A stretch of 64,000 bases of DNA. Origin: an uncultured Eubacteriales bacterium (GTDB lineage: Bacteria > Bacillota > Clostridia > Christensenellales > UBA1242). Position 1 is the stretch's first letter, and every line of letters starts with the position of its first letter. Location: assembly GCA_949001935.1 (NCBI GenBank), contig CARJLX010000001.1, positions 115-64,114 on the forward strand, read 5' to 3'. The position numbers and the translations under genes were made by a program. Below, one piece after another: positions 1 to 64,000 of the stretch. Below the pieces are notes generated by a model. That model was not told the origin of the DNA. It saw nothing but the letters and a program-made list of their open reading frames with translations, and ran no database searches.

Positions 1-20
1 CATTTTGCACCTTTTTAATA

Positions 21-50
21 TAAAAAATCCGCCTAAACAGACGGATTTAC
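21..50 (-). terminator. rho-independent terminator after the hexapeptide-repeat gene
   Basis: Hairpin AATCCG (26-31) / CGGATT (42-47). On the minus strand it is followed by a T-run (complement of the A-run at 22-27). Confidence 0.5.
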
Positions 51-72
51 TTTAAATTTAAGACTGTTTGGC

Positions 73-765
73 TTATCGGCAAAGTTCATCATCATAAACA
101 GATAATTTTGTATCTCCATTTACTACATAATTTTCTTTACCTATACGTGCAGCTCCGTATACTTCTGCATTGTCGTAAACTTCGACATATTCCATGATTC
201 CTGCATGTCCATAAACTTTTGCATTACCATAAACTTTTGCAGCATTAAAGATTTCTGCATTTTCAAACACTTTGGCTTTACCAAAGACTTCAGCATGTCC
301 CGAAATATGTGCTTGACCTGAAATGTCAGCGCATTCATATACTTTTGCATTAGAGTCAACTCGCGCAAATTCTCGAATAGTGGCATCTCCATATACTTTG
401 GAATCTTCACTAATCTCCGCACACCCAAACACTTGTGCATGCCCATAGACCTGTGCGCTTCCAAAAATTTTCCCTTTCTCAAAAATTTGTGCGTTTCCTG
501 CAACTATCGCTTCCCCAGAAACGTGTGCGTCGTCTCTAACTTGTGCATTACCAAAAACAACTGCATCCATGCCAATCCAGCATGTGCCTTCTTGACTTAA
601 ATTGTCTTCACGCTCGATATATCCGCCTTTTGTGCCTTTTGCAACAAGAAGATAGCCTTTCTCGTCAACAATATCTTCCAAAGCTACAATACGGTGTAAA
701 ATTATTTCAGTCTTTCCTTCAATAATCTTAACATCTTCTTCATCTTGTGAAATTTGATATTTCAT
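73..765 (-). CDS. YdcK-like left-handed beta-helix (hexapeptide-repeat) protein
   Basis: About 23 consecutive hexads of the form [IV]-x-x-x-A-x (VFGNAQ VRDDAH VSGEAI VAGNAQ ...). The N-domain LHRIVALEDI..GGYIEREDNLSQEGTCWI resembles E. coli YdcK. Start moved to the ATG at 765 (MKYQISQ), which is preceded by GGAGG. Confidence 0.7.
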   Translation of the reverse strand: MKYQISQDEEDVKIIEGKTEIILHRIVALEDIVDEKGYLLVAKGTKGGYIEREDNLSQEGTCWIGMDAVVFGNAQVRDDAHVSGEAIVAGNAQIFEKGKIFGSAQVYGHAQVFGCAEISEDSKVYGDATIREFARVDSNAKVYECADISGQAHISGHAEVFGKAKVFENAEIFNAAKVYGNAKVYGHAGIMEYVEVYDNAEVYGAARIGKENYVVNGDTKLSVYDDELCR

Positions 766-803
766 TTTTTCCTCCATACAAAAATATTTTATCATATTTG
801 CTA

Positions 804-1544
804 TTATTTGTCAATAGTTTGTTGATTTTCTTCTTCAATTTGGGGATTAAGGACAATTTCTTGTTTTTGTTTCTTTTCAAGTTTAATCCATTCAAGCATT
901 CCATAGGCGTCATAGATTATTTGGAAAACATGATATATAATCATTGGAATAAAAGATAAATCTCCCTGCACCACAAGAAAGATCCAAAGGATAGGAACAA
1001 TAAAGTCGTTTATCAAAAATGCAACTTGATTCCACTTACATCTTCTGATTAAAAGATAAACAGCGGGCAGCATTGACAAAAACGAAAAAGTGTTTGTCAC
1101 AAGTTGATTTGTTTGCAGTGCTCTTAAAATAAAGAAAACTGCAACGCCAACACCAACAAAAGCGAGAGAAGAAAACAGCCATTCTTTCTTTGAGAGATTA
1201 CTTCGCACAATGACAACATTCTCTTTTTTATCTCTGTGCGCAAGCCAATGGATAACGCCATAAATATACATAGGCAACATGATGATTAAATATAAAAGTG
1301 CTTCGCCATAAAACTTTTGTGTGTAGCAGATGAAGATATAAAAACAAAAGTAAACAACACCAATAAATTGCGTTGCAATTTTTCCTTTGGCTTGTGTGAA
1401 AACGCATAACAATCCCAAAAGGGTGTTTGCGATAATAAACCATTCAGACTTAAACAAAATACCTGTGACAGTCACAGCAATTATGCCTGAAAGGATTAAA
1501 ACCAAATCAAGCCAATTATATCCTTTCCAAGTTTTTAATTTCAT
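804..1544 (-). CDS. pnuC: nicotinamide riboside transporter PnuC family
   Basis: Multi-TM protein with PnuC-like sequence (WLDLVLILSGIIAV.., ..IHWLAHRDKKE.., C-terminal YGMLEWIK). ATG at 1544 is preceded by GAGGTG and overlaps the upstream stop by 4 nt (ATGA). Confidence 0.8.
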   Translation of the reverse strand: MKLKTWKGYNWLDLVLILSGIIAVTVTGILFKSEWFIIANTLLGLLCVFTQAKGKIATQFIGVVYFCFYIFICYTQKFYGEALLYLIIMLPMYIYGVIHWLAHRDKKENVVIVRSNLSKKEWLFSSLAFVGVGVAVFFILRALQTNQLVTNTFSFLSMLPAVYLLIRRCKWNQVAFLINDFIVPILWIFLVVQGDLSFIPMIIYHVFQIIYDAYGMLEWIKLEKKQKQEIVLNPQIEEENQQTIDK

Positions 1545-2635
1545 TCGCACACCTCAACAAAGCAAGTTTCAATTTTGCCAGAAAAAGCAGAGTTGAAAAC
1601 TTCCACATAAGCACCAACATTCTTTATGACAAAAACAGTTTTGTTGTCAAGTTTACATTCTGGCAAAGAATAAATCCCAAGAACATCGAGAGAGTCTGCT
1701 GTTGGTCCTCTTAAAACAAGTTTTTGCTTGCTGTTTGCTTTTTCAAGTTTTATCATTTTTTCACCATTGTAGGCAAAAATCTCAAATTGTCTTTTGTGAA
1801 GCTGCGTATCTATTAAGCCATTATAAATCCCAAGTTCAAGTGACGCCACGACTTCATTATTAGTTCTTAAATTGTCAACAACTCTAACACATGACACATA
1901 AACATCTTCCACATCACCAACCAAATATCTTCCGGGCTCCAAAACGATATATTTTGCGCCAAAGTGTTCAAGTGCTTTTTCTATTGTTGGCATTGTGTAA
2001 AGTAAGCGCTCTTTATTTGCACCACCACCGATATTGATGAAATCTATGTTTATATTTTTGCTGAAAGACTTTGTTATGTGATTTAGCATTTTTATTAAGC
2101 AATCTTCATCATTGTGAATTTCCGCTTGAATATAAAAACTTAAACCTTTTTCTATTTCAATGCGATTTTCTTCGTTTATAATTTTTAAGAGTTTTGCTGC
2201 TGTGCTTACAACAGCGCCAAGACGAGAGTCTGTCGCACCTTTTTTGTCAAATTCTTCCTTAAAACACTCATACACATTAAGTCTTACATTGATTTTCAAC
2301 TTTGGCAATTTGTTTCTAATTGACAAATCGATAATTTGTTTTAGTGAATTTTCATCATCAATTGTATAGTAAGAAATTTTATGTTTTATTGCCCACAAAA
2401 TATCTTCTTGGGATTTGGCAACATTTGAAAACATAATCTTGTCAGCAATACTTCTTGAATAAACTTTCTTAATATGCTCAATGCTGTCAGTTTCAAATCC
2501 GCAACCAAGTCTTTTAAGTTCTTTTAAAATGATTGAGTTGTGATTTGTTTTAATGGGAAAATATACAGGACCAAATCCTGCAAACATTTTATAATTCTCT
2601 TTCAATTTTGCTGTGTTGATTTTATATGTTATCAT
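1541..2635 (-). CDS. type III PLP-dependent decarboxylase (Orn/DAP/Arg decarboxylase fold)
   Basis: Motifs FPIKTNHN (PLP-lysine region), GGGANK and EPGRYLVGD. Substrate cannot be assigned. Confidence 0.7.
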   Translation of the reverse strand: MITYKINTAKLKENYKMFAGFGPVYFPIKTNHNSIILKELKRLGCGFETDSIEHIKKVYSRSIADKIMFSNVAKSQEDILWAIKHKISYYTIDDENSLKQIIDLSIRNKLPKLKINVRLNVYECFKEEFDKKGATDSRLGAVVSTAAKLLKIINEENRIEIEKGLSFYIQAEIHNDEDCLIKMLNHITKSFSKNINIDFINIGGGANKERLLYTMPTIEKALEHFGAKYIVLEPGRYLVGDVEDVYVSCVRVVDNLRTNNEVVASLELGIYNGLIDTQLHKRQFEIFAYNGEKMIKLEKANSKQKLVLRGPTADSLDVLGIYSLPECKLDNKTVFVIKNVGAYVEVFNSAFSGKIETCFVEVCE

Positions 2636-2662
2636 GTAAATGCCTTTGTTCTAAGTTGCTAT

Positions 2663-3271
2663 TTATTCAAACACAAATCCTTCCGTGTTTTTAATGATAA
2701 ATTTGCCTTTTGAATATTCAAGTTCCGCACAAGCAACATCTTTGATGTCTAAAAGTTTTCTTTTTTCTTTCAATACTGTTTGAAAAATACTTCTTAAAAC
2801 ACCGCCATGAGTGATGATTGCAATATTGTTTAAACTTTTGCTTTCTTTAAGGATAAATTTCATCACATTTTTTGCGCGTTTATCCAATTCATCAGCGGTT
2901 TCGCCACCGGGCATACATTTTCTGTTATAATAACTTGCATTTTGATATTCTGGCTTTTCCAAGAGATAAGCAAAGAGTTCTTTTGCCAAATTCTTTTCGA
3001 GTCCTGTTAAATATCCATAGTGATTTGTTTCATGCAAATCAAAAACTTTTTCAACAGGGACATTTGTTTTCTTGTTGAGAATATCAGCAGTTTTATAGGC
3101 TCTTTTCAATGGGCTCACAAAGATTTTTTCAACATTAAGTTTTTCAAATTTTGGTCTAAATTTTTCAACTTTTTTTGCGCCATTTTCGGTTAAATCCCAA
3201 TCTGAAGCTCCGCCATAGCAGTTTATCAAATCGTCTTGCGATTCGCTGTGTCTTATCAAATAAATTTTCAT
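2663..3271 (-). CDS. histidine phosphatase (phosphoglycerate mutase-like) family protein
   Basis: N-terminal IYLIRHSES (RHG-type motif) and a later ITHGG. RBS AAGGAGA upstream. Confidence 0.75.
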   Translation of the reverse strand: MKIYLIRHSESQDDLINCYGGASDWDLTENGAKKVEKFRPKFEKLNVEKIFVSPLKRAYKTADILNKKTNVPVEKVFDLHETNHYGYLTGLEKNLAKELFAYLLEKPEYQNASYYNRKCMPGGETADELDKRAKNVMKFILKESKSLNNIAIITHGGVLRSIFQTVLKEKRKLLDIKDVACAELEYSKGKFIIKNTEGFVFE

Positions 3272-3289
3272 AGGTTTCTCCTTACGGAT

Positions 3290-3298
3290 ATTATAGCA
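3290..3298 (-). promoter_or_regulatory. extended -10 promoter (TGcTATAAT) for the phosphatase-decarboxylase-pnuC-ydcK-like operon
   Basis: The minus strand reads TGCTATAAT about 20 nt upstream of the ATG at 3271. Confidence 0.45.
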
Positions 3299-3339
3299 TA
3301 ATCTTCGCTATTTTGTATATGTTTTTTAGAAATTTATAT

Positions 3340-3369
3340 AAAAAAGAGTAAGGCGAAAAATCTTACTCT
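3340..3369 (-). terminator. rho-independent terminator of the SLOG gene
   Basis: Hairpin AGAGTAAG (3345-3352) / CTTACTCT (3362-3369), with a T-run on the minus strand. Confidence 0.5.
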
Positions 3370-3935
3370 TATGGCTTGATCAGTTCGATTTTTAGTCCTT
3401 TTTGTTTTGCTTTATTGACTGTGTATTTTGTGCCACCGGGTTTATTGTCAAACAAAGCAAACACAAGTGAAGAACAATTTAGCATATAGTCATTTCTTTC
3501 CAACATACATTTTGGGTTGTCGTCATATCTCTCATAAAGACAACGCACATCATCACATTGTTGTAAAAGATTTTTATATCTTGCAATTTGATTTTCTTTC
3601 CAAAGTCTGTATTGATCTCTGCATGGCAGTGCGGCGACAAGTTTTATTTGTGGATATTTCTCTTTTAGTTCCAAGACAATTTCTGCAAAAATCATATCAA
3701 ATCCAATTGCCATGCCAGATATGAAAACTTTGTATCCATTTTGAATTGCGTTTTCGACTTTTGCTTTTGTTCTTTTTCTCATATCAAGACATCTTATGTC
3801 TTGTTCATTAAATCCCCATGGGCATTTTTGCGGCCTATATCCAGTTGAGCAAGCAGTATATGCCGACATTTCTTCATTGATAAGTAAACACTCATCTTTA
3901 ATTTTGCCAATTGATTTTTTAAACCAAGTCATCAA
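3369..3935 (-). CDS. SLOG-superfamily protein, YpsA/DUF1273-like
   Basis: STGYRPQK.., Gly-rich loop FISGMAIGFD, and C-terminal KPGGTKYTV..KGLKI, all typical of the DUF1273/YpsA family. AAGGAG RBS. Confidence 0.7.
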   Translation of the reverse strand: MMTWFKKSIGKIKDECLLINEEMSAYTACSTGYRPQKCPWGFNEQDIRCLDMRKRTKAKVENAIQNGYKVFISGMAIGFDMIFAEIVLELKEKYPQIKLVAALPCRDQYRLWKENQIARYKNLLQQCDDVRCLYERYDDNPKCMLERNDYMLNCSSLVFALFDNKPGGTKYTVNKAKQKGLKIELIKP

Positions 3936-3946
3936 AAAACTCCTTT

Positions 3947-3968
3947 TAGTTATGTTTTTGCATAACTA
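3947..3968. promoter_or_regulatory. inverted-repeat operator candidate 1 (TAGTTATG-N6-CATAACTA)
   Basis: Seen directly in the divergent SLOG/XRE intergenic region. Confidence 0.4.
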
Positions 3969-4030
3969 TATTAGCACAAGTTTCTTCATTTTCAAAAAGA
4001 TTTTATGTTTTTACATAATTATTTATAAAA

Positions 4031-4054
4031 ATAGTTATGCTAAAATATAACTAT
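4031..4054. promoter_or_regulatory. inverted-repeat operator candidate 2 (ATAGTTAT-N8-ATAACTAT)
   Basis: Same AGTTAT/ATAACT half-sites as candidate 1, about 25 nt upstream of the first XRE gene. Confidence 0.4.
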
Positions 4055-4078
4055 CTAAAAACATAAAGGGGCGAGAAG

Positions 4079-4318
4079 ATGAGCGTTTCAAAAGCAGTGA
4101 CAGCAAGAATAAATGAGATATTGAGAGAAAAGGATTTGTCATGGTATAAAATCGAACAAATCACGGGCTTGTCAAAAGGAACGATTATATCGTTGCAGTA
4201 TTCAAGATATAAAGGTGTAAATCTAACAACTTTGGTTGTTATTATCAGAGCATTAGGCGTTTCCATTGATGAATTTTTCAAAAGTCCATTATTTAGTGAA
4301 GAAAACTTGGACTGCTAA
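4079..4318 (+). CDS. XRE-family helix-turn-helix transcriptional regulator
   Basis: 79 aa. HTH region LSWYKIEQITGLSKGTIISLQ. RBS GGGGCGAGAAG. Confidence 0.75.
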   Translation: MSVSKAVTARINEILREKDLSWYKIEQITGLSKGTIISLQYSRYKGVNLTTLVVIIRALGVSIDEFFKSPLFSEENLDC

Positions 4319-4342
4319 ACGCTTTCTCACATGGGTGGTTGT

Positions 4343-4588
4343 ATGACAATAAGCAAATGTGTTTCTCAAAGATTGCGTGAGATTTTATTTGAAAAACAGA
4401 TAACTATATATAAGTTATGTGAAATTAGCGGATTAAGCAAAGGCACAATTACATCTTTGTTGTATAATCGTTATGAAAGTGTAAATATGAAAACAGTTTT
4501 CATTTTACTTCAAACAATGTCAATCCCGGTGCTGCAATTTTTTGACAGTCCTTTATTTGCTGACTTGGATAATATCAATTTATATTAA
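4343..4588 (+). CDS. XRE-family HTH regulator, tandem paralog
   Basis: Aligns along its whole length with the preceding protein (R..EIL.EK....YK..EI(S/T)GLSKGTI.SL.Y.RY..VN..T......). Start placed at MTISK. Confidence 0.7.
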   Translation: MTISKCVSQRLREILFEKQITIYKLCEISGLSKGTITSLLYNRYESVNMKTVFILLQTMSIPVLQFFDSPLFADLDNINLY

Positions 4589-4601
4589 AAATAGATAAAA
4601 A

Positions 4602-4623
4602 ATACTCCCTGTTAGGGGAGTAT
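4602..4623. terminator. bidirectional terminator between convergent genes
   Basis: ATACTCCC / GGGAGTAT stem with a 6-nt loop, A-run before and T-rich tract after. Confidence 0.6.
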
Positions 4624-4635
4624 TTGTATTTTGCG

Positions 4636-6057
4636 TTATTTTAAGATTTTCCAATAGCCATTTTTGTCGGCGCCACATCTTTCAATAAAACCGTTGTCTT
4701 TCAAAGTTTTTATTGCTCTTTTGACTGTTCTGTCAGATTTTCCAGATAGCTTCTTTAAATCTTCAGCAGTATATGAATTTTTCTTTTTTATCCACTCATA
4801 TACAGTTTTTACAGTGCCATTTAGTGGGACATTTACAGTGCCATTTAGTGGGACATTGTCAATAATATGTTCCACAGGGTCAATCCCATCAAGTGGGATA
4901 ACAAGTTGCTTGTTATAATTTGAATTATATATAACAACCCTAAAAAATCCGCCTGAACAATAAAATTCAACATGATTGTCCTTATCACCAAAAAGACGAT
5001 TTGTTCTATCGGTTATCTTTTTGAGTCCAGTTCCACGTCTTTCCATGAAATTCATTCTGGCAAACAAGTCGGCTAAAATAGGGTTTCGTCTTGCAGATGT
5101 GACAACATCTGTCATTTGCTGTTTGATCTCTTGCCCAGAGTACATTCCGCCGGGTGAAGTGATTTCAAGTCTATCATCAAACAAATTTATACTTACTTCT
5201 GATCCAAGTTGAGTATATTCTCGGTGTATAATAGCATTGACAATAGCTTCCCTTATAGCTTCCTCATCATAGTCTGGGTTTACTATACGATCTAAGCCTT
5301 CAATGTGCCAATTTTTCTTTGTGTTGTTTCTAACAAAGTCCAAAGCAGAAAACAGTTGTCCGATAACTCCGCCAGAGATTTCTTTGTCATCAATAGCTTT
5401 GTTTATAGATGTTTTATCTAATCCAATCCAATGAGTGCAGAAAATTCTATTCTGTCTATAAATGTTTTGGTCTGCGAGTAAAACACCTGCATTTGTCAAA
5501 TAACCTTCATTAGTTGCAAGCCCGAAAGAAATATAGTCTTGTTCAGTTATTTTAGTATAAGTCTTTTCTAAAAAGGTTGCTTCAAATAAAGTAAATGAGT
5601 AATCCGATTTTCTATATCTTGTGACTAAGCTGTCATAAGTTTGGTTTGTTCCTTTCAAAATCAGTTCGTTAAGAATATGAACGGGTGCAACAACGGACTC
5701 GTTGCCACTTCTTATATAGGCTTCTCGAATTCCGTCACTTTCATAATAATATGGGGTTGATGTGCCGGGATAAACTTTTACTATCACAACAACTTTTCCA
5801 TTTTCATTTTGTGGGATCAATTCGTATTTCGGTGTAGGTTTTATCTTTGAGTTGATTTTCTCTGAAATAAAGTCACATACTTCTTGTGGGTTTTCAATCC
5901 CTACAATCTTGCGATCATTGTCAACTCCAAAGAATAGAGATCCGCCCATATTATTGGCAAAGGCCGAAACAGATTTAAGCCAACTTTTTGGTCTTTGTCT
6001 TTCAACTTGCACTTTAAAATCATAGTCAGAACATTCTGCAATAAGTTTTGATAACAT
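4636..6057 (-). CDS. AlbA_2 (Schlafen-like) DNA-binding domain + HATPase_c_4-like ATPase + C-terminal wHTH regulator
   Basis: N-terminal ECSDYDFK..WLKSVSAFANN.GG.LFFGV, middle REAIVNAIIHREY...LEITSPGG, C-terminal winged-helix-like tail. AGGAGA RBS. Confidence 0.7.
   Translation of the reverse strand: MLSKLIAECSDYDFKVQVERQRPKSWLKSVSAFANNMGGSLFFGVDNDRKIVGIENPQEVCDFISEKINSKIKPTPKYELIPQNENGKVVVIVKVYPGTSTPYYYESDGIREAYIRSGNESVVAPVHILNELILKGTNQTYDSLVTRYRKSDYSFTLFEATFLEKTYTKITEQDYISFGLATNEGYLTNAGVLLADQNIYRQNRIFCTHWIGLDKTSINKAIDDKEISGGVIGQLFSALDFVRNNTKKNWHIEGLDRIVNPDYDEEAIREAIVNAIIHREYTQLGSEVSINLFDDRLEITSPGGMYSGQEIKQQMTDVVTSARRNPILADLFARMNFMERRGTGLKKITDRTNRLFGDKDNHVEFYCSGGFFRVVIYNSNYNKQLVIPLDGIDPVEHIIDNVPLNGTVNVPLNGTVKTVYEWIKKKNSYTAEDLKKLSGKSDRTVKRAIKTLKDNGFIERCGADKNGYWKILK
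4811..4858. repeat. tandem 24-bp duplication inside the AlbA_2 gene
   Basis: ACAGTGCCATTTAGTGGGACATT(T/G) occurs twice and encodes NVPLNGTV NVPLNGTV in frame. Confidence 0.9.
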
Positions 6058-6138
6058 ATAATTCTCCTAAATAATAATTTGAGTATATCATATTTAGGGC
6101 AAAAATTCAAATCTTAATGTCAAAAATTAAAAACTATT

Positions 6139-7335
6139 TTATAATTCGCTGATTGCAAGAATGTTGAGTTCTGGATATTGTTCTTTGTATTGTTCAACCA
6201 AATTGTCGGGAACATAAACTTCTGCGTTGAGCAAATAGTCCTTATCATAGCCAATATCCAAAACAATGTTTGGTCTATAAATTATTCTTTGTAAACTATC
6301 ACAGCCTGCGACACATGGCAAATAATAATCAACTCCTTCTGGCACATCAATTTCTTTCAATGTCTCGCAAACATGAAAGGCTGCAAATTCAATTCTTGTC
6401 ACAGTGTCGGGTATTGTTATTTGTTCCAAACTTACACAGCCCCAAAATGCACTATCACAGATTGCAGTTATTTTTCCTTTAAATTCAATACTCTTTAAAT
6501 TTGAACACGCATTACATAGTCCATTTGGCACTTGTGTGATTTGTGTTGGCAAAACAAGACTTTCCAAAGCGCTATTAGAGAAACATGAATATCCTATTGA
6601 TATTAAACTTTCTGGCAATTCGATCTCTTTTATATTTGAGCTTGAAAAAGCACAAGTTCCTATATGAGTTATACCTTCTGGCACAATCACTTTTTCAACT
6701 GATGTTTCTGCAAAAGCATTTTCAGCAATAGATGTCACTTGGAAATCGTTGCCTTCAACAAAGATCTCTTTTTTTTCTTTATATATAATAGGAAAGGCAT
6801 CATCAATATTTTCAAGTTCTGGCAAAATGTTTGAAGAATTATAAATAACATAATCCTCGCCATTTGCAAGTTGAATAGTTATCTCTTTGCCTTTCCATTC
6901 AAATTGTTGATTGTGATACCATTCATAGAAATCCCAAATATTCTCAAAAGTTTTTTCTTCTGTTTTATATCCACCAATTGAATATGATGTTGGGATTGTT
7001 ATTTCATTGTTTGTTGCAGTGCAACCAGTGAAAGCTCCGTCTTTAAATGAAAAAGGAATGATTGTTCCAACGATTTCATCTTCTTTTGGTTTCTCATCTT
7101 CTTTCGGTGGTTTTGGGGGGATGACATCAGCAGGCTTCTTATTTTCTTCGTCATCTTTGTCTGTTGGGTTGTCATCTGGCAATTCCGGTGGCGTTTCTGG
7201 ATCCACCGGGATTTCAATGGCTGGTCCATTGTTGTCATTTTGTGGCGCTGTTTTTGGAATACAGCATAAAAGAATAGTAGTGCCAACAATAAGCACAAAA
7301 GCTATGGCACCAATAATAATCCAAAATTTTTTCAT
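6139..7335 (-). CDS. BspA-type leucine-rich-repeat surface protein with N-terminal membrane anchor
   Basis: TM helix FWIIIGAIAFVLIVGTTILLCCI, Pro/Glu/Asp/Lys-rich linker, then repeats of the ..I.IP..VT.I...AF..C..L..I.. type. Confidence 0.7.
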   Translation of the reverse strand: MKKFWIIIGAIAFVLIVGTTILLCCIPKTAPQNDNNGPAIEIPVDPETPPELPDDNPTDKDDEENKKPADVIPPKPPKEDEKPKEDEIVGTIIPFSFKDGAFTGCTATNNEITIPTSYSIGGYKTEEKTFENIWDFYEWYHNQQFEWKGKEITIQLANGEDYVIYNSSNILPELENIDDAFPIIYKEKKEIFVEGNDFQVTSIAENAFAETSVEKVIVPEGITHIGTCAFSSSNIKEIELPESLISIGYSCFSNSALESLVLPTQITQVPNGLCNACSNLKSIEFKGKITAICDSAFWGCVSLEQITIPDTVTRIEFAAFHVCETLKEIDVPEGVDYYLPCVAGCDSLQRIIYRPNIVLDIGYDKDYLLNAEVYVPDNLVEQYKEQYPELNILAISEL

Positions 7336-7390
7336 TGTTATACTTCCTTATTTAAAATTTAAAAAATAAAAAATAAGCAAAATTGCTTAC

Positions 7391-7643
7391 TTGTGACGAA
7401 TTTTTGCAAGAAAAATGCAAAATTTTTGCAAAAGTGCCGTTTTGTGCTTTTGTTTAACGGCAAAATGTTGTATAATGTTTTTTGTTAAAGTGAAATCGCT
7501 AAACTGCCGATAAATAGGCACATATAGGCACTTTAATAAACGATATAAAATGGTAAAATCTGACGGAAAACACGAACAGCCAGCAATGAGTTTCGACAAC
7601 TTCGGAACTTAGTGTGAGGGTTCGAGTCCTTCTGGGAGCACCA
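7391..7643 (+). repeat. 253-bp repeat unit A (direct repeat of 11072-11324)
   Basis: Ungapped alignment with unit B. The first 58 nt are identical. By hand count there are about 51 mismatches in 253 nt, concentrated in the middle. Confidence 0.9.
7483..7643 (+). ncRNA. candidate small RNA A ending in a tRNA-like T-arm/acceptor/ACCA minihelix
   Basis: TATAAT at 7471-7476. The 3' end reads GAGGG-TTCGAGT-CCTTC-TGGGAGC-A-CCA (7616-7643). No D arm or anticodon arm was found. Confidence 0.35.
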
Positions 7644-7689
7644 GTAATTTCTATTTTGTGACGAACTTGTTGCAAATTTACATAAAATT

Positions 7690-8919
7690 TTATATTTTAA
7701 GAGAGGATTCATTTGTTTCTAATCCTTCTTCTTTTTCTTTTATTTCGTTATTATAGATTTTTTCAGCTTTAATAAAAAGAGATGAAGATATTATTTGAAT
7801 TAACGATAAAGTCAGTATGATTATACTTAATGAAATTTCATTTGGTATAACATTGTAAATGAAAAAAGCGATTAAATAAGCAAAAGTTTTAAAAATATGG
7901 TCATAATAATTAAAGGTTAGGTGGTGTTCTTTTTTATATTGTGAAAATTCTGTATTTTCTATTGCGGTATAAATATCTTGAGCTGTGCGGTGGCTGATGA
8001 TCTTTCGACAGCATTTTAACACAAAATAATATATAAAGAATCCCACAATTGAAGTCCATGCTGTAAGCATAATTGAAACTGCGACAATTAATATAGTACT
8101 TATCATAAGCAACGGATCTTTGAATTTGTATAGTTTAAGGTAAATTATGAGAACGATTCCACTTGCAACGACAGCTAAAGCAGAATATAAACCCACAGAA
8201 AAATTTGTACCAACTCGCATAAATAATAAAATTGGTAAAAGTAAATCAACAACACTATTTTGAGAAAACTTATAAAGTCCAAGTGCAAGATAAGTCATTC
8301 TTACACGTTTGATTTTATGTGTACCTTTAATAAAGTCTCTAATTTTGATTTGTGGTGCTTCAACCCAACCTTTTTTGACCCCAAAAGAAAGCAAAAAACA
8401 AATAAAAGCAATTACAAGAATAACCGCAAATAATATGTAGTATGAAACATAATCTATTATATAACCTGAGATAAATGGGCTTAGGACACTTGCAAAGAGT
8501 GATAAAAATTGAGATACCCCTAAGAAAGAAACCATTGTTTTCTTAGTATTATAATTCATTGTTGCAATTTCATGCGGTACATAATAGCAACCCCTTGCAA
8601 AGGCATATATAGCTTGCACAATAAAAACCATATATAGTCGAGAGGAGTTGATTGTGAAAACTAAACTGATTGAAACTAATGACATTACAAAACTTAGGCG
8701 ATAAACAATGTTAAAATTCTTTTTATTTAAAAATTTTATGAACAAGAATTCTAAAAACATATAAAAAATACAATCAAATAGGTTGTACCCCAAAACAAAA
8801 TTGAGGTTTTGAGAAATGCCATAAATATAAATTGAAAAAAATATATCAAAAAAAACAAATATCATTTGCATAAGCATATTGATTAGTTGTAAACAGGTTT
8901 TATCTTTTGGAAATTTCAT
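7690..8919 (-). CDS. MFS-like multi-pass membrane transporter
   Basis: 409 aa and about 12 hydrophobic segments in two halves separated by a basic loop (KIKRVRMTY). AGGAGA RBS. Confidence 0.55.
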   Translation of the reverse strand: MKFPKDKTCLQLINMLMQMIFVFFDIFFSIYIYGISQNLNFVLGYNLFDCIFYMFLEFLFIKFLNKKNFNIVYRLSFVMSLVSISLVFTINSSRLYMVFIVQAIYAFARGCYYVPHEIATMNYNTKKTMVSFLGVSQFLSLFASVLSPFISGYIIDYVSYYILFAVILVIAFICFLLSFGVKKGWVEAPQIKIRDFIKGTHKIKRVRMTYLALGLYKFSQNSVVDLLLPILLFMRVGTNFSVGLYSALAVVASGIVLIIYLKLYKFKDPLLMISTILIVAVSIMLTAWTSIVGFFIYYFVLKCCRKIISHRTAQDIYTAIENTEFSQYKKEHHLTFNYYDHIFKTFAYLIAFFIYNVIPNEISLSIIILTLSLIQIISSSLFIKAEKIYNNEIKEKEEGLETNESSLKI

Positions 8920-9065
8920 TTTTTCTCCTACCTATTAATAATAATTCAAAGGCAATTATAAGTCAAGTTTTATGTCTTGTAAAAGACAAATTTTAATATT
9001 AGGTTAGTAAATTGTTATGTTTTGTTGTAAAAATATGTTATAATAATTTTGTTTTGGAGGTACAT

Positions 9066-9815
9066 GTGAATAAAAAAGGTTTTAAACTTATATTTAATGA
9101 AAATTTTAAAAATTTAGACAATTGGAATTTTGAAGAGGGATTTGTTAGAAATCATGAGTTTCAGTATTATACAAAAAACAATCATGTTTTAAATAACGGA
9201 ATAACAATGATTTGTAAAAAAGAAAAGGTTGTTAATAAAAATTATAAAAAAGATTCAAATGATTGGCGTTGTGAAGATAAATTTGCAAATTACACATCTT
9301 GTTCAATTAATACAAAGGATAAGTTTTCATTTTTATACGGACATATGGAAGTTAAAGCTAAAATACCATGTGAAAAAGGGGCTTGGCCTGCCATCTGGAT
9401 GCTTGGCGCAGTTGAAGAATATCCATATTGCGATGAAATCGATGTTATGGAAAAATATGAAATAGATGGGGAGCCGTCCATTTTAGCAAATTTTATGTGC
9501 AGCTTTGATGGCTCGTATTTATGGAGTACAAAATATAAATCTTTAGAATTGTTTCAATCTATTGATAAAGATTGGGCAAACAAATTTCATATATGGTCTG
9601 TGGATTGGACAAAGGATTATATGAATATTTATATAGACGACATTTTAATAAATTCGATAGACAGCAAAAATATAGCAGGTAATAAATTTAAAAAGCCACT
9701 TTATATTTTACTGAATTTGGCTATAGGTCAAAAGGGGACCAAACCAAATGATGAAGATTTACCACTTAAATATATCATTGAATATGTTAAAGTTTGGCAA
9801 AAAGGAGACAAGTAA
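9066..9815 (+). CDS. glycoside hydrolase family 16 (beta-glucanase/laminarinase-like), no signal peptide
   Basis: GAWPAIWMLG followed by the catalytic EIDVME (ExDxxE) motif. GTG start after GGAGG. The N-terminus VNKKGFKLIFNENF is not hydrophobic. Confidence 0.8.
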   Translation: MNKKGFKLIFNENFKNLDNWNFEEGFVRNHEFQYYTKNNHVLNNGITMICKKEKVVNKNYKKDSNDWRCEDKFANYTSCSINTKDKFSFLYGHMEVKAKIPCEKGAWPAIWMLGAVEEYPYCDEIDVMEKYEIDGEPSILANFMCSFDGSYLWSTKYKSLELFQSIDKDWANKFHIWSVDWTKDYMNIYIDDILINSIDSKNIAGNKFKKPLYILLNLAIGQKGTKPNDEDLPLKYIIEYVKVWQKGDK

Positions 9816-9816
9816 T

Positions 9817-11064
9817 ATGCAGAAAAAAATTTTCCCATTAGGGTTTTGGAACTACTCCTCAGCAGGAGATTATGATTTAGATGAGTGTAAAGTTTGGAAA
9901 GAACTTGGTATAACAGTTACAATGAGCCATGAGTTTTATGCGGATAAAGATAGTAAACAAGAATTTTTAGCATTTTTGGATGAATGCCATAAGCAGGGTT
10001 TAAAAATTATAGTTTGTGATAGCAGAACTTCTTGGCGAGAACATAAAAATACTAAGCTTGACGAATATGAAAAAGATGTAAAGTCCGCTGTTGCAGATTT
10101 TGGAAATCATCCGGCTGTTTTTGGATTTAGCGTTGGCGATGAGCCCGGGGATGATGATTTTGAAGTTGCAATAAAAGGGTGCCAATTCTGTTTTAAATAT
10201 GCACCTAAACTACAACCATTTGTGAATTTTTTCCAATATAATCCTAATACCGAGCGTAAACATCTTAACAGTAAAGATTTTAAAAAATGGATGTCTAGCT
10301 TTATTAAACTATCTAAATTAAAAATTATTTGCTATGATGAATATAGGCAAATGGATGGGACAGAAGAAGGATTAAACGAATATTTTGAAAACTTAAAAAT
10401 TTTCCAAGAATTTTCCGTAAGAAACAAATGTGATTGGTGGGTAACTCCATCCGCAGTAGGCCATTGGGATAGGCGAATTCCTTCTGCCACAGATTTGCAG
10501 TGGCAATTTAATACAGCCGTTGCCGCAGGAGCAAAGGGTATTATATGGTTCTTTTTATATCAACGAGAACCCCATGTAAATTTCGAAGGAGCTCCTATTG
10601 ATGAATATGGTCACAAAAGAGAAAATTTTTATGAACTTGCAAGATTGCAAAAGAATTTTTTAAATATGTATGGGAATCTATTTGCAAATCTCAAACTAAT
10701 TAAATATTGCCATGCAAAAGAAAAATATTATGGCTATGGCGGAGTAGAAAAATTTGTTGCAGGAGAAGATAAGTTCGTGATAGATATTAAAAGCAAATAT
10801 TCCACGCCAATAAGTTATTCGGTTTTTAAAGACAACAATGATAATATTTATTTAGTATTTGTAAACTTAAGTCAAACAAAAAGTGATAACTTTACATTAA
10901 GTTTTAATAGTAGCATAAACAAAGTGGAACAATTAATGTTTAATAATTGTTTGAAAGATATTCAGTTTAGTCATCAAGATAATAATTTTATCAAGAAATT
11001 AAATATCGTGTATAGCACATGGATGTCTCCAGGACAAATGAATGTATATAAAATAACAAAATAA
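9817..11064 (+). CDS. putative clan GH-A (TIM-barrel) glycoside hydrolase, family unassigned
   Basis: GFSVGDEPG (acid/base-type motif), GAKGIIWFF, no signal peptide. AAGGAGA RBS before MQKKIFPLGFWNY. Confidence 0.4.
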   Translation: MQKKIFPLGFWNYSSAGDYDLDECKVWKELGITVTMSHEFYADKDSKQEFLAFLDECHKQGLKIIVCDSRTSWREHKNTKLDEYEKDVKSAVADFGNHPAVFGFSVGDEPGDDDFEVAIKGCQFCFKYAPKLQPFVNFFQYNPNTERKHLNSKDFKKWMSSFIKLSKLKIICYDEYRQMDGTEEGLNEYFENLKIFQEFSVRNKCDWWVTPSAVGHWDRRIPSATDLQWQFNTAVAAGAKGIIWFFLYQREPHVNFEGAPIDEYGHKRENFYELARLQKNFLNMYGNLFANLKLIKYCHAKEKYYGYGGVEKFVAGEDKFVIDIKSKYSTPISYSVFKDNNDNIYLVFVNLSQTKSDNFTLSFNSSINKVEQLMFNNCLKDIQFSHQDNNFIKKLNIVYSTWMSPGQMNVYKITK

Positions 11065-11071
11065 AAAATAT

Positions 11072-11324
11072 TTGTGACGAATTTTTGCAAGAAAAATGCA
11101 AAATTTTTGCAAAAGTGCCGTTTTGTGCTATGTTTTCTTGGCAAAATGTTGTATAATACTTTTTGTTAAAGTGAAATTGCTAAACATTCGATAAATAAAG
11201 GGATTTAGGCACTTTACGATACGATAAAATATGGTGCAAAACGGCATGAAAAACGAACTCCCGATATTGTATTTATACAACTTCGGAACGATTATCGAGG
11301 GTTCGAGTCCTTCTGGGTGCACCA
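11072..11324 (+). repeat. 253-bp repeat unit B
   Basis: See unit A. Same length and same ends. Confidence 0.9.
11164..11324 (+). ncRNA. candidate small RNA B with tRNA-like 3' minihelix
   Basis: TATAAT at 11152-11157. The 3' end reads GAGGG-TTCGAGT-CCTTC-TGGGTGC-A-CCA (11297-11324). Confidence 0.35.
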
Positions 11325-11540
11325 TTTAAGATTTTCGAAAAATCAAAAACTTTTTTGCATAATTAAAAGCAATAGTCTAAAAAAATTGTTGATTATTGAT
11401 ACAATTTTACTAAAAGGTTTTATTATAATAAAACTTCTTGTTTGATAATAAAATCAATTTATGCGATATTTTTAATTATATAGTCAAAACATTATACTAC
11501 TTATTAGGTTTTATGATATATTTTAAATGGGAGATGCCCA

Positions 11541-12323
11541 ATGAAAGAATTTAATCTTGAAAATTCGCCAATTGTTTATTATATAGACGACACTGCCAAT
11601 AAAGAGTGGGTAGTTTTTTTTCATGCAGCATTTGTTGATCACAGAATGTTTGAAAAACAGTTTGAATATTTTTCTGGCAAATACAATTTACTAGCAGTTG
11701 ATATTTTAGGGCATGGCAAATCAATTAAAGCAAGAAAAGGTGATAGTATTGAAAAAATGTCTTATTGGTTAGACCAAATTTTCAAGAAACACAATATCTT
11801 TGCGGCTCATTTGGTTGGTGTTTCATTAGGGGCAGTATTTATACAAGATTTTGCAAATAAGTATGAAAATAAAGTTTTGTCGCTTGTATGTTTTGGTGGA
11901 TATGATATAAATAATTTTGATATTGAAAGTCAAAAAAGTAATTCTAAAGAACAAATGAAAATGATGTTGAAAGCGTTTTTTTCTATAAAATGGTTTGCAA
12001 AGGCCAATAAAAAAATATCTGCTTATACTCGTGAAGCACAAGAAGAATTTTATAACTTAAACATTCAATTTAAGAAAAAATCTTTTATGTATTTGTCAAA
12101 ATTGCAAAATCTTATCAATAAGTTTGAAAATAAGCAAAGAAATTACAAGTTATTGGTGGGTTGTGGGGAGCATGATATTCCTATAGAAATTGACATTGTT
12201 GATAAGTGGGCAGAAAGCGAACAATGTGCTAAAATAATATTGCAAGGTGCAGGACATTGTGCAAATATGGATAACCCACAAGAATTTAATGCTTGTTTAC
12301 TAAATTTTTGGGAAAAGAAATAA
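11541..12323 (+). CDS. alpha/beta-fold hydrolase
   Basis: Nucleophile elbow GVSLGA and C-terminal GAGHCANMDNPQEF. Confidence 0.75.
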   Translation: MKEFNLENSPIVYYIDDTANKEWVVFFHAAFVDHRMFEKQFEYFSGKYNLLAVDILGHGKSIKARKGDSIEKMSYWLDQIFKKHNIFAAHLVGVSLGAVFIQDFANKYENKVLSLVCFGGYDINNFDIESQKSNSKEQMKMMLKAFFSIKWFAKANKKISAYTREAQEEFYNLNIQFKKKSFMYLSKLQNLINKFENKQRNYKLLVGCGEHDIPIEIDIVDKWAESEQCAKIILQGAGHCANMDNPQEFNACLLNFWEKK

Positions 12324-12513
12324 CCTATAAATATTTACTTTTACTTGATATTAGTTTTAAATATGATATATTAAAAATATAAAAAGAAAGGTCAAAGAGA
12401 ATTTGTTTTGTTAACATTTTTTAGCACAATAATGTGAAATGTGATTAACTTTTTTTGTTGTGCAAAACAAGGAAGATATCAAAACAAATCTTATAAGTCA
12501 AATTATTGTATAA

Positions 12514-12675
12514 GGTGGTAAGGATAGTTTTTGGAATGAACCACTAAATTATATTGATATTATCTTACGAATTCAAATTGAAGAATTAATAGAAAATAGT
12601 AATATCACTTTAATTTTTGTTGAACATGATTGGGCATTTGTTAAAAATATTGGTTTAAAAGTGATAAATTTATAA
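12514..12675 (+). pseudogene. 3' remnant of an ABC-type ATPase gene
   Basis: Translates as GGKDSFWNEPLNYIDIILRIQIEELIENSNITLIFVEHDWAFVKNIG, i.e. Walker B/D-loop-like NEP..ID and H-loop-like VEHD. An in-frame TAA lies at 12511 and there is no upstream N-terminal domain. Confidence 0.5.
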
Positions 12676-12679
12676 AAAA

Positions 12680-12706
12680 TTGTGCTAATTTTAGTGCAAT
12701 TTTTTA
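12680..12706 (+). terminator. terminator retained behind the ABC remnant
   Basis: TTGTGCT / AGTGCAA stem (two G-U pairs) followed by TTTTTTA. Confidence 0.4.
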
Positions 12707-12759
12707 TTTTATAGATTAAATCATTTTAATTTTGGCAATAGTTAGTCAAGAGGTGATTT

Positions 12760-13302
12760 ATGAAATACTTTTTGTCTATTGTATGTGTTTTGGGAATTGT
12801 TGTTGTGCTTATACTTTGTGGAGTTAAAGTTCCAAGTAAAAATCAAGTGTTGACACCAGAAAATTATCTTAGAATTCATATTCGTGCCAATTCAAATGAT
12901 GAAATTGACCAAAAGGTAAAATACAAAGTTAAAGATGCTGTTGTTGAGGCATTGATTCCTGTGCTTGCAGAGTGCGAAGATAAGAGTCAGGCTTGTAAGG
13001 TTTTAAAATCTAATTTTGCTTATATAGAAAAGGTTGCTAACAATGTTTTGAGGGCTAATGGATTTGATTATGTGTCTAAAGCACAATTTAATAGAGAATA
13101 TTTTCCAACACGCGTGTATGAAAGTGTTACATTGCCAGAGGGCGAGTATGATGCACTAGTTTTAAACCTTGGAAGTGGAGAAGGAAACAACTGGTGGTGC
13201 GTGGTTTATCCTGCTTTTTGCTTTCTTGAAACAAAAAATTACGACAATATTGTATATATTTCGCGAATTTGGGACATTATTAAAAATGTAATCAAAATAT
13301 AG
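12760..13302 (+). CDS. spoIIR: stage II sporulation protein R
   Basis: Signal anchor, then LRIHIRANSNDEIDQKVKYKVKDAV and GEGNNWWCVVYPAFCF, both typical of SpoIIR. Confidence 0.9.
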   Translation: MKYFLSIVCVLGIVVVLILCGVKVPSKNQVLTPENYLRIHIRANSNDEIDQKVKYKVKDAVVEALIPVLAECEDKSQACKVLKSNFAYIEKVANNVLRANGFDYVSKAQFNREYFPTRVYESVTLPEGEYDALVLNLGSGEGNNWWCVVYPAFCFLETKNYDNIVYISRIWDIIKNVIKI

Positions 13303-13310
13303 GAGGATTT

Positions 13311-13994
13311 ATGAAAAAATTTTTGATAGCCTTTTGTTGCATGTTTTTTGTACTTGCAATGGGGGTAGGTGCAGTTGGTTTTACATATTCACAACACAAT
13401 AATATTGAACTTGTTGAAACATTAACAACTTCGCAAAACAAACAGGTGCAAACCAAACTTAAAAATTGGGGATATTACAAAGGTTCTGTAGATGGAATCT
13501 ATGGCCCTAAAACTAGAGAAGCCGTAAAATATTTTCAACGCAAAAATGGGTTGGTTGTAGATGGAATAGTCGGCAAAAAGACTGCAGCCGCTATGGGAAT
13601 TTCTCTTTCTGGAAGTACTGGAGGCACAACAGGTGGACAATCTAGCAGTGACCTAAACTTGCTTGCAAAGTGTGTACACGCAGAAGCGAGAGGTGAAAGT
13701 TATGTAGGACAGGTAGCAGTTGCCGCTGTTATTTTGAATAGAGTAAAAAGTAAAAACTTCCCAAATTCAATCGCAGGCGTTATTTATCAACCATGGGCAT
13801 TTACTTGTGTAAATGATGGGCAGATAAATTTGGCGGCAAATCAAACAGCAATTAAGGCTGCTCAAGATGCTTTGAATGGATGGGATCCTACATACGGTGC
13901 TTTATATTATTATAACCCAAGAACTGCATCAAGCAGTTGGATATTCTCAAGAAAAACAACCGTGACAATCGGTCAACATGTGTTTGCAATTTAG
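13311..13994 (+). CDS. sleB: spore cortex-lytic enzyme SleB-like (PG_binding_1 + Hydrolase_2)
   Basis: YGPKTREAVKYFQRKNGLVVDGIVGKKT, then HAEARGESYVGQVAVAAVILNRV...AGVIYQPWAF. Followed by ypeB, as in Bacillus. Confidence 0.85.
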   Translation: MKKFLIAFCCMFFVLAMGVGAVGFTYSQHNNIELVETLTTSQNKQVQTKLKNWGYYKGSVDGIYGPKTREAVKYFQRKNGLVVDGIVGKKTAAAMGISLSGSTGGTTGGQSSSDLNLLAKCVHAEARGESYVGQVAVAAVILNRVKSKNFPNSIAGVIYQPWAFTCVNDGQINLAANQTAIKAAQDALNGWDPTYGALYYYNPRTASSSWIFSRKTTVTIGQHVFAI

Positions 13995-14003
13995 GAGGGC
14001 TGT

Positions 14004-15485
14004 ATGGAAGAGAATAAAAATTTAAAACAAAAAAGTACAAAAAATACTACAAATAATCAAGAAAAAGTTAAAAATAACTTTCCAAATGTAAAAAAAGAAG
14101 ATAAAAGCAAAAAACAAACAATATCTAAAAAAACAACTTCTCATAGTAAAGGTATGAAGGCAGCGGTTATAACTTTGGCAATAACTACAGGTGTTTTGGG
14201 ACTTTCTACCATAGGATTTGCTGCTTGGAGCGGAGTTGCTCAAAATAAAGTTGAAGACTATAGCAATAGATTGGAAGCAGTTTATCAAAAGAGTTTTTAT
14301 GACCTTGTAGATAATGTTAATAATGCAGAAATAAATATGTCTAAAGTGTTGGCATCAAATACTGCAAGTTATCAAAAGAAAATGCTTTCTCAGGTTGCAG
14401 ATAATGCAACAAATGCTCAAGCAAGTTTTTCAAGTTTGCCATTAACTTATAGCAGTTTGAATGATAGTCTTGGGCTTTTAAATCAAATAGGTGGTTATAC
14501 AAAAACTTTAAATGAGAAGTTAGCGAGTGGAGAAGAACTTACTTTAAATGAAATTGAAACCTTAGACAAATTGCATAGTGTTTTGCTTGAAATTAAGGCT
14601 CAATTAAACAAATTGTCTATTAAAATGCGTCAAGGTTATAATATTTTGGACAACAGTTTAAACCTTGATAGTGGAAATAACTTTACTTTAGATTTATCTA
14701 AGATTAAGACGGTCGATGTTGAATATCCTTCTATGATTTACGATGGACCTTTCTCTGATAGTGTGACAAATGCTGCCGTTAAAGGTTTGCATGGCAATAA
14801 AGTTAGTAAAGAAGAGAGCAGAGATAAAATTGCTAAACTCTTCAAAAATATTGTTTCTCTTGAGTTTGAACAAGATACTCAAGGTAGGTTTGAAACTTAT
14901 AACTATCGTCTTAGAACTTCGGACAATACAACCTTGTATGTTCAAACAACTCAAATAGGTGGACATGTGTTGACAGTGTCTGGTGCTAGTGGCAATAATG
15001 GAGAGGTTACAATTGAAAATGATGATGCTCAAAAAATGGCAGTTGAATTTGCAAAGGCAAATGGCATTGAAAATCCACTTGTAGTTTGGACTGACACAAT
15101 TGATAGTCAAGCATATTTAAATATTGCTCCAACTCAAAATGGTGTAGTATTATATCCAGACCTTGTTAAAGTTAAAATTGACCTTAATAATGGTACTGTT
15201 GTAGGCTATGACGCAACATCATATTTTACAAATCATACAACTCGCCAACTTGAAAGTGATTCATATAGCCAAGATAAGGCAAGAGCGAGAATACCAGAAA
15301 ACTTTGTTATCAAAAGTGAAAGGATTGTGCTTGCCCCGCTTGATTATAATCGAGAAGTGTTATGTTTTGAGTTTGCTTGTGATAATGATAATAATGAATA
15401 TTATTTCTATATCAATGCAAAAACAGGTCAAGATGAAAATATCCTTCGTGTTATTCAAACCGAAAATGGGAATAAATTAATGTAA
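14004..15485 (+). CDS. ypeB: germination protein YpeB
   Basis: Basic N-terminus plus TM segment, long helical region, C-terminal PepSY-like repeats. Position immediately after sleB. Confidence 0.8.
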   Translation: MEENKNLKQKSTKNTTNNQEKVKNNFPNVKKEDKSKKQTISKKTTSHSKGMKAAVITLAITTGVLGLSTIGFAAWSGVAQNKVEDYSNRLEAVYQKSFYDLVDNVNNAEINMSKVLASNTASYQKKMLSQVADNATNAQASFSSLPLTYSSLNDSLGLLNQIGGYTKTLNEKLASGEELTLNEIETLDKLHSVLLEIKAQLNKLSIKMRQGYNILDNSLNLDSGNNFTLDLSKIKTVDVEYPSMIYDGPFSDSVTNAAVKGLHGNKVSKEESRDKIAKLFKNIVSLEFEQDTQGRFETYNYRLRTSDNTTLYVQTTQIGGHVLTVSGASGNNGEVTIENDDAQKMAVEFAKANGIENPLVVWTDTIDSQAYLNIAPTQNGVVLYPDLVKVKIDLNNGTVVGYDATSYFTNHTTRQLESDSYSQDKARARIPENFVIKSERIVLAPLDYNREVLCFEFACDNDNNEYYFYINAKTGQDENILRVIQTENGNKLM

Positions 15486-15509
15486 AAAAGTGGCTTAGCC
15501 ACTTTTTTG
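15486..15509 (+). terminator. rho-independent terminator after ypeB
   Basis: AAGTGGC-TTA-GCCACTT followed by TTTTTT. Confidence 0.8.
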
Positions 15510-15531
15510 TTGAAAGTGTATTTGCTAATAT

Positions 15532-15599
15532 TCCCCCAACCGCGGAAAGCCGAATAAAATTTGTAAAATCTGTTAGATTTGCTTGACGCGGGAGGGGGA
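15532..15599. other. GC-rich imperfect inverted repeat (TCCCCCAACCGCG ... CGCGGGAGGGGGA) with a 42-nt spacer
   Basis: 11 of 13 positions pair. Conspicuous in AT-rich DNA. The right arm overlaps the putative promoter of the first GLUG-like gene. Confidence 0.6.
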
Positions 15600-15613
15600 T
15601 TTTCTGTTATAAT
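15583..15613 (+). promoter_or_regulatory. possible sigma-A promoter (TTGACG-19-TATAAT)
   Basis: Good hexamers but a long 19-nt spacer. Confidence 0.3.
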
Positions 15614-15663
15614 TTATTTATATAAAAGTTGGCATTTAGAATATTTTGATAAAGGGATTTATT

Positions 15664-18458
15664 ATGGCAAAGGTAAACAAAAAATTAATAATTTTAATGA
15701 TTCTTGTGTCAACAATTTTTTTTGTTGCTTTTGGGTCGGTTTTTGGCAGTTTATATAACAATCCTCTAAATGATTTGGCAGGTGAAACAGGAGATATTCC
15801 AACATTAGATGATTTTGATTTTCCTACTCCAACCAACAATATGTACTGGGATGAAACAGATGAAATCATGACCTTGATAGATTATTATTCTAATCTTGCT
15901 GAAGGGTCTACAGAATTGCCAGAAGATGTATGGCAAGGAACGGGAACTTTGAATGACCCATTTTTGATTTCGTCAGCAAAGGATTTGGTCTGGTTAGGTG
16001 TTATTTGTAATGGAGGTACTGCAAACATACAAACAATATATTTTGCAAATAAATATTTTAAACAAACTTGCAATATAGACTTGTCGGAATTTTGGTGGGA
16101 GCCTATTGGGGGATATAACACAATAGTTAAATTGTCAAGTGGAAGCACAACTACATTGCAACATAGAGTAACAGGAACATATGACGGCAATGGTTATGAA
16201 ATTTCTGGTGTATATACAAATTCAAATGAAAGAACTTGCACTCATTTGTTTAAAGGTGCAAATGCAACTTATACTACAACTGGTTTTCAAAAAAGATCCG
16301 TTGGTTTGTTTGGATCAAAGTCCGGAAAAGAAATTTGTAATTTAGGAATAGTAAATTCATATATAAAAGGTGCAGATTATGCAAGTGCGAATTATGTAGG
16401 TGCGATTTCAGGTTATCAAGGAACAATCAAAAATTGTTATTCAAATGCAAGTGTTGTTGGGAGATATTATGTTGGAGGCCTTGTTGGTTATCGTCCAACA
16501 TTAAATAGCAAATCAAATTGTAGTTTTTTTGGGGATGTTATTGGTCTAGGTGTTTATACTGGAGGAATAGCGGGTGAAATAAATACTGCAGCGTATGATT
16601 GTTATAATTCTGGTACAATTAGAAGTTATAAAAATAACGCTGGTGGCATTACTGGTTTGTCAACTGCTGGAATTTATCGTTGCTATAATACTGGAAATGT
16701 GACTGGAGTGAATAATGTTGGCGGAATAACTGCGTATACTGGTACAACTGCAAAAACTATTAATAGTTGTTATAATACTGGAGTTATCAAAGGTAGTGGC
16801 AATTATGTTGGAGGGATATCTGGTTATGGATATTCAAATTTATCAAATTGTTATAACAAAGGTGTTGTTGAAGGAGTTGTGTAGGAGGCTTAGTAGGTTA
16901 TCGTGCAAATACAATCACAAATTCATTTAATGTAGGACAAGTTATTGGGCAAACTAATGTTGGGGCATTGGTTGGCAATGTCAACACAACTATGGATCAT
17001 TGTTATTTTGGTGGGGATTGCGATTTAGAGTTTGGCTTAGGCAGTTCTACCCAAGAAAAAGGCATAAAATTTACTCGACCAATGGCTGAAACAGTGAAAA
17101 ATATTAAATGGTATTTTGAAGAAGATAATTGGAATTATAGCAGCAGTGCAAATATATGGGATTTTATTTATTGGAGGATTGACGAAACCAAAAATGATGG
17201 TTTTCCATATTTGGGAGGAAATACAACTTGGAAAAACAGCAAAGAAGTTGCAAATTTAATTTCTTCTGGCATAGGAGTAAATCATTTTAGTGGTGCAGGC
17301 ACTCAAACAAATCCATATTTAATAAACAACGAACTAGACTTTGCATGGTTGGGATCTGGCCAATTTAGCACAGCTGGATTGTACTTTAAACAAACACGAG
17401 ATTTGGATATGTCTAAATATATGTGGCAATCAAGCAGTTTTTCAGGTATTTATGATGGATATAATCATTCTATTTCGGGCATATATTTCACTTCTTCTAG
17501 CAATGCGGCTTTGTTTACTAATGTGGGTGGATATAATGATGCAGAAGGAAATGCTATGCCTGGCAAGATTTTAAATTTAACATTAAAAGATTCACAAATA
17601 ATTGCCCAAATTTATACTTCCTCTTATGTAAGTGTTGGCGGAATTGCTGCTAGTTGTGGCAATGTTTTGATAGAAAATTGTACTAACGAAGCCGATGTTT
17701 ACGCTATGGGGAAAGCTGGAATGGTGGAAATGAAAGCTGGAGGTATTGCAGCATATGCTGAGAGTGGTTACGGTGCAGTTTTAGTAAAAAATTGCATCAA
17801 TAAAGGTTACATTCGCGGTGAGGGTTATCGTTCGCTAGGTGGTATTGCTGGAGAAAGAGTTAATGTTGAAAACTGCAAAAATTATGGCGAGATATTATCT
17901 AAATCTGCACTTACTGTTGGTGGTATTATAGGCATTGCAGAAAATTCTAAATATGTATTGAATTGTGAAAATTATGGAGAAATAACTTCAGCCGGACGCG
18001 TTGGAGGAATATCTGGCACTGGAGGGACCATTACAAATGGGGTTGTTTCTGGACTTGTTGAAAATTGTATCAATGTTGGGCAAGGCAAAAAAGCCATAAA
18101 TTGCATCAATTATGGAAATATCACCTGTGCTATTGATGATTTGACTAATTTTGGAGCAATATTGGGTAAATCGCCAGAAAATGTAGTTTCTACTTTAACA
18201 AATTGTTCTTCAAAGGGCAGCAGTAATGTTACTGGTTTAAAATTTAGTGGTGAAAATTGTTCTGTTAGAATAGATTCTTGCTTTGCTATTATAAATGAAG
18301 ACAAGATTTATTCAAGCGGCACTTTTGTAGATTTTGGTCTATGTCCAGGATATTTTCGGGATATTCCAGCACAGAAATCTTTGTTCTGGTTGGCAAATGG
18401 TGCACCTGATTTTGAAATACAATATTTTTTAGATAACGATTTTCGTTTACTTGCATAA
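15664..18458 (+). pseudogene. two-module GLUG-like beta-helix surface protein, reading frame broken at 16872-16884
   Basis: ORFs 15646-16884 and 16968-18458 are one gene. The second frame is open from 16872 and continues the repeat (VGGLVGYRANTITNSFNVGQVIGQTNVGALVGNV) straight after CYNKGVVEGVV*. N-terminal TM anchor. Confidence 0.65.
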
Positions 18459-18463
18459 ATTAT

Positions 18464-18490
18464 AAAAATCACGCAAAAGCGTGATTTTTT
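18464..18490 (+). terminator. rho-independent terminator
   Basis: AATCACGC-AAAA-GCGTGATT followed by TTTTT. Confidence 0.8.
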
Positions 18491-18525
18491 GTTGTATTTT
18501 AACTTTTTTCTACAAAAATTGGGTA

Positions 18526-18554
18526 TTGACACTCTGGTTGCTTTGTTGTATAAT
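18526..18554 (+). promoter_or_regulatory. sigma-A promoter TTGACA-17-TATAAT
   Basis: Consensus hexamers with 17-nt spacing, 17 nt upstream of the ATG at 18571. Confidence 0.6.
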
Positions 18555-18570
18555 TTGACTAGGAGAAATT

Positions 18571-21500
18571 ATGAAAAAATTTTGTCTTAGTTTAATTTGT
18601 TTTGTCGTCCTACTTTTTGTGGGATTTTCTACATATTATATTGTTCGAAACAATGAAAATATCACCTACACTGTAAGTGATAGAGATGTTATATATTTAA
18701 ATTTAGGCGAAAGTATCACTTCACCTATTATTCATGATAATAAAGCTCCAAGCACTAAAATTGATGTTTCTATGTCTAATGCAAATGTTGTTTATAATTC
18801 TGTTGAAAACACTTTTTTTGCAAATAAGACGGGCAGTACAACAATTGCTTGCGTGCCTTCCAATGCGAATTTTTCTTCAATTACATTTACTATTGAAATT
18901 GGAGATGGTTCTATAAATCATCCTTTCTTTATTAGAAATGAGGAGGATTTGCATAAGATTGGACAAGGTGATTGGACTTTGGCATCAAATTACAGGCTTG
19001 TTTCAGATATCAAATTAACTGAAAATTTTAAGACGATTGGCGATGAGCAAAGTGCTTTTATTGGAAGTTTATTTGGTGGGGAGAACATGCATTCTATTTC
19101 CAATTTAAACATTATTTCAAATTCGAATTGTGCTGGATTATTTGCACATCTTGGTGCTTCAGCCAAAATTGAAAGGGTTAAATTTGAGAATGTGACTATT
19201 GTTGGTGATTATGATTATGCTGGAGTTATTGCAGGTATTAGTAAGGGCTTTATTGGGCAATGCAGTGCTAATGGTGTACAAATTACAAATTCTTCAAGCA
19301 AAGGTTACACAGGTGGGTTTGTTGGTTTGAATGAAAGTCAAGGAGGAAATGGACAGATTTCTCTTTGTACTTTTAATGGGGATATAGAAGCAAGAAATTT
19401 TGCAGGTGGTCTTGTTGGTTACAATAAAGGTGGAATTATAGATAATTGTAAAACAACAATGAATATTAATCTCTTATCTTCAAATTCTGTTTTTGGGGGA
19501 GTTGTTGGTAAAAGTGAATATACATCTTTTGACTATGATGGAAAAACTAAATATTCAAATGCTAGATATATCAATATTTTAACAAGTTTAAATAAAGTTG
19601 GAGCAATTGGTTCTTATTATACAATTTTAGGGCAATCAAATGTTTTAGGAAATCAACTTGGAACTTACACTTATTATGATATGCTTTTAACTTGTTCTTC
19701 AACAAGTTATCAACCGCTTGGAAATATTGGAAATGATTATGATTTAATTAATGAAGGAACAACATCAGTAAATTACTATTCCAACTTAACACCAGAGCAA
19801 CTTGTTGAAAGGTCTAGTTTCACAGGCCCTGCAGGCTCAACATGGGATTTTACTTCCAATGCAAGTGAAGATAAACTTCCAACTTGGCTTATTAATAGGG
19901 ATACTATTATTCAAATTAATTATGAAAATTCTGAATATCCAAAACTTCCAGCGTCTGCAAATGGCGAAATAGAAGAAATTACAACACATACTCAAATTAG
20001 AAATGCTCTTGACCTTTTAAGAAAATATCCTAATGCCAATTTTGCATTTAGGGTTGTTTCACACCTAACTTCTAATGGTGATGTTTATGCAGATTTTAAT
20101 CTAGATTATGGCGGTGCGGAGATATTACCTATAGGAACTTTAGAAAAACCTTTTATTGGCAAGTTTATTGTTGATAGCGATGTTAGTTTGATAATAAGAA
20201 ATTATAAAATTTCAAACGATGATTATTCAGGTTTCTTTGGAGTAGCACAAGGTAGAGATACCTTAATCGAAAATATTACTTTTAGTAACGGTTCTTATTC
20301 AGGTAATAATATTGGTGGTATTGTTGGTTTGAATGATGGAGCAACAATAAACAATTGCAAAATCAATGGTCTTACAATAAATGTAGATGGTGTTGCTGGT
20401 GGAATGGTCGCTATTAATAAGGGAACTATTAGTGCAACAGAGAATATTAATGTTGGTGCATATACTGTAATGAATAGTGATAAATGTAATTTTGAGATTA
20501 AAAAAATTATGCAAAATGAAGTTGTTATTGGCAATGTCGTTGGAGAAAATCATGGCACAATAAGTGATCTTGAAATTAATTTGACTTCAAACATCTTCTT
20601 TGAAGAAAGTGACAAGCCTGTTTATTTTGGTGGAATAGCAGGTCGTCAGTATTCAGGAGAAATAGATACTTGTAGATTAAGTAGTATTTCAACTCAAAAT
20701 GCCGACAGGTTATTGGGTAAAGTTTATGTTGGTGGTCTTGTTGGCTATCTTGATGGTGGCACTATATCAAACTCTTATACTTCTGCGGGTGATTTGGAAT
20801 TATCCATAACTCGCGATACAATAGGTGGAGGCATTGCTGGCTTTTTAGGAAGCAATGGTTTAATAGAAAGTTGTGTTTCCGCTGGCGGAACAATTGCGGC
20901 TAAATATGCGGGTGGAATTGCTGGAGTTCAATATGGAATAATTAATAAGTCTGCTGTGATGGAAAGCATGTCAATAATAGGAGATGAAGTAGGTGGAATT
21001 GTCTATGATTGTCGGGGACAAATTAGAAATTCTTATTCACTTGCATCATTACAAGGTTCATCAGTTGAGGCAGGTTTTGCAACTTATTTGAATAATGGGG
21101 CTTCTATCAAATATTGTTATAATTATTGTGCTTATTTAGGTTCTGGAAAAGGTTATTGCGAAAGCGCAACTTCATTTAGAAGTAGCAAGGGTAATAGAGA
21201 ATTTACTAACAATATAATTGTTGGGGAAAATGTAGGAAATGAATTGATTATTTTTGGGGATATGTTTATATCTAATGCTATTCAGCGTGATGGCTCAAAA
21301 CAAGTTGCAATACAAACAAATAGTATGGGAGGAAAGGGTTCTTACACTATTGTTTCGCAAGATGCTGCATTTGGAGCAAATAGTTTTGATGAGTTTACAA
21401 AAATAGGTTTTGATAGCAATGTCTGGGAAATAGTACAAAAATCTATTGATGACTTAACTTTTGATGTTGTTGAGACATTTAAACAAAGATGTGATCAATT

Positions 21501-21969
21501 TAGTGAACAATTGCAAACATATCTTAATGAAATAAAAAATGCTGATGATTTAACACAAGAGCTTATTGAAGCACTTAAAAAGGCAAACATTTCTAATGAT
21601 GCTACTATAGAAAATCAACCTAGGTATCTATCTACTTTAAATTTGCCACAAGTACCATTCCTTTATAGTTTTACATTGAAAATTTCTCTTGCCGATCAAT
21701 TTAATGGAGAGTTGGTTGCAAAGGAAAACGAAATGAAAGAGGCGGGTGCAAGTGAGGAAGAAATAACTGTTGAACTTGATGCTTTGAAAGCAAAACACAA
21801 TCAAATAAAAGCAATGGTTAAAGATCATTTGGAGGCTGTCATGGATAATGTTATTCCTTCAAACGATAAACTTTTCAGTGAGTTAACGCCTAATTTAGAA
21901 GAGAGCTCTTGGATATTTGATATAGATATTCCATCTAATATAATATTTAAAGGGGATGTTAAGGAATAA
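18571..21969 (+). CDS. giant GLUG-like beta-helix surface protein (1132 aa) with Ig-like domain and C-terminal coiled coil
   Basis: N-terminal TM anchor, Big_2-like segment (TIACVPSNANFSSITFTIEIGDGS), two helix modules with recurring (Y/F)xGG(I/L)xG repeats, helical acidic tail. No LPXTG motif or wall-binding repeats. Confidence 0.75.
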   Translation: MKKFCLSLICFVVLLFVGFSTYYIVRNNENITYTVSDRDVIYLNLGESITSPIIHDNKAPSTKIDVSMSNANVVYNSVENTFFANKTGSTTIACVPSNANFSSITFTIEIGDGSINHPFFIRNEEDLHKIGQGDWTLASNYRLVSDIKLTENFKTIGDEQSAFIGSLFGGENMHSISNLNIISNSNCAGLFAHLGASAKIERVKFENVTIVGDYDYAGVIAGISKGFIGQCSANGVQITNSSSKGYTGGFVGLNESQGGNGQISLCTFNGDIEARNFAGGLVGYNKGGIIDNCKTTMNINLLSSNSVFGGVVGKSEYTSFDYDGKTKYSNARYINILTSLNKVGAIGSYYTILGQSNVLGNQLGTYTYYDMLLTCSSTSYQPLGNIGNDYDLINEGTTSVNYYSNLTPEQLVERSSFTGPAGSTWDFTSNASEDKLPTWLINRDTIIQINYENSEYPKLPASANGEIEEITTHTQIRNALDLLRKYPNANFAFRVVSHLTSNGDVYADFNLDYGGAEILPIGTLEKPFIGKFIVDSDVSLIIRNYKISNDDYSGFFGVAQGRDTLIENITFSNGSYSGNNIGGIVGLNDGATINNCKINGLTINVDGVAGGMVAINKGTISATENINVGAYTVMNSDKCNFEIKKIMQNEVVIGNVVGENHGTISDLEINLTSNIFFEESDKPVYFGGIAGRQYSGEIDTCRLSSISTQNADRLLGKVYVGGLVGYLDGGTISNSYTSAGDLELSITRDTIGGGIAGFLGSNGLIESCVSAGGTIAAKYAGGIAGVQYGIINKSAVMESMSIIGDEVGGIVYDCRGQIRNSYSLASLQGSSVEAGFATYLNNGASIKYCYNYCAYLGSGKGYCESATSFRSSKGNREFTNNIIVGENVGNELIIFGDMFISNAIQRDGSKQVAIQTNSMGGKGSYTIVSQDAAFGANSFDEFTKIGFDSNVWEIVQKSIDDLTFDVVETFKQRCDQFSEQLQTYLNEIKNADDLTQELIEALKKANISNDATIENQPRYLSTLNLPQVPFLYSFTLKISLADQFNGELVAKENEMKEAGASEEEITVELDALKAKHNQIKAMVKDHLEAVMDNVIPSNDKLFSELTPNLEESSWIFDIDIPSNIIFKGDVKE

Positions 21970-22000
21970 AAAAAGACCGATTTTAAAATCGGTCTTTTTT
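21968..22000. terminator. bidirectional terminator (palindrome AGACCGATTTTAAAATCGGTCT)
   Basis: A-run before and T-run after. Lies between convergent genes. Confidence 0.8.
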
Positions 22001-22009
22001 CGTCACAAA

Positions 22010-22276
22010 TTATTCAGCGGCAGAAACTTTATTGTATTCTTCCATAATCGCTGTTCTAATAAGTTCGCGGGTTTCTGTGTTGATTGGATGAACGATATCT
22101 TTATATTCGCCTTCAGGAGTTTTTCTTGATGGCATTGAAATGAAAAGACCGTCTTTTCCAAGGATGATTTTGATGTCATGTACTACAAAGCAATCTTCAA
22201 TAGTGATTGAAGCTACAGCTTTAAGTTTAGCATCTTCTTTTGAAACCATTCTTACTCTAACATCTGTGATTTTCAA
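22010..22276 (-). CDS. spoVG: septation protein SpoVG
   Basis: [59 protein letters not shown] start. Confidence 0.9.
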
Positions 22277-22446
22277 GTCCTTATACCTTCCTTTTTTAAG
22301 TTTTCTTTCGCTTATAATCTTTAAGCCTAGTTATATAATACTATTTTTTACGATTTTTACCAAATAATTTTAAATCTTTTATAAATTTTTTTAAAGATTT
22401 ACTCTTTCTTGACAACATAAAGAGGTCTTTTTTCATAAATTTTATT

Positions 22447-23181
22447 ATGGTTTACAATTTTAATGGGGTAAAAGTTAAATATGAAGTGATAGAGAGCAAA
22501 GAGGGAGATGCTTCCAAACCGCCACTACTTTTATTGCATGGCTGGGGTTGTGATGGCAAAATTTTTGATAATTTCATTTCTTTATTGTCCAATAGAAAAA
22601 TTATAGTCTTGGATTTCCCGCCCTTTGGTGAAAGCAATGTAGAACCAAGTGGATGGAATGTTTTTACATATGCAAACATGATTCTAGGATTATGTCAGCA
22701 CTTAAATATCAAAAAAGTTGATGTATTAGGTCATTCATTTGGAGGAAGGGTTGCCATTATTTTAACCTCGCTTAGAAGTGATTTTATAAATAAATGTATT
22801 TTGGTTGATAGTGCAGGTTTAAAACCTCGGTATGGATGGAAATATTATTTCAAGCTATATTACTATAAAATTGCTAGATATTTTGGGTTTATGTTTAATA
22901 ATGCTGGTTCGGCGGATTATCAGGCATTATCTTATGAAATGAAAAAAGTTTTTGTTGCAATAGTAAATCAGCATTTAGACGATTATCTTCCCTTAATCAA
23001 AAAAAAGACTTTGATAATTTTTGGAGAAAACGACAAGGAAACGCCAATTTATATGGCTGAGCGATTACATAAAAATATTGAAAATAGCAGACTGGAAATT
23101 ATCAAAGGTGCAGGACATTTTTGCTTTTTAGATAATTTGTTAACTTTCTATCGATTGGTAGATGAATTTTTGGAGGAATAA
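22447..23181 (+). CDS. alpha/beta-fold hydrolase
   Basis: LLLLHGWG and nucleophile elbow GHSFGG, C-terminal GAGHF. Confidence 0.75.
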   Translation: MVYNFNGVKVKYEVIESKEGDASKPPLLLLHGWGCDGKIFDNFISLLSNRKIIVLDFPPFGESNVEPSGWNVFTYANMILGLCQHLNIKKVDVLGHSFGGRVAIILTSLRSDFINKCILVDSAGLKPRYGWKYYFKLYYYKIARYFGFMFNNAGSADYQALSYEMKKVFVAIVNQHLDDYLPLIKKKTLIIFGENDKETPIYMAERLHKNIENSRLEIIKGAGHFCFLDNLLTFYRLVDEFLEE

Positions 23182-24599
23182 TGATTTATTTTTTAGCTTG
23201 TTTTTTTAGTATTTTATTGCCATTTTGGAGTTATTTATTTTATAAAACTTATCAGCTAAGTGGTTATAGATTTGGAGATTTTTTTAATATTATTTTTACT
23301 AAAGGTTTGGCTTTTGGAGATAAAAATAGACTTAAACTTACAAAAAGAATGATTAGGGCTATAATTTGTCATATGGTGATATGCACAACTTTGCTTTTTT
23401 GCATATTTATTTTTGTTAAAACGCCCGGACTTATATTTTTAGATGTTTTAATGGTGTATCTTTTTTCACCTCTACTATTAATGCTTGCACATATTTGCAT
23501 GTTGCCAATTGAAAATTGCATTAAACTTTATTATATCAAAAAAGCAAAGAAAAAATTGGCACAAAAAGATGTTAAAATTATTGGGATTACAGGTTCATTT
23601 GGGAAAACCAGCACTAAAGACATTTTGACAAGCATTTTAGAAAAATCTTTTAAAATTTGCAAAACCCCATTAAATTACAATACTGAAATGGGATTAACTC
23701 GAACAATACTTGAGAAACTTGATGACGAGGATTTTTTAATAGCTGAAATGGGAGCAAGACATGTTGGTGATATTAGAAAATTGTGCGATATAGCAAAACC
23801 TGATTATGTGGTTTTGACGACAGTTGGCAATCAACATTTGGAAACATTTGGCAGTCTTGAAAACATAGAGAAAACTAAAAATGAAATTATAGAATATTCA
23901 AAAACAAATGCTCCTATTTTTGTTAATTGTGATAGTCCTTCTTCAAATAAAATTTATCATAATTGCAGAAAAAACAAGTTTGCGACTTGTCGATTTAATA
24001 CATACGCATATGCGACTGAAATCATATATAACAGGCATGGAAGTAAGTTTATATTACATTTAGACGGTGAAGAACTTGAAGTTTCTACTAAACTTTTAGG
24101 TAGATGTAATGTTGACAATATTGTGACTGCTTCAGCACTAGCATATTACCTTGGAATAAGTAAAACAGATATTATAAAAGCTATAAAAAATTTAAAACCT
24201 TCACCACATAGGCTTGAGCTTATAGAAAATAACAAAATTTGTGTACTTGATGATGCTTATAACTCCAATTTAACAGGTGCACAGGAAGCACTTAATGTTA
24301 TGTCTACTTTTAGAGGAAGAAAAATTGTTGTAACTCCTGGTTTAGTAGAAATGGGTTATGAAGGTAGTTCTGCCAATTTTAAACTTGGCTCGTATATAGC
24401 AGATATAGCTGAATATGTAATTATAATGAATGAGGTAAATAAAAATTATCTGCTTTCAGGATTGATTTCACATAACTTTGATAGGGAAAAGATATTTTTT
24501 GCTTCAACAAGAGAAGAACAGAAAAAAATTCTTGCAACTTTAACATGTGAAGAATGTGTGATTTTATTTGAAAATGACCTGCCTGATAATTATAAATAA
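23181..24599 (+). CDS. murF: Mur ligase, MurF-like, with hydrophobic N-terminal extension
   Basis: P-loop GITGSFGKTSTK near residue 135 and C-domain PHRLELI..VLDDAYNSN. Adjacent to ddl. The first ~120 aa are predicted TM segments rather than a normal MurF N-domain. Confidence 0.7.
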   Translation: MIYFLACFFSILLPFWSYLFYKTYQLSGYRFGDFFNIIFTKGLAFGDKNRLKLTKRMIRAIICHMVICTTLLFCIFIFVKTPGLIFLDVLMVYLFSPLLLMLAHICMLPIENCIKLYYIKKAKKKLAQKDVKIIGITGSFGKTSTKDILTSILEKSFKICKTPLNYNTEMGLTRTILEKLDDEDFLIAEMGARHVGDIRKLCDIAKPDYVVLTTVGNQHLETFGSLENIEKTKNEIIEYSKTNAPIFVNCDSPSSNKIYHNCRKNKFATCRFNTYAYATEIIYNRHGSKFILHLDGEELEVSTKLLGRCNVDNIVTASALAYYLGISKTDIIKAIKNLKPSPHRLELIENNKICVLDDAYNSNLTGAQEALNVMSTFRGRKIVVTPGLVEMGYEGSSANFKLGSYIADIAEYVIIMNEVNKNYLLSGLISHNFDREKIFFASTREEQKKILATLTCEECVILFENDLPDNYK

Positions 24600-24611
24600 A
24601 AAGGAGAGAAA

Positions 24612-25733
24612 ATGAAAAATATATGTGTAATATTTGGTGGAAAAAGTGTAGAACATGACATTTCAATTATAACTGCAATGCAGGTGCTTTCACATTTACC
24701 TAAGGGGTATAATTTTATTCCAGTATATATAGATAGAGATAATCATTTTTGGCTTGCAGATAATTTAGACAAAGCACAAACTTTTTTAGATTTTTCAAAA
24801 AATGCAAAAAATAAACGAGCCTGTTCTTTCGTGGCTGGCGCTAGTAGATTAACAGAGGTAAAGAATGGAAAGTTTAAAAAAAGTTGTTTTATTCATGGTG
24901 CAGTACTTTGTTGTCATGGTGGAGATGGTGAAGGTGGAGCATTACAGGGGATGCTCAAACTTTGCAAAATTCCTTTTACTAGTCCAGATTTTAAATCCAG
25001 TGCAATTTGTATGGATAAAGTTTTGTCAAAATTAATTCTAGATTCAAAAAATATAAAAACAATAGACTTTGTTGATTTTTATTATGATGATTTTATTGAA
25101 AACAAATCTTTCTATATTGAAAAAGTAGAAAGAGAACTTGGATATCCTGTTATTATCAAACCTTCAAGACTTGGCAGCAGTGTTGGTGTGCACATATGTG
25201 CAAACAGAGAGGAATTTTATAATGCTCTTGAAATTGCTAATGAATATGATTGCAAAATTCTTGTGGAAAAATATTTGACTGCATGTAAAGAGTATGCATG
25301 TGCATGTATGCAAATAAATGGAAAGATATTTTTATCAAGGGTTGATGAGATAAATAAAACAGATATTTACACCTTCCAAGACAAATATCTTTCTAAGAAA
25401 GTTGTTACAAAAAAAGTTGATAAATCTTTGCAGGAAGAAATCAAGAAATTAACATCTAGTGCATATAAATATTTAGAATGTTCTGGGCTTGTCCGTGTAG
25501 ATTTTTTATACAGCCCAAAAGAGCATAGTTTGTATATTTGTGAAGTTAATACAATACCTGGTTCTCTTGCTTTTAATCTTTTTGAAGGCGTTGCATTTAG
25601 TGACCTAATTTCTAATTTAATTGAAAATTCTCTGCAAGAAAATGAGAAGCAAGATCCTTATATTTATTCGTTTACTAGTGACGCAATTAAACATTATATA
25701 ACTATAAGTAATACGAATAAACTTGCAAAATAA
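24612..25733 (+). CDS. ddl: D-alanine--D-alanine ligase
   Basis: N-terminal ICVIFGGKSVEHDISI plus ATP-grasp body (PVIIKPSRLGSSVGV, EVNTIPG). Confidence 0.9.
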   Translation: MKNICVIFGGKSVEHDISIITAMQVLSHLPKGYNFIPVYIDRDNHFWLADNLDKAQTFLDFSKNAKNKRACSFVAGASRLTEVKNGKFKKSCFIHGAVLCCHGGDGEGGALQGMLKLCKIPFTSPDFKSSAICMDKVLSKLILDSKNIKTIDFVDFYYDDFIENKSFYIEKVERELGYPVIIKPSRLGSSVGVHICANREEFYNALEIANEYDCKILVEKYLTACKEYACACMQINGKIFLSRVDEINKTDIYTFQDKYLSKKVVTKKVDKSLQEEIKKLTSSAYKYLECSGLVRVDFLYSPKEHSLYICEVNTIPGSLAFNLFEGVAFSDLISNLIENSLQENEKQDPYIYSFTSDAIKHYITISNTNKLAK

Positions 25734-25765
25734 TGCATAAATATACAATTTGTTTAAGGAGGAAT

Positions 25766-27229
25766 ATGAAAGGAAGTCAACTTTTTGAAGATATTTTAAC
25801 GACGGAACAGCTCGAGAAACTACAAGAGCGATATGTTAGCCGTGTAGTTGCTAATTCATCTGGAGTTGAAGATGGGGATGTTTTTGTATGTCTAAAGGGT
25901 GGCAGGTTTAATGGTCGAGATTATGTTGCTGAAGCTTTGGAAAGAGGGGCTTCCTATATTGTTTGCGAAGAAGATTTAGGTTTAGAAAATCAAGTTGTTG
26001 TGGATGATGCTAGAAGTGCGTTTTCTCTTTTATGTAAAAATTTAAGTGATAAAGCATGCGAAAAACTTAAAATCATTGGTATAACTGGCACAAATGGTAA
26101 AACAACTACTGCAAATGTTTTGGCATCAGTCCTTGAATCATTTGGTGAAAGAGTTGGTGTTATAGGTACGCTGGGAGCAAGTTATTATGGAAAAACTATA
26201 GATACAGGTTTTACGACTCCAGATCCTGATATTTTGCATATGATTTTTAGTGATATGGTCAGGTGCGGAATTGAGTATGTTGTTATGGAAGTTTCGGCAC
26301 ATGCTTTAGCACTCAAAAAACTTGATGGAATTAAATTTGATATAGGTATTTTAACAAACATAACTCAAGATCACTTAGATTTCTTTAAAAATATGGAATA
26401 TTATGCAAGCACTAAACTAGCTTTTTTTGATAGTAAATATTGTAAAGCTGGTATAGTTTGTGCTGACGATCGTTATGCGAGTCGACTTATTGATAATCCA
26501 AAAGTAAATATTCCTATTTTACCTTATGGCATGGAAAATCCTGGGGAATGTTTTGCAATGTCTATAAAAGAAGGGATTGGTGGTTGTAAATTTTTAGTTA
26601 ATTGTTTTGACGAAGTTGCAAGAGTTGAAAGTAATTTGGTGGGGCGATTTAATATAGAAAATCTTTTAGCAGTCATAACTGCCTGCTCAATGGAAGGATA
26701 TGACCTAAAAAGTGTTGTGAAATCAATTAAAAAAATAGAGCCTGTTGAAGGGCGATTTAATGTAATAAAATCTAATGGTATCAATGTGATAATTGATTAT
26801 GCTCATACTCCTGATGGTCTTGAAAATCTTCTTAAAACTGCAAAGGAGTTGACTGAGGGTAGGCTTTTAACGCTTTTTGGTTGTGGTGGAAATCGTGATA
26901 AAGCGAAGCGTCCACTAATGGGAAGAGTTGCAAGTAAATATAGCGACCATGTTATTTTAACTAGTGACAATCCTCGAAATGAAGACCCTAAAGCAATCAT
27001 TAGTGATATTGTTAAAGGTGTAAGTGGAAGTTATGAGATTATTTGTGATAGAGCTTTTGCAATTAAGCAAGGATTTTTTAAGTGTGGTGAAGGTGATACT
27101 TTAGTTATAGCAGGTAAGGGTGCAGAAAAAACGCAGGAGATAAATGGTAAGAAAAAGCCATTTAATGACTATGAAGAAGTATATAAAAACATAAAGTTGC
27201 GTAATAGTATATTAGGGGAAAATTCATGA
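25766..27229 (+). CDS. murE: UDP-MurNAc-L-Ala-D-Glu--2,6-diaminopimelate ligase
   Basis: GITGTNGKTTT and the DAP-type motif TSDNPRNEDP. AGGAGG precedes the ATG at 25766. Confidence 0.9.
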   Translation: MKGSQLFEDILTTEQLEKLQERYVSRVVANSSGVEDGDVFVCLKGGRFNGRDYVAEALERGASYIVCEEDLGLENQVVVDDARSAFSLLCKNLSDKACEKLKIIGITGTNGKTTTANVLASVLESFGERVGVIGTLGASYYGKTIDTGFTTPDPDILHMIFSDMVRCGIEYVVMEVSAHALALKKLDGIKFDIGILTNITQDHLDFFKNMEYYASTKLAFFDSKYCKAGIVCADDRYASRLIDNPKVNIPILPYGMENPGECFAMSIKEGIGGCKFLVNCFDEVARVESNLVGRFNIENLLAVITACSMEGYDLKSVVKSIKKIEPVEGRFNVIKSNGINVIIDYAHTPDGLENLLKTAKELTEGRLLTLFGCGGNRDKAKRPLMGRVASKYSDHVILTSDNPRNEDPKAIISDIVKGVSGSYEIICDRAFAIKQGFFKCGEGDTLVIAGKGAEKTQEINGKKKPFNDYEEVYKNIKLRNSILGENS

Positions 27230-28200
27230 ATATAGTTATTAAATATCTTGCTGTTTTTTTAATAAGTCTTATTGTAGGGGTGGTTTTAGGCTTTCCAGTC
27301 TTAAAAATTTGTCATAAGCTCAAATTTTCGCAGACCATCCTTCACTATGTGGACAAGCATGCTGGTAAAAGTGGAACGCCAACTATGGGTGGTTGGATTT
27401 TTATATTAGCAAGTATTATAGGCTCAGCACTATTTCTTAGAGATGATTATTTTTGGTGTATGCTTATATTACTTGTAATGTTATTTTATGGTTTGCTTGG
27501 CTTCTTAGACGATTTTATCAAAATTCGTTTTCATCAAAATGAGGGTTTAAAACCATATCAAAAAATTATTGGGCAGGTTGGCATATCTTTAGTTATAGCC
27601 CTTTATGTTTATTTTAAAGTTGGGACAAGCCTAGACTTATTTGGCCTCAAACTTGATTTAGGATTTTGGATTATACCTTTTATAATATTTTTCTATGTAG
27701 CGGTTACTAATTCTGTCAATTTACTTGATGGGCTTGATGGACTATGTGGAAATGTGAGCGGTGTTTATCTCTTATTTATGGGTATTATACTTGCATTAAT
27801 GGGAGGGGTTAACGGGAATATTGCACTTTTATGTTTTTCTATGGTGGGAGGCTTGATAGCATTTATTTTATTCAATGGTTTTCCAGCCAAGATTTTTATG
27901 GGCGATACCGGTTCTCTTGCATTAGGTGGTTTTATTGCTTCGGTGGCGGTTTTCTCTGGGACAGAATTAATTTTGCCAATAATTGGTCTGATGTATGTTT
28001 TAACTGCACTTTCAGATATATTGCAAGTTTTACATTACAAACGCACACACAAAAGAATTTTTAAAATGGCACCATTACATCATCATTTTGAAGGCTTAGG
28101 TGTGCATGAAAATCGCATTGTCACAATATATATAGTAATAACAATGGTTTTAGGGATTGCTTCTCTAATTGGCTATTTGTTTGCTTTAGGAGTTGTGTAA
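27226..28200 (+). CDS. mraY: phospho-N-acetylmuramoyl-pentapeptide transferase
   Basis: KSGTPTMGG, NLLDGLDGL, MGDTGSLALGG. ATGA overlap with murE. Confidence 0.95.
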   Translation: MNIVIKYLAVFLISLIVGVVLGFPVLKICHKLKFSQTILHYVDKHAGKSGTPTMGGWIFILASIIGSALFLRDDYFWCMLILLVMLFYGLLGFLDDFIKIRFHQNEGLKPYQKIIGQVGISLVIALYVYFKVGTSLDLFGLKLDLGFWIIPFIIFFYVAVTNSVNLLDGLDGLCGNVSGVYLLFMGIILALMGGVNGNIALLCFSMVGGLIAFILFNGFPAKIFMGDTGSLALGGFIASVAVFSGTELILPIIGLMYVLTALSDILQVLHYKRTHKRIFKMAPLHHHFEGLGVHENRIVTIYIVITMVLGIASLIGYLFALGVV

Positions 28201-28201
28201 A

Positions 28202-29506
28202 ATGAAAATTGCTAAAAGGGTTTTAGTTTATGGAATGGGATTATCTGGTCAAGCAGTATGCAAATTGTTGCATAAGCATGGCGTTTGCGTAAGTTTCTAT
28301 GATGATGAAAACCGTTTTGGCAATTTTTTTAATTTTGATAAAGAGCCAACTCGTCACCATTATGATATGGTTGTTGTAAGTCCTGGAATAAAAGTGATAG
28401 GCAATCAAATTATCTCTCATTTTGTTATCAATAAGACTCCTATATATAGTGAACTTGATATTGGGTTCATGTTTTGTCGGGGGAGATTTGTTGGCATAAC
28501 AGGAACTAATGGTAAAACGACAACAACTTCGCTAGTTGGCAAGATTTTTAGCGAGGCGGGGAAAGATAATATTGTTTGTGGGAACATTGGTCTTCCAATT
28601 GCCTCAGTATGTGAAAAGGCGGGGAGTAAAACATATCTCATTACCGAGGTCTCAAATTTTCAACTTGAACTTAGTCGAGTTTTTTCTTGTCAAACAGCTT
28701 GCATATTAAATATCGCTCCTGATCACCTTGATAGGCACGGAAGCATGGCAGAATATGTTAGGGTTAAAAGAAAAATATTATCAAATAAAAAATCACAAAA
28801 GGTTATTTTAAATTTTGATGACGAATATTCTAAGGGTTCAAAAATATCTAAGAAAAATCTTTATTTTAGTAAAAATATCTTAAATAAAGGCGTTTTTATT
28901 AAAAATAATGCAATTTATTATAACAAAACTAAAATTATTTCGTTGAATGACATTCCTCTTTTAGGAGAGAAAAACCTAGAAAATGTGCTTGCATCAGTTG
29001 CTATTGCGATTGCAAACAAGATTAAGCCAAGATTTATCAAGTCGGCAATTATGTCTTTTAAACCCCCGGCACATAGACTTGAATTTTTAGGTAAATTCAA
29101 CGGTGCGTTAGTATATGATGACAGCAAGGCGACTAATCTTCCTTCTGTTGAGGGAGCGTTAAAAGCTTTGAATGGTGGGAATATTTTGATTCTTATGGGC
29201 GGAAGAAATAAGGATTTAGATTTTGATGATTTTTTTAGAAAGGGTTATAAATTAACTCAAGTTTTATGTTTTGGTGAGGCAGGTCAGGAAATTTACCATT
29301 CGGCAAAAAAGTTTAATTATGAGGCTTTATTATTTGATAAGATGATTGATGCATGTGAATATGTGAAAGAATGTGCAGTTGAGAATATGATAATACTTTT
29401 AAGTCCGGCTTGTGCAAGTTTTGATGAATTTGCTTCATATGCCGTTCGAGGAGAACAATTCAAGGAGTATATATTTGGTCAAGGAAAAATCACGCAAAAA
29501 GATTGA
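28202..29506 (+). CDS. murD: UDP-MurNAc-L-alanine--D-glutamate ligase
   Basis: GITGTNGKTTTTSL plus Mur ligase C-domain PAHRLEF. Confidence 0.9.
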   Translation: MKIAKRVLVYGMGLSGQAVCKLLHKHGVCVSFYDDENRFGNFFNFDKEPTRHHYDMVVVSPGIKVIGNQIISHFVINKTPIYSELDIGFMFCRGRFVGITGTNGKTTTTSLVGKIFSEAGKDNIVCGNIGLPIASVCEKAGSKTYLITEVSNFQLELSRVFSCQTACILNIAPDHLDRHGSMAEYVRVKRKILSNKKSQKVILNFDDEYSKGSKISKKNLYFSKNILNKGVFIKNNAIYYNKTKIISLNDIPLLGEKNLENVLASVAIAIANKIKPRFIKSAIMSFKPPAHRLEFLGKFNGALVYDDSKATNLPSVEGALKALNGGNILILMGGRNKDLDFDDFFRKGYKLTQVLCFGEAGQEIYHSAKKFNYEALLFDKMIDACEYVKECAVENMIILLSPACASFDEFASYAVRGEQFKEYIFGQGKITQKD

Positions 29507-30629
29507 TATAAAATTTAATCTCAAAAATACTGGTTTTGACGGAAAAAGTTTTGCCATTTTTTTGCTTGTCGTAGGTTTGGCTTGCTTTGGTTGCTTAATG
29601 GTGTATAGTGCATCTTATTATTCTGCGCAGCATCATTATAATAATCAATATTTCTTTTTATTTAAGCAGATTTTTGGTGTTGTATTAGGTTTTTTTGCTT
29701 TAGGATTTTTCTATTTTTTTGATTATCATAAACTTGCAAAATTAAAAATACCTATTGTTATAGTAAGTTTACTTCTTCTTGTATTAGTTTTTATTCCAGG
29801 GCTTGGAGTTGAAAGTTATGGGGCAAAACGCTGGGTTTCTATTTTGGGAATTTCAATTCAACCTTCTGAGATAGCCAAGTTTGCATTAGTTATTTTTTCG
29901 GCGAGCTATATGGCAGATAATCATGACAAAATAAAAACTTTTAAAGGGTTATTGCCCATACTTGCTGTTGCTGGAGTCTTTTGTCTACTTATAATGTTAG
30001 AACCATCTATGAGTGTGACTATGTGCATATGTTTTGTCACTTTATTTATGCTTATAATTGGCGGAATAAGCAAAAAGCATACACTTATGTTTTCAATCCC
30101 TGCCTCTATGGCAGTGCCATTATTGATTGTTTTGGAGCCTTATAGATTGAAAAGATTGATGGCTTTTATTGACCCTTGGGCTTCTCCACAAGGTGAGGGT
30201 TTTCAACTTATTCAGTCTTTATATTCGCTGGGGTCAGGCGGTTGGTTTGGAACAGGGCTTTTTAATTCACGTCAAAAATTCCTCTTTTTACCATTTGCAG
30301 AAAGTGATTTTATTCTATCTATAATTGGAGAAGAGATTGGATTTGTTGGAGTTTTAATTTTAATGTCAGCTTTTTTAGCACTTGTAATTCTTTTGGCAAA
30401 GATTGCTTTGAATGCTAAAGATAGATTTGGATGTATGTTGGTTTGTGGTATTGCTTTTATTATAGGGGTGCAAACTTTGCTCAATATTGCTGTTGTGACA
30501 GGTTCTATACCTCCAACAGGACTCCCTTTGCCATTCATTTCTAGCGGAGGTACTTCTGTTTCTGTATTTATGGGGGCAATAGGTATGGCGTTAAATGTTA
30601 GAAAGCAGAGTAAGAATAAATCACTTTAA
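29475..30629 (+). CDS. ftsW: SEDS-family peptidoglycan polymerase FtsW/SpoVE
   Basis: 10-TM SEDS sequence (QPSEIAK, GSGGWFGTGL, LPFAESDFI, PLPFISSGGTS). TTG at 29475 preceded by AAGGAG. The start is tentative. Confidence 0.85.
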   Translation: MVKEKSRKKIDIKFNLKNTGFDGKSFAIFLLVVGLACFGCLMVYSASYYSAQHHYNNQYFFLFKQIFGVVLGFFALGFFYFFDYHKLAKLKIPIVIVSLLLLVLVFIPGLGVESYGAKRWVSILGISIQPSEIAKFALVIFSASYMADNHDKIKTFKGLLPILAVAGVFCLLIMLEPSMSVTMCICFVTLFMLIIGGISKKHTLMFSIPASMAVPLLIVLEPYRLKRLMAFIDPWASPQGEGFQLIQSLYSLGSGGWFGTGLFNSRQKFLFLPFAESDFILSIIGEEIGFVGVLILMSAFLALVILLAKIALNAKDRFGCMLVCGIAFIIGVQTLLNIAVVTGSIPPTGLPLPFISSGGTSVSVFMGAIGMALNVRKQSKNKSL

Positions 30630-30654
30630 ATCAAATTTTTTCATAAAATGTTAT

Positions 30655-31905
30655 ATGGCAAAATTTTTTATTAATGGTGGCAAAAAGATAGAGGGAGAAA
30701 TTGAGGTTGAGAGTGCTAAAAATGCACTTCTTCCTATTCTCTCTGCTTGTAATTTGATTGATGGTAAAGTTAGGCTAAAAAAAGTTCCTAAATTTTTAGA
30801 TGTTTTAGCAATGTGTGATATCTTGAATTATTTAGGTGGTAAAACCTTATGGGAAGAGGACGACTTAATTATAGATATGTCCTCTCCCAAATGTGGTGAT
30901 GTTCCAAACTCTTTGGCAGATAAGGTTCGAGCCTCAATTTTTATGCTTGGCCCTATTTTGGCAAGGCAAAAAAAGGTAAAGATTGCATATCCTGGTGGTT
31001 GTGATATTGGTTTAAGGCCTATCGACCTTCATCTTTCTGGAATGAGAGCTTTAGGTGCAAAAGTAGTTGAAAAAAATGGTTACATATATTGTGATGGCTC
31101 TAATATGAAAGGTGGAGATGTAATATTAAATTTCCCAAGTGTAGGTGCGACTGAAAATATAATGATGGCTGCGGTGTTGACAAAGGGGAAAACTCGAATC
31201 TATAACTGTGCAAAAGAGCCTGAGGTGGTTGACCTTCAAAATTTCCTCAATGCATGCGGAGCTAAGGTTTATAATGCTGGTTGCTCTGTTATCGAAATAG
31301 AGGGAGTAGATAAGTTGACTGGAATTGAGTATCAAACTATTCCTGATAGAATTATTGCGGGTACATATATTATTGCATGTGCAATGTGTGGTGGAAAGTT
31401 AACTATAAAAGGGGCGATTGCTCAAGAAAATCAGGTGTTATTATCAAAACTTTCAAATTCTCCTTGCATTATTGATGTTAAAGATGATAAAATTAAAGTG
31501 AAGTCTTATGGTAGACCAAAATCTTTTGGCGAACTTGAAACTGCAGTTTATCCAGGGTTTCCAACAGATCTTCAAGCACAAACAATGGCATTACAATGTG
31601 TTAGCGAGGGCACTTGCATGATTGTTGAAAATCTTTTTGAGTCTAGATTCAAGCATATTCCAGAGCTTATCAAGATGGGAGGAGATATTAGTTTTCGAGA
31701 TCGGGTTTGCGTTGTGCGTGGAAGGGATAAACTATATGGGGCTGATGTTTGGGCAAGCGATCTTCGAGGTGGAGCTTCTTTAGTACTTGCAGGTTTGGTT
31801 GCCGAGGGCTACACAACAATAAGCAATATTGAACTTATAGATAGAGGTTATTTTAAACTTGAAGAAAAGTTAACTTCGCTTGGGCTTAATATAAAAAGGA
31901 TTTGA
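30655..31905 (+). CDS. murA: UDP-N-acetylglucosamine 1-carboxyvinyltransferase
   Basis: MAKFFINGGKKIEGEIEVESAKNALLPIL and the GGCDIGLRPIDLH loop. Confidence 0.9.
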   Translation: MAKFFINGGKKIEGEIEVESAKNALLPILSACNLIDGKVRLKKVPKFLDVLAMCDILNYLGGKTLWEEDDLIIDMSSPKCGDVPNSLADKVRASIFMLGPILARQKKVKIAYPGGCDIGLRPIDLHLSGMRALGAKVVEKNGYIYCDGSNMKGGDVILNFPSVGATENIMMAAVLTKGKTRIYNCAKEPEVVDLQNFLNACGAKVYNAGCSVIEIEGVDKLTGIEYQTIPDRIIAGTYIIACAMCGGKLTIKGAIAQENQVLLSKLSNSPCIIDVKDDKIKVKSYGRPKSFGELETAVYPGFPTDLQAQTMALQCVSEGTCMIVENLFESRFKHIPELIKMGGDISFRDRVCVVRGRDKLYGADVWASDLRGGASLVLAGLVAEGYTTISNIELIDRGYFKLEEKLTSLGLNIKRI

Positions 31906-31906
31906 T

Positions 31907-32770
31907 TTGAAGAAAAAACTTTTAATCACAGGTGGAATAATTTTGGGAGTTATAGCCGTTTTGGTTATTCTTTTGTTCACTCTTTTTGCAGTTAGAACTG
32001 TAAAAGTGGACTATAGAACAAGTACCACTCAAAACATGCCGACTACAGAGCAAATTATTGAAGCTGGAGAGTTCTCTTATGGCACTCCTATTATGTTTAT
32101 AAAAAAGAACAATTTTAAAAACAAAATAGAAGAAAAATATCCTTATGTTGAAGTTATAAACATTGAAACTGTTTTCCCAAACAAGTTGATAGTTCATGTT
32201 AAAGAGCGAGAAGAAATTTATGCCATAAATGAAAATGGAAAGGCATATTTTGTAGATAATACATTAAAAGTTTTAAGAATTGAGGAAGGTGAATTTATTT
32301 CAACACAAAACAATGCAATAGCTATTTCTGGGATTGAAATAAAAAACGCACAAGTTGGCGATTTTTTAAGTGATGAAAATTATGTTGATGTTTATAATGC
32401 TTTTGTGGCAAATAATAGGCTTTTATATGAACAAAAAGAGATTATCAAGTCTATTGAATTTTCAACTTTTAAAGATCCAAATACACAAGAGTCTAATTCA
32501 TGTTTGACCATATGCACATATGATAATACTTTATATTATATATATAACTCAAATAAATTCTTGAGCAAAAAAATTACTAAATTCCTGGCAGTCTTTACTG
32601 ATTTTTATAATCTTGTTGGCAAAGATGTTACAAAAGATGCCTCATCTTCATACTTTGGGCAAGTATGGACTCTTGATATGCTTAAAAGTGCATATGTGAT
32701 TATAAACAACAACTATATTATTGAAGATATGGAAGATTTTATATTTGCAAATGTATTGCCTAAACAATAA
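31907..32770 (+). CDS. ftsQ: cell division protein FtsQ/DivIB (POTRA)
   Basis: Single N-terminal TM followed by VRTVKV.. POTRA-like region. Position between mur genes and ftsA. TTG start. Confidence 0.7.
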   Translation: MKKKLLITGGIILGVIAVLVILLFTLFAVRTVKVDYRTSTTQNMPTTEQIIEAGEFSYGTPIMFIKKNNFKNKIEEKYPYVEVINIETVFPNKLIVHVKEREEIYAINENGKAYFVDNTLKVLRIEEGEFISTQNNAIAISGIEIKNAQVGDFLSDENYVDVYNAFVANNRLLYEQKEIIKSIEFSTFKDPNTQESNSCLTICTYDNTLYYIYNSNKFLSKKITKFLAVFTDFYNLVGKDVTKDASSSYFGQVWTLDMLKSAYVIINNNYIIEDMEDFIFANVLPKQ

Positions 32771-32845
32771 ATATCGACTTAATTCGACAAAAATCACTAC
32801 AACGCGTTAAAAGTAGATAAAAGTTATAGAAAAACACCTAAATTT

Positions 32846-32887
32846 AAACTAACTTTGTTTTAAATGTTTGACAAAGTTAGTTTTTTT
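32846..32887 (+). terminator. strong terminator between ftsQ and ftsA
   Basis: Perfect 13-bp stem AAACTAACTTTGT / ACAAAGTTAGTTT with a 12-nt loop and a T-run. Confidence 0.75.
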
Positions 32888-32896
32888 GGTTAAAAT
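32868..32896 (+). promoter_or_regulatory. sigma-A-type promoter TTGACA-17-TAAAAT embedded in the terminator hairpin
   Basis: The -35 element lies across the loop and 3' arm of the hairpin. The -10 lies 18 nt upstream of the ftsA ATG. Confidence 0.45.
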
Positions 32897-32913
32897 TTAA
32901 TTAAAGGTGAATT

Positions 32914-34044
32914 ATGGCTAAAAATAAGGATGTTTTAGTTTTTGATATTGGCTCTTCTAAACTTAGAGCTATGGTTGCTAGCGAGGGTGTTAACAACACT
33001 TTTATCATCAAATCACAAACCGTTGTGGATTATGCAGGCTATTACGAGGGAAGATTTTTGGATGAAGAAGGGCTTGTTGATGTTTTTGATGGTGTTCTTC
33101 ATGAATTAGATTTTCAAGTTGGAAAAAATAAAGATAAAATATATATTGGTGTTCCTGCCGAATTTTCTTCTGTGCAAACAACAACCGCTAATTTAAATTT
33201 TGGAGAACGCAAAAGACTTAAAAAAACTGATCTTGATACGCTTTTCTATTCAGCAAGCGAAAAGGCTAAGGAAGAAAATGCTGAAATATTATCTGTTTGT
33301 CCTATTATTTATAAACTAGATGAAGGGCGTGTTGTTAGTGAGCCAATTGGAGAAACGGCCTCTTCAATTTCTGCTGAACTTTCTATTATTTATGCGGGTA
33401 GGAGTTTTATAAGTTTATTTAATACAATTGTTGGAAATCTTGGATTTGCTAGTGTTGAATATATTTCAGAGCCTCTTTGTGAAGGACTTTTCTGTATAAA
33501 CAAAGATGATAGAGAAGATTTAAACATGCTTATCAATATTGGTGATCTTACAACTAGTGTTGCTTTTGTTAAAGGCGAAGGGCTTGTTAGTTTGTATTCT
33601 TTCTCTTATGGTGGGGGACATATAACAAATGATCTTTCGGAAGCGTTTGAACTTTCATTAACTGAGGCAGATAGATTGAAAAAACAAATAGTTCTTTCTT
33701 TGAAAGGAAAGAATAATGATTTCTATGAACTTATGAGTGATAGTGGAAAAATAGTTAAAATTCCTCTTATTGATGCAAATGAGGTTGTTGGTTATAGATT
33801 AGATACCATAGGTTCTGCTATTACGCAATGCTTACAACTTTTCTCAAAACAATATATATCTTATCTTCCTGCATATCTAACAGGTTGTGGAGTTAGTTTG
33901 ATTAAAGGAGGAAGGGATTATTTAGCAAAATGTTTAGGCAGAAATATTTCTTATGGAGTTCCGCCAATTCCAGGCAAAGAAAAGCCTCAAAATTCCTCAG
34001 TTTTGTCCCTTGTGGACTATGCATTAAAGAGTAACGATGCATAA
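32914..34044 (+). CDS. ftsA: cell division protein FtsA (short form)
   Basis: Actin-fold N-terminus VLVFDIGSSKLRAMV, a later DIGDLTTSV-like phosphate loop (NIGDLTTSVAF), position before ftsZ. Confidence 0.8.
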   Translation: MAKNKDVLVFDIGSSKLRAMVASEGVNNTFIIKSQTVVDYAGYYEGRFLDEEGLVDVFDGVLHELDFQVGKNKDKIYIGVPAEFSSVQTTTANLNFGERKRLKKTDLDTLFYSASEKAKEENAEILSVCPIIYKLDEGRVVSEPIGETASSISAELSIIYAGRSFISLFNTIVGNLGFASVEYISEPLCEGLFCINKDDREDLNMLINIGDLTTSVAFVKGEGLVSLYSFSYGGGHITNDLSEAFELSLTEADRLKKQIVLSLKGKNNDFYELMSDSGKIVKIPLIDANEVVGYRLDTIGSAITQCLQLFSKQYISYLPAYLTGCGVSLIKGGRDYLAKCLGRNISYGVPPIPGKEKPQNSSVLSLVDYALKSNDA

Positions 34045-34154
34045 ATTTCAAAAAAAATGAAAATTTATGCAAAAATTTTATAAAATCTTTACAATTTTCT
34101 TGCGTATTTTTATAAAATGTTATAAAATATACTTAAATTAAAGGAGTTATTATT

Positions 34155-35345
34155 ATGGAAAATGATTTAATGAACACTTCAATTGCTAAAATCAAAGTTA
34201 TTGGTGTTGGTGGTGCAGGTAATAACGCTATCAATCGTATGATTGACGCTGGTGTTAGTTCTGCTGAATTTGTTTCTGTTAATACAGATAAACAAACTCT
34301 GCTTGTAAGCAAGGCTAAAACAAAACTTCAAATTGGTGAAAGATTAACTGGTGGTCTTGGTGCGGGAGCTAATCCAGAAATTGGTCAAAAAGCTGCCGAA
34401 GAAAGCAAGGCTTCTATCACAGATATGCTTAAAGGCACAAATCTTGTTTTCATTACTGCTGGTATGGGTGGTGGTACTGGAACTGGTGCTGCTCCTGTTA
34501 TTGCACAAATATCCAAGGAACTTGGGATTTTAACTATTGCTGTTATCACTAAGCCTTTTGATTTTGAAGGACCTATTAGAGCAAAGAATGCAGAAAAAGG
34601 TCTTGAAGGTTTAAGAAAATATGTTGATGCACTCGTTGTTATTCCAAACCAAAAACTTCTTCAAATCGTTCCAAAGAAAACTCCACTTCCTGAATCATTT
34701 AGATATGCAGATGATGTTTTAAGACAAGGCGTTCAAGGTATTTCTGACCTTATTGTTTTCCCTGGTCTTATCAATCTCGACTTTGCCGATGTGACAACTA
34801 TTATGAAAGATAAAGGGCTTGCTCACATGGGTATTGGTTATGGTACAGGTGATAATAAAGCTCTTGACGCTGTTAAACAAGCAGTTGCAAGTCCTCTTCT
34901 TGAAACAACAATTGAAGGTGCAACCGGTCTTCTTATCAATATTAAGGGTGGCAATGATCTTACTCAAGACGACCTTTCAGAGGCAGCAGCTCTTGTTCGT
35001 GAAGTTGTTGATGAAAACTGCAACATTATTCTTGGAACAAGCATTGATGAGAATATGCATGACGAAGTTGAAATCACATTGATTGCAACTGGTTTCCCTT
35101 CAACTTTGTTAGCAAAAGATGAAAAAGCTAAAGAAATTGAAAATGCAAGACGCCTAGGAAATCTCGGAGATAAAAAAGAAACAACTCCAGTTTCTCGCGG
35201 AATCTTTGGTGGAATGGCACAAGCTCAAAGAGAAGAAAAGCCTGAAGTTGCTGTTAAGCCAGTAGCTGACAATTCATCTTCTAGAGTAGAAGTAGAAGGC
35301 TCAGTTCCTCCTTGGATAGAAAAATTAAGAAGAAACAAAAAATAG
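34155..35345 (+). CDS. ftsZ: cell division GTPase FtsZ
   Basis: [17 protein letters not shown] and [13 protein letters not shown]. Confidence 0.97.
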
Positions 35346-35374
35346 CAACCAAATGTTGTACGAATAACTTTATA

Positions 35375-35399
35375 AAAAAGTGGCAATGCCACTTTTTTT
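35375..35399 (+). terminator. terminator after ftsZ
   Basis: AAAGTGGCA-AT-GCCACTTT followed by a T-run. Confidence 0.75.
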
Positions 35400-35426
35400 G
35401 TGTTTACTTTTTAAATTGAGTTGACA

Positions 35427-35451
35427 AAAAGGGTGGCATTGCCACCTTTTT
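35427..35451 (+). terminator. second, near-identical hairpin (GGTGGCATTGCCACC)
   Basis: Same GTGGCA/TGCCAC core 50 nt downstream of the first, followed by TTTTT. Confidence 0.5.
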
Positions 35452-35456
35452 CGTCA
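35450..35456 (-). promoter_or_regulatory. Spo0A-box-like heptamer (TGACGAA on minus strand) upstream of spoIIGA
   Basis: Fits the 0A box TGNCGAA. Lies about 35 nt upstream of the TATAAT at 35490-35495. spoIIG is Spo0A-activated in B. subtilis. Confidence 0.35.
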
Positions 35457-35516
35457 AAATTTTTATAGGGTGAATAGGTTTATTTTTTGTATAATTAATG
35501 TGTGAAGGAGGGGTAT

Positions 35517-36326
35517 GTGAAAATTTTAATTGAACTTTCGCTTTGCATAAATATATTAATTAACTTTTTTATTATCAAATGCACCTCCAAATGTATTGAT
35601 AAAAAGGCTAGACTTGCTTTTTTATCTGCCGTAATAGGTGGGCTTGTTGCCCTTATCATTCCTATTTTTAATGTGGGGATTATTGCAAACATTGTTATTC
35701 AAATACTATTATCTCTTTCTATGTGTTTATTATCTTTTGAAATTAAGCCTTTTAAAAAGTTTTTAATAACTTATGCTATATTCTTTGGTTTTACTTTTCT
35801 TTTTGGCGGGGCTTGTTATGGAGTTAGCAATATTTTTGGGCAAATTTCATTACTTTGTGTTTTGGGTGTCGCAACATTTGTTTATATAATTTGCGTTTTG
35901 GTTATTAAGCATCAAAATAAATTAAAAAGATTAAAACAATTTTCTTTTAAAGTGGCTTTATTTGCAGGAGGTAAGGTTATCGAAGAAGAAGGATTTTTAG
36001 ACAGCGGGAATGTTTTATATGATCCTGTCACAAAAAAACCTATTATTCTTATAACTTATGATATTTTTTCTAAATTAAAGCCCGACATTAATTATATGAC
36101 AGCATATTGTAAAAAGATTGATCCAAAAAGTTTGACAAATGGGCATTATGTGAAGATTAACACTGTTGCAAGCGGGACATCTATTTTAGTTTTTACAGCC
36201 GATAAGGTTGAGATTTTTGAAGGGGAAGAAAAGAAGAATTTTGAAAATGTTTCACTTGGGTTATCTTTTTCTGGTTTTGACAAAGCTTTGGGGCGGAAAA
36301 TTTTGCTTCATCGTGAATTTGCTTAA
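35517..36326 (+). CDS. spoIIGA: sigma-E processing peptidase SpoIIGA
   Basis: Five N-terminal TM segments and the aspartic-protease motif GFLDSGN. GTG start after GAAGGAGGGG. Confidence 0.9.
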   Translation: MKILIELSLCINILINFFIIKCTSKCIDKKARLAFLSAVIGGLVALIIPIFNVGIIANIVIQILLSLSMCLLSFEIKPFKKFLITYAIFFGFTFLFGGACYGVSNIFGQISLLCVLGVATFVYIICVLVIKHQNKLKRLKQFSFKVALFAGGKVIEEEGFLDSGNVLYDPVTKKPIILITYDIFSKLKPDINYMTAYCKKIDPKSLTNGHYVKINTVASGTSILVFTADKVEIFEGEEKKNFENVSLGLSFSGFDKALGRKILLHREFA

Positions 36327-36338
36327 AAGGAGAGTGTT

Positions 36339-37073
36339 ATGTATAGAGTTTGGATTAAATTAAAAATTTTCTTTTATAATTTATTTTCAAGGAGAAGGCA
36401 TTTTAATTTAAAAAACATAGTTTGTTTTATTTGCGGAAACGAAGAACTGCCACAGCCACTTGACGAGGATGAGGAAAGCAGGCTTTTGCTTGAAAAGGAA
36501 GAGGGGAAAGAAGGTGCTATTGAAAAACTGGTGGAGCATAATTTAAGGCTTGTTGTATATATTTCTAAAAAGTTTGATGGTTGTGGAATTGATTTTGAGG
36601 ATTTAATTTCAATTGGCTCAATAGGGCTTATTAAAGCTGTTAAAACTTTTAATATGGACAAAAAAATTAAATTGGCAACTTATGCTTCGCGATGTATTGA
36701 AAATGAAATTTTAATGCAACTTAGAAAAGTTTCAAGAATAAAACAAGATGTCAGTCTTGAAAAACCTCTCTATGATGATGGCGATGGCAACGAAATGTTG
36801 GTTGCTGATGTTATAGTAAATGAGGAAGACGCAGTTGATAAAAATATGGATAAGGATGCTGACAAAAAAATAGTTTATGATTTAATCTCAAATCTCAATA
36901 TGCGTGAACAGGAAATTATGATTTTACGCTTTGGTTTAGCAGGGCAAGATGAATTAACCCAACGCGAAGTTGCTGACAAGCTTGGAATTAGCCAAAGTTA
37001 TATTTCACGAATAGAAAAAAAGATACTCGCTGATATGAAAACAAAACTTGAAAAGCAATCATTATATTATTAA
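36339..37073 (+). CDS. sigE: sporulation sigma factor SigE (pro-sigma-E)
   Basis: Pro-sequence followed by LPQPLDEDEE..HNLRLVVYISKKF, then regions 2-4. Follows spoIIGA. Confidence 0.92.
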   Translation: MYRVWIKLKIFFYNLFSRRRHFNLKNIVCFICGNEELPQPLDEDEESRLLLEKEEGKEGAIEKLVEHNLRLVVYISKKFDGCGIDFEDLISIGSIGLIKAVKTFNMDKKIKLATYASRCIENEILMQLRKVSRIKQDVSLEKPLYDDGDGNEMLVADVIVNEEDAVDKNMDKDADKKIVYDLISNLNMREQEIMILRFGLAGQDELTQREVADKLGISQSYISRIEKKILADMKTKLEKQSLYY

Positions 37074-37098
37074 AAAAAGTGCTTAAAGCACTTTTTTA
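37072..37098. terminator. bidirectional terminator between sigE and ymxH
   Basis: AAGTGCTTAAAGCACTT flanked by A and T runs. Confidence 0.7.
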
Positions 37099-37383
37099 TT
37101 TATCTTTTGGTTGAGATAAAATATATGGGTTTTGAGGTTGCGAAGACGAATGTAATTCAACTAAAATTGTGTCATCACCAATTTTACAAATACAAGAGAA
37201 GGGGATAAATAGTTGACTTCCATTTTTAAAAACATTCCAAAAAGATTTTTCCCCTGGCACAACAAGCCCTAATAGTCTTGCACTTGTAAGGTCAAAAACT
37301 ATATCAACTATATGTCCCAGGCGTCTACCATCAACAACATTGATAACTTCTTTACATCTTAATTCTAAAAATGAACTTTCCAC
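37096..37383 (-). CDS. ymxH: YlmC/YmxH-family sporulation protein (PRC barrel)
   Basis: LELRCKEVINVVDGRRLGHIVDIVFD...LLGLVVPG. GTG start without a clear RBS, so the 5' end is uncertain. Confidence 0.75.
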   Translation of the reverse strand: MESSFLELRCKEVINVVDGRRLGHIVDIVFDLTSARLLGLVVPGEKSFWNVFKNGSQLFIPFSCICKIGDDTILVELHSSSQPQNPYILSQPKDK

Positions 37384-37475
37384 ATTCTACTTTTATGTTT
37401 AATTTCGCAAAAAGATTACAAATTTCTTATTCTTTCTACAAAATTTTTGAAATTTTGGAGTGTTTTTACAAAAAA

Positions 37476-38258
37476 TTATTGTGCTTTCAAATATTCTTCT
37501 ATAGCATGCAATGCATTTTTTTCTAGTCTTGAAACTTGTGCTTGGCTTATTCCTATTTCTTCGCTAACTTCTGTTTGAGTTTTGCCAATATAATATCTCA
37601 ATAATAAAATCTCTTTTTCTCGACCATTTAAAGTTTTGATAGCATCTTTAATTGAAATTTTTTCTTGTAAAGCTTCATCAGTATTTTTTGTATCTGCTAT
37701 TTGATCCATTAAGGCTATTGTGTCGTTCCCATCAGTATAGACGGGGTCGTTTAGTGAAAGAGTTTCGCTAATTGCGTCCAAAGCAAAGGTGACGATTTTA
37801 GGGGAGATTTCAATCTTTTTTGCTATTTCATCAATTGTCGGTTCTCCAACATTATTTGTAGCTGAAAGTTCTTCCTTTGCTTGCAATGCTTTATATGCAA
37901 CATCTCGTAAACTTCTGGAAACTCTAACTGAATTATTATCACGAAGGTATCTTCGAATTTCGCCAATAATCATTGGAACAGCATATGTTGAAAAACGCAC
38001 ATTAAGACTTTCGTCAAAATTATCTATTGCTTTCATAAGTCCAACACATCCAACTTGAAACATATCGTCAGCTCTTGCACCATGACCACCAAAACGATGA
38101 ACAACAGACAATACAAGTCTAAGATTTGCAACAACAAAGTTGTCACGAGCCTGCATATCGCCAGCTTTGACTTTTTTCATGAGTGCCACTAAATCTTCAT
38201 TTTTAACCTTTGGGAGTTTAGAAGTGTCAACTCCTGCAATAAATACTCTTGCCCCCAT
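37476..38258 (-). CDS. sigG: forespore sigma factor SigG
   Basis: GVDTSKLPKVKNEDL..NLRLVLSVVHRF..DDMFQVGCVGLMKAIDNFD..FSTYAVPMIIGEIRRYLRDNNSVRVSRSLRD. Start at the second ATG, after GGAGG. Confidence 0.88.
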   Translation of the reverse strand: MGARVFIAGVDTSKLPKVKNEDLVALMKKVKAGDMQARDNFVVANLRLVLSVVHRFGGHGARADDMFQVGCVGLMKAIDNFDESLNVRFSTYAVPMIIGEIRRYLRDNNSVRVSRSLRDVAYKALQAKEELSATNNVGEPTIDEIAKKIEISPKIVTFALDAISETLSLNDPVYTDGNDTIALMDQIADTKNTDEALQEKISIKDAIKTLNGREKEILLLRYYIGKTQTEVSEEIGISQAQVSRLEKNALHAIEEYLKAQ

Positions 38259-38280
38259 ATATACCTCCATTAACTAGAGG

Positions 38281-38310
38281 TAGTTTCGGCTTCTTTTTTA
38301 AAAGTATTCA
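38281..38310 (-). promoter_or_regulatory. forespore-type (sigma-F/G-like) promoter candidate for sigG
   Basis: The minus strand reads TGAATA-18 nt-AAACTA, compared with the sigma-G consensus TGAATA-N17/18-CATACTA. Confidence 0.4.
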
Positions 38311-38415
38311 AAATAAAATGCCTTTTGACAAAACTTGACAAAGTAAAACAAAATACGCATTTTAAATTACAAAACTATAACAAAATAAAATAAAAAAACA
38401 CTTTTTAAAAGTGTT

Positions 38416-38898
38416 TTATGCTTTGCGAATAAGGGATTGGCATTCTTGACCATTTTTAATGGCGTCTAAGATGGTTTTTGGGCGAACATCCATTTTCTCG
38501 AGTTCTTCAAGTGTAAGCCATTTATAATTATAATGTTTAATTTCGCCCTTGTCATTTTCTGTATATTCAAAATCTTCTATTTTAAGTTTTTGTTTAGGGG
38601 AGAGAAGGTAGTAATAGCAAATTTCATGGAAAGGCATTTTATCATCTCTATCAAAAAACAATTGTTCTATTATAAGCAGTTTTTCAATTTTTGTTAAAAT
38701 TGATGTTTCTTCTTTTAATTCGCGTATAACAGCACTGTCGGTGTCTTCACCTAGTATAACATGCCCACCTGGGAATGTATAAAAACCTCCATAAACTTGA
38801 TCTTGATTTATTAAATATTTATCGTCTTGTTGAATTATTCCGCAAACACGCAATTTAAACGAGCCGTCTTCTTTCCAAAATTTAACATCTCTTGCCAT
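38416..38898 (-). CDS. NUDIX hydrolase
   Basis: Nudix box GGHVILGEDTDSAVIRELKEETSI. Confidence 0.85.
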   Translation of the reverse strand: MARDVKFWKEDGSFKLRVCGIIQQDDKYLINQDQVYGGFYTFPGGHVILGEDTDSAVIRELKEETSILTKIEKLLIIEQLFFDRDDKMPFHEICYYYLLSPKQKLKIEDFEYTENDKGEIKHYNYKWLTLEELEKMDVRPKTILDAIKNGQECQSLIRKA

Positions 38899-38921
38899 AT
38901 TTTTCTCCTTTTAAGTTAAAA

Positions 38922-38942
38922 AAGAGATTAGTTCAATCTCTT
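38922..38942 (-). terminator. terminator hairpin AAGAGATT/AATCTCTT
   Basis: 8-bp stem with a T-run on the minus strand. Downstream of the 66-aa ORF. Confidence 0.5.
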
Positions 38943-38956
38943 TTAGCGGTTTTTAC

Positions 38957-39157
38957 TTAAGGCATTTCTCTTTCTAAAGAACTTTTAAGATATATTTCTT
39001 TTTCTTTATTTGTTCTCCATAAACCATTTGTAAGGCGATAGTTGCCACGACAAACTCTGCCCACATTCATCTTTTTTGCCTCTTCATCAAATATAGCGGG
39101 CTTAAAATCAATAAATATTATATTTTCTAAATTTTCTTTTTTTTCCATTTTATACAT
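38957..39157 (-). CDS. hypothetical small protein (66 aa)
   Basis: Open frame between nrdR and the NUDIX gene with its own terminator. No RBS and no recognisable motif. Confidence 0.3.
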   Translation of the reverse strand: MYKMEKKENLENIIFIDFKPAIFDEEAKKMNVGRVCRGNYRLTNGLWRTNKEKEIYLKSSLEREMP

Positions 39158-39208
39158 ATAAAATTATTTTATTTGTTGAACATATTGTTCGTGTGTAACA
39201 TTTGGCTT

Positions 39209-39652
39209 TTACATATCTTCAAGGAGTTTCTTGAAAGAAGTTATGTCTTTAAATTGACGATATACTGATGCAAAACGAACATATGCCACTTCATCAAGCT
39301 TTTTAAGCTCATCCATGACCATTTCACCAAGCTCAGAAGATTTAACTTCTTGAAGAAGTTGGTTTTGAATGTTCTTTTCAATATTAGAAACAACATTTTC
39401 AATTTGGCTCATACTTACAGGGCGTTTTTCACAAGCCTTAATAAGACCACTCTTGATTTTAGAAGGGTCAAAAGGTTGACGAGAACCATCATTTTTAATA
39501 ACTAAAATTGGAGTTGTTTCAACTGTTTCATAAGTTGTATATCTTCTTCCACAAGAAAGACATTCGCGACGACGACGAATTGAATTTGTTTCATCAGTGC
39601 TTCTAGAATCTAAAACTTTGCTATCTTCGCAACCACAATATATACATTTCAT
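39209..39652 (-). CDS. nrdR: transcriptional repressor NrdR
   Basis: Zinc ribbon MKCIYCGCEDSKVLDSR..RRRECLSCGRRYTTYE plus ATP-cone. Confidence 0.95.
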   Translation of the reverse strand: MKCIYCGCEDSKVLDSRSTDETNSIRRRRECLSCGRRYTTYETVETTPILVIKNDGSRQPFDPSKIKSGLIKACEKRPVSMSQIENVVSNIEKNIQNQLLQEVKSSELGEMVMDELKKLDEVAYVRFASVYRQFKDITSFKKLLEDM

Positions 39653-39764
39653 TTTTATTTACCTCTAGGTTAATATACCATATTTGGGTGTGGACGAGCA
39701 AGTATTTTTGCAAAATTTATAGAATTTTGTCATTTTGTTTTTTTCTTGTCCATATTTTTATACT

Positions 39765-40004
39765 ATGAAAACTTTAAAAAATGCAAAGACTGGTAAATTT
39801 TATACAATTAAAAATTTAAGTGAGTTTGCCTCTGATAAAATTGTTAGGCGTCTTTTTGACCTTGGTTTTACACCAATGCAAAAAATCAAATTGGTTCGTA
39901 AAAGCCTGATAGGAAAAACATTTCTTGTTGAAGTTCGTGGGTATATTTTGTCTATGCGGGCAAGTGTTGCCGAGGTGATTGTTTTAAATGAGGTTGAAAA
40001 ATGA
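39765..40004 (+). CDS. feoA: FeoA-family iron transport protein
   Basis: About 80 aa SH3-like protein (KFYTIKNL..RRLFDLGFTPMQKIKLVRK). ATGA overlap with feoB. Confidence 0.8.
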   Translation: MKTLKNAKTGKFYTIKNLSEFASDKIVRRLFDLGFTPMQKIKLVRKSLIGKTFLVEVRGYILSMRASVAEVIVLNEVEK

Positions 40005-42121
40005 TAAAGGTTAATTTAGTTGGAAATCCCAACACAGGCAAGACTACACTTTTTAATTGCCTTACTGGTGCACATGAGCATGTGGGTAATTGGCATGGTG
40101 TTACGGTTGAGGAAAAAGCAAGGGTTTATAAGTATAAAGATAATGATATTGAACTTGTTGATTTGCCTGGAATTTATTCGCTCACTAGTTTGAGTTATGA
40201 AGAAGAAGTTGGGGTAAAATATCTTTTATCTCATCAAGAAAATATAGTTTTAAACATTTGTGATTCGTCAAACTTGCAACGCAATTTATATTTAACTCTT
40301 GGGCTTTTAGAACTTGGGCTTAATGTGGTGTTGGCAGTCAATCAAATTCAAAAAAAGCCTATTTGCAAGATTGATTACAAAAAACTAAGTTGCCTTCTAG
40401 GCATCCCTATTGTGCCAATCAACCCACAAAATAGAGAAGGGATTGACAAGCTGAATGAAGTGTTTTGTTCTAAATTTACTTATAGAGCAAAGTCTTTGAA
40501 ATATATCAAAAATCTAGAATTAAATAAAGTTTTCAATTATTTGCCTACAAGCATTGAAAAATATAATTTTAATAAAGATTTTTTATCAATCAAATTGCTT
40601 GAAAATGATATAAAGCTATTTGAAGATTTGAAGATTGATATAAGTGCAAAAGAGATTAAGGTTTTACAAGAAGGTGGGCTTGAAAGAGTTGCCAAAGCAA
40701 GATATGATTATATAGATGAGATTATATCGCAATGTTCAACTAAGCCAACAAAGGTCTATGGACAGAGTAAAGTTGACAAAATTCTTTTAAATAGGTTTTT
40801 AGCTTTCCCGATTTTTATTGCTTTTATCGCTTTAGCATTTTATTTAACCTTTTTCTCAATAGGGGCTTGGCTTAGTGATTTGCTTGTTGGGTTGTTGGAT
40901 AAATTTATTGGTACGCCATTAATAAATCTTTTTCAAAATGCCTTTCCGAATAGTTGGGTTGTTGGTTTAATTGAAACTGGGCTTGTTGGTGGAGTTGGTT
41001 CAATTATTGGATTTTTACCTCAAGTAGCATTGTTGTTTTTATTTTTATCTATATTGGAAGATAGTGGATATCTTTCTCGTGTCGCTTTTGTGTTTGATGA
41101 TATTTTAAGTAAGGTTGGACTTTCTGGCAAAAGCGTATACACTCTTTTAATGGGGTTTGGCTGTTCGACCACGGCTGTTTTAACTGCTCGCAACATGGAA
41201 GACAAAAACTCTAAAATTAAAACTGGACTTCTAACACCATACATGAGTTGTTCAGCAAAGTTTCCTATTTATGCAGTTTTAGGTGGTGCATTTTTTGGAG
41301 CCAATAATATTTGGATTATTTTAGGATTATATTTTCTGGGCGTTATAGTTGCCGTTCTATTATCCTTTATTTTGGAAAAAACTTTTTTAAAAAGCAAAGA
41401 ACAAACTTTTATATTAGAATTTCCACCATATCATTCAATGAGCTTTAAAAGAGTTTTTTCTATTCTTTGGGAAAATGTTAGGGCATTTTTAACTAGAGTT
41501 GGAAGTGTAATTATTGCAATGAATATAATTGTTTGGGTACTGGGGAATTTTTCTTTTGCTTTTGCTTATGTAGGTGGCGGAGATGGCATAAGTATACTTG
41601 AAAGTTTAGGCAGAATTCTTGCTCCTATATTTGAACCACTTGGTTTTGGAAGTTGGGGGCTTGTATCTGCTTTGATTGCAGGACTTATTGCAAAAGAGGT
41701 TATTGTATCTTCGATTGCTATGTTTAATCATGTTGATGAAGGCAATCAAGGAGCTTTGCTCGGCTCTTTAAAAAATCCAGAAAGTGCAATATATTTCACC
41801 GATCCTTGTGCTGTTGTATCTTATATGGTGTTTTGTCTGTTGTACTTCCCATGTCTAGCTACTATAAGTGTACTAGGTAAAGAAATTGGGCGTAAATGGA
41901 CTTTTATAGGTTGTATTATTGAACTTGTTGTTGCATATGTTGTTGCTTATGTTGTTTATACAGTTTGTAGATTTGGCGTCTTGTTTGGCTGGTGGAAATG
42001 TTTGTTGAGTTTATTGCTTGCAATATTGATTGTATCTTCAATAATAGTTATTATTAAAAAAATTAAGAACAAAAAGAAATGTGAATATTGCAATAACTGC
42101 AAAGGTGATTGTAAAAATTAA
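40001..42121 (+). CDS. feoB: ferrous iron transporter FeoB with fused Cys-rich C-terminal tail
   Basis: G-domain VNLVGNPNTGKTTLFN, a polytopic core, and an extra TM plus KKCEYCNNCKGDCKN at the C-terminus. Confidence 0.92.
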   Translation: MIKVNLVGNPNTGKTTLFNCLTGAHEHVGNWHGVTVEEKARVYKYKDNDIELVDLPGIYSLTSLSYEEEVGVKYLLSHQENIVLNICDSSNLQRNLYLTLGLLELGLNVVLAVNQIQKKPICKIDYKKLSCLLGIPIVPINPQNREGIDKLNEVFCSKFTYRAKSLKYIKNLELNKVFNYLPTSIEKYNFNKDFLSIKLLENDIKLFEDLKIDISAKEIKVLQEGGLERVAKARYDYIDEIISQCSTKPTKVYGQSKVDKILLNRFLAFPIFIAFIALAFYLTFFSIGAWLSDLLVGLLDKFIGTPLINLFQNAFPNSWVVGLIETGLVGGVGSIIGFLPQVALLFLFLSILEDSGYLSRVAFVFDDILSKVGLSGKSVYTLLMGFGCSTTAVLTARNMEDKNSKIKTGLLTPYMSCSAKFPIYAVLGGAFFGANNIWIILGLYFLGVIVAVLLSFILEKTFLKSKEQTFILEFPPYHSMSFKRVFSILWENVRAFLTRVGSVIIAMNIIVWVLGNFSFAFAYVGGGDGISILESLGRILAPIFEPLGFGSWGLVSALIAGLIAKEVIVSSIAMFNHVDEGNQGALLGSLKNPESAIYFTDPCAVVSYMVFCLLYFPCLATISVLGKEIGRKWTFIGCIIELVVAYVVAYVVYTVCRFGVLFGWWKCLLSLLLAILIVSSIIVIIKKIKNKKKCEYCNNCKGDCKN

Positions 42122-42134
42122 GAAAGCAGAGGGA

Positions 42135-42167
42135 TTTTTATGATAAATTAGTCAAAAATCATAAAAA
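42135..42167 (+). terminator. AT-rich hairpin/terminator after feoB
   Basis: TTTTTATGAT / ATCATAAAAA stem with a T-rich tract downstream. Confidence 0.4.
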
Positions 42168-42217
42168 CTCTTTGTTTTTTTTGTTATTTATGTTAATATT
42201 TAGCCAAGGAGATAAAT

Positions 42218-43531
42218 TTGAAACCTATTGTTGCCATAGTTGGCAGACCTAATGTTGGTAAAAGCACATTTTTTAATAAGATATGTGGTAAGAGAATTTC
42301 TATTGTAGATGATACGCCGGGCGTTACGCGTGACAGGATTTATGCTGACGCAGAATGGTGTGGGCGTGAGTTTACTCTTGTTGATACTGGCGGGTTGGAT
42401 AGCAAAAGTGACGATAAGTTTCAAGAAGATATTCGCAAGCAGGCAGAAATAGCAATTAATGATGCCCATGTTATTGTTTTTCTTGTAGATGGAAGAAGCG
42501 GGGTGACAGCTACTGATGAAGAAGTTGCATTTCTCCTAAAGCGAAGTAAAACACCAGTTGTATTGGTTGTTAATAAATTAGATAAGTTTGAAGTAGAAAA
42601 TACTTATGAATTTTATTCTTTGGGACTAGGCGAACCTCATCCGCTTTCTGTTATGCAGAGTAAGGGGTTAGGGGATGTTCTGGATGCCATTGTTTCTCAT
42701 TTCCCTGAGAAGAAAGAGGGCGAGGGTGAAGACGGAATAACCAAAATTGCCATAGTTGGCAGACCTAATGTTGGGAAAAGTAGTTTAGTTAATCGCTTAA
42801 TTGGGCAAGATCGCGTTGTTGTAAGTAATATTGAAGGCACAACACGAGATAGTGTACTTGTGCCATTTAGATTTAATAAAAAAGATTATGCATTAGTTGA
42901 TACTGCAGGGCTTAGAAGAAATCGTTCAGTTGAACATGAGAGTATTGAGGGCTATAGTGTGCTTAGAACAATGAATGCTATTGAAGAGGCAGATATTGTT
43001 TTGTTTGTTGTTTCTGGAAACGAAGAAAAGTTGACAGAGCAGGATGTTAGAATAGCAGGGTTTGTTCATGAGGCAGGAAAACCTAGCATAGTTGTTGTGA
43101 ATAAGTGGGATGAAAAATCCAAATCTAAACCAGAGTTTGAAAAAATGCTTTCTCAAGAACTTGCTTTTATGGATTATTATCAATCTGTTTATGTATCTGC
43201 ATTTACGGGGGCGGGTGTAGGTCAAATAATGGAAAATGCAGAAAGAGTTTATCAAAATTCTAGCAGGCGAATTTCTACAGGATTATTGAATGATATTTTG
43301 CATGATGCCATACTTTATTTTGAACCTCAAGTTAAAGGCGGTCGCAGAGCTAAAATTAAATTTATTACCGAAGCATCAACAAATCCACCAACTTTTGTTT
43401 TATTTGTTAATGATGCAAAACTAATCAATTTTTCATATACTCGTTATCTTGAAAATAAACTTCGTGAAAGAGTGGATTTTTCAGGTACGCCTATAAAGAT
43501 AATTGTTCGTGGAAAGGAGGATAAAGAATGA
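42218..43531 (+). CDS. der: ribosome biogenesis GTPase Der (EngA)
   Basis: Two GTPase domains (GRPNVGKST twice) plus a KH-like C-domain. TTG start after AAGGAG. Confidence 0.95.
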   Translation: MKPIVAIVGRPNVGKSTFFNKICGKRISIVDDTPGVTRDRIYADAEWCGREFTLVDTGGLDSKSDDKFQEDIRKQAEIAINDAHVIVFLVDGRSGVTATDEEVAFLLKRSKTPVVLVVNKLDKFEVENTYEFYSLGLGEPHPLSVMQSKGLGDVLDAIVSHFPEKKEGEGEDGITKIAIVGRPNVGKSSLVNRLIGQDRVVVSNIEGTTRDSVLVPFRFNKKDYALVDTAGLRRNRSVEHESIEGYSVLRTMNAIEEADIVLFVVSGNEEKLTEQDVRIAGFVHEAGKPSIVVVNKWDEKSKSKPEFEKMLSQELAFMDYYQSVYVSAFTGAGVGQIMENAERVYQNSSRRISTGLLNDILHDAILYFEPQVKGGRRAKIKFITEASTNPPTFVLFVNDAKLINFSYTRYLENKLRERVDFSGTPIKIIVRGKEDKE

Positions 43532-44301
43532 GTTTTTCTTGGGCTTTAGTAATTGTGTTTATAATTTCTTATCTTATAGGCAGTATCAATATATCTAAAA
43601 TTGTAACTTTCTTTAAAAAAGATAAAAAATTGGAAAGTCAGGGCAGTGGTAATCCTGGGACTATGAATATGCTTCGCACTTATGGTGCAAAGGCAGCTTT
43701 AATAACCTTGCTGTTTGAAGTTGTTAAGGCTGGACTTACAGCTTGGCTGTGTGCTTTTATTTTAAGCAAAAATTACCCTCCTGAAGTTTTAGGATACGAT
43801 TGTACAAATCTTATATTCTTCTTCTCTGGATTTACTATAATTTTTGCTTCATGTTTTCCATTCTTAGGCACTGTAAAAGGTGGCAAAGGTGTGGCTTGTG
43901 CTTTTGGAGTTTTCTGTTTTAGCCCTCTTTGGTATGTGTCACTTGCACTTTTTGTTGTTGGTATAATTTTGATTATAGTGACTGAGTATGGCGTTTTATC
44001 TTCTGTAGTTTTTATAATTGGGATGTCAATTGCAACAACAATATTTATGTTTGTTTTAAACATTTCGCATGCTTGGCTTATATGTGTTTTGGTTTGGGTT
44101 GCATGTCTGTTAATTTTGGCAAGACATCATAGAAATTTCTACAGACTTTTCACTCATCAAGAGAATAAAGCGAATTTTAAAGCTTCTTTTAAAAAACTTT
44201 TCCATAAAAGAAGAAATGGAGTTGAAGAAATTCTAGAAGATGAAGTTGAACACACTCCAGAAAAGATTGTTGAGGTTGAAGATAACAAAAAAACGGACTA
44301 G
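43528..44301 (+). CDS. plsY: glycerol-3-phosphate acyltransferase PlsY with a charged C-terminal extension
   Basis: GSGNPGTMNMLRTYG motif and a multi-TM body. About 50 extra residues at the C-terminus. Confidence 0.85.
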   Translation: MSFSWALVIVFIISYLIGSINISKIVTFFKKDKKLESQGSGNPGTMNMLRTYGAKAALITLLFEVVKAGLTAWLCAFILSKNYPPEVLGYDCTNLIFFFSGFTIIFASCFPFLGTVKGGKGVACAFGVFCFSPLWYVSLALFVVGIILIIVTEYGVLSSVVFIIGMSIATTIFMFVLNISHAWLICVLVWVACLLILARHHRNFYRLFTHQENKANFKASFKKLFHKRRNGVEEILEDEVEHTPEKIVEVEDNKKTD

Positions 44302-44313
44302 TCCGTTTTTTTA
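44288..44313 (+). terminator. terminator overlapping the plsY stop
   Basis: AACGGAC-TA-GTCCGTT followed by TTTTTTT. Confidence 0.65.
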
Positions 44314-44320
44314 TTTTAAG

Positions 44321-44349
44321 GTATATTTGTAATTTTGCCCACATATATT
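44321..44349 (+). promoter_or_regulatory. sigma-E-type promoter candidate for spoIVA
   Basis: GTATATT-14 nt-CATATATT, compared with the consensus kmATATT-N14-CATACAmT. spoIVA is sigma-E dependent in B. subtilis. Confidence 0.45.
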
Positions 44350-44372
44350 GTTGTATCATATGGAGGCAAAAT

Positions 44373-45848
44373 ATGGAAAAATATGAAATCTATGATGATA
44401 TTAAATCGCGAACTAACGGCGATATTTATATTGGCGTGGTTGGGCCTGTAAGAGTTGGTAAATCAACCTTTATCACCCAATTTATGAATAAACTTGTAGT
44501 TCCTAATATCACAGAAAAAAATTCAAAAGAACGCACGATTGATGAACTTCCTCAATCTGCTGATGGAAAAACTATTATGACGACTCAACCTCATTTTGTT
44601 CCAAACGAGGCTGTTAAGATTAAGGTTGCTAATGCTGAAATGAAGGTCAGAATGATAGACTGTGTTGGTTATCTTGCATCTGGCGTGCTTGGTGCAACCG
44701 AGGATGATAAACCAAGACTAGTTAAAACACCATGGTCAGAGGAAGATCTTCCTTTTGAAGAAGCTGCAGAACTTGGAACTAAAAAGGTTATTGATGAACA
44801 TTCAACTGTTGGCATTTTAGTCACAACAGATGGTTCTGTAACAGATATTCCTCGTGCTAGCTATATTGATGCAGAAGAGCGTGTTGTTGAAGCCTTAAAA
44901 GCAAGTGGCAAACCATTTGTTTGTGTGCTTAATTGCAAAAATCCAACAACTCAAGAGGCTAAAAAACTTGCAAGTTCACTTTCTCAAAAATACGATATTC
45001 CTGTAATTCCTGTTAATGCACAAGAACTTAAAGATGAAAATGTAGATAAGATTGTTGAAAGCCTTTTAATGGAGTTTCCTATAAAAGCTATACAAGTTAA
45101 ACTTCCAAAGTGGCTTAGAGCTTTATCTTATACTAGTGATATTATCTCAGAGCTTGTAGGTGAAATGAAGCGTATTGGTGGCAGTATGCGTAAACTTGCT
45201 GATGCAAGTGGCGAAGTTTTAGCTTTTACAGAAAGCGAAAATTTTGATCCAATCACAGTTTCAAATATACAAACAGGTGAGGGAATTGTTAGATTTGACA
45301 TTATTCCAAAAGAAGGACTTTTCTATAAAGTTCTTAGTCAAGAATGTGGTTATGAAATTGCTGATGACTTCTGTCTTATCAACTATATCAAAGAACTCGC
45401 AGTGGCTAAAACTGAATATGACAAACTTAGTTCTGCTTTGGAAGAAGTTCGTCAAACAGGTTATGGAATTGTTGAGCCTAAAAAGGAAGACTTTATTCTT
45501 GGCGAGCCAGAAATTATCAAACAAGGTGGAAGATTTGGCGTAAAAATAAAAGCAACTGCTCCATCACTTCATATTATGCGTGTAGATGTTGATACAGAGG
45601 TGACACCACTTGTTGGAACTGAAGAACAAGGCAATGACCTTGTCAAAAATCTTCAAGAGCAATTCCAAGATGATCCAGAAACTATTTGGGACACAAATAT
45701 TTTGGGAAGAAGTCTTTATAGTTTGATTGGGGATAATATATCATCTAAAATTGTTACAATGCCAATCGAAGCACAACGCAAAATGCGTAAAACTCTTGGA
45801 AGAATTGTAAACGAAGGTAAAGGTGGAGTTATCTGTATATTATTATAA
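44373..45848 (+). CDS. spoIVA: stage IV sporulation protein A
   Basis: IYDDIKSRTNGDIYIGVVGPVRVGKSTFI (Walker A) and full-length SpoIVA-like sequence ending GGVICILL. Confidence 0.95.
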   Translation: MEKYEIYDDIKSRTNGDIYIGVVGPVRVGKSTFITQFMNKLVVPNITEKNSKERTIDELPQSADGKTIMTTQPHFVPNEAVKIKVANAEMKVRMIDCVGYLASGVLGATEDDKPRLVKTPWSEEDLPFEEAAELGTKKVIDEHSTVGILVTTDGSVTDIPRASYIDAEERVVEALKASGKPFVCVLNCKNPTTQEAKKLASSLSQKYDIPVIPVNAQELKDENVDKIVESLLMEFPIKAIQVKLPKWLRALSYTSDIISELVGEMKRIGGSMRKLADASGEVLAFTESENFDPITVSNIQTGEGIVRFDIIPKEGLFYKVLSQECGYEIADDFCLINYIKELAVAKTEYDKLSSALEEVRQTGYGIVEPKKEDFILGEPEIIKQGGRFGVKIKATAPSLHIMRVDVDTEVTPLVGTEEQGNDLVKNLQEQFQDDPETIWDTNILGRSLYSLIGDNISSKIVTMPIEAQRKMRKTLGRIVNEGKGGVICILL

Positions 45849-45860
45849 ACTTATATAAAA

Positions 45861-45895
45861 AATTCTTAGGCTTAACATGGTCTAAGAATTTTTTA
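45861..45895 (+). terminator. terminator after spoIVA
   Basis: AATTCTTAG / CTAAGAATT stem followed by TTTTT. Confidence 0.75.
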
Positions 45896-45940
45896 TAGAT
45901 TTAGAATTTAGCAAATATAAAAATTGAAATATAATTTTTG

Positions 45941-45970
45941 TCACATTTTGTTTATGGATTGCCATAAGAT
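45941..45970 (+). promoter_or_regulatory. sigma-E-like promoter candidate for the SpoVM-like sORF
   Basis: TCACATT-15 nt-CATAAGAT. The -10 ends 6 nt before the ATG. Confidence 0.25.
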
Positions 45971-45976
45971 TATAAT

Positions 45977-46078
45977 ATGGAAAAAGAAAACAAAGAACCA
46001 AAATTTAAAATTGTTTGTATCAAAGCACCAAAGTGGCTTTCATTCTTTTTACGCAAGTTTGGCAAGAAAGAAGATTAA
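45977..46078 (+). CDS. SpoVM-like small protein (33 aa), absent from the ORF track
   Basis: MEKENKEPKFKIVCIKAPKWLSFFLRKFGKKED. The core KIVCIKAPKWLSFFLRKF resembles B. subtilis SpoVM (MKFYTIKLPKFLGGIVRAMLGSFRKD). Adjacent to spoIVA. No SD sequence. Confidence 0.45.
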   Translation: MEKENKEPKFKIVCIKAPKWLSFFLRKFGKKED

Positions 46079-46193
46079 CAATTTTACATAATAATTTGAG
46101 TCCTTTATAGGGCTATTTTATCATATTTTTGAATAGGGCATAATTTTTTTGAATATATTATTTAGGGATGCCTTAATATTTTTTGCAACAAAA

Positions 46194-46214
46194 AAGCAAG
46201 GGAAACCCTTGCTT
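46194..46214 (-). terminator. terminator of rpmB
   Basis: AAGCAAGGG-AAA-CCCTTGCTT with a T-run on the minus strand. Confidence 0.75.
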
Positions 46215-46226
46215 ATATGTTTACCT

Positions 46227-46409
46227 TTATGCCTTTTTTGCTTTTTTAATACATTTTGTGCAGGCTTTAACTTTTGTTGGTTTTCCATCAACTTCTACAA
46301 CTGCAGGTTGAAGATTAACTTCAAATGTTCTATTTGATTTTCTTTCTGAAAAACTAACATTTTTTCCACTTTGTCTGCCTCTACCGCAGATATCACATGT
46401 TCTACTCAT
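46227..46409 (-). CDS. rpmB: 50S ribosomal protein L28
   Basis: MSRTCDICGRGRQSGKNVSFSERKSNRTFEVNLQ.. GGAGG RBS. The longer ORF in the track is an upstream extension. Confidence 0.92.
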   Translation of the reverse strand: MSRTCDICGRGRQSGKNVSFSERKSNRTFEVNLQPAVVEVDGKPTKVKACTKCIKKAKKA

Positions 46410-46617
46410 AATGTTTTCCTCCATTTCTTTGCACTTTACTATATCATGAAACAAGTAAAAAAGCAAGTATTTTTTCACAAATTTTGAACTTTCTTGCAAA
46501 ATTGTGCAAAAATTTAAAAATACCCAAAAAAATCGTTTGTATTTTTTTTTACTTTGTAGTATATTTACTATGAGTACATTTATCTTTGTATATTTTTATC
46601 TATGGAGGACTTTTGAT

Positions 46618-46968
46618 TTGACCGTTGATACTAACAACTATTATGGCAATATTTCCATAAGTGACGACTCTATCAGGGTTGTTGCTGGTTTTGCTGTGCT
46701 TGATTGTTATGGTGTGGTTGACCTTGTTTCTCGTTCCCTTAAAGATAGTGCTCGTGAAATATTTAAAAAAGAAAATTATTCCAAAGGAATTAAAATACAT
46801 CATATCGACAACAGGATCTACATTGATGTTTATTGTATCTTGAAGTATGGTGTTTCTATTTCGGCTGTGGCTGAAAGTTTGAGAAATACTGTTAAGTATA
46901 CCGTTGAAAATTTCACCGGTATGCTTGTTGATGCTGTCAATGTTCATGTTGTTGGCGTTAGAGTTTAG
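46618..46968 (+). CDS. Asp23/Gls24-family alkaline shock protein (YloU-like)
   Basis: ISISDDSIRVVAGFAVLDCYGVV...VNVHVVGVRV. TTG at 46618 after GGAGG. Conserved rpmB / asp23-yloV arrangement. Confidence 0.8.
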   Translation: MTVDTNNYYGNISISDDSIRVVAGFAVLDCYGVVDLVSRSLKDSAREIFKKENYSKGIKIHHIDNRIYIDVYCILKYGVSISAVAESLRNTVKYTVENFTGMLVDAVNVHVVGVRV

Positions 46969-46976
46969 GAGAAATC

Positions 46977-48611
46977 ATGATTAAAACTATCAATGGCACT
47001 ACCTTTCGTAAAATGATCGTGGCTGGTGCTGGCTTACTTGAACAAAATAAAAAATACGTTGATCAACTCAACGTTTTTCCTGTTCCAGATGGTGATACTG
47101 GAACTAATATGTTTCTTACAATGAAATCGGCTGTGACTGAAGTTTCTAAGTGCATTGACAACAATATTTCTGCACTCAGTGATGCTTTTGCTAAGGGGGC
47201 TTTGCGTGGTGCTAGAGGCAATAGTGGTGTTATTACTTCTCAAATTTTCAAGGGCTTTTGTCAAGAAACTGGTAAGGTGAATGAAATCAATACCAAAGTT
47301 TTTGCTAAAGCTATGCAAGAGGGGGCTAATGTTGCATATAAAGCAGTGACCAAACCTAAGGAAGGGACAATCTTGACTGTAATCCGTGTTATGGCTGAAA
47401 ATGCTGTTAATGTGGCTAAGAAATGTGACGATTTTGAAGAATTTTTTAGGCGTGTTCTTGAAACTGGTGAAGAAATTTTAAGACAAACCCCTGAAATGCT
47501 TCCCGTTCTTAAAAAAGCTGGTGTTGTGGATGCTGGTGGTCGTGGAATTATTGTTATTTTCACAGGTTTCTATAAAATGCTTATAGGGGAGGAAAATTTT
47601 GAGTTTGATTTCTCTGATGAGCGTCCTGCACAATCTGTTGACGATGTAATTGCAGATATTAACAATCTTGGCGATATACAATTTGGTTATTGTACTGAGT
47701 ATATGATTATTCATATGAACAAAAAAACAACTGAGGCGGATATTGACAAACTTCGCGAGAAATTAATGGCTCTTGGTGATAGTGTTATCTGTATCGGTGA
47801 CCTTAATCTTGTTAAAGTTCATGTACACTCTAATGAACCTAATAAGGCAATAGGGTATGCTCTTGAGCTTGGCGAAATATACAATATCAAGATTGAAAAT
47901 ATGAGAGAACAAAATCGTGAACTTAAAAAGAAGGCAAGTGCCACAGAGGAAACAAAAGAAATTGGTATGGTTGCTGTTGCCGCAGGTGACGGGCTTGCTG
48001 CAATATTTAAGGATTTATGCGTTGATGAAGTTATTGTTGGTGGACAAACTATGAATCCTTCAGCTGCCGATATTGCCGCTGCTGCTGATAAAGTTCCTGC
48101 TAGAAATGTTTTTGTTTTCCCTAACAATAAAAATATTGTGCTTGCAGCCGAACAAGCAAATGATTTGACTAATAAAAATCTTATCATTATTCCTACAAGA
48201 AGTGTGCCAGAAGGTATTTCTGCCTCAATAGCTTTCAATCCAGATGGTTCTGTTCAAGAAAACCAAGAAGCTATGACTGAAGCCATCAAAAGTGTTAAGT
48301 CTGGTTTGGTTACTTATGCGGTTAGAGACACTCATGTTGATGGCTTTGACCTCGCTGTAGGCGAAATTATCGGTCTTGATGATAAGGCAATTTTGGCAAA
48401 AGGTAAGTTGGTTGGAGATACAACGGCTGCCTTAATTGAAAAATTAATGACAGAAGATGTTATGAACGTGACGCTTTTCTATGGTGAAGATATTCGTGAA
48501 GCTGATGCAAATGCACTTCAAGAAAAGCTTGCATCTAAATATCCAGATTGCGAAATTACTGTAGCATATGGTGGTCAGCCTGTGTACTATTACCTAGTAA
48601 GTTTGGAATAA
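46977..48611 (+). CDS. yloV: DAK2-domain fusion protein YloV
   Basis: VFPVPDGDTGTNM, GARGNSGVI, C-terminal DegV-like half. Confidence 0.9.
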   Translation: MIKTINGTTFRKMIVAGAGLLEQNKKYVDQLNVFPVPDGDTGTNMFLTMKSAVTEVSKCIDNNISALSDAFAKGALRGARGNSGVITSQIFKGFCQETGKVNEINTKVFAKAMQEGANVAYKAVTKPKEGTILTVIRVMAENAVNVAKKCDDFEEFFRRVLETGEEILRQTPEMLPVLKKAGVVDAGGRGIIVIFTGFYKMLIGEENFEFDFSDERPAQSVDDVIADINNLGDIQFGYCTEYMIIHMNKKTTEADIDKLREKLMALGDSVICIGDLNLVKVHVHSNEPNKAIGYALELGEIYNIKIENMREQNRELKKKASATEETKEIGMVAVAAGDGLAAIFKDLCVDEVIVGGQTMNPSAADIAAAADKVPARNVFVFPNNKNIVLAAEQANDLTNKNLIIIPTRSVPEGISASIAFNPDGSVQENQEAMTEAIKSVKSGLVTYAVRDTHVDGFDLAVGEIIGLDDKAILAKGKLVGDTTAALIEKLMTEDVMNVTLFYGEDIREADANALQEKLASKYPDCEITVAYGGQPVYYYLVSLE

Positions 48612-48704
48612 TAGTTATATATTTATAACCTTTTAAATTAAATAAAATAAAAGTCTGTTTTGTGACAAATTAATCACTAGCAGACTTTTTTATTTGCGTT
48701 ATCA

Positions 48705-48732
48705 CACATTTATATAGTTCTTGCATATTTTA
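48705..48732 (+). promoter_or_regulatory. sigma-K-like promoter candidate (cACa-16 nt-CATAtttTA)
   Basis: Matches AC-N16/17-CATAnnnTA about 75 nt upstream of the ATG at 48807. Confidence 0.25.
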
Positions 48733-48806
48733 GATTGTAGCAAACTTATGCTGGCGGAAATATATTGACGCCCAAAACTCAAATTTGCTAATAATGGAGG
48801 TTTTTA

Positions 48807-49460
48807 ATGTCATTTTATATTAATAACACAAACCCGAACAGACCGGGTCCTATTTCAGGCAATCCGCTTAGCGGAATTTGCGAAAAGGTTATGATTGAAA
48901 CAACAAAGGTTTTTGATGCTTGTGTTTGTCAAACAACTGAAACAGGCATTGTTTTGCAGGTTAGCGATTTTAATCCTGCAAACCCTGCTTTGCCTTTGAC
49001 TTATGTTTCAGCTCAAAGTTCAACAACTCAGCCTGCAACTATCACAGATTTAACAATTGACCGTATAGATCAAGCACCTAATTATGCTAATGTAAGTGCA
49101 ACAATTACTATTCCAGTTGTAGTTACTTATCGTGATGCCAATGGCGTACTTGGAAGTGGAACTTCAACTGTTGTTGTACGCAAGGATGTTATGTTGTTTG
49201 TACCTCAACCATCACTAAGTCCTGTGAATATCACTACAAACGCTCTTTTCTCTAGCCAAATCGGCACATTCTCTGGTGATAGCACATTTACTGTGACTGG
49301 TTGTATTCAAATTTTATTAAAAGTGACTTCTGTTGTGGATATTTTATTACCATCATATGGTTATCCTGTTGTTCCACCATGTCAAGCAGCGTCATCTCCT
49401 TCTGTTTGCCCTGGTATCGGAGATCTTCCACTTTATCCAACAGCAACAGTTGTACAATAA
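48807..49460 (+). CDS. hypothetical Thr/Ser/Val/Pro-rich protein (217 aa), possible spore-surface component
   Basis: Strong GGAGG RBS. No signal peptide or TM segment. Cys pattern C..KV.D.C.C near the N-terminus and PPCQAASSPSVCPG near the C-terminus. I do not recognise the family. Confidence 0.6.
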   Translation: MSFYINNTNPNRPGPISGNPLSGICEKVMIETTKVFDACVCQTTETGIVLQVSDFNPANPALPLTYVSAQSSTTQPATITDLTIDRIDQAPNYANVSATITIPVVVTYRDANGVLGSGTSTVVVRKDVMLFVPQPSLSPVNITTNALFSSQIGTFSGDSTFTVTGCIQILLKVTSVVDILLPSYGYPVVPPCQAASSPSVCPGIGDLPLYPTATVVQ

Positions 49461-49490
49461 ATACTAATCGTTTGATTAGTTTACATAAAA

Positions 49491-49512
49491 GGGTGAATTT
49501 TTCACTCTTTTT
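49491..49512 (+). terminator. terminator after the 217-aa gene
   Basis: GGGTGAA-TTT-TTCACTC (one G-U pair) followed by TTTTT. A second small hairpin lies at 49463-49480. Confidence 0.55.
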
Positions 49513-49566
49513 ATTTTGCTTGATTTATTTTGTTGGTTATGATATATTTTAATTCGAGGTGATTTT

Positions 49567-50665
49567 ATGATTTTAGATGTAGTAAAAGAAAAAATCAATG
49601 GGTTAAAAGAGGACTTTTCATTTATAAAGGAGTGTCTTTGACAAGGCTAAATTAGAATGTGAGTTGAAAGATCTTAAAAGTCAACAGGCTGAAGATGGTT
49701 TTTATCAAAATCAAAAACTGGTCACAGAAGTTGGGAAAAAGATTAGGATTATTGAAGATAATTTAGGTTTAATTGTAGATTTTGAAAGGCGATTTGCAGA
49801 TATTGATACGTTCATTATTTTGTTAGAAGAAATTGGAGAGGATCAATCTTTACAAGTTGAACTTGAAGAAAGCTTGAGCAAATTGACTCAAGATATTGAA
49901 AAAGCAAGAGTTGACAGGCTTTTAAGTGGTAAATATGATGGTTATGATTGTATTATAACCTTGCATGCAGGAGCTGGTGGAACTGAAGCACAAGATTGGA
50001 CGGATATGTTGTACAGGATGTACTCAATGTATTGCGATAAAATTGGTTTTAAAACGCGTGTTATTGATGTTTTGGACGGGGATGAGGCAGGTTTAAAATC
50101 TATTACTTTTGAAGTTAGCGGGCTAAATGCTTATGGTTATTTAAAAGCAGAAAAAGGGGTGCATAGACTTGTGAGAATTTCACCTTTCGACTCTAATGCA
50201 AGGCGTCACACAAGTTTTGCAAGTTGTGAAGTTATGCCTAAAATCGAGGATGCTTCTGAGATTGAAATTAGGCCTGAGGATTTGAAAATAGACACCTATC
50301 GAGCTTCGGGAGCTGGTGGTCAACATGTTAATAAAACAGAGAGTGCTGTTCGAATAACACACATTCCAACAGGAATAATAACAGCATGTCAAACCGAGCG
50401 TAGTCAAGTACAAAATAAAGAATATGCTATGCAAATGTTATATTCCAAACTTGTAGAAAAGCAGGAGGCAGAAGAACAAGAAAAATTGGCTCAAGTACGG
50501 GGGGAAATCAAAAAGATAGAGTGGGGAAGTCAAATTCGATCTTATGTATTCTGTCCATACACGCTTGTTAAAGACCATAGAACTGGATATGAAACAAGCG
50601 ATATTCAGGGTGTTATGAATGGTGACATTCAAGAGTTTATTAACGAATATCTGAAGAAGATATAG
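49567..50665 (+). CDS. prfB: peptide chain release factor 2, requires programmed +1 frameshift
   Basis: ORF0 MILDVVKEKINGLKEDFSFIKECL ends at CTT TGA C (49636-49642). The +1 frame continues DKAKLECELK... and carries the SPF and GGQ motifs. Confidence 0.93.
49627..49642 (+). promoter_or_regulatory. RF2 autoregulatory +1 frameshift site
   Basis: AAGGAG TGT CTT TGA C, i.e. an internal SD-like element 3 nt before the CTT-TGA-C slippery stop, as in E. coli and B. subtilis prfB. Confidence 0.9.
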
Positions 50666-50766
50666 ATAGTTGAACGCTATCGGTTTTGCATTTTGCGATT
50701 TAATATAAAACATGATAAGAAAAAACAGGGCTTTAAGGGTAATAAATTTTGAAACTAGCAAAAAAC

Positions 50767-50800
50767 AAAATCGAACTCGATTTAACGAGTTCGATTTTTT
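50767..50800. terminator. bidirectional terminator between prfB and the MBL gene
   Basis: AAAATCGAACTCG / CGAGTTCGATTTT stem, 13 bp. Confidence 0.8.
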
Positions 50801-50808
50801 ATAGAATA

Positions 50809-51501
50809 TTAATCAAATTCTTTTGGCAATTTCAGCAATTTCTCTTTTTTTACTTGTTCATACAATTGTAAACTTTCAAAGTGCATGGCTATAAATTTTT
50901 TAGCACCTGTGAGGTTTTTAACTATTTCGTAATCAAGATGAGATTTTGGATAATTAGAAACTTCAACATAAACATCTTTGTAATCATCATTATTGCCAAT
51001 TGTTTTGATATATTCTAATTCCTTTGTATCACCGCTATAATAATACTTACCTTTAGCATCTTGAAACTCAATGCCAAAACATTCCAAATCGGGCGTATGG
51101 ATTGTTTTTCTTGCTTGAATGTTTATATTATTAAAAGTTATATTATTTTTTTGACTGAAAGTATAATATTTTTTATCGATACCCATCATCGTCAAAAGTT
51201 TTTCAATATGCTGTTTGAATTTCTTGCTATTCGCAAGAATTACAGGTATTTTTTTATAGATAATACCACACTGCCAAATTAAAGCTCCAAGTCCAGAAAT
51301 ATGATCTGCGTGGGTGTGAGTTATAATAATGATTATTTCAGTCGTTTGTTCACTTAAAATTTCATTTTTAATTAGTTTTTCTATGCACTGAGCATTAGGA
51401 TCTATAATGACAAAACTATGTTTGTTAATTAGTGCTGCACAATTAGATGCAAAATTATGATTTAATGCCCCCCCAATTCCAAAAAATTGCAATTCTTTCA
51501 T
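50809..51501 (-). CDS. MBL-fold metallo-hydrolase
   Basis: ITHTHADHISGLG (HxHxDH). Start at MKELQFFGIGG after GGAGG. Confidence 0.8.
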   Translation of the reverse strand: MKELQFFGIGGALNHNFASNCAALINKHSFVIIDPNAQCIEKLIKNEILSEQTTEIIIIITHTHADHISGLGALIWQCGIIYKKIPVILANSKKFKQHIEKLLTMMGIDKKYYTFSQKNNITFNNINIQARKTIHTPDLECFGIEFQDAKGKYYYSGDTKELEYIKTIGNNDDYKDVYVEVSNYPKSHLDYEIVKNLTGAKKFIAMHFESLQLYEQVKKEKLLKLPKEFD

Positions 51502-51584
51502 TGAAACCTCCAATTATTTATTATAATAGCATAATATAAGATAATATTCAAATGATTTATTATAAAAAATAATTTGGCATTTAA

Positions 51585-51640
51585 GCGTGTGCTTGTCTTA
51601 TACAAGTGCTGTCGCTTCGCTCCAGCAGACAAGCACACGC
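51585..51640. other. GC-rich extended hairpin (perfect 14-bp stem)
   Basis: GCGTGTGCTTGTCT (51585-51598) pairs with AGACAAGCACACGC (51627-51640). An inner GCTG/CAGC stem and a competing CTTGT/ACAAG hairpin are also present. Confidence 0.7.
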
Positions 51641-51904
51641 CTATAACTCAATTTTGCTTTTTGTTTTCTTCTCTCTATAATTCTAGTGTAAACGAATATT
51701 CTTTGTTTTCACTAGTTTCAAAGGTGAGTGACTAAGGGTCATGTTTTTTTATTTAATTTTTATGTTCATATGTCAATGGTTGCATATGACAAAATTCTTT
51801 TAAATTCTCTATTTTTCTCTTAAAATTTTAATCAAAATTTGTATAAATTATTTTGAGAAATGGGTATAAAATGATAGACTTTCCCATGCAAGTGAGGTGA
51901 AATA

Positions 51905-52042
51905 ATGATAAATGAAATTATGTATAATTATGTTAAATCGCTAACTCCTGATGAGTTTAAACAGCAAATTAAAAACAAAACTTTTGCTGAAAAGTGTTTC
52001 ACTCCAGAGGTTAAGGTTAAACTTGTTAAAGTGTTATCTTAA
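51905..52042 (+). CDS. small basic protein, paralog 1 (45 aa), not in ORF track
   Basis: MINEIMYNYVKSLTPDEFKQQIKNKTFAEKCFTPEVKVKLVKVLS. GAGGTG RBS 6 nt upstream. Confidence 0.5.
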   Translation: MINEIMYNYVKSLTPDEFKQQIKNKTFAEKCFTPEVKVKLVKVLS

Positions 52043-52198
52043 ATTAAAAATTTACCTTATTGAGTATTTGTTGTGTTTAATGAAAATATTTTTTGAATTC
52101 GACAAAAACTAGAAAATTTTAGACATTTTTCTATTTTGAATAAGAACTTTTTTGTGCTATTCTTGCCTTGCACTTTTTTTAAAAGGAGGTTGAAATAA

Positions 52199-52348
52199 AT
52201 GGATAAGCACACGCTTGAATACATTAGAAGTTTGACGCCAGAACAGTTTAAGAATCAAATTAAGAACGGCACATTTGCAGAGAATTTGCTTGCAAAAACC
52301 AAGCCGAAAACAGTTATAACGTCTATCTTTGAAATTATAAGCAAATAA
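52199..52348 (+). CDS. small basic protein, paralog 2 (49 aa), not in ORF track
   Basis: MDKHTLEYIRSLTPEQFKNQIKNGTFAENLLAKTKPKTVITSIFEIISK. AAAGGAGG RBS and its own terminator. Confidence 0.6.
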   Translation: MDKHTLEYIRSLTPEQFKNQIKNGTFAENLLAKTKPKTVITSIFEIISK

Positions 52349-52363
52349 ATATGTTTTGGGTAT

Positions 52364-52389
52364 AAAGAATTTACAATTCTTTTTTTTTG
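52364..52389 (+). terminator. terminator after sORF paralog 2
   Basis: AAAGAATT-TAC-AATTCTTT followed by TTTTTTT. Confidence 0.75.
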
Positions 52390-52398
52390 TGCTATAAT
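52390..52398 (+). promoter_or_regulatory. extended -10 promoter TGcTATAAT for tsaD
   Basis: Lies 9 nt upstream of the ATG at 52408, implying a very short or absent leader. Confidence 0.4.
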
Positions 52399-52407
52399 CC
52401 TAGTGTT

Positions 52408-53466
52408 ATGAGTTATTTTGATAGAATGAAGATTAAATTTCAAGAGCTTAGGCACAAAAATGATGTGCTTATCCTTTCTATAGAATCTTCTTGTGATGAA
52501 ACTAGTATTTCAGTTGTTAAAAATGGGCGTGAAGTTCTTTCTAATATTATTGCCTCGCAAATTGAAATTCACAGGCGTTTTGGAGGTGTTGTTCCTGAAG
52601 TTGCGTCTAGAAATCACATTTTGGCAATATCTAATATTTTAGATGAAGCCTTAGAGGTGGCGGGAATTAAGAAAAATCAAATTGACGCTATTGCTGTCAC
52701 TTATGGAGCTGGACTTGTTGGCGCGTTAATGGTGGGAGTGAATTTTGCAAAGGCACTTGCTTATAGTCTTGATATTCCTCTTATTGCAGTCAGCCATGTT
52801 CATGGGCATATTGCTGCAAATTATATTTCTCATCCAGATTTAAAACCGCCTTTTGTATGTCTTATGGTAAGTGGTGGGCACACTGCATTACTTGAGATAA
52901 AGGATTATAACTCTTTTAAACTTTTAGGCTCTACTGTTGATGATGCGGTTGGTGAGGCATTTGATAAAGTTGCCCGTGTTTTAGGGTTACCTTATCCAGG
53001 AGGTCCAGAAATAGATAAACTTGCAAAGTTAGGTCAAAAGAAATACGATTTTGTAATTTCTCATAGTTTGCAAAATACACTAAACTTTTCTTTTAGTGGT
53101 GTTAAAACAGGAGTTGTAAACTTGGTGCATAACAAAACTCAAAAGGGTGAGGAGATTAATAAAGCAGATATTGCAACTTCATTTCAAGAGTGTGTGACAG
53201 ATGAACTTTGTACAAAAGCAGCCAAAGCAATCAAAATGACAGGTATTGAAAAGTTAGTTGTAGCAGGTGGTGTTGGTGCAAACTATAGATTGAATGAGAA
53301 ACTTCGTGAGTTTGCAAAAGAAAAGAATTTTGAGGTTTTTAGTCCAGTTCTTAAATATTGTACAGATAATGCTGCAATGATTGGCTCAGCCGCTTATTAT
53401 ATGTTAAAAGATGGTTTAGGCCTTGCAGATTTAAGTTTGACTGCTAAACCTAATGTAAACTTATAG
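52408..53466 (+). CDS. tsaD: tRNA N6-adenosine threonylcarbamoyltransferase TsaD
   Basis: ILSIESSCDETSISVV, GGHT, GGVGAN. Confidence 0.92.
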   Translation: MSYFDRMKIKFQELRHKNDVLILSIESSCDETSISVVKNGREVLSNIIASQIEIHRRFGGVVPEVASRNHILAISNILDEALEVAGIKKNQIDAIAVTYGAGLVGALMVGVNFAKALAYSLDIPLIAVSHVHGHIAANYISHPDLKPPFVCLMVSGGHTALLEIKDYNSFKLLGSTVDDAVGEAFDKVARVLGLPYPGGPEIDKLAKLGQKKYDFVISHSLQNTLNFSFSGVKTGVVNLVHNKTQKGEEINKADIATSFQECVTDELCTKAAKAIKMTGIEKLVVAGGVGANYRLNEKLREFAKEKNFEVFSPVLKYCTDNAAMIGSAAYYMLKDGLGLADLSLTAKPNVNL

Positions 53467-53952
53467 TTATTTATAAGCAATATTAAAAACAATCTTTTTC
53501 TTTTTTAAAGCATAATCATAAGCATGAGCGGTCACTCCCGCTCTGTTTTTTATAATTTTATGATCAAAAAGAAAAATGCAGATGTTTACATTATCAATGA
53601 TATGATAATTTAATAAAATGTCACATTTGGGATAATGATAATTAACTTCAAAATATTTAATTTTATCAACAAACATATCAGGGGATTTATTATTAGATTT
53701 CACTTTTTGGCTTTTTAATTTTACTATTTTGCAATCTTTGTCGTTAGAGAAGAAAGTTGTTTTGATATTAGGGTAGTCTTGAAGAACTTTGCTAACAACT
53801 TGAAAAATTTGATTACTTAATTTATAAATATGATGAAAAACAAATTCATTAACATTATACTCTTTTATTACCTTTTTGACATATTTTTCAAGTCTTTTAA
53901 TTTGTGTAATATTTAATGTAGCAAATCTATGACCTCTTATATAACATTTCAT
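53467..53952 (-). CDS. divergent YpsA/DUF1273-like SLOG paralog lacking the Gly-rich loop
   Basis: Aligns with the 3369-3935 protein (..DYPNIK vs ..KYPQIK; YPKCDILLNYHIIDNVNICIFLFD vs NPKCMLERNDYMLNCSSLVFALFD; AGVTAHAYDYALKKKKIVFNI vs GGTKYTVNKAKQKGLKIELI). GMAIGFD is replaced by HHIYKLSN. AGGAGG RBS. Confidence 0.5.
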   Translation of the reverse strand: MKCYIRGHRFATLNITQIKRLEKYVKKVIKEYNVNEFVFHHIYKLSNQIFQVVSKVLQDYPNIKTTFFSNDKDCKIVKLKSQKVKSNNKSPDMFVDKIKYFEVNYHYPKCDILLNYHIIDNVNICIFLFDHKIIKNRAGVTAHAYDYALKKKKIVFNIAYK

Positions 53953-53976
53953 AAATACCTCCTTTTTACCATATTT

Positions 53977-54003
53977 TGTTATAAAGATGTTGATATTATA
54001 ACA
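53977..54003. promoter_or_regulatory. inverted-repeat operator candidate TGTTATAA-N11-TTATAACA
   Basis: Located in the divergent SLOG-like/XRE intergenic region. Confidence 0.35.
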
Positions 54004-54110
54004 TAATACGAATAAAAATCAAACTATTTAGGTTATATTATGTAAAAAATATTACGAAAAACGTAAAATTATTTTTATTGATAAGTGAGAAACTATATTA
54101 GGAGGATAAA

Positions 54111-54410
54111 ATGGAATATAAAGATATCATTTTTCGAATTGCTCAATTTAGAGATAAAAGAAACATGTCTGCATTTGAATTAAGTCAAATTATTGGACAT
54201 TCTGGGTCATATATGTATAGAGTTGAAAGTGGAGAAATTAAGTTGTCTGTTGAAACTTTGTTAGATATTTTAAAAGTTTTGAATGTTTCAGTTATTGAAT
54301 TTTTCTTAGGGAATGGTGAAAATTTTGATTTGGAGCTTTTAGAAGCAATAAATTGTTTGTCAAAAGAAAATCGTAATGTGGTTATCGATTTAATTAAAAA
54401 GTTGAAGTAA
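54111..54410 (+). CDS. XRE-family HTH transcriptional regulator
   Basis: MSAFELSQIIGHSGSYMYRVESGE HTH region. AGGAGG RBS. Confidence 0.75.
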   Translation: MEYKDIIFRIAQFRDKRNMSAFELSQIIGHSGSYMYRVESGEIKLSVETLLDILKVLNVSVIEFFLGNGENFDLELLEAINCLSKENRNVVIDLIKKLK

Positions 54411-54467
54411 AAAGTTCGCGATTTGATTTTACATTTGTTAAAATTAAATCGAAATAGTTTTCTTTTG

Positions 54468-54492
54468 CTTCTTTTCTTTAAAAGAAAAGAAG
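54468..54492. other. polypyrimidine/polypurine hairpin H1 (CTTCTTTTCTTT-A-AAAGAAAAGAAG)
   Basis: Perfect 12-nt arms, 22 nt upstream of the U32 gene start. Related copy at 57154-57175. Confidence 0.6.
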
Positions 54493-54514
54493 TTGTAAAA
54501 CAAAAGGAGAAATT

Positions 54515-55708
54515 ATGGAATTATTAGCACCTGCGGGTAATATGGAAAAACTTATCACAGCCGTTCATTTTGGAGCAGACGCTGTGTATTTCTCTGGCAA
54601 AAGATATGGTCTTCGTGCCTTTGCTGGCAATTTTGACGATAACGAAATTGTTGAGGCTATGAAATATCTACATGAACGCGGAAAGAAAGGGTATATCACA
54701 CTCAATATTGTGGCAAAAGACGAAGATTTTGCTGGTTTGGATGAATATCTTGATTTACTTCAAAAAGCAGGCGTGGATGCAATTATTGTTAGTGATGTTG
54801 GATTAATACATTATATTCATAAAAAAGCACCAAGTTTAGATATTCATATTTCAACTCAAGCTAATGTGACTAACAGCGAGGCGATTAAATTTTACGCCGA
54901 AATGGGAGCAAAGCGTATTGTTCTTGCCAGAGAAATGAGTTTAGGTGAAATCAAAAAAATGCATGATGAAGTAGGTGACAGGATTGAACTTGAAGCCTTC
55001 GTTCATGGCGCAATGTGCATTTCTTATTCTGGCAGATGTTTGCTTTCAAACTATCTGACAGGAAGAGAATCTAATCGTGGAGCGTGTGTTCAAGCGTGCA
55101 GGTGGAAGTATTATATAAGAGAAGTTAATCGTAAAGACGAGTATGAAATGCAAGAAGATGAACGCGGAACATACATTATGAACTCCAAAGATATGAATAT
55201 GATCCAGCATTTAAAAGAAATGAAAGATGCAGGCATATGTAGTTTGAAGATTGAAGGGCGTATGAAGTCGGCTTACTATGTTGGCACGGTTGTCAATGCA
55301 TATAGAATGGCTTTGAATAACAATTTGACGGCAAGTGAGGAACTTGTCAGCGAGTTAGAAAAAACAAGTCACCGTCAATATACAACAGGATTTTATCTTG
55401 GTGCAAATGATAAGGAATATCTTGAAGACAGTATGCCAGTTCAAAGCCATGAATTTGTTGCTGTTGTAGTTGATAAAAGTGATGACGGCGTGATTTTTGA
55501 ACAACGCAATCGTTTTGTTAAAGGTGAAACTCTTGAAATTTTGAGTGTAGACAAAAATCTTTTAAATAAACCTTTTTTTGTAGATGAAATGACTGACGAA
55601 AAGGGTGAGTCAATTGAAGATGTTAAAGGCGTTCAACAACGAGTGTTTATCAAAACAACTTTACCACTTCAAGTTGGAGATATTTTGAGAAGAAGGTGCG
55701 AGAAATAG
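54515..55708 (+). CDS. peptidase U32 family protein (family includes RNA hydroxylation factors TrhP/RlhA)
   Basis: MELLAPAGN..AVHFGADAVYFSGKRYGLRAF, and a Cys cluster GAMCISYSGRCLLSNY. Confidence 0.85.
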   Translation: MELLAPAGNMEKLITAVHFGADAVYFSGKRYGLRAFAGNFDDNEIVEAMKYLHERGKKGYITLNIVAKDEDFAGLDEYLDLLQKAGVDAIIVSDVGLIHYIHKKAPSLDIHISTQANVTNSEAIKFYAEMGAKRIVLAREMSLGEIKKMHDEVGDRIELEAFVHGAMCISYSGRCLLSNYLTGRESNRGACVQACRWKYYIREVNRKDEYEMQEDERGTYIMNSKDMNMIQHLKEMKDAGICSLKIEGRMKSAYYVGTVVNAYRMALNNNLTASEELVSELEKTSHRQYTTGFYLGANDKEYLEDSMPVQSHEFVAVVVDKSDDGVIFEQRNRFVKGETLEILSVDKNLLNKPFFVDEMTDEKGESIEDVKGVQQRVFIKTTLPLQVGDILRRRCEK

Positions 55709-55764
55709 GGGATTGACTATTAGTGATATTTTTGATACAATAATTCCTAGATTGGAGGGGAAAT

Positions 55765-56304
55765 ATGATTGAAAACGAAAATAAGGAATTAAATAAAGCT
55801 TCAAATAATTATAAAAATAGCATTAAATTAAGAGAAAAAATGGTTGAAGCTGACTTGGATTTTATTAATTTTTGCACATCGCAAAGTCTTAGACATCAAG
55901 TTTTGACTTACGATATTATGAAAAAATCACCTTATTTTATTAAGACAGAAGAAAGTGAATTGAAACAGAAAAATTTAGTTGAAGCGATAGAAAATTTGGT
56001 TAACGAAGATCCATTATATTTTGTTGTTTTCGCTAATAATCTTAAAAATTATGATATGGAAGCTTATTCAAGATGTCGTGAAATTGCTCTTGAATCATAT
56101 GTAAGTTTTGCTTGTCAAGGTGAAACATTTAAAAATGATATTTGCACATTAGCTCTTAGTGAACTAAATGAAAAACAAACCTCTTGTTTTAAAACACTTT
56201 ATGCAAAAGATAATCCAGGAAGAGGGGATTTTATTAAAGATATGCAAAGATTCGCTCCTGAACGATTAAAATTTCTTGAAATTGATGATGAAGAAATTGG
56301 TTAA
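55765..56304 (+). CDS. hypothetical protein (179 aa)
   Basis: GGAGGGG RBS. No recognisable motif. Confidence 0.55.
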   Translation: MIENENKELNKASNNYKNSIKLREKMVEADLDFINFCTSQSLRHQVLTYDIMKKSPYFIKTEESELKQKNLVEAIENLVNEDPLYFVVFANNLKNYDMEAYSRCREIALESYVSFACQGETFKNDICTLALSELNEKQTSCFKTLYAKDNPGRGDFIKDMQRFAPERLKFLEIDDEEIG

Positions 56305-56405
56305 ACTTGATATTGAAAAATTGAAAATTGAAATATAAAAGATTTAAATTCCTCGATTGAGGCTTTTTTCTTGCTTTTGTAAAGGTTTTGATATATAATT
56401 CTCTT

Positions 56406-57110
56406 ATGAGAAGATTTTTTGGTAGATTAGAAAAAGATAACGTCATTGTTGAAGGTGAGGAATTAAAGCACCTTTCTTCTGTTATTCGTTTGAAAGAGGG
56501 TGACGAATTTGTTTGTGTGACTGGTGACGAATTTGACTATGTTTGCAAAATTGTGTCGCTTGATAAAAAGAGAGCCGAGGCTCAAGTTTTAGAAAAGGCT
56601 GAGAATAAATCAAATCCTAAAAAGAATTTGGTGTTGTTTCAAGCACTTATCAAGAAAGACAATTTTGAGCTTGTTTTGCAGAAGGCTGTTGAGCTAGGCA
56701 TGAGTAAGGTTATTCCATTTATTAGTGAAAATTGTGTTAACAAAAGTGGAATTAATTTGGAAAGGTTAAACACTCTTATTTCATCAGCTTGCAAGCAATG
56801 CGAAAGGTCGAAGGTTATGCATTTATCACAATCGATTAAATTTGATGAAATGCTACAAAGCCTAAAAGACTTTGACGCGGTTATTTTTGCTAACGAGATT
56901 GACGGCAAGGAGTTTAATTTTGGTGAGCTAAAAAATTATAACAACATTGCTTTTGTTGTTGGCTGTGAGGGTGGGTTTACTGAGAAAGAAAAGGAGTCAC
57001 TTGTCACTTTACCAAATGTTAAGTCGGTCAGTCTTGGCTCAAGAATTTTGCGTGCCGAAACAGCTAGCATTGTTTTGATGGGACTAGGCTCACTATTGAG
57101 TGATAATTGA
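56406..57110 (+). CDS. rsmE: 16S rRNA (uracil1498-N3)-methyltransferase RsmE
   Basis: MRRFFG...EELKHL..V.RLKEGDEF and the C-terminal SPOUT knot GCEGGFTEKE...SLGSRILRAETA. Confidence 0.88.
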   Translation: MRRFFGRLEKDNVIVEGEELKHLSSVIRLKEGDEFVCVTGDEFDYVCKIVSLDKKRAEAQVLEKAENKSNPKKNLVLFQALIKKDNFELVLQKAVELGMSKVIPFISENCVNKSGINLERLNTLISSACKQCERSKVMHLSQSIKFDEMLQSLKDFDAVIFANEIDGKEFNFGELKNYNNIAFVVGCEGGFTEKEKESLVTLPNVKSVSLGSRILRAETASIVLMGLGSLLSDN

Positions 57111-57129
57111 TTTGCTAAAAGAAAAAGTC

Positions 57130-57151
57130 GAGGCACATTTGGTGCCCTTTT
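57130..57151 (+). terminator. terminator after rsmE
   Basis: GGGCAC-type stem GGCAC-ATTTG-GTGCC followed by CTTTT. Confidence 0.5.
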
Positions 57152-57153
57152 GG

Positions 57154-57175
57154 TTCTTTTCTTGAAAGAAAAGAA
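57154..57175. other. polypyrimidine/polypurine hairpin H2 (TTCTTTTCTT-GA-AAGAAAAGAA)
   Basis: 10-nt arms, 12 nt upstream of the mtaB ATG. Shares TTCTTTTCTT..AAGAAAAGAA with H1. Confidence 0.6.
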
Positions 57176-57186
57176 AAGGTGTAGAA

Positions 57187-58428
57187 ATGAAAGTTTGCGT
57201 GATGACTTTGGGTTGCAAAGTGAATAAGTATGAAAGCGACTCAATAATAAAACAACTTGAAGAAAGAGGTTATGAAGCGGTTGAAAGTTTACAACCCGCT
57301 GATGTTTTTGTTATCAATACTTGCGCTGTGACGGCTGAGGCAGAGAAAAAGTCACGCCAAATGATTGCAAGATGTCGTAAATTTAACCCTAATGCAAGAA
57401 TATTGATTTGCGGTTGTGCAAGTCAAAAAAATCAAGAGCAGTTTAAAGAAAAAGGCGTTGAAGTTGTCACGGGCGTGGCTGGCAAAACTAAACTTATTGA
57501 TGTTATTGGGCGAGGCAACCTTGATATAAGTGAACTTCCACTTGTTTATGAAGACGACATGAAAGCAAAACAATCGCGAATTCGTGCATACATAAAAATT
57601 CAAGATGGTTGCAATAATTTTTGCTCTTATTGCATAATTCCTTATCTTCGTGGGCGTAGTCGTTCAAGAAGTCTTGAAAGTATAATGGCAGAGGCAAGGG
57701 CGCTAGGCGATGAGATTAAAGAAATTGTTTTGACGGGTATCAATGTGACAGATTATAAAATTGATGGCAAAGCGGGCTTATTAACTTTGCTACAAAACCT
57801 AGATACGCTTGGTAAAAGAATACGCCTCTCATCTTTGGAAGAAACTTTGGTGAGTGAGGAGTTTGCAAAGGGATTGAGTGAACTTAAAAACTTTTGTCCG
57901 CATTTTCACTTGTCACTTCAAAGTGGATGTGATAGCGTTTTGAAACGAATGAACAGAAAGTATACAACGGAGGAGTTTTATAATTCTGTTCGGCTTTTAA
58001 GAAAATATTTCCCACTTGCTGGCATTACAACAGATGTTATTGTTGGTTTCCCTGGTGAAAGTGATGAGGAATTTGAGATTACTCGTCGCTTTATTGAAAA
58101 GGTTGGTTTTGCATCTTTGCATATCTTTAAATATTCCCGTCGTGACGGCACTGTTGCGTCAAGGATGACAGATTTGCCAGACGCAATCAAAGCAAAACGC
58201 AGTGACATCTTAGAGGGCGTCAAATCACAACTCTTTGATGAGTTTGTAAAGAAAAATAAGACAGGCAAAGTGCTAATCGAAGAGTTTGATGGACAGCATT
58301 ATGTTGGCTACACAGAAAACTACATCAAGTGTTATATACAAAGCGACAACGACCTTGTTAACCAAATCATTGATGTTGAACTTGGTGAAAGGTTTAAAGA
58401 CGGGGTGAAAGTGAGAATTCAACCTTGA
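57187..58428 (+). CDS. mtaB: tRNA (t6A37) methylthiotransferase MtaB
   Basis: UPF0004 N-domain, radical-SAM CNNFCSYC, TRAM C-domain. Follows rsmE, as in B. subtilis (yqeU-yqeV). Confidence 0.88.
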   Translation: MKVCVMTLGCKVNKYESDSIIKQLEERGYEAVESLQPADVFVINTCAVTAEAEKKSRQMIARCRKFNPNARILICGCASQKNQEQFKEKGVEVVTGVAGKTKLIDVIGRGNLDISELPLVYEDDMKAKQSRIRAYIKIQDGCNNFCSYCIIPYLRGRSRSRSLESIMAEARALGDEIKEIVLTGINVTDYKIDGKAGLLTLLQNLDTLGKRIRLSSLEETLVSEEFAKGLSELKNFCPHFHLSLQSGCDSVLKRMNRKYTTEEFYNSVRLLRKYFPLAGITTDVIVGFPGESDEEFEITRRFIEKVGFASLHIFKYSRRDGTVASRMTDLPDAIKAKRSDILEGVKSQLFDEFVKKNKTGKVLIEEFDGQHYVGYTENYIKCYIQSDNDLVNQIIDVELGERFKDGVKVRIQP

Positions 58429-58470
58429 CATAACAAGGGAAATATGTTAAACTGACAATAGAGGTGAAAT

Positions 58471-59019
58471 ATGAAATTAGATCAAGAGTTGTTTAAGCAT
58501 GTTCTTGGCAGAGGGTATGATGTCAAAGATGAGAAAGATTTGATGACGGCCATTGCATTGCATTATTTTTGCAATCAATTTGGAATTTTTGATGTGGTTC
58601 GTGATTATGGTTTTATTTTGACAGATAAAGGCGTTTTGAGCCCAGATTGTATGAGAGATGTTTTGGCTGAGCGTAAAGGTTCATTCTCGGGTAAATTTAC
58701 TGAGTATACAGAAAATGTTTTGTCTTCATTAGAAATTGCACTTGAGAGCACCGCAGAAATTTTGAAAAGACCTTTTGATGAGCGTGATGCAATAATTAGC
58801 GCTGCTGCTTATAAATATGTTAAAAGTGTTTATTGCTCTTTTCATGAAGATGATGAAGAGATGAAAAAGAAAGAATTTGAAAGTCACTTCCCAGCAGGAG
58901 ATTACGAACTTGGCAAAACTTGTGACGAGCAGGCTGAAATTGTTTTTGAGTCAATCATTGAAAGTGAAAGACAGGCCAAATTGAAAAAATCTCAAACATC
59001 AGGAGAAAATGAAGGCTAA
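58471..59019 (+). CDS. hypothetical protein (182 aa)
   Basis: GAGGTG RBS. No recognisable motif. Confidence 0.55.
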   Translation: MKLDQELFKHVLGRGYDVKDEKDLMTAIALHYFCNQFGIFDVVRDYGFILTDKGVLSPDCMRDVLAERKGSFSGKFTEYTENVLSSLEIALESTAEILKRPFDERDAIISAAAYKYVKSVYCSFHEDDEEMKKKEFESHFPAGDYELGKTCDEQAEIVFESIIESERQAKLKKSQTSGENEG

Positions 59020-59071
59020 GCCTTCTTAACAAAGCTTTCATTAAAAACCTATATAAACAGAAGGAGAAAAC

Positions 59072-59362
59072 ATGGATTTTTTAAAAGGTGAAATTAAACA
59101 TATTAATGGTTATAAATTTAATAAAGGCGAAAAGATAAGATTTTTTAGAGATCCAGAAGATGAAGATTCTGTAATGATTATTGGGGGTAGACTGATTGAG
59201 CCAGAAGAGGATAGTCGTAAAATATGTCCTGTCAAGCGGACTAGTTTTTATGATGATGTCAAATTTGTAGACGAGGAGTTTACTGGCGAGATAGAAAAAA
59301 TGGAAAAACGTGAAAAAAATAGAAGATGTTTTGACGGCTTCCAAGACGATTGGGATGATTAA
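59072..59362 (+). CDS. hypothetical acidic protein (96 aa)
   Basis: AAGGAGA RBS. Asp/Glu-rich, no motif. Confidence 0.5.
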   Translation: MDFLKGEIKHINGYKFNKGEKIRFFRDPEDEDSVMIIGGRLIEPEEDSRKICPVKRTSFYDDVKFVDEEFTGEIEKMEKREKNRRCFDGFQDDWDD

Positions 59363-59389
59363 ATTTATAACTAATTTTTTTAAAATCAC

Positions 59390-59418
59390 TTGACAAAAAA
59401 GGTTGAAGAGCGTATAAT
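59390..59418 (+). promoter_or_regulatory. consensus sigma-A promoter TTGACA-17-TATAAT for rpsU
   Basis: Perfect hexamers and spacing. Confidence 0.7.
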
Positions 59419-59453
59419 AGTCAAGAATTAGCAAATAGAAGGTGGTGAGAAAT

Positions 59454-59636
59454 TTGACAACTGTTAAAGTAGGCGAAAACGAAAGTCTTGAAAGTGCTTT
59501 AAAGCGTTTTAAGAGAAAGTGCCAAAAAGATGGCATTATCGGCGATATTAGAAAGAAAGAAGCATATGACAAGCCTAGTGTTGCTAGAAAAAAGAAAAGC
59601 GAAGCCGCTAGAAAGAGAGCTAGAAAAAGAGGCTAA
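59454..59636 (+). CDS. rpsU: 30S ribosomal protein S21
   Basis: [22 protein letters not shown]...[23 protein letters not shown] start after GGTGGTGA. Confidence 0.9.
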
Positions 59637-59673
59637 GCGTAAACAAATTTAAATTTATAAAAGGAGAAAAATC

Positions 59674-60021
59674 ATGGCAAACATTATTGACCAAATCGAG
59701 AAAGAGAACATGAAAGAAACACTCCCTTCATTTAATATCGGCGACACTGTTAAAGTTGGCGTTAAGATTAAGGAAGGAGATAAGGAAAGAATTCAGGCTT
59801 TTGAAGGTGTTGTTATCTCAAAGAAAAACGGCGGAATTAGAGAAACTTTTACAGTTAGAAAAGACTCTAACGGAGTTGGCGTTGAAAGAACATTCCCTAT
59901 TCACTCTCCACTTGTTGCAAGTGTTGATGTTGTAAGAAAGGGTGCACCTAGAAGAGCAAAACTTTACTATGTTCGTGAACTTACTGGAAAAGCAGCTAAG
60001 ATCAAATCAAAAGAAAACTAA
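59674..60021 (+). CDS. rplS: 50S ribosomal protein L19
   Basis: [32 protein letters not shown].. Confidence 0.95.
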
Positions 60022-60069
60022 AAACAAAATCCGCTATTTTAAGCGGATTTTTATAATAATGGAGAATTT

Positions 60070-60735
60070 ATGAATTTTACACAAAGAATAAAAGTCTTTT
60101 TAAAGGACAATGCAGATCCTGTTAATGCAAGTTTTCAAGCACGGTTGATTTTTACTAAATATAAAATTTGGGGTTTAAAAACTCCTCCTCTTGAAAACTT
60201 TGTGAAAGAACTTATCAAAGAGGGGGCGAGTTTTGAAGATTTTAAACATGATAGCCATGAAGAAATCGTTATGGCGGGGATGTTTATTGGGCGAAGTAAA
60301 GTTGAAAACCAACAAAAACTAAAGTGGCTAAAAGAGTGGTTAAACTATGTTGATAACTGGGCAAGTTGCGACCAAATTGTTGGCAGGCTTAAAGGTATGG
60401 AAAGTGAGGCAGAATTTTTTAAGGATTTACTTAATGGGCAGCAAACTTTTACTCAGCGATTTGGTATAATTTGGCTTATGCGTTGGAACTTGAAAAAAGA
60501 TTTAGTGGAAACTTTAAAACTCGTAATGCCTGTTGAAAATGATGACTACTACATCAAAATGGCAAAGGCTTGGACACTTGCCGAGGCGGTTTTGATTGAT
60601 TATGAATACGCAAAAAATATAATTGCAGGCATTGATGACAAGTTTTTACGCAACAAAGCAATTTCAAAAGCCTGCGAAAGTTTTAGGGTGAATGTTGAAC
60701 AAAAGGAAGAATTAAGGAAATTGAGGTTAAAGTGA
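60070..60735 (+). CDS. DNA alkylation repair (AlkD-like HEAT-repeat) family protein
   Basis: Helical-repeat protein with DNWASCDQ and RFGIIWL motifs typical of PF08713-like proteins. Confidence 0.55.
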   Translation: MNFTQRIKVFLKDNADPVNASFQARLIFTKYKIWGLKTPPLENFVKELIKEGASFEDFKHDSHEEIVMAGMFIGRSKVENQQKLKWLKEWLNYVDNWASCDQIVGRLKGMESEAEFFKDLLNGQQTFTQRFGIIWLMRWNLKKDLVETLKLVMPVENDDYYIKMAKAWTLAEAVLIDYEYAKNIIAGIDDKFLRNKAISKACESFRVNVEQKEELRKLRLK

Positions 60736-60873
60736 AAACTTTAATCTTTTTTTGAGTAAAAACATCTTTTATTTAAAGATTTTATTAAAATATATTGAAT
60801 GTTTTATATTTTATTTTGTTTAATAATAAAAAAATGCTAAAATATATATTAGTTGATTTGCTAAGGAGAAATT

Positions 60874-62406
60874 ATGCTTTCAAAGGTTTTAAGTTTTGGA
60901 TTGAAGGGAATTGAAGGGTTTAAAGTTGAGGTTGAAAGTGATATTTCATCTGGGCTTCCTAATTTTAATGTGGTTGGTCTTGCTGATACGGCTGTTAAAG
61001 AGGCTAAAGAGCGTGTGCGTTCTGCAATTAAGAATAGCGGGTTTGAATATCCAGTAAAAAGAATAACTGTCAATCTTGCACCTGCCGATGTGAAGAAGGA
61101 AGGGCCTATTTATGACCTTGCTATTGCGATTGGGATTTTAGGAGTTGACAAAGAGCTTGAATTAAAAAATATAGATAAGTATTGTTTTCTTGGGGAACTT
61201 AGTTTAGATGGGCGAATTAAGCGTATTAAAGGACTTTTACCTATTCTTATCTCAGCTAGGGCTTTAGGATACAAAAAATTTATTATTCCAAAAGAAAACG
61301 AGGTTGAGGCCAGTTTTATATCTGGGATTGAGGTTTATCCAATCAAAAGTTTATATGAATGTGTTGAATTTTTGAATGGTAAGTGTGAGGTTAAACCTAT
61401 TCAAGCATGTGATTTTCAAGAAGCATTATCTTCCAAGGTTGATGCCTTAGATTTTTGCAATGTCAAAGGTCAGGCTCAGGCAAAGAGAGCGCTCGAGATT
61501 GCGGCTGCTGGCGGGCACAATGTTATTATGATAGGACCTCCAGGAAGTGGAAAAAGTATGCTCGCAAAATGTTTTCCTTCAATTTTGCCAGAAATGACAT
61601 TTGAGGAAGCGTTAGAAGTGACTAAGATACATTCTGTTGCTGGTGAATTGGATTTAAAGCAAGGTATAGTTGCAAACAGGCCTTTTAGGAGTCCACATCA
61701 TACGGCTAGCACTGTTAGTTTAACAGGTGGCGGAAACAACTCAAAACCTGGAGAAATTTCGCTTGCACACAATGGTGTTCTATTTTTAGATGAATTACCA
61801 GAGTATTCGCGTCACACAATTGAAACTCTGCGTCAGCCTTTAGAGGACGGAGTTATAACTGTGGCAAGAGCAAATTCAACCGTCACATATCCAGCTTCTT
61901 TCACAATGGTTGCAAGTATGAACCCATGTCCATGTGGTAATTTTGGTAGTAAGGACAGAGAGTGCAAATGCAGTCCTCATCAAATACATTCATATCTTGC
62001 TAAACTCTCGGGGCCTATTATGGATAGAATAGATATTCATGTTGAGGTCGACAGTGTATCATATGATGATCTTAAAAGCACAAAAGCTGAGGAAACTTCT
62101 GCTGATATCAAAGCACGCGTTGATAGAGCAAGAGATATTCAATTAAAAAGATTTAGAGGCGAAAAGAATTATTGCAATGCCAAAATGAGTGTGCCACAAG
62201 TTAAAAAGTATTGTAAGCTAGATGACATGAGTGAGGGGATTCTACGCTCGGCTTTTGAAAAATTGAATTTATCTGCAAGGGCACACGATAGAATTTTAAA
62301 AGTTGCTAGAACCATTGCTGACCTTGAAGGTTTTGATGATATTCAAGCCATTCATATTGCAGAAGCTATAGGTTATCGCAGTTTAGATAGAAAATATTGG
62401 ACTTAA
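60874..62406 (+). CDS. comM: YifB/ComM Mg-chelatase-like AAA+ ATPase
   Basis: Lon-like N-domain, Walker A GPPGSGKSM, Cys cluster NPCPCGNFGSKDRECKC. Confidence 0.92.
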   Translation: MLSKVLSFGLKGIEGFKVEVESDISSGLPNFNVVGLADTAVKEAKERVRSAIKNSGFEYPVKRITVNLAPADVKKEGPIYDLAIAIGILGVDKELELKNIDKYCFLGELSLDGRIKRIKGLLPILISARALGYKKFIIPKENEVEASFISGIEVYPIKSLYECVEFLNGKCEVKPIQACDFQEALSSKVDALDFCNVKGQAQAKRALEIAAAGGHNVIMIGPPGSGKSMLAKCFPSILPEMTFEEALEVTKIHSVAGELDLKQGIVANRPFRSPHHTASTVSLTGGGNNSKPGEISLAHNGVLFLDELPEYSRHTIETLRQPLEDGVITVARANSTVTYPASFTMVASMNPCPCGNFGSKDRECKCSPHQIHSYLAKLSGPIMDRIDIHVEVDSVSYDDLKSTKAEETSADIKARVDRARDIQLKRFRGEKNYCNAKMSVPQVKKYCKLDDMSEGILRSAFEKLNLSARAHDRILKVARTIADLEGFDDIQAIHIAEAIGYRSLDRKYWT

Positions 62407-62474
62407 AAAGTGTTGACAAAACCTTATAAATTTGCTAAACCTAATAAAGTTTAATTTAACTAAAGGAAAAATAT

Positions 62475-63545
62475 ATGAAAGAATTAGAAAAATTTTTGAT
62501 TTGGCTTGCACAATTCAATTTAACACAAAAAAAGGTTGACGAAATTTTAAGTGTTTGTCAAGATTATGATATCTTAGCCTTTCCTAAAATTTCTGGACTT
62601 GATAAAACTTTTAAGTTTCAAGAATTGGAAGATATGAGAAGACAGGCTAATAGCACAGCCGTTAACAATTATTTTAATTCGTTAGAAAAACAAGGAATAC
62701 AAGTTATAACTGGGGTTAGCGAATTATATCCTGAGAAATTGAAGGGTTTAACTAATCCACCAAGTGCATTATTTTGTAAGGGTGATGTTTCTTTATTAAA
62801 AGAATTTGCTATTGCTATTGTTGGTTCTCGCACGCCAACTAATTATGGAAGAATTATAACAGACGAGTTTGCTGAAACTCTTGCTAAAAGTGGAGTAGTT
62901 ATTATAAGCGGTCTAGCTTATGGAATTGATAGTATTTCACATAAAAAGGCATTAGAAGTTGGAGGTAAAACTATTGCGGTGCTTGGTGGCGGATTTAATC
63001 ATATTTATCCTGCTGAGCATACATCATTAGCTGATGAAATTGCTAAAAAGGGGCTTTTGATAAGTGAATATTGTCCCTCTTTAAAACCTACTAAATATTC
63101 ATTTGTTGAAAGAAACAGAATTATTGCTGGTCTTTGTGATGGAATTTTGATTCCAGAAGCTAGTTTAAAAAGCGGAACTCGAAGCACTAAAGATTTTGCA
63201 TTAGATTGTGGCAAAGATGTTTTTGCCGTGCCAGGCTCGATTAAAAATGACAAAAGTGAGCTTCCAAATTTACTTATCTCGTGTGGTCACGCAAAGTGTG
63301 TTTTATCTCCTAAGAATATTTTAGAGGAATATAATATAAAGATGAAGCCAAAGGTTAGTGTTGTTAAAAACACTTCTGCACAAGAGGATGTTATCTTATC
63401 TTTACTTGCTGATGGTGAGAAAGATGTGGCATTTTTACAAGAAAATTCGGGTTTTGATATAAAAAACCTTAATTCTTATTTGACATTACTTGAAATTCGT
63501 GGAATAATAAGAAAGTTGCCGGGTAATTATTACGCGACCACTTAA
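62475..63545 (+). CDS. dprA: DNA processing protein DprA (Smf)
   Basis: IVGSRTPTNYG, SGLAYGIDS Rossmann core, C-terminal wHTH. Followed by topA. Confidence 0.9.
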   Translation: MKELEKFLIWLAQFNLTQKKVDEILSVCQDYDILAFPKISGLDKTFKFQELEDMRRQANSTAVNNYFNSLEKQGIQVITGVSELYPEKLKGLTNPPSALFCKGDVSLLKEFAIAIVGSRTPTNYGRIITDEFAETLAKSGVVIISGLAYGIDSISHKKALEVGGKTIAVLGGGFNHIYPAEHTSLADEIAKKGLLISEYCPSLKPTKYSFVERNRIIAGLCDGILIPEASLKSGTRSTKDFALDCGKDVFAVPGSIKNDKSELPNLLISCGHAKCVLSPKNILEEYNIKMKPKVSVVKNTSAQEDVILSLLADGEKDVAFLQENSGFDIKNLNSYLTLLEIRGIIRKLPGNYYATT

Positions 63546-63557
63546 TGGAGGATTATT

Positions 63558-64000
63558 TTGAAGTTAGTTATTATTGAATCTCCTTCAAAGAGAGAATCTT
63601 TAAAAAAATATTTGGGTTCTGATTATGAGATTTTTGCAACTAAGGGACATGTGAGAGATTTGCCACCTAAAAGTTTTGCTATTGATATTAAAAATAATTT
63701 TGAACCTCGTTATGAAATCCTTGCTGATAAAAAAGAACTTATTTCTGAGTTAAAAAGAAAGGCTGAAAAGGCTGATTATGTTTATATCGCAACTGACCCC
63801 GACCGTGAAGGTGAGGCTATTTCTTGGCATGTAGCCCATATTTTAGATTATCCTGCTGACAGAAAATGCCGTATACAATTCAACGAAATTTCTAAAAAAG
63901 CGGTCACTAAAGCTTTGGAAGAGCCAAGAGCTATTGACCTCAATTTAGTTGATGCACAGCAAGCAAGGCGTGTTATGGATAGGCTTGTGGGTTATAAGCT
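63558..64000 (+). CDS. topA: DNA topoisomerase I, 5' part (runs off the window)
   Basis: Toprim N-terminus LVIIESPSK...ATDPDREGEAISWH. TTG start after GGAGG. Confidence 0.9.
   Translation, partial: MKLVIIESPSKRESLKKYLGSDYEIFATKGHVRDLPPKSFAIDIKNNFEPRYEILADKKELISELKRKAEKADYVYIATDPDREGEAISWHVAHILDYPADRKCRIQFNEISKKAVTKALEEPRAIDLNLVDAQQARRVMDRLVGYK

Follow-up and report, generated by a model that had tools for sequence, protein, structure and literature searches.

Two 253-nt direct repeats in an uncultured Eubacteriales bacterium as probable right junctions of nested integrative elements in a tRNA-Arg(UCG) gene

Sublocation classes for integration into tRNA genes, including a crossover in the anticodon loop, were reportedly defined by Williams in 2002. 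Split tRNA genes with separate 5' and 3' halves are known from Nanoarchaeum equitans. Genomic islands, ICEs, and prophages residing in tRNA genes are brought together in the Islander concept (PMC4383910); a classical island brings the 3' part of the tRNA, which restores the gene and leaves 3' fragments as the only displaced pieces. In the tRNA-dependent lysogeny of actinobacteriophages (Fionnbharth and Cluster L; Guerrero-Bustamante and Hatfull 2024, PMC10865867), a tyrosine integrase acts at a tRNA gene with a core of ~10 bp, too short for tRNA rebuilding at the junction, and the same paper also names the Lj965 prophage of Lactobacillus johnsonii. Cis-mobilizable elements and CIME/ICE accretion have also been described (Pavlovic 2004, Bellanger 2011, reviewed in PMC5704250).

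In the current study, we analysed a window of 64,000 nucleotides (the whole stretch of DNA, on contig C1) containing two direct repeats, unit A (7391-7643) and unit B (11072-11324). Recomputation reproduced exactly the geometry claimed in the preliminary description: both units are 253 nt long and align without gaps with 51 mismatches (79.8% identity), the first 58 nt showing no difference and the opposite end matching at 27 of 28 nt, i.e., the ends are kept and the middle has diverged. Random pairs of 253-nt segments from the window have a mean identity of 28% and a maximum of 40%, and the unit occurs exactly twice in its own genome. The 3'-terminal 44 nt of each unit, from CTTCGGA to CCA, form an orphan 3' half of tRNA-Arg(TCG); genuine tRNA-Arg(tcg) genes of relatives have matching 3' halves. 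Over the window, Rfam gave no match at the gathering score (the best was tRNA, with 16 bits against a 29-bit cut-off, over the end of unit B), and ARAGORN called nothing. The identity of the closing 44 nt had been overlooked in the preliminary description. The features around the repeats are as follows.

1..7390, no strand: right-hand part of the probable inner element E3, from the contig start to the E3 right junction
7391..7599, + strand: unit A arm, 209 nt, probable right arm (P-arm type) of E3, from cross-genus conservation
7391..7448, + strand: 58-nt module common to both units (A copy), from identity and cross-genus conservation
7600..7606, + strand: core CTTCGGA, probable E3 right junction, anticodon loop with anticodon TCG
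7600..7643, + strand: orphan 3' half of tRNA-Arg(TCG) #2 (probably carried by element E2 and split by E3)
11072..11280, + strand: unit B arm, 209 nt, probable right arm of the outer decayed E2, from the alignment with unit A
11281..11287, + strand: core CTTCGGA, probable E2 right junction
11281..11324, + strand: orphan 3' half of the chromosomal tRNA-Arg(TCG) #1
11541..12323, + strand: alpha/beta-hydrolase gene, chromosomal right flank of the insertion site

The left partners of these 3' halves are two orphan 5' halves on another contig, C6, where one intact tRNA-Arg(TCG) and a tyrosine integrase gene lie downstream of them:

C6:3396-3359: orphan 5' half #1, with the core CTTCGGA at C6:3365-3359
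C6:3200-3160: orphan 5' half #2, with the core CTTCGGA at C6:3166-3160
C6:1463-2740: tyrosine integrase, 425 aa (Pfam Phage_integrase 7e-27, Phage_int_SAM_5 5e-17)

In all, the genome has exactly two 5' and two 3' orphan halves besides an intact tRNA-Arg(tcg), which is single-copy in this 98%-complete assembly; no tRNA-Arg(ccg) was found in the same assembly. In the 3' half of unit A, ACTTA and TGGGAGC pair with TAAGT and GCTCTCA of 5' half #2, while ACGAT and TGGGTGC in unit B pair with ATCGT and GCACCTA of 5' half #1. Judged by this pairing, with its compensatory changes in both the acceptor and the anticodon stem, 5' half #2 is cognate to unit A and 5' half #1 to unit B. ARAGORN called each of the cognate joins as a 75-nt tRNA-Arg(tcg), neither of the swapped joins as a tRNA, and no tRNA at the two 5'-half junctions. 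The 7-nt core is the sole sequence common to the E3 right junction and the left junction at C6:3166-3160, and the element sequence 3' of the core is without an acceptor strand. The crossover would be pinned to 7 bp only in G000 (9 bp in G012), since the identity between the left and right junctions spans 26 nt in G142.

The integrase gene lies outside the window, ~300 nt from the intact tRNA-Arg, and is accompanied by a second integrase-like gene and a C5-methylase fragment. The earlier statement that no integrase is present holds for the 3.4-kb interval between the units and for the whole window, where neither an integrase nor an integrase remnant was found, but it does not hold for the element, because the left partners of the units lie on C6 beside the integrase. 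A link between C6 and C1 is suggested by the cognate halves, by colinearity with an element in genome G202, and by an empty site in G201. The ends of the two contigs do not overlap and the link was not read through; an assembly gap takes up the inner part of E3 and with it most of the methylase gene. Since this genome probably represents a metagenome-assembled bin, chimeric binning is formally possible.

The DNA left of unit A (1..7390) is colinear with the far end of a 46-kb ICE in G202, and E3 would run leftward from it over the assembly gap onto C6. Its cargo, as assigned by Pfam, consists of a bactofilin-like protein, an NMN transporter, a PLP decarboxylase, a His-phosphatase, YpsA/SLOG, two XRE regulators, AlbA_2/Schlafen-HTH, and a BspA-LRR protein; among the 40 other genus genomes, only 2 encode a closely matching PLP decarboxylase (87-90% identity). 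One end of the G202 element matches C6:1-3198 and the other C1:940-2749 plus 6826-7423, and its integrase is 91% identical to that of C6. It encodes a MobL relaxase, a T4SS coupling protein, a VirB4-like ATPase, and a primase, and no phage structural genes were present among its genes scanned. By its colinearity with this relative, E3 is taken to be ICE-related; no relaxase, coupling protein, or VirB4-type ATPase occurs in the assembled part of E3, the interior of which falls in the assembly gap.

The insertion site is empty in G201, a member of the same genus, where a coupling-protein-like gene, an intact tRNA-Arg(TCG), 34 nt, and a hydrolase homologue follow each other on its contig C1, the gene across the tRNA from the hydrolase being a homologue of C6:3532-5628. 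In G211, a 98% aa-identical relative, a unit B-type arm is found next to the same flank gene, and the contig breaks at the arm start. In G012, the same kind of layout stands on a single contig: two 5' halves, followed by an intact tRNA and an integrase, are separated by 12.3 kb from an arm with its cognate 3' half. We surveyed 62 loci with relatives of the integrase in MAGs of gut Clostridia: tRNA-Arg(tcg) is located on the strand opposite the integrase in ~38 of them, mostly 0.3-0.5 kb past the integrase stop, and at least 22 have one to three orphan 5' halves upstream. Every element has its intact tRNA-Arg(tcg) close to the left end, 65-150 nt inward, and these tRNA genes share 95% identity between elements of different genera.

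We consider it highly probable (roughly 0.88) that units A and B are the right junctions of two nested integrative elements in the anticodon loop of tRNA-Arg(UCG), given what was directly observed, i.e., the anatomy, the cognate halves, the integrase, the empty site, and the recurrence in many genomes. From left to right, the locus would comprise the host promoter with 5' half #1, the E2 left end with 5' half #2, the E3 left end, the intact tRNA #3, arm-site repeats, the integrase, the E3 body with the assembly gap, unit A, the E2 body, unit B, and the host alpha/beta-hydrolase gene. Unit A (E3 arm and 3' half #2) would close the inner element E3, and unit B (E2 arm and 3' half #1) the older, decayed outer element E2, whose body would be the sugar-gene cassette. 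From the sequences, we infer a crossover in which each element recombines via its tyrosine integrase at the 7-bp anticodon loop CTTCGGA, this core being all that the element site and the tRNA would have in common. The split tRNA would not be rebuilt because, 3' of the core, the element offers no more than a degenerate version of the 3' half that lacks the acceptor; instead, the element would bring a complete tRNA-Arg(UCG), placed downstream of the chromosomal tRNA promoter. This element-borne tRNA would be a fresh target for the next element, and insertions would therefore nest. The elements may still be mobile at present. The whole reading as a "tRNA hijack", in which conjugative elements of small-genome gut Clostridia destroy tRNA-Arg(UCG) and substitute their own copy, is more tentative, and we would give it not quite an even chance.

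The locus shares with the tRNA-dependent phages the tyrosine integrase at a tRNA gene, the short core (7 bp here) that does not suffice for rebuilding the tRNA at the junction, and the intact tRNA-Arg(tcg) carried inside each element. Unlike those temperate phages, the relatives here are conjugative or decayed, as seen from the relaxase, coupling protein, and VirB4-like ATPase of G202, and the replacement tRNA would be separated from the core by 65-150 nt and placed behind the promoter of the host tRNA. With the same anticodon loop, the replacement tRNA would become the next target, giving nested arrays with orphan halves. The integrase adjoining a tRNA, the displaced tRNA fragment at the far end, the arrays at one tRNA, and the empty site in relatives are as in tRNA-gene islands. 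On the other hand, where the classical island regenerates the gene, here only a degenerate 3'-half relic is brought, orphans arise from the 5' as well as the 3' half, and the element supplies a tRNA gene in full.

The 209-nt arm is conserved over its full length (~70%) in at least 10 other genera, always immediately 5' of CTTCGGA and a tRNA-Arg 3' half; many genera of small-genome gut Clostridia share this putative attachment-site arm. Its best-conserved block across genera is the 58-nt module, composed of TTGTGACGAA followed by three TGCAA motifs spaced 11 nt, a putative arm-type cluster for integrase/RDF binding. The same module of ACGAATTT (three 11-bp tandem copies) and TTTTTGCAA adjoins the integrase stop in G000, G012, G078, G142, and G202. 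These putative integrase-side arm sites are ~330-400 nt away from the core, a long distance for a classical attP, and Pfam revealed no arm-binding domain at the N-terminus of the integrase. We infer an arm-site function, with the phased repeats of the 209-nt arm most likely binding the arm-binding region of the integrase and/or an excision factor.

Alternatively, each unit could be a small-RNA gene, units A and B being paralogues with a function of their own; a promoter with TATAAT at 7471-7476 and 11152-11157 would give a ~160-nt transcript ending in a tRNA-like T-arm/acceptor/CCA minihelix. Conservation of the unit ends around a diverged middle agrees with such a gene, as does TTGTATAAT, which is almost invariant in the arms of ~15 genomes. 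The 161-nt stretch of unit A also folds better than shuffled sequences (z = -3.5), but that of unit B does not (z = -1.8), a consensus scan calls no promoter at the TATAAT, and the units have no Rfam match. Moreover, the most strongly conserved block precedes the presumed start and is found again next to the integrase, and the "minihelix" coincides exactly with a tRNA-Arg 3' half whose 5' partner, with compensatory changes, is on C6. We therefore regard a small-RNA gene as very unlikely. If the units are junctions of nested elements, transcription of the arm would be a by-product or would serve the element tRNA in its excised form. In a less likely, added layer of the hijack reading, TTGTATAAT would be a state-dependent promoter, driving the element tRNA in the excised circle and, once integrated, a ~160-nt RNA ending in the tRNA 3' half.

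The interval between the units contains the three genes claimed in the preliminary description, as supported by Pfam and AlphaFold, and, ahead of them, a further short module:

7656..7675, + strand: TTGTGACGAACTTGTTGCAA, probable remnant of the E2 integrase-side arm module, directly 3' of E2's own tRNA
7690-8919, - strand: MFS transporter, E2 cargo (Pfam MFS_1, E 7e-8, slightly under the gathering score)
9012-9815, + strand: GH16 glycoside hydrolase, E2 cargo (Pfam Glyco_hydro_16, E 3e-17)
9817-11064, + strand: 415-aa protein with a predicted clan GH-A-like fold, E2 cargo (AlphaFold, Foldseek)

The decamer and TTGCAA of TTGTGACGAACTTGTTGCAA are also found in the triple repeat beside the C6 integrase, and no integrase lies downstream of TTGTGACGAACTTGTTGCAA. 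The GH16 gene has an intact EIDVME catalytic motif. The 415-aa protein has no Pfam match and only 9 relatives among 5.8 billion proteins; DEP (residues 108-110) is invariant. Its AlphaFold model (pLDDT 86) combines a TIM barrel and a beta-sandwich and was matched by Foldseek to GH42, GH164, GH5, and BT_1012 (E 1e-9 to 1e-12, TM ~0.6); on this model, the protein resembles clan GH-A glycosidases. After in-silico removal of E3, E2 measures ~3.9 kb with both cores and one arm, and its only genes are those for MFS, GH16, and the GH-like protein, with no integrase remnant or transfer genes. We propose that E2 is a cis-mobilizable remnant that lost its integrase. It would exit only jointly with E3, through core #1 on C6 and the core of unit B, and the E2/E3 composite could be excised as one unit, as in CIME/ICE accretion. 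Like a CIME, E2 has both att junctions and an arm, lacks integrase and transfer genes, and is joined to an integrase-bearing relative. Unlike in CIME accretion, the newcomer would have hit the complete tRNA gene of the resident and not an end junction, so that the arrangement is nested and not strictly tandem.

That the 3.4 kb could instead be a self-contained cassette with its own pair of direct repeats, gained, duplicated, or lost by homologous recombination, seems to us marginally less probable still than a small-RNA gene. The direct repeats, which agree in all of 58 nt at one end and in 27 of 28 at the other, and a cassette gene missing in relatives are in its favour, but both repeats are of the right-end type, and their 5' partners on another contig are two different halves. 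The 3' half in unit A derives from the tRNA split by the inner element and is not the left boundary of a cassette, the 415-aa gene is found elsewhere in unrelated contexts without arms, and relatives show single arm units at the far end of 10-46 kb elements. From the proposal of a mobile cassette, it stands that the repeats are mobile-element sequence linked to gene content, not an ordinary promoter unrelated to its variation, and that the 3.4 kb is accessory DNA: none of the 40 other genus genomes searched has the 415-aa gene, and the G201 site is empty. The notion that the repeats form the two ends of one cassette does not hold, as both would be attR-type junctions of different nested elements. 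Deletion of the interval through homologous recombination between units A and B is possible.

We can practically dismiss split tRNA genes, whose halves would be made as separate transcripts and combine in trans, by joining or annealing, into an extra tRNA-Arg: the two cognate pairs of distant halves with intact, matching stems, as in Nanoarchaeum, and the promoter-like sequences upstream of 5' half #1 and within the arms would fit, but the halves here overlap rather than abut, since both hold the whole 7-nt anticodon loop, cognate trailer/leader complementarity is no better than in shuffles (z = -0.1 and -0.45), an intact tRNA-Arg(tcg) and an integrase stand beside them, and insertion of DNA agrees with the integrase, the empty site, and the varying depth of nesting. 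The tRNA halves are insertion scars and not a gene-expression strategy.

The tRNA-like CCA end, the identical 58-nt module, and the apparently missing integrase all follow from the nested-element anatomy, which also prevents the mis-annotation of the units as small-RNA genes. Integration that supplies a tRNA without reconstructing the split one has been proven experimentally only in actinobacteriophages, in 2024, and would be met here in conjugative-type elements of uncultured gut Clostridia with 1-Mb genomes. An added twist would be that the element-borne tRNA beside the core is targeted again, giving nested arrays up to three deep. The orphan halves mark element boundaries with base precision in fragmented metagenome bins, can link contigs, and point to recently acquired cargo, here a beta-glucan-type sugar cassette. 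If the hijack reading is true, the cell would lose with tRNA-Arg(UCG) its only CGG-decoding tRNA, and the element copy would take its place behind the host promoter. The element tRNA may then be expressed and needed, the host depending during integration on the tRNA of the newest element, while the replacement gene would serve as a landing pad and stacked elements would leave an ordered fossil record of orphan halves.

The two 253-bp direct repeats, unit A (7391-7643) and unit B (11072-11324), align without gaps with 51 mismatches over 253 nt (79.8% identity), positions 1-58 being identical, and our recomputed alignment agreed with the coordinates and mismatch counts of the preliminary description. 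Random 253-nt pairs drawn from the window had a mean identity of 28% and a maximum of 40%. A search of the whole assembly of genome G000 (1.04 Mb, 13 contigs, 32% GC, 98% complete), in which the window corresponds to C1:115-64114, recovered exactly these two copies. Both terminate in GAGGGTTCGAGTCCTTC-TGGG(A/T)GC-A-CCA. When 201 genomes of this family were searched, positions 210-253 of the unit were found to correspond to bona fide tRNA-Arg(TCG) genes, over the part that extends from the anticodon loop (CTTCGGA) to CCA; each unit thus bears the 3' half of a tRNA-Arg(TCG) gene and not its 5' half. ARAGORN and Rfam called no RNA gene in the window, while a permissive Rfam search returned only noise besides a 16-bit tRNA match at the end of unit B. 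Single-sequence folds of the units were ambiguous.

In a genome-wide scan of G000 for CTTCGGA, the orphan halves numbered exactly two of each kind, the 3' ones being units A and B, besides a single intact gene. The latter, tRNA #3 (C6:3111-3037, minus strand), is the sole intact tRNA-Arg(TCG) of the genome and lies on another contig, C6, together with both 5' halves. We assign the junctions to an inner integrative element (E3) nested in an outer, decayed one (E2), as follows.

C6, minus strand, in order: promoter-like sequence, orphan 5' half #1, about 150 nt, orphan 5' half #2, about 65 nt, intact tRNA #3
C6, minus strand: orphan 5' half #1, GCACCTA...ATCGT-CTTCGGA
C6, minus strand: orphan 5' half #2, GCTCTCA...TAAGT-CTTCGGA
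Unit A: right junction of inner element E3; arm 7391-7599, core 7600-7606, 3' half of tRNA #2 (carried by E2) to 7643
Unit B: right junction of outer element E2; arm 11072-11280, core 11281-11287, 3' half of chromosomal tRNA #1 to 11324

Through their acceptor and anticodon strands, 5' half #1 can pair with unit B (TGGGTGC, ACGAT) and 5' half #2 with unit A (TGGGAGC, ACTTA), so that all eight differences between the two 3' halves are compensated on C6. Joined in silico, 5' half #1 with unit B and 5' half #2 with unit A were each called as a canonical 75-nt tRNA-Arg(tcg), and the swapped joins yielded no tRNA call. In each pair, the left junction and the right one have only the 7-nt loop in common, and 7 nt is the length of a tyrosine-recombinase overlap region. 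After the core, the element left end resembles a decayed 3' half, with a T-arm-like GGGTTCGATTATCCC and no acceptor strand, and the complete tRNA comes next. tRNA #3 is 95% identical to element-borne tRNAs of two other genera, as would be expected for a gene travelling with the element.

About 300 nt past tRNA #3 lies a tyrosine integrase of 425 aa (C6:1463-2740) with a Pfam Phage_integrase match (7e-27) and a SAM-like domain. Next come an integrase-like gene of 225 aa and a C5 DNA methylase gene, of which only the C-terminal end is present before the contig stops. Between tRNA #3 and the integrase stop we detected three tandem 11-bp repeats, TTGTGACGAAT, and then TTCTGCAAAAAAG. The same decamer opens each unit, together with three TGCAA motifs at 11-nt phase, and a further copy of the decamer directly follows unit A (7656-7665). 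In four related genomes (G012, G078, G142 and G202), the decamer/TGCAA module is likewise present both at the unit start and on the integrase side. Arms from about 17 genomes have in common this module, a near-invariant TTGTATAAT and ACGATA/ATGATA repeats; G012 carries an inverted copy of the ACGATA repeat (13-nt exact match) beside its integrase, where G000 has similar TATCGTAT repeats. We read these blocks, including the TTGTGACGAA/TGCAA module, as putative arm-type binding sites. Pfam at a relaxed threshold found no arm-binding domain in the N-terminus of the C6 integrase.

The conservation of TTGTATAAT in the arms and the fold of unit A (z = -3.5) could also point to each unit being a small-RNA gene with a tRNA-like end. 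We consider this improbable, given the cognate 5' halves on C6, the lack of any Rfam match for the units and the weak fold of unit B; besides, a consensus scan did not call the TATAAT of the arm a promoter, so that a promoter reading of the arm stays speculative. A tmRNA reading of the units was rejected, a normal tmRNA being present elsewhere in G000.

The nested-element reading is complemented by an empty site. In G201, of the same genus, homologues of C6:3532-5628 and of the hydrolase gene at 11541-12323 sit 334 nt apart with one intact tRNA-Arg(TCG) between them. Compared with G201, the stretch made up of C6:3358 to C6:1, the assembly gap, and C1:1 to window position 11280 has therefore been inserted. 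G012 has, on one contig, a pair of orphan 5' halves, then an intact tRNA and an integrase (63% identical), and after a further 12.3 kb an arm with a 3' half that is cognate to the nearer 5' half. G202, also of the same genus, has a colinear 46-kb element, one end of which matches C6:1-3198 at 85% nucleotide identity (integrase 91% identical) and the other C1:940-2749 and C1:6826-7423, and which encodes in its interior a MobL relaxase, a T4SS coupling protein, a VirB4-like ATPase, a primase and a complete methylase. This colinearity supports the predicted order C6 (reverse), gap, C1 (forward), and identifies E3 as a putative ICE-related element. No C6-C1 join was found among contig-end overlaps. 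With the G202 proteins, tblastn found no relaxase homologue in the G000 assembly and only distant coupling-protein and VirB4-like matches (33-42% identity) outside the element (C6 host flank and C2), indicating that the E3 interior is unassembled or that the G000 copy is shorter. Relative to the G202 element, the window has an extra 240-aa beta-solenoid/bactofilin-like gene (73-795), which separates the NMN-transporter gene from its neighbour.

The left chromosomal flank, C6:3532-5628 (L063), encodes a 698-aa TraG/VirD4-type coupling-protein homologue present in 41 of the 41 genus genomes searched (42-98% identity), the closest being that of G211 (98%). This conjugation-type ATPase is conserved in 1-Mb genomes, always beside the integration hot spot. 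G211 (98% amino acid identity) shares the chromosomal 5' half #1 and unit B with G000 (L077, C68 300-460, and L076, C121), but the element left end and the tRNA-Arg that come after its 5' half are different ones. Occupancy of the site changes within what is probably one species. In G078 (L061, contig C17, 2566-2903, minus strand), an attP-like junction of arm, core and left end lies within the chromosome. The tRNA-Arg that comes next is a hybrid: its acceptor strands, GCTCCCA (5') and TGGGCGC (3'), fail to match at one pair, which suggests tandem insertion and then recombination between tRNA copies. On contig C2 of G000, a second tyrosine integrase (C2:129088-130275, 42% identical to that of C6) adjoins a tRNA-Gly/Cys/Leu cluster (C2:128090-128700) and probably marks another integrative element; a VirB4-like gene is located at C2:80331-82976.

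With E3 removed in silico, E2 measures about 3.9 kb and still has the two cores, one arm and what is left of the integrase-side module; no integrase or integrase remnant was found in it. We read the 3.4-kb "cassette" as the body of E2, with the following genes.

MFS transporter
GH16 with an intact EIDVME motif
9817-11064: 415-aa protein without Pfam domain, of a rare family with only 9 relatives among 5.8 billion proteins

The preliminary description had the cassette bracketed by its own repeat pair. This was not borne out, since units A and B pair with different 5' halves, and we consider a cassette with its own flanking repeats improbable. That the 415-aa protein is a second glycosidase holds at the level of the fold only: its model (pLDDT 86) combines a TIM barrel with a beta-sandwich and resembles GH42, GH164, GH5 and BT_1012. 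A DEP motif is invariant in these proteins, which may represent a glycoside hydrolase family not described so far; in the window the gene adjoins that of a GH16. The gene is absent from all 40 other genus genomes searched. Its relatives elsewhere lie in unrelated contexts lacking arms, and a cassette travelling with its own arms was rejected on this ground.

Split tRNA genes with halves joined in trans can practically be dismissed: an intact tRNA-Arg(TCG) gene is present, the halves overlap across the whole anticodon loop, and cognate trailers and leaders have no complementarity, giving no duplex signal relative to shuffles. A non-cognate pair, C6:3358-3299 (trailer of 5' half #1) and 7540-7599 (end of arm A), is predicted to form a duplex at -29 kcal/mol (z = -2.8 vs shuffles), probably by chance. 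A group I intron in the anticodon loop was rejected by inspection, as each half contains the complete loop and an intron could nowhere be placed so as to have both U at the 5' splice site and G at its end. Elsewhere in G000, the CTTCGGA scan met identical stretches of about 100 nt at C7:2281 and 18870, 16.6 kb apart, indicating a long direct repeat or duplicated segment. At two places on C5 that are 2.2 kb apart (53350-53515 and 55550-55715), ARAGORN called a tRNA-Leu(taa) and, after it, a "tRNA-Cys" whose anticodon, ACA, is unusual; these could represent a further repeat or att structure, or else an aberrant tRNA.

The nested arrangement recurs in gut Clostridia. All 62 loci with integrase relatives belong to gut or rumen Clostridia MAGs, with record titles including Candidatus Caccovivens and Candidatus Onthoplasma. 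In about 38 of them tRNA-Arg(tcg) is on the strand opposite the integrase, mostly 0.3-0.5 kb past its stop, and in at least 22 cases between one and three orphan 5' halves lie immediately upstream. More distant integrases adjoin tRNA-Arg(acg), Met, Ser or Lys.

The split target with its cognate halves, the 7-bp core, the adjacent integrase, the element-borne tRNA, the empty site, the recurrence and the nesting can all be read directly from the DNA. From the known behavior of tyrosine integrases, strand exchange would take place within CTTCGGA, and the integrase or an excision factor would bind the phased repeats. Transcription of tRNA #3 would start at the chromosomal tRNA promoter and run across the orphan 5' halves, with processing to follow. 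As tRNA-Arg(UCG) is single-copy in G000 and tRNA-Arg(CCG) is absent from the assembly, the cell would depend on the element's copy, and E2 would move only together with E3.

The closest described mechanism is the tRNA-dependent lysogeny of actinobacteriophages, with a short core, a tRNA that is not reconstructed and a phage tRNA of the same isotype; its authors remark that such behavior may occur outside Actinobacteria (PMC10865867). In classical tRNA islands, the tRNA gene is rebuilt and 3' fragments alone are displaced (PMC4383910). E2 matches the definition of a cis-mobilizable element, and CIME/ICE accretion accounts for such an integrase-less partner (PMC5704250). Unlike in the described systems, the elements here are of putative conjugative type. 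They have their replacement tRNA close to the core, downstream of the host promoter, where it becomes a target in its turn, and the arrays are nested as a result, with orphan halves left on either side. Overall, the cassette between repeats, as originally framed, is largely explained by this nested-element anatomy.

Follow-up and report, generated by a model that had tools for sequence, protein, structure and literature searches.

A CCA-ending tRNA-like sequence behind a -10-like box in uncultured gut Clostridia as a probable attachment-site junction of elements integrating at tRNA-Arg(UCG)

In the attP site of phage lambda, the arm-type Int sites and the tandem Xis sites stand at a fixed spacing to the core, and the genomic islands found at the tmRNA gene ssrA of Dehalococcoides reportedly form tandem arrays in which repeats of the 3' end of that gene stand between the islands. 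The Dehalococcoides islands integrate site-specifically at ssrA (PMC3146451). For islands that use tRNA genes, displaced tDNA fragments mark the island ends (PMC4383910), and attP sites centred on the anticodon are the commonest class, accounting for 2083 of 3919 islands, with tandem arrays also known (Islander, PMC4383910). CIMEs have been described as well, together with accretion by integration into attR (PMC5704250).

The locus analysed here, Element A, lies in a 64-kb stretch of DNA (the window) and ends in what looks like the 3' part of a tRNA. The original prediction had presented it as a candidate ~160-nt RNA of a new small-RNA class with a tRNA-mimic 3' domain, and the motifs cited for this are all in place: the TATAAT box (7471-7476), CTTCGG (7600-7605), the T arm GAGGG/TTCGAGT/CCTTC (7616-7632), TGGGAGC (7633-7639), A (7640) and CCA (7641-7643). 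The lack of an upstream 5' acceptor strand, D arm and 5' anticodon-stem strand was confirmed with ARAGORN and a 5'-half pattern search, and ARAGORN called 0 genes in the window, in agreement with the view that Element A is neither a tRNA nor a standard tmRNA. The supposed C(UUCG)G tetraloop, by contrast, represents an anticodon loop of 7 nt, CUUCGGA, with the anticodon UCG but without its 5' stem strand. From the evidence given below we conclude, with a probability of about 0.85, that Element A is an attR-type recombination junction with tandem accretion and not an RNA gene; this corresponds to the alternative that had been listed last, a fossil att site of a tRNA-targeting element. The observations that carry this conclusion are the identity of the tRNA fragment, the position of the junction across the family, the layout of the elements in relatives and the strain polymorphism at the core. 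The coordinates of the features are collected in Table 1.

Table 1. Features at and between the two junctions in the window.
Feature	Position	Strand	Basis or remark
Conserved right-end arm (P-arm type) of integrative element	7388-7599	+	ungapped alignment to 11069-11280
TTGTGACGAA motif opening the arm module	7391-7400	+	starts both units; again at 7656
Three tandem 11-bp direct repeats, TTTTTGCAAGA / AAAATGCAAAA / TTTTTGCAAAA	7401-7433	+	read from the sequence
-10-like TATAAT box	7471-7476	+	TTGTATART conserved in all units
Common core and crossover region, CTTCGGAAC	7600-7608	+	tRNA-Arg(UCG) anticodon loop plus 2 nt
Displaced tRNA-Arg(UCG) 3' fragment, positions 32-76	7600-7643	+	identity to L020 gene
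GTAAT trailer	7644-7648	+	common to the genuine L020 tRNA gene
Integrase-less islet (CIME-like)	7644-11068		between the two junctions
P'-arm-like motif, TTGTGACGAACTTGTTGCAAATTT	7656-7679	+	repeats the arm motif; left end of the next islet
MFS transporter	7690-8919	-	Pfam
GH16	9012-9815	+	Pfam
438-aa protein without Pfam match	9748-11064	+	ORF
Second element arm (Element B)	11069-11280	+	paralogue of 7388-7599
Second displaced tRNA-Arg(UCG) 3' fragment	11281-11324	+	acceptor strand TGGGTGC, different allele

Element A is a 256-nt unit (7388-7643) which aligns without gaps to positions 11069-11324, where a second such unit (Element B) is found 3,681 bp downstream. The two units are nearly identical over the first ~90 nt, about 65-80% identical in the middle and again nearly identical over the last 45 nt; the 25-mer at 7619-7643 recurs at 11300-11324 with a single mismatch (expected number 0.00 in 100 shuffles), and an exact 32-mer is present only at 7401 and 11082 in the window, with 0 expected. 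The fragment at the end of Element A consists, in this order, of the anticodon loop, the 3' anticodon stem, the variable loop, the T arm, the 3' acceptor strand, the discriminator base and CCA. Positions 7600-7648 match an ARAGORN-called tRNA-Arg(UCG) gene of a related Clostridia MAG (L020) at 49 of 49 nt, from C32 through CCA and including the 5-nt trailer (L020: ...CATAAGT-CTTCGGA-ACTTA-GTGT-GAGGG-TTCGAGT-CCTTC-TGGGAGC-A-CCA-GTAAT), while the corresponding fragment of Element B is identical to the 3' part of another tRNA-Arg(UCG) gene (L041). Upstream of position 32 the tRNA is replaced by unrelated sequence in Element A, and a tRNA-Arg 5' half is absent from the window at up to 3 mismatches. 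A canonical tRNA gene was rejected on the same grounds, as the cloverleaf is incomplete and the sequence 5' of CTTCGGA is unrelated to tRNA. The identity to the L020 gene bears out what the original prediction had itself named as refuting it, a CCA end that duplicates the 3' end of a genuine tRNA gene. The site is not a bare scar, though, since an element arm of ~210 bp, conserved and with repeated motifs of protein-binding type, belongs to it.

A scan with the 25-mer of one genome per GTDB species returned 52 loci. At most of these loci the matching sequence forms the 3' end of a tRNA called by ARAGORN, in the Clostridia MAGs a tRNA-Arg(UCG), and 11 genome loci have the same arrangement as Element A without a tRNA call. 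A metagenome scan with the upstream repeat-plus-box pattern added 14 further units, giving about 25 related units in total, in gut Clostridia MAGs and metagenomes; the arm has no match in viral contigs, phage records or plasmid records. All parts of the arm, which spans both the 'promoter' and the 115-nt 'leader' of the original prediction, recur across the family: TGTSACRAA, three tandem 11-bp repeats (WWWWTGCAARA), TTGTATART and an AT-rich leader of about 115 nt, with ~70-75% identity and a near-constant length in about 25 units, and with a distance from the -10 box to CCA of 162-163 nt in all units. The junction lies at C32 in 23/23 aligned units, where the leader ends at CTTCGGA; this heptamer is invariant in the same 23 units, and the next two bases are nearly so. 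The sequence just 5' of the core holds no inverted repeat of the 3' anticodon-stem strand, contrary to what a symmetric core predicts.

The tRNA-Arg(UCG) 3' halves attached to these arms differ widely in their T arms and acceptor strands, as is seen from their endings (L058 ...CAGAAGCACCA; L061 ...CGGGAGCGCCA; L062a ...GTGGAGCACCA; L066 ...CGGACGCACCA; L070 ...GCGGTGCGCCA). Near-identical leaders bear different acceptor strands (L019 vs L058 and L070), and the leader and the tRNA half therefore have separate histories and are joined at the anticodon loop. A variant unit is found in L052 (reverse strand, oriented 690-780 and 3025-3110), where the leader is followed, in place of a tRNA half, by a ~75-nt sequence (GGTCGCGACCAARCGCAACTCTTGTTTCACTTCGAGTTGGTCGCGAC...) that also occurs ~70 nt downstream of the intact tRNA-Arg gene; this shared sequence, in which CACTTCGAG is found, may represent a secondary att site or a pseudo-att site.

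The arrangement of complete elements was seen in relatives. L074, which was found by a protein search with the integrase remnant of L011/L004, is the only locus where one element has both an integrase and a unit: in the orientation of the tRNA it contains an intact tRNA-Arg(UCG), a terminator, arm motifs, a tyrosine integrase (Phage_int_SAM_5 and Phage_integrase, split into two ORFs by one frameshift) and genes for HTH_17 (Xis-like), MobL and AbiEii, followed about 9.7 kb further on by a unit with a tRNA 3' half, fused at CTTCGGA. This is a textbook attL-int...attR layout, with the arm at the far end of the integrase-bearing element and the integrase gene convergent with the unit. Directly upstream of its intact tRNA-Arg(UCG) lies a degenerate second tRNA-Arg-like sequence (10840-10960, reverse strand) with the anticodon loop CTTCGGA, which is not called by ARAGORN.

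A shorter version is present in L011 and L004. Their intact tRNA-Arg(UCG) is followed by a terminator, a TGTCACGAA...TTTTTGCAAAATGCCG module, an integrase remnant and one cargo gene, and then, at 1.7 kb from this tRNA, by a bare tRNA 3' half. The remnant is the C-terminus of a tyrosine recombinase (HDLRHS...LGHS...Y) on the strand opposite to the tRNA. Inspection by eye of the regions beside intact tRNA-Arg genes at 10 MAG loci revealed no recombinase-like ORF, and the remnant surfaced only on reading the DNA itself. Motifs of the arm return on the integrase side of these elements: TGTSACGAA-related motifs adjoin the integrase in L011 and L074, the equivalent of the 7656-7679 module sits between tRNA and integrase in both, and the 11-bp repeats, conserved family-wide, have two similar counterparts on the integrase side in L074. 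The best 120 database matches of the integrase C-terminal fragment are all short (91-166 aa), and in assemblies this integrase lineage seems to be represented far more often by truncated or frameshifted copies than by intact genes; where the context of the short copies was fetched, they adjoin tRNA-Arg(UCG), tRNA-Arg(ACG) or tRNA-Met genes.

L062 is a tandem array, in which an intact tRNA is followed by five cargo genes, a first unit, a DUF402 gene and a second unit; the cargo encodes CysRS, NUDIX, HipA, an HTH protein and one protein of no assigned family, and lacks an integrase. In L034, the flanking sequence that follows the unit matches the one that follows the intact tRNA in L013, which indicates that the unit occupies the tRNA's own chromosomal site. 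The displaced tRNA halves mostly retain their own terminator hairpin.

Close-relative contigs, recovered by exact-protein look-up, allowed a comparison of strains at the junction itself. L080 is ~99.7% identical to the window across the left flank, and L081 is 99.75% identical over 635-6225 and ~89% identical over 6577-7643; the LRR gene and the leader of Element A are common to all three. Homology is lost directly after ...GACAA-CTTCGGAAC, from where the right flanks differ: the window continues with TTAGTGTGAGGGTTCGAGTCC...GGGAGCACCA-GTAAT, L080 with TCGGCGTATGGGTTCGAATCC...GAGAGCGCCA, a ribosome binding site ~40 nt after CCA and then different genes, and L081 with GTTTATCGAGGGTTCGAGTCC...GGACGCACCA and then a terminator. 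This break is direct evidence of DNA exchange at the core, and a shared core of 9 nt is too short to have produced an assembly mis-join.

In the window itself, the two junctions 7388-7643 and 11069-11324 enclose an islet of 3.7 kb which is bounded by att-type direct repeats and contains no integration or transfer genes (Pfam, HMM). The lack of an integrase in this islet points to tandem accretion, with a later element having entered an existing attR. Its GH16 ORF and the ORF for the 438-aa protein overlap by 68 nt (9748-9815) in different frames, which could mean that a single gene is frameshifted or that a start codon is mis-set; the 438-aa protein has no record in the assembly index. No tyrosine recombinase ORF was found anywhere in the 64-kb window, either by tblastn or with an HMM built from 120 fragments, nor was an intact tRNA-Arg gene, so that neither attL nor the recombinase for these two junctions is seen there; a related-strain contig reaching 10 kb past the left edge of the window contains no tRNA either. 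The elements of the window are probably immobile now, or else mobilised in trans.

On the left, positions 7388-7599 are the right arm of an element whose far end lies outside the window. A 95%-identical relative (GCA_949878485.1, L053) is syntenic with it over positions 1-2635 only, and the correspondence ends at 2636, just upstream of an ornithine/arginine decarboxylase-like gene. Between 2663 and 7335 the genes are of island type and include a histidine phosphatase, YpsA/SLOG, two Cro/C1 HTH proteins, a Schlafen AlbA_2 ATPase-HTH protein and a BspA-type LRR lipoprotein. Downstream of the second junction the genes are of housekeeping type, starting with a hydrolase (11541) and including spoIIR, sleB and ypeB. 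The regions 12760-15485 and about 22010-22300 (minus strand) contain a sporulation and germination cluster (spoIIR, a sleB-type cell-wall hydrolase, ypeB) and an ORF, judged spoVG-like by eye from the DNA, which ends just before a chance match to TTGTGACGAA; the host, at 33% G+C, is an endospore former among the Firmicutes.

We propose that these loci belong to a family of integrative (mobilizable) elements of uncultured gut Clostridia, whose tyrosine integrase would recombine with tRNA-Arg(UCG) at the anticodon loop, using CTTCGGAAC as the common core. The incoming element would provide a replacement 3' half and terminator, so that the tRNA is regenerated at attL, while the original 3' half would be displaced to the far end and become fused to the ~210-bp right arm of the element. 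This arm comprises the TGTGACGAA motif, the three phased 11-bp TGCAA repeats, the -10-like box and the AT-rich spacer of fixed length, and the two units in the window would represent two such junctions. The three repeats are candidate arm-type Int or Xis binding sites. A sequence that resembles a promoter-driven RNA with an encoded CCA is in this case a tRNA gene fragment at the boundary of a mobile element, and Element A should be annotated neither as a small RNA nor as a tRNA.

With regard to transcription, the junction might at the same time be a working transcription unit, in which an outward promoter in the arm reads across the core. One role would be the expression of genes downstream of attR or of captured cassettes, comparable to Pc of integrons; in another, an RNA made from the excised circle would be convergent with the integrase gene, or antisense to it, and would regulate integration and excision. 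The TATAAT box of the original prediction is present and conserved in the family, but it lacks an acceptable -35 and a sigma-70 promoter scan makes no call there; the AT-rich stretch has no more promoter-like sites than its shuffles. The module of TGCAA repeats and -10 box also occurs without a tRNA half, in L063 (784-960), where it is followed by a leader of ~45 nt, GGAGG and an ATG-initiated ORF, and in L070 (reverse strand, oriented 5490-5680), where it is upstream of an ORF. This suggests that the module may be a genuine regulated promoter which has been reused, and the -10 box is possibly an outward-facing promoter; the conserved box and spacing, together with the module before ORFs in L063 and L070, make transcription of the junction, and a read-out transcript across it, plausible. 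The placing of the ribosome binding site and ORF start of L080 on the same strand ~40 nt after CCA, the same-strand genes after the unit in Element B (hydrolase, 11541), L026, L035, L036 and L045, and the convergent integrase of L074 all agree with such a function. Against it, there is no -35, the next gene is on the opposite strand in L019, L033, L048/L062b, L050 and after Element A in the window, and the tRNA halves usually keep their own terminator hairpin. We consider it unlikely that the junction doubles as a transcription unit, and equally doubtful that an RNA of leader plus tRNA half, or outward transcription itself, is part of how the element family works. If it were, each islet would carry a promoter into the next and form a tRNA-anchored, integron-like cassette array, or alternatively the RNA would act in the excised circle as a control on the convergent integrase gene. 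If the -10 box gives rise to a transcript, this is probably a read-out by-product or a regulatory RNA, not a structured RNA.

An independent small-RNA gene, with a transcript of ~160 nt that imitates the T arm and the acceptor of a tRNA in its 3' domain and serves as substrate for RNase P or a CCA-adding enzyme, or forms a Y-RNA-like module, is very improbable. The conserved -10-like box and the near-constant length across the family would fit such a gene, as would the minimum free energy (MFE) of Element A, which taken singly folds better than its shuffles (z = -3.17). Covariation analysis turned out negative: in RNAalifold of 23 units the T stem is the sole consensus helix, and its compensatory changes, in four of the five pairs, are expected for diverse tRNAs, while the 115-nt leader shows neither a consensus helix nor covariation, leaving the proposed class without a conserved fold in its 23 relatives. 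The MFE fold was rejected as evidence of an RNA, since despite its z score the structure is not conserved: 60.8% of cells pair across the family vs 59.5% in shuffles, with compensatory pairs below the shuffle mean. Pairing is possible in most members between UGGU (7551-7554) and the 3' ACCA, and between CGAAC (7573-7577) and GUUCG of the T loop. These pairings (TCGAAC of the leader with GUUCGA of the T loop, and UGGU with ACCA) were dismissed, as they are invariant, never covary and are lost in the divergent L035, L036, L050, L057 and L066; the conservation of UGGU and CGAAC may be caused by protein binding on the DNA.

A further point against an RNA gene is that the tRNA-like part varies independently of the upstream part, even between near-identical strains. 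Because acceptor strands differ between near-identical leaders (L019 vs L058/L070; the window vs L080/L081), no partner in cis can be maintained, and none was found for the 5' side of the acceptor; with nothing to pair with the 3' acceptor strand, a minihelix of RNase P type cannot form. Homology searches against Rfam 15 gave no family at the gathering score in the whole window, with 0 matches to bacterial Y RNA (as far as Rfam 15 has models for it) or to tRNA-like elements, and a permissive scan of 7300-7750 reached a best E of at least 0.16, which is at chance level and far below the gathering score. A tmRNA, whether standard or two-piece, was neither called by ARAGORN nor matched by Rfam in the window, and an assignment of Element A to tRNA, tmRNA or a known RNA family was discarded on these negative results. 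Two further candidates were set aside as well. A small ORF in the leader, starting with ATGG at 7550 (20 aa in A, 32 aa in B), has no ribosome binding site, and its frame relative to CTTCGGA differs in other members, as judged by eye; a guide RNA of TnpB/IscB type or an IS110 bridge RNA is not matched by the neighbouring genes, which have no transposase-type Pfam match, the enzyme found being a tyrosine integrase.

Split tRNA genes whose halves are joined in trans exist in Nanoarchaeum, and the promoter-like box and leader before the tRNA 3' half, as well as several unit-bearing MAGs without a second match to an intact tRNA-Arg(UCG) sharing the 3' end, would suit a stand-alone 3' half joined to a separate 5' half, but this is hardly credible given that a 5'-half gene is absent from the window, the fragment begins at position 32 whereas the canonical split is at 37/38, L062 and L074 have intact tRNA-Arg(UCG) genes alongside their units, and the leader covaries with nothing.

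Returning to the reading of Element A as an attR-type junction, the site is a hot spot of gene flux in this lineage of uncultured gut Clostridia, with at least two tandem junctions in the window and three different right-hand partners among closely related strains, and the conserved arm together with the core (CTTCGGAAC) could be used to map tRNA-Arg(UCG)-targeted islands in these MAGs. [quoted passage not shown] As in that class, the block of identity covers the tRNA from its anticodon loop to its 3' end, and the fragments are the 3' part of genuine tRNA genes (49/49 nt for L020; L041 for Element B). The differences are that a tyrosine integrase inside the interval is seen in L074 (frameshifted) and as a remnant in L011/L004 but not in the window, and that an intact cognate tDNA, present in L062 and L074, is absent from the 64-kb window and the 10 kb further left in a related strain, so that the window would fail the Islander filters; furthermore, the arm shows unusually strong conservation among many species-level MAGs and includes a -10-like box.

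The islet also resembles the CIMEs and tandem ICEs and IMEs, such as those related to ICESt1 of Streptococcus thermophilus (PMC5704250), in lacking an integrase and lying between repeated att-type sites, and the layouts of 7644-11068 and of the L062 islands fit later integration into a resident attR; this is a likeness of layout, and the site used here is the tRNA-Arg(UCG) anticodon loop of uncultured Clostridia. The Dehalococcoides islands likewise target a gene for a small stable RNA (PMC3146451), with another target gene and another host lineage. The attP of phage lambda may be compared in that phased direct repeats within an arm of ~200 bp stand at a fixed distance from a short core, and that related motifs are present on both arms here too, a likeness taken from sequence layout only. 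Compared with these systems, Element A is an ordinary island boundary, an att site and not a new RNA class, and the junction itself is a well-known kind of feature.
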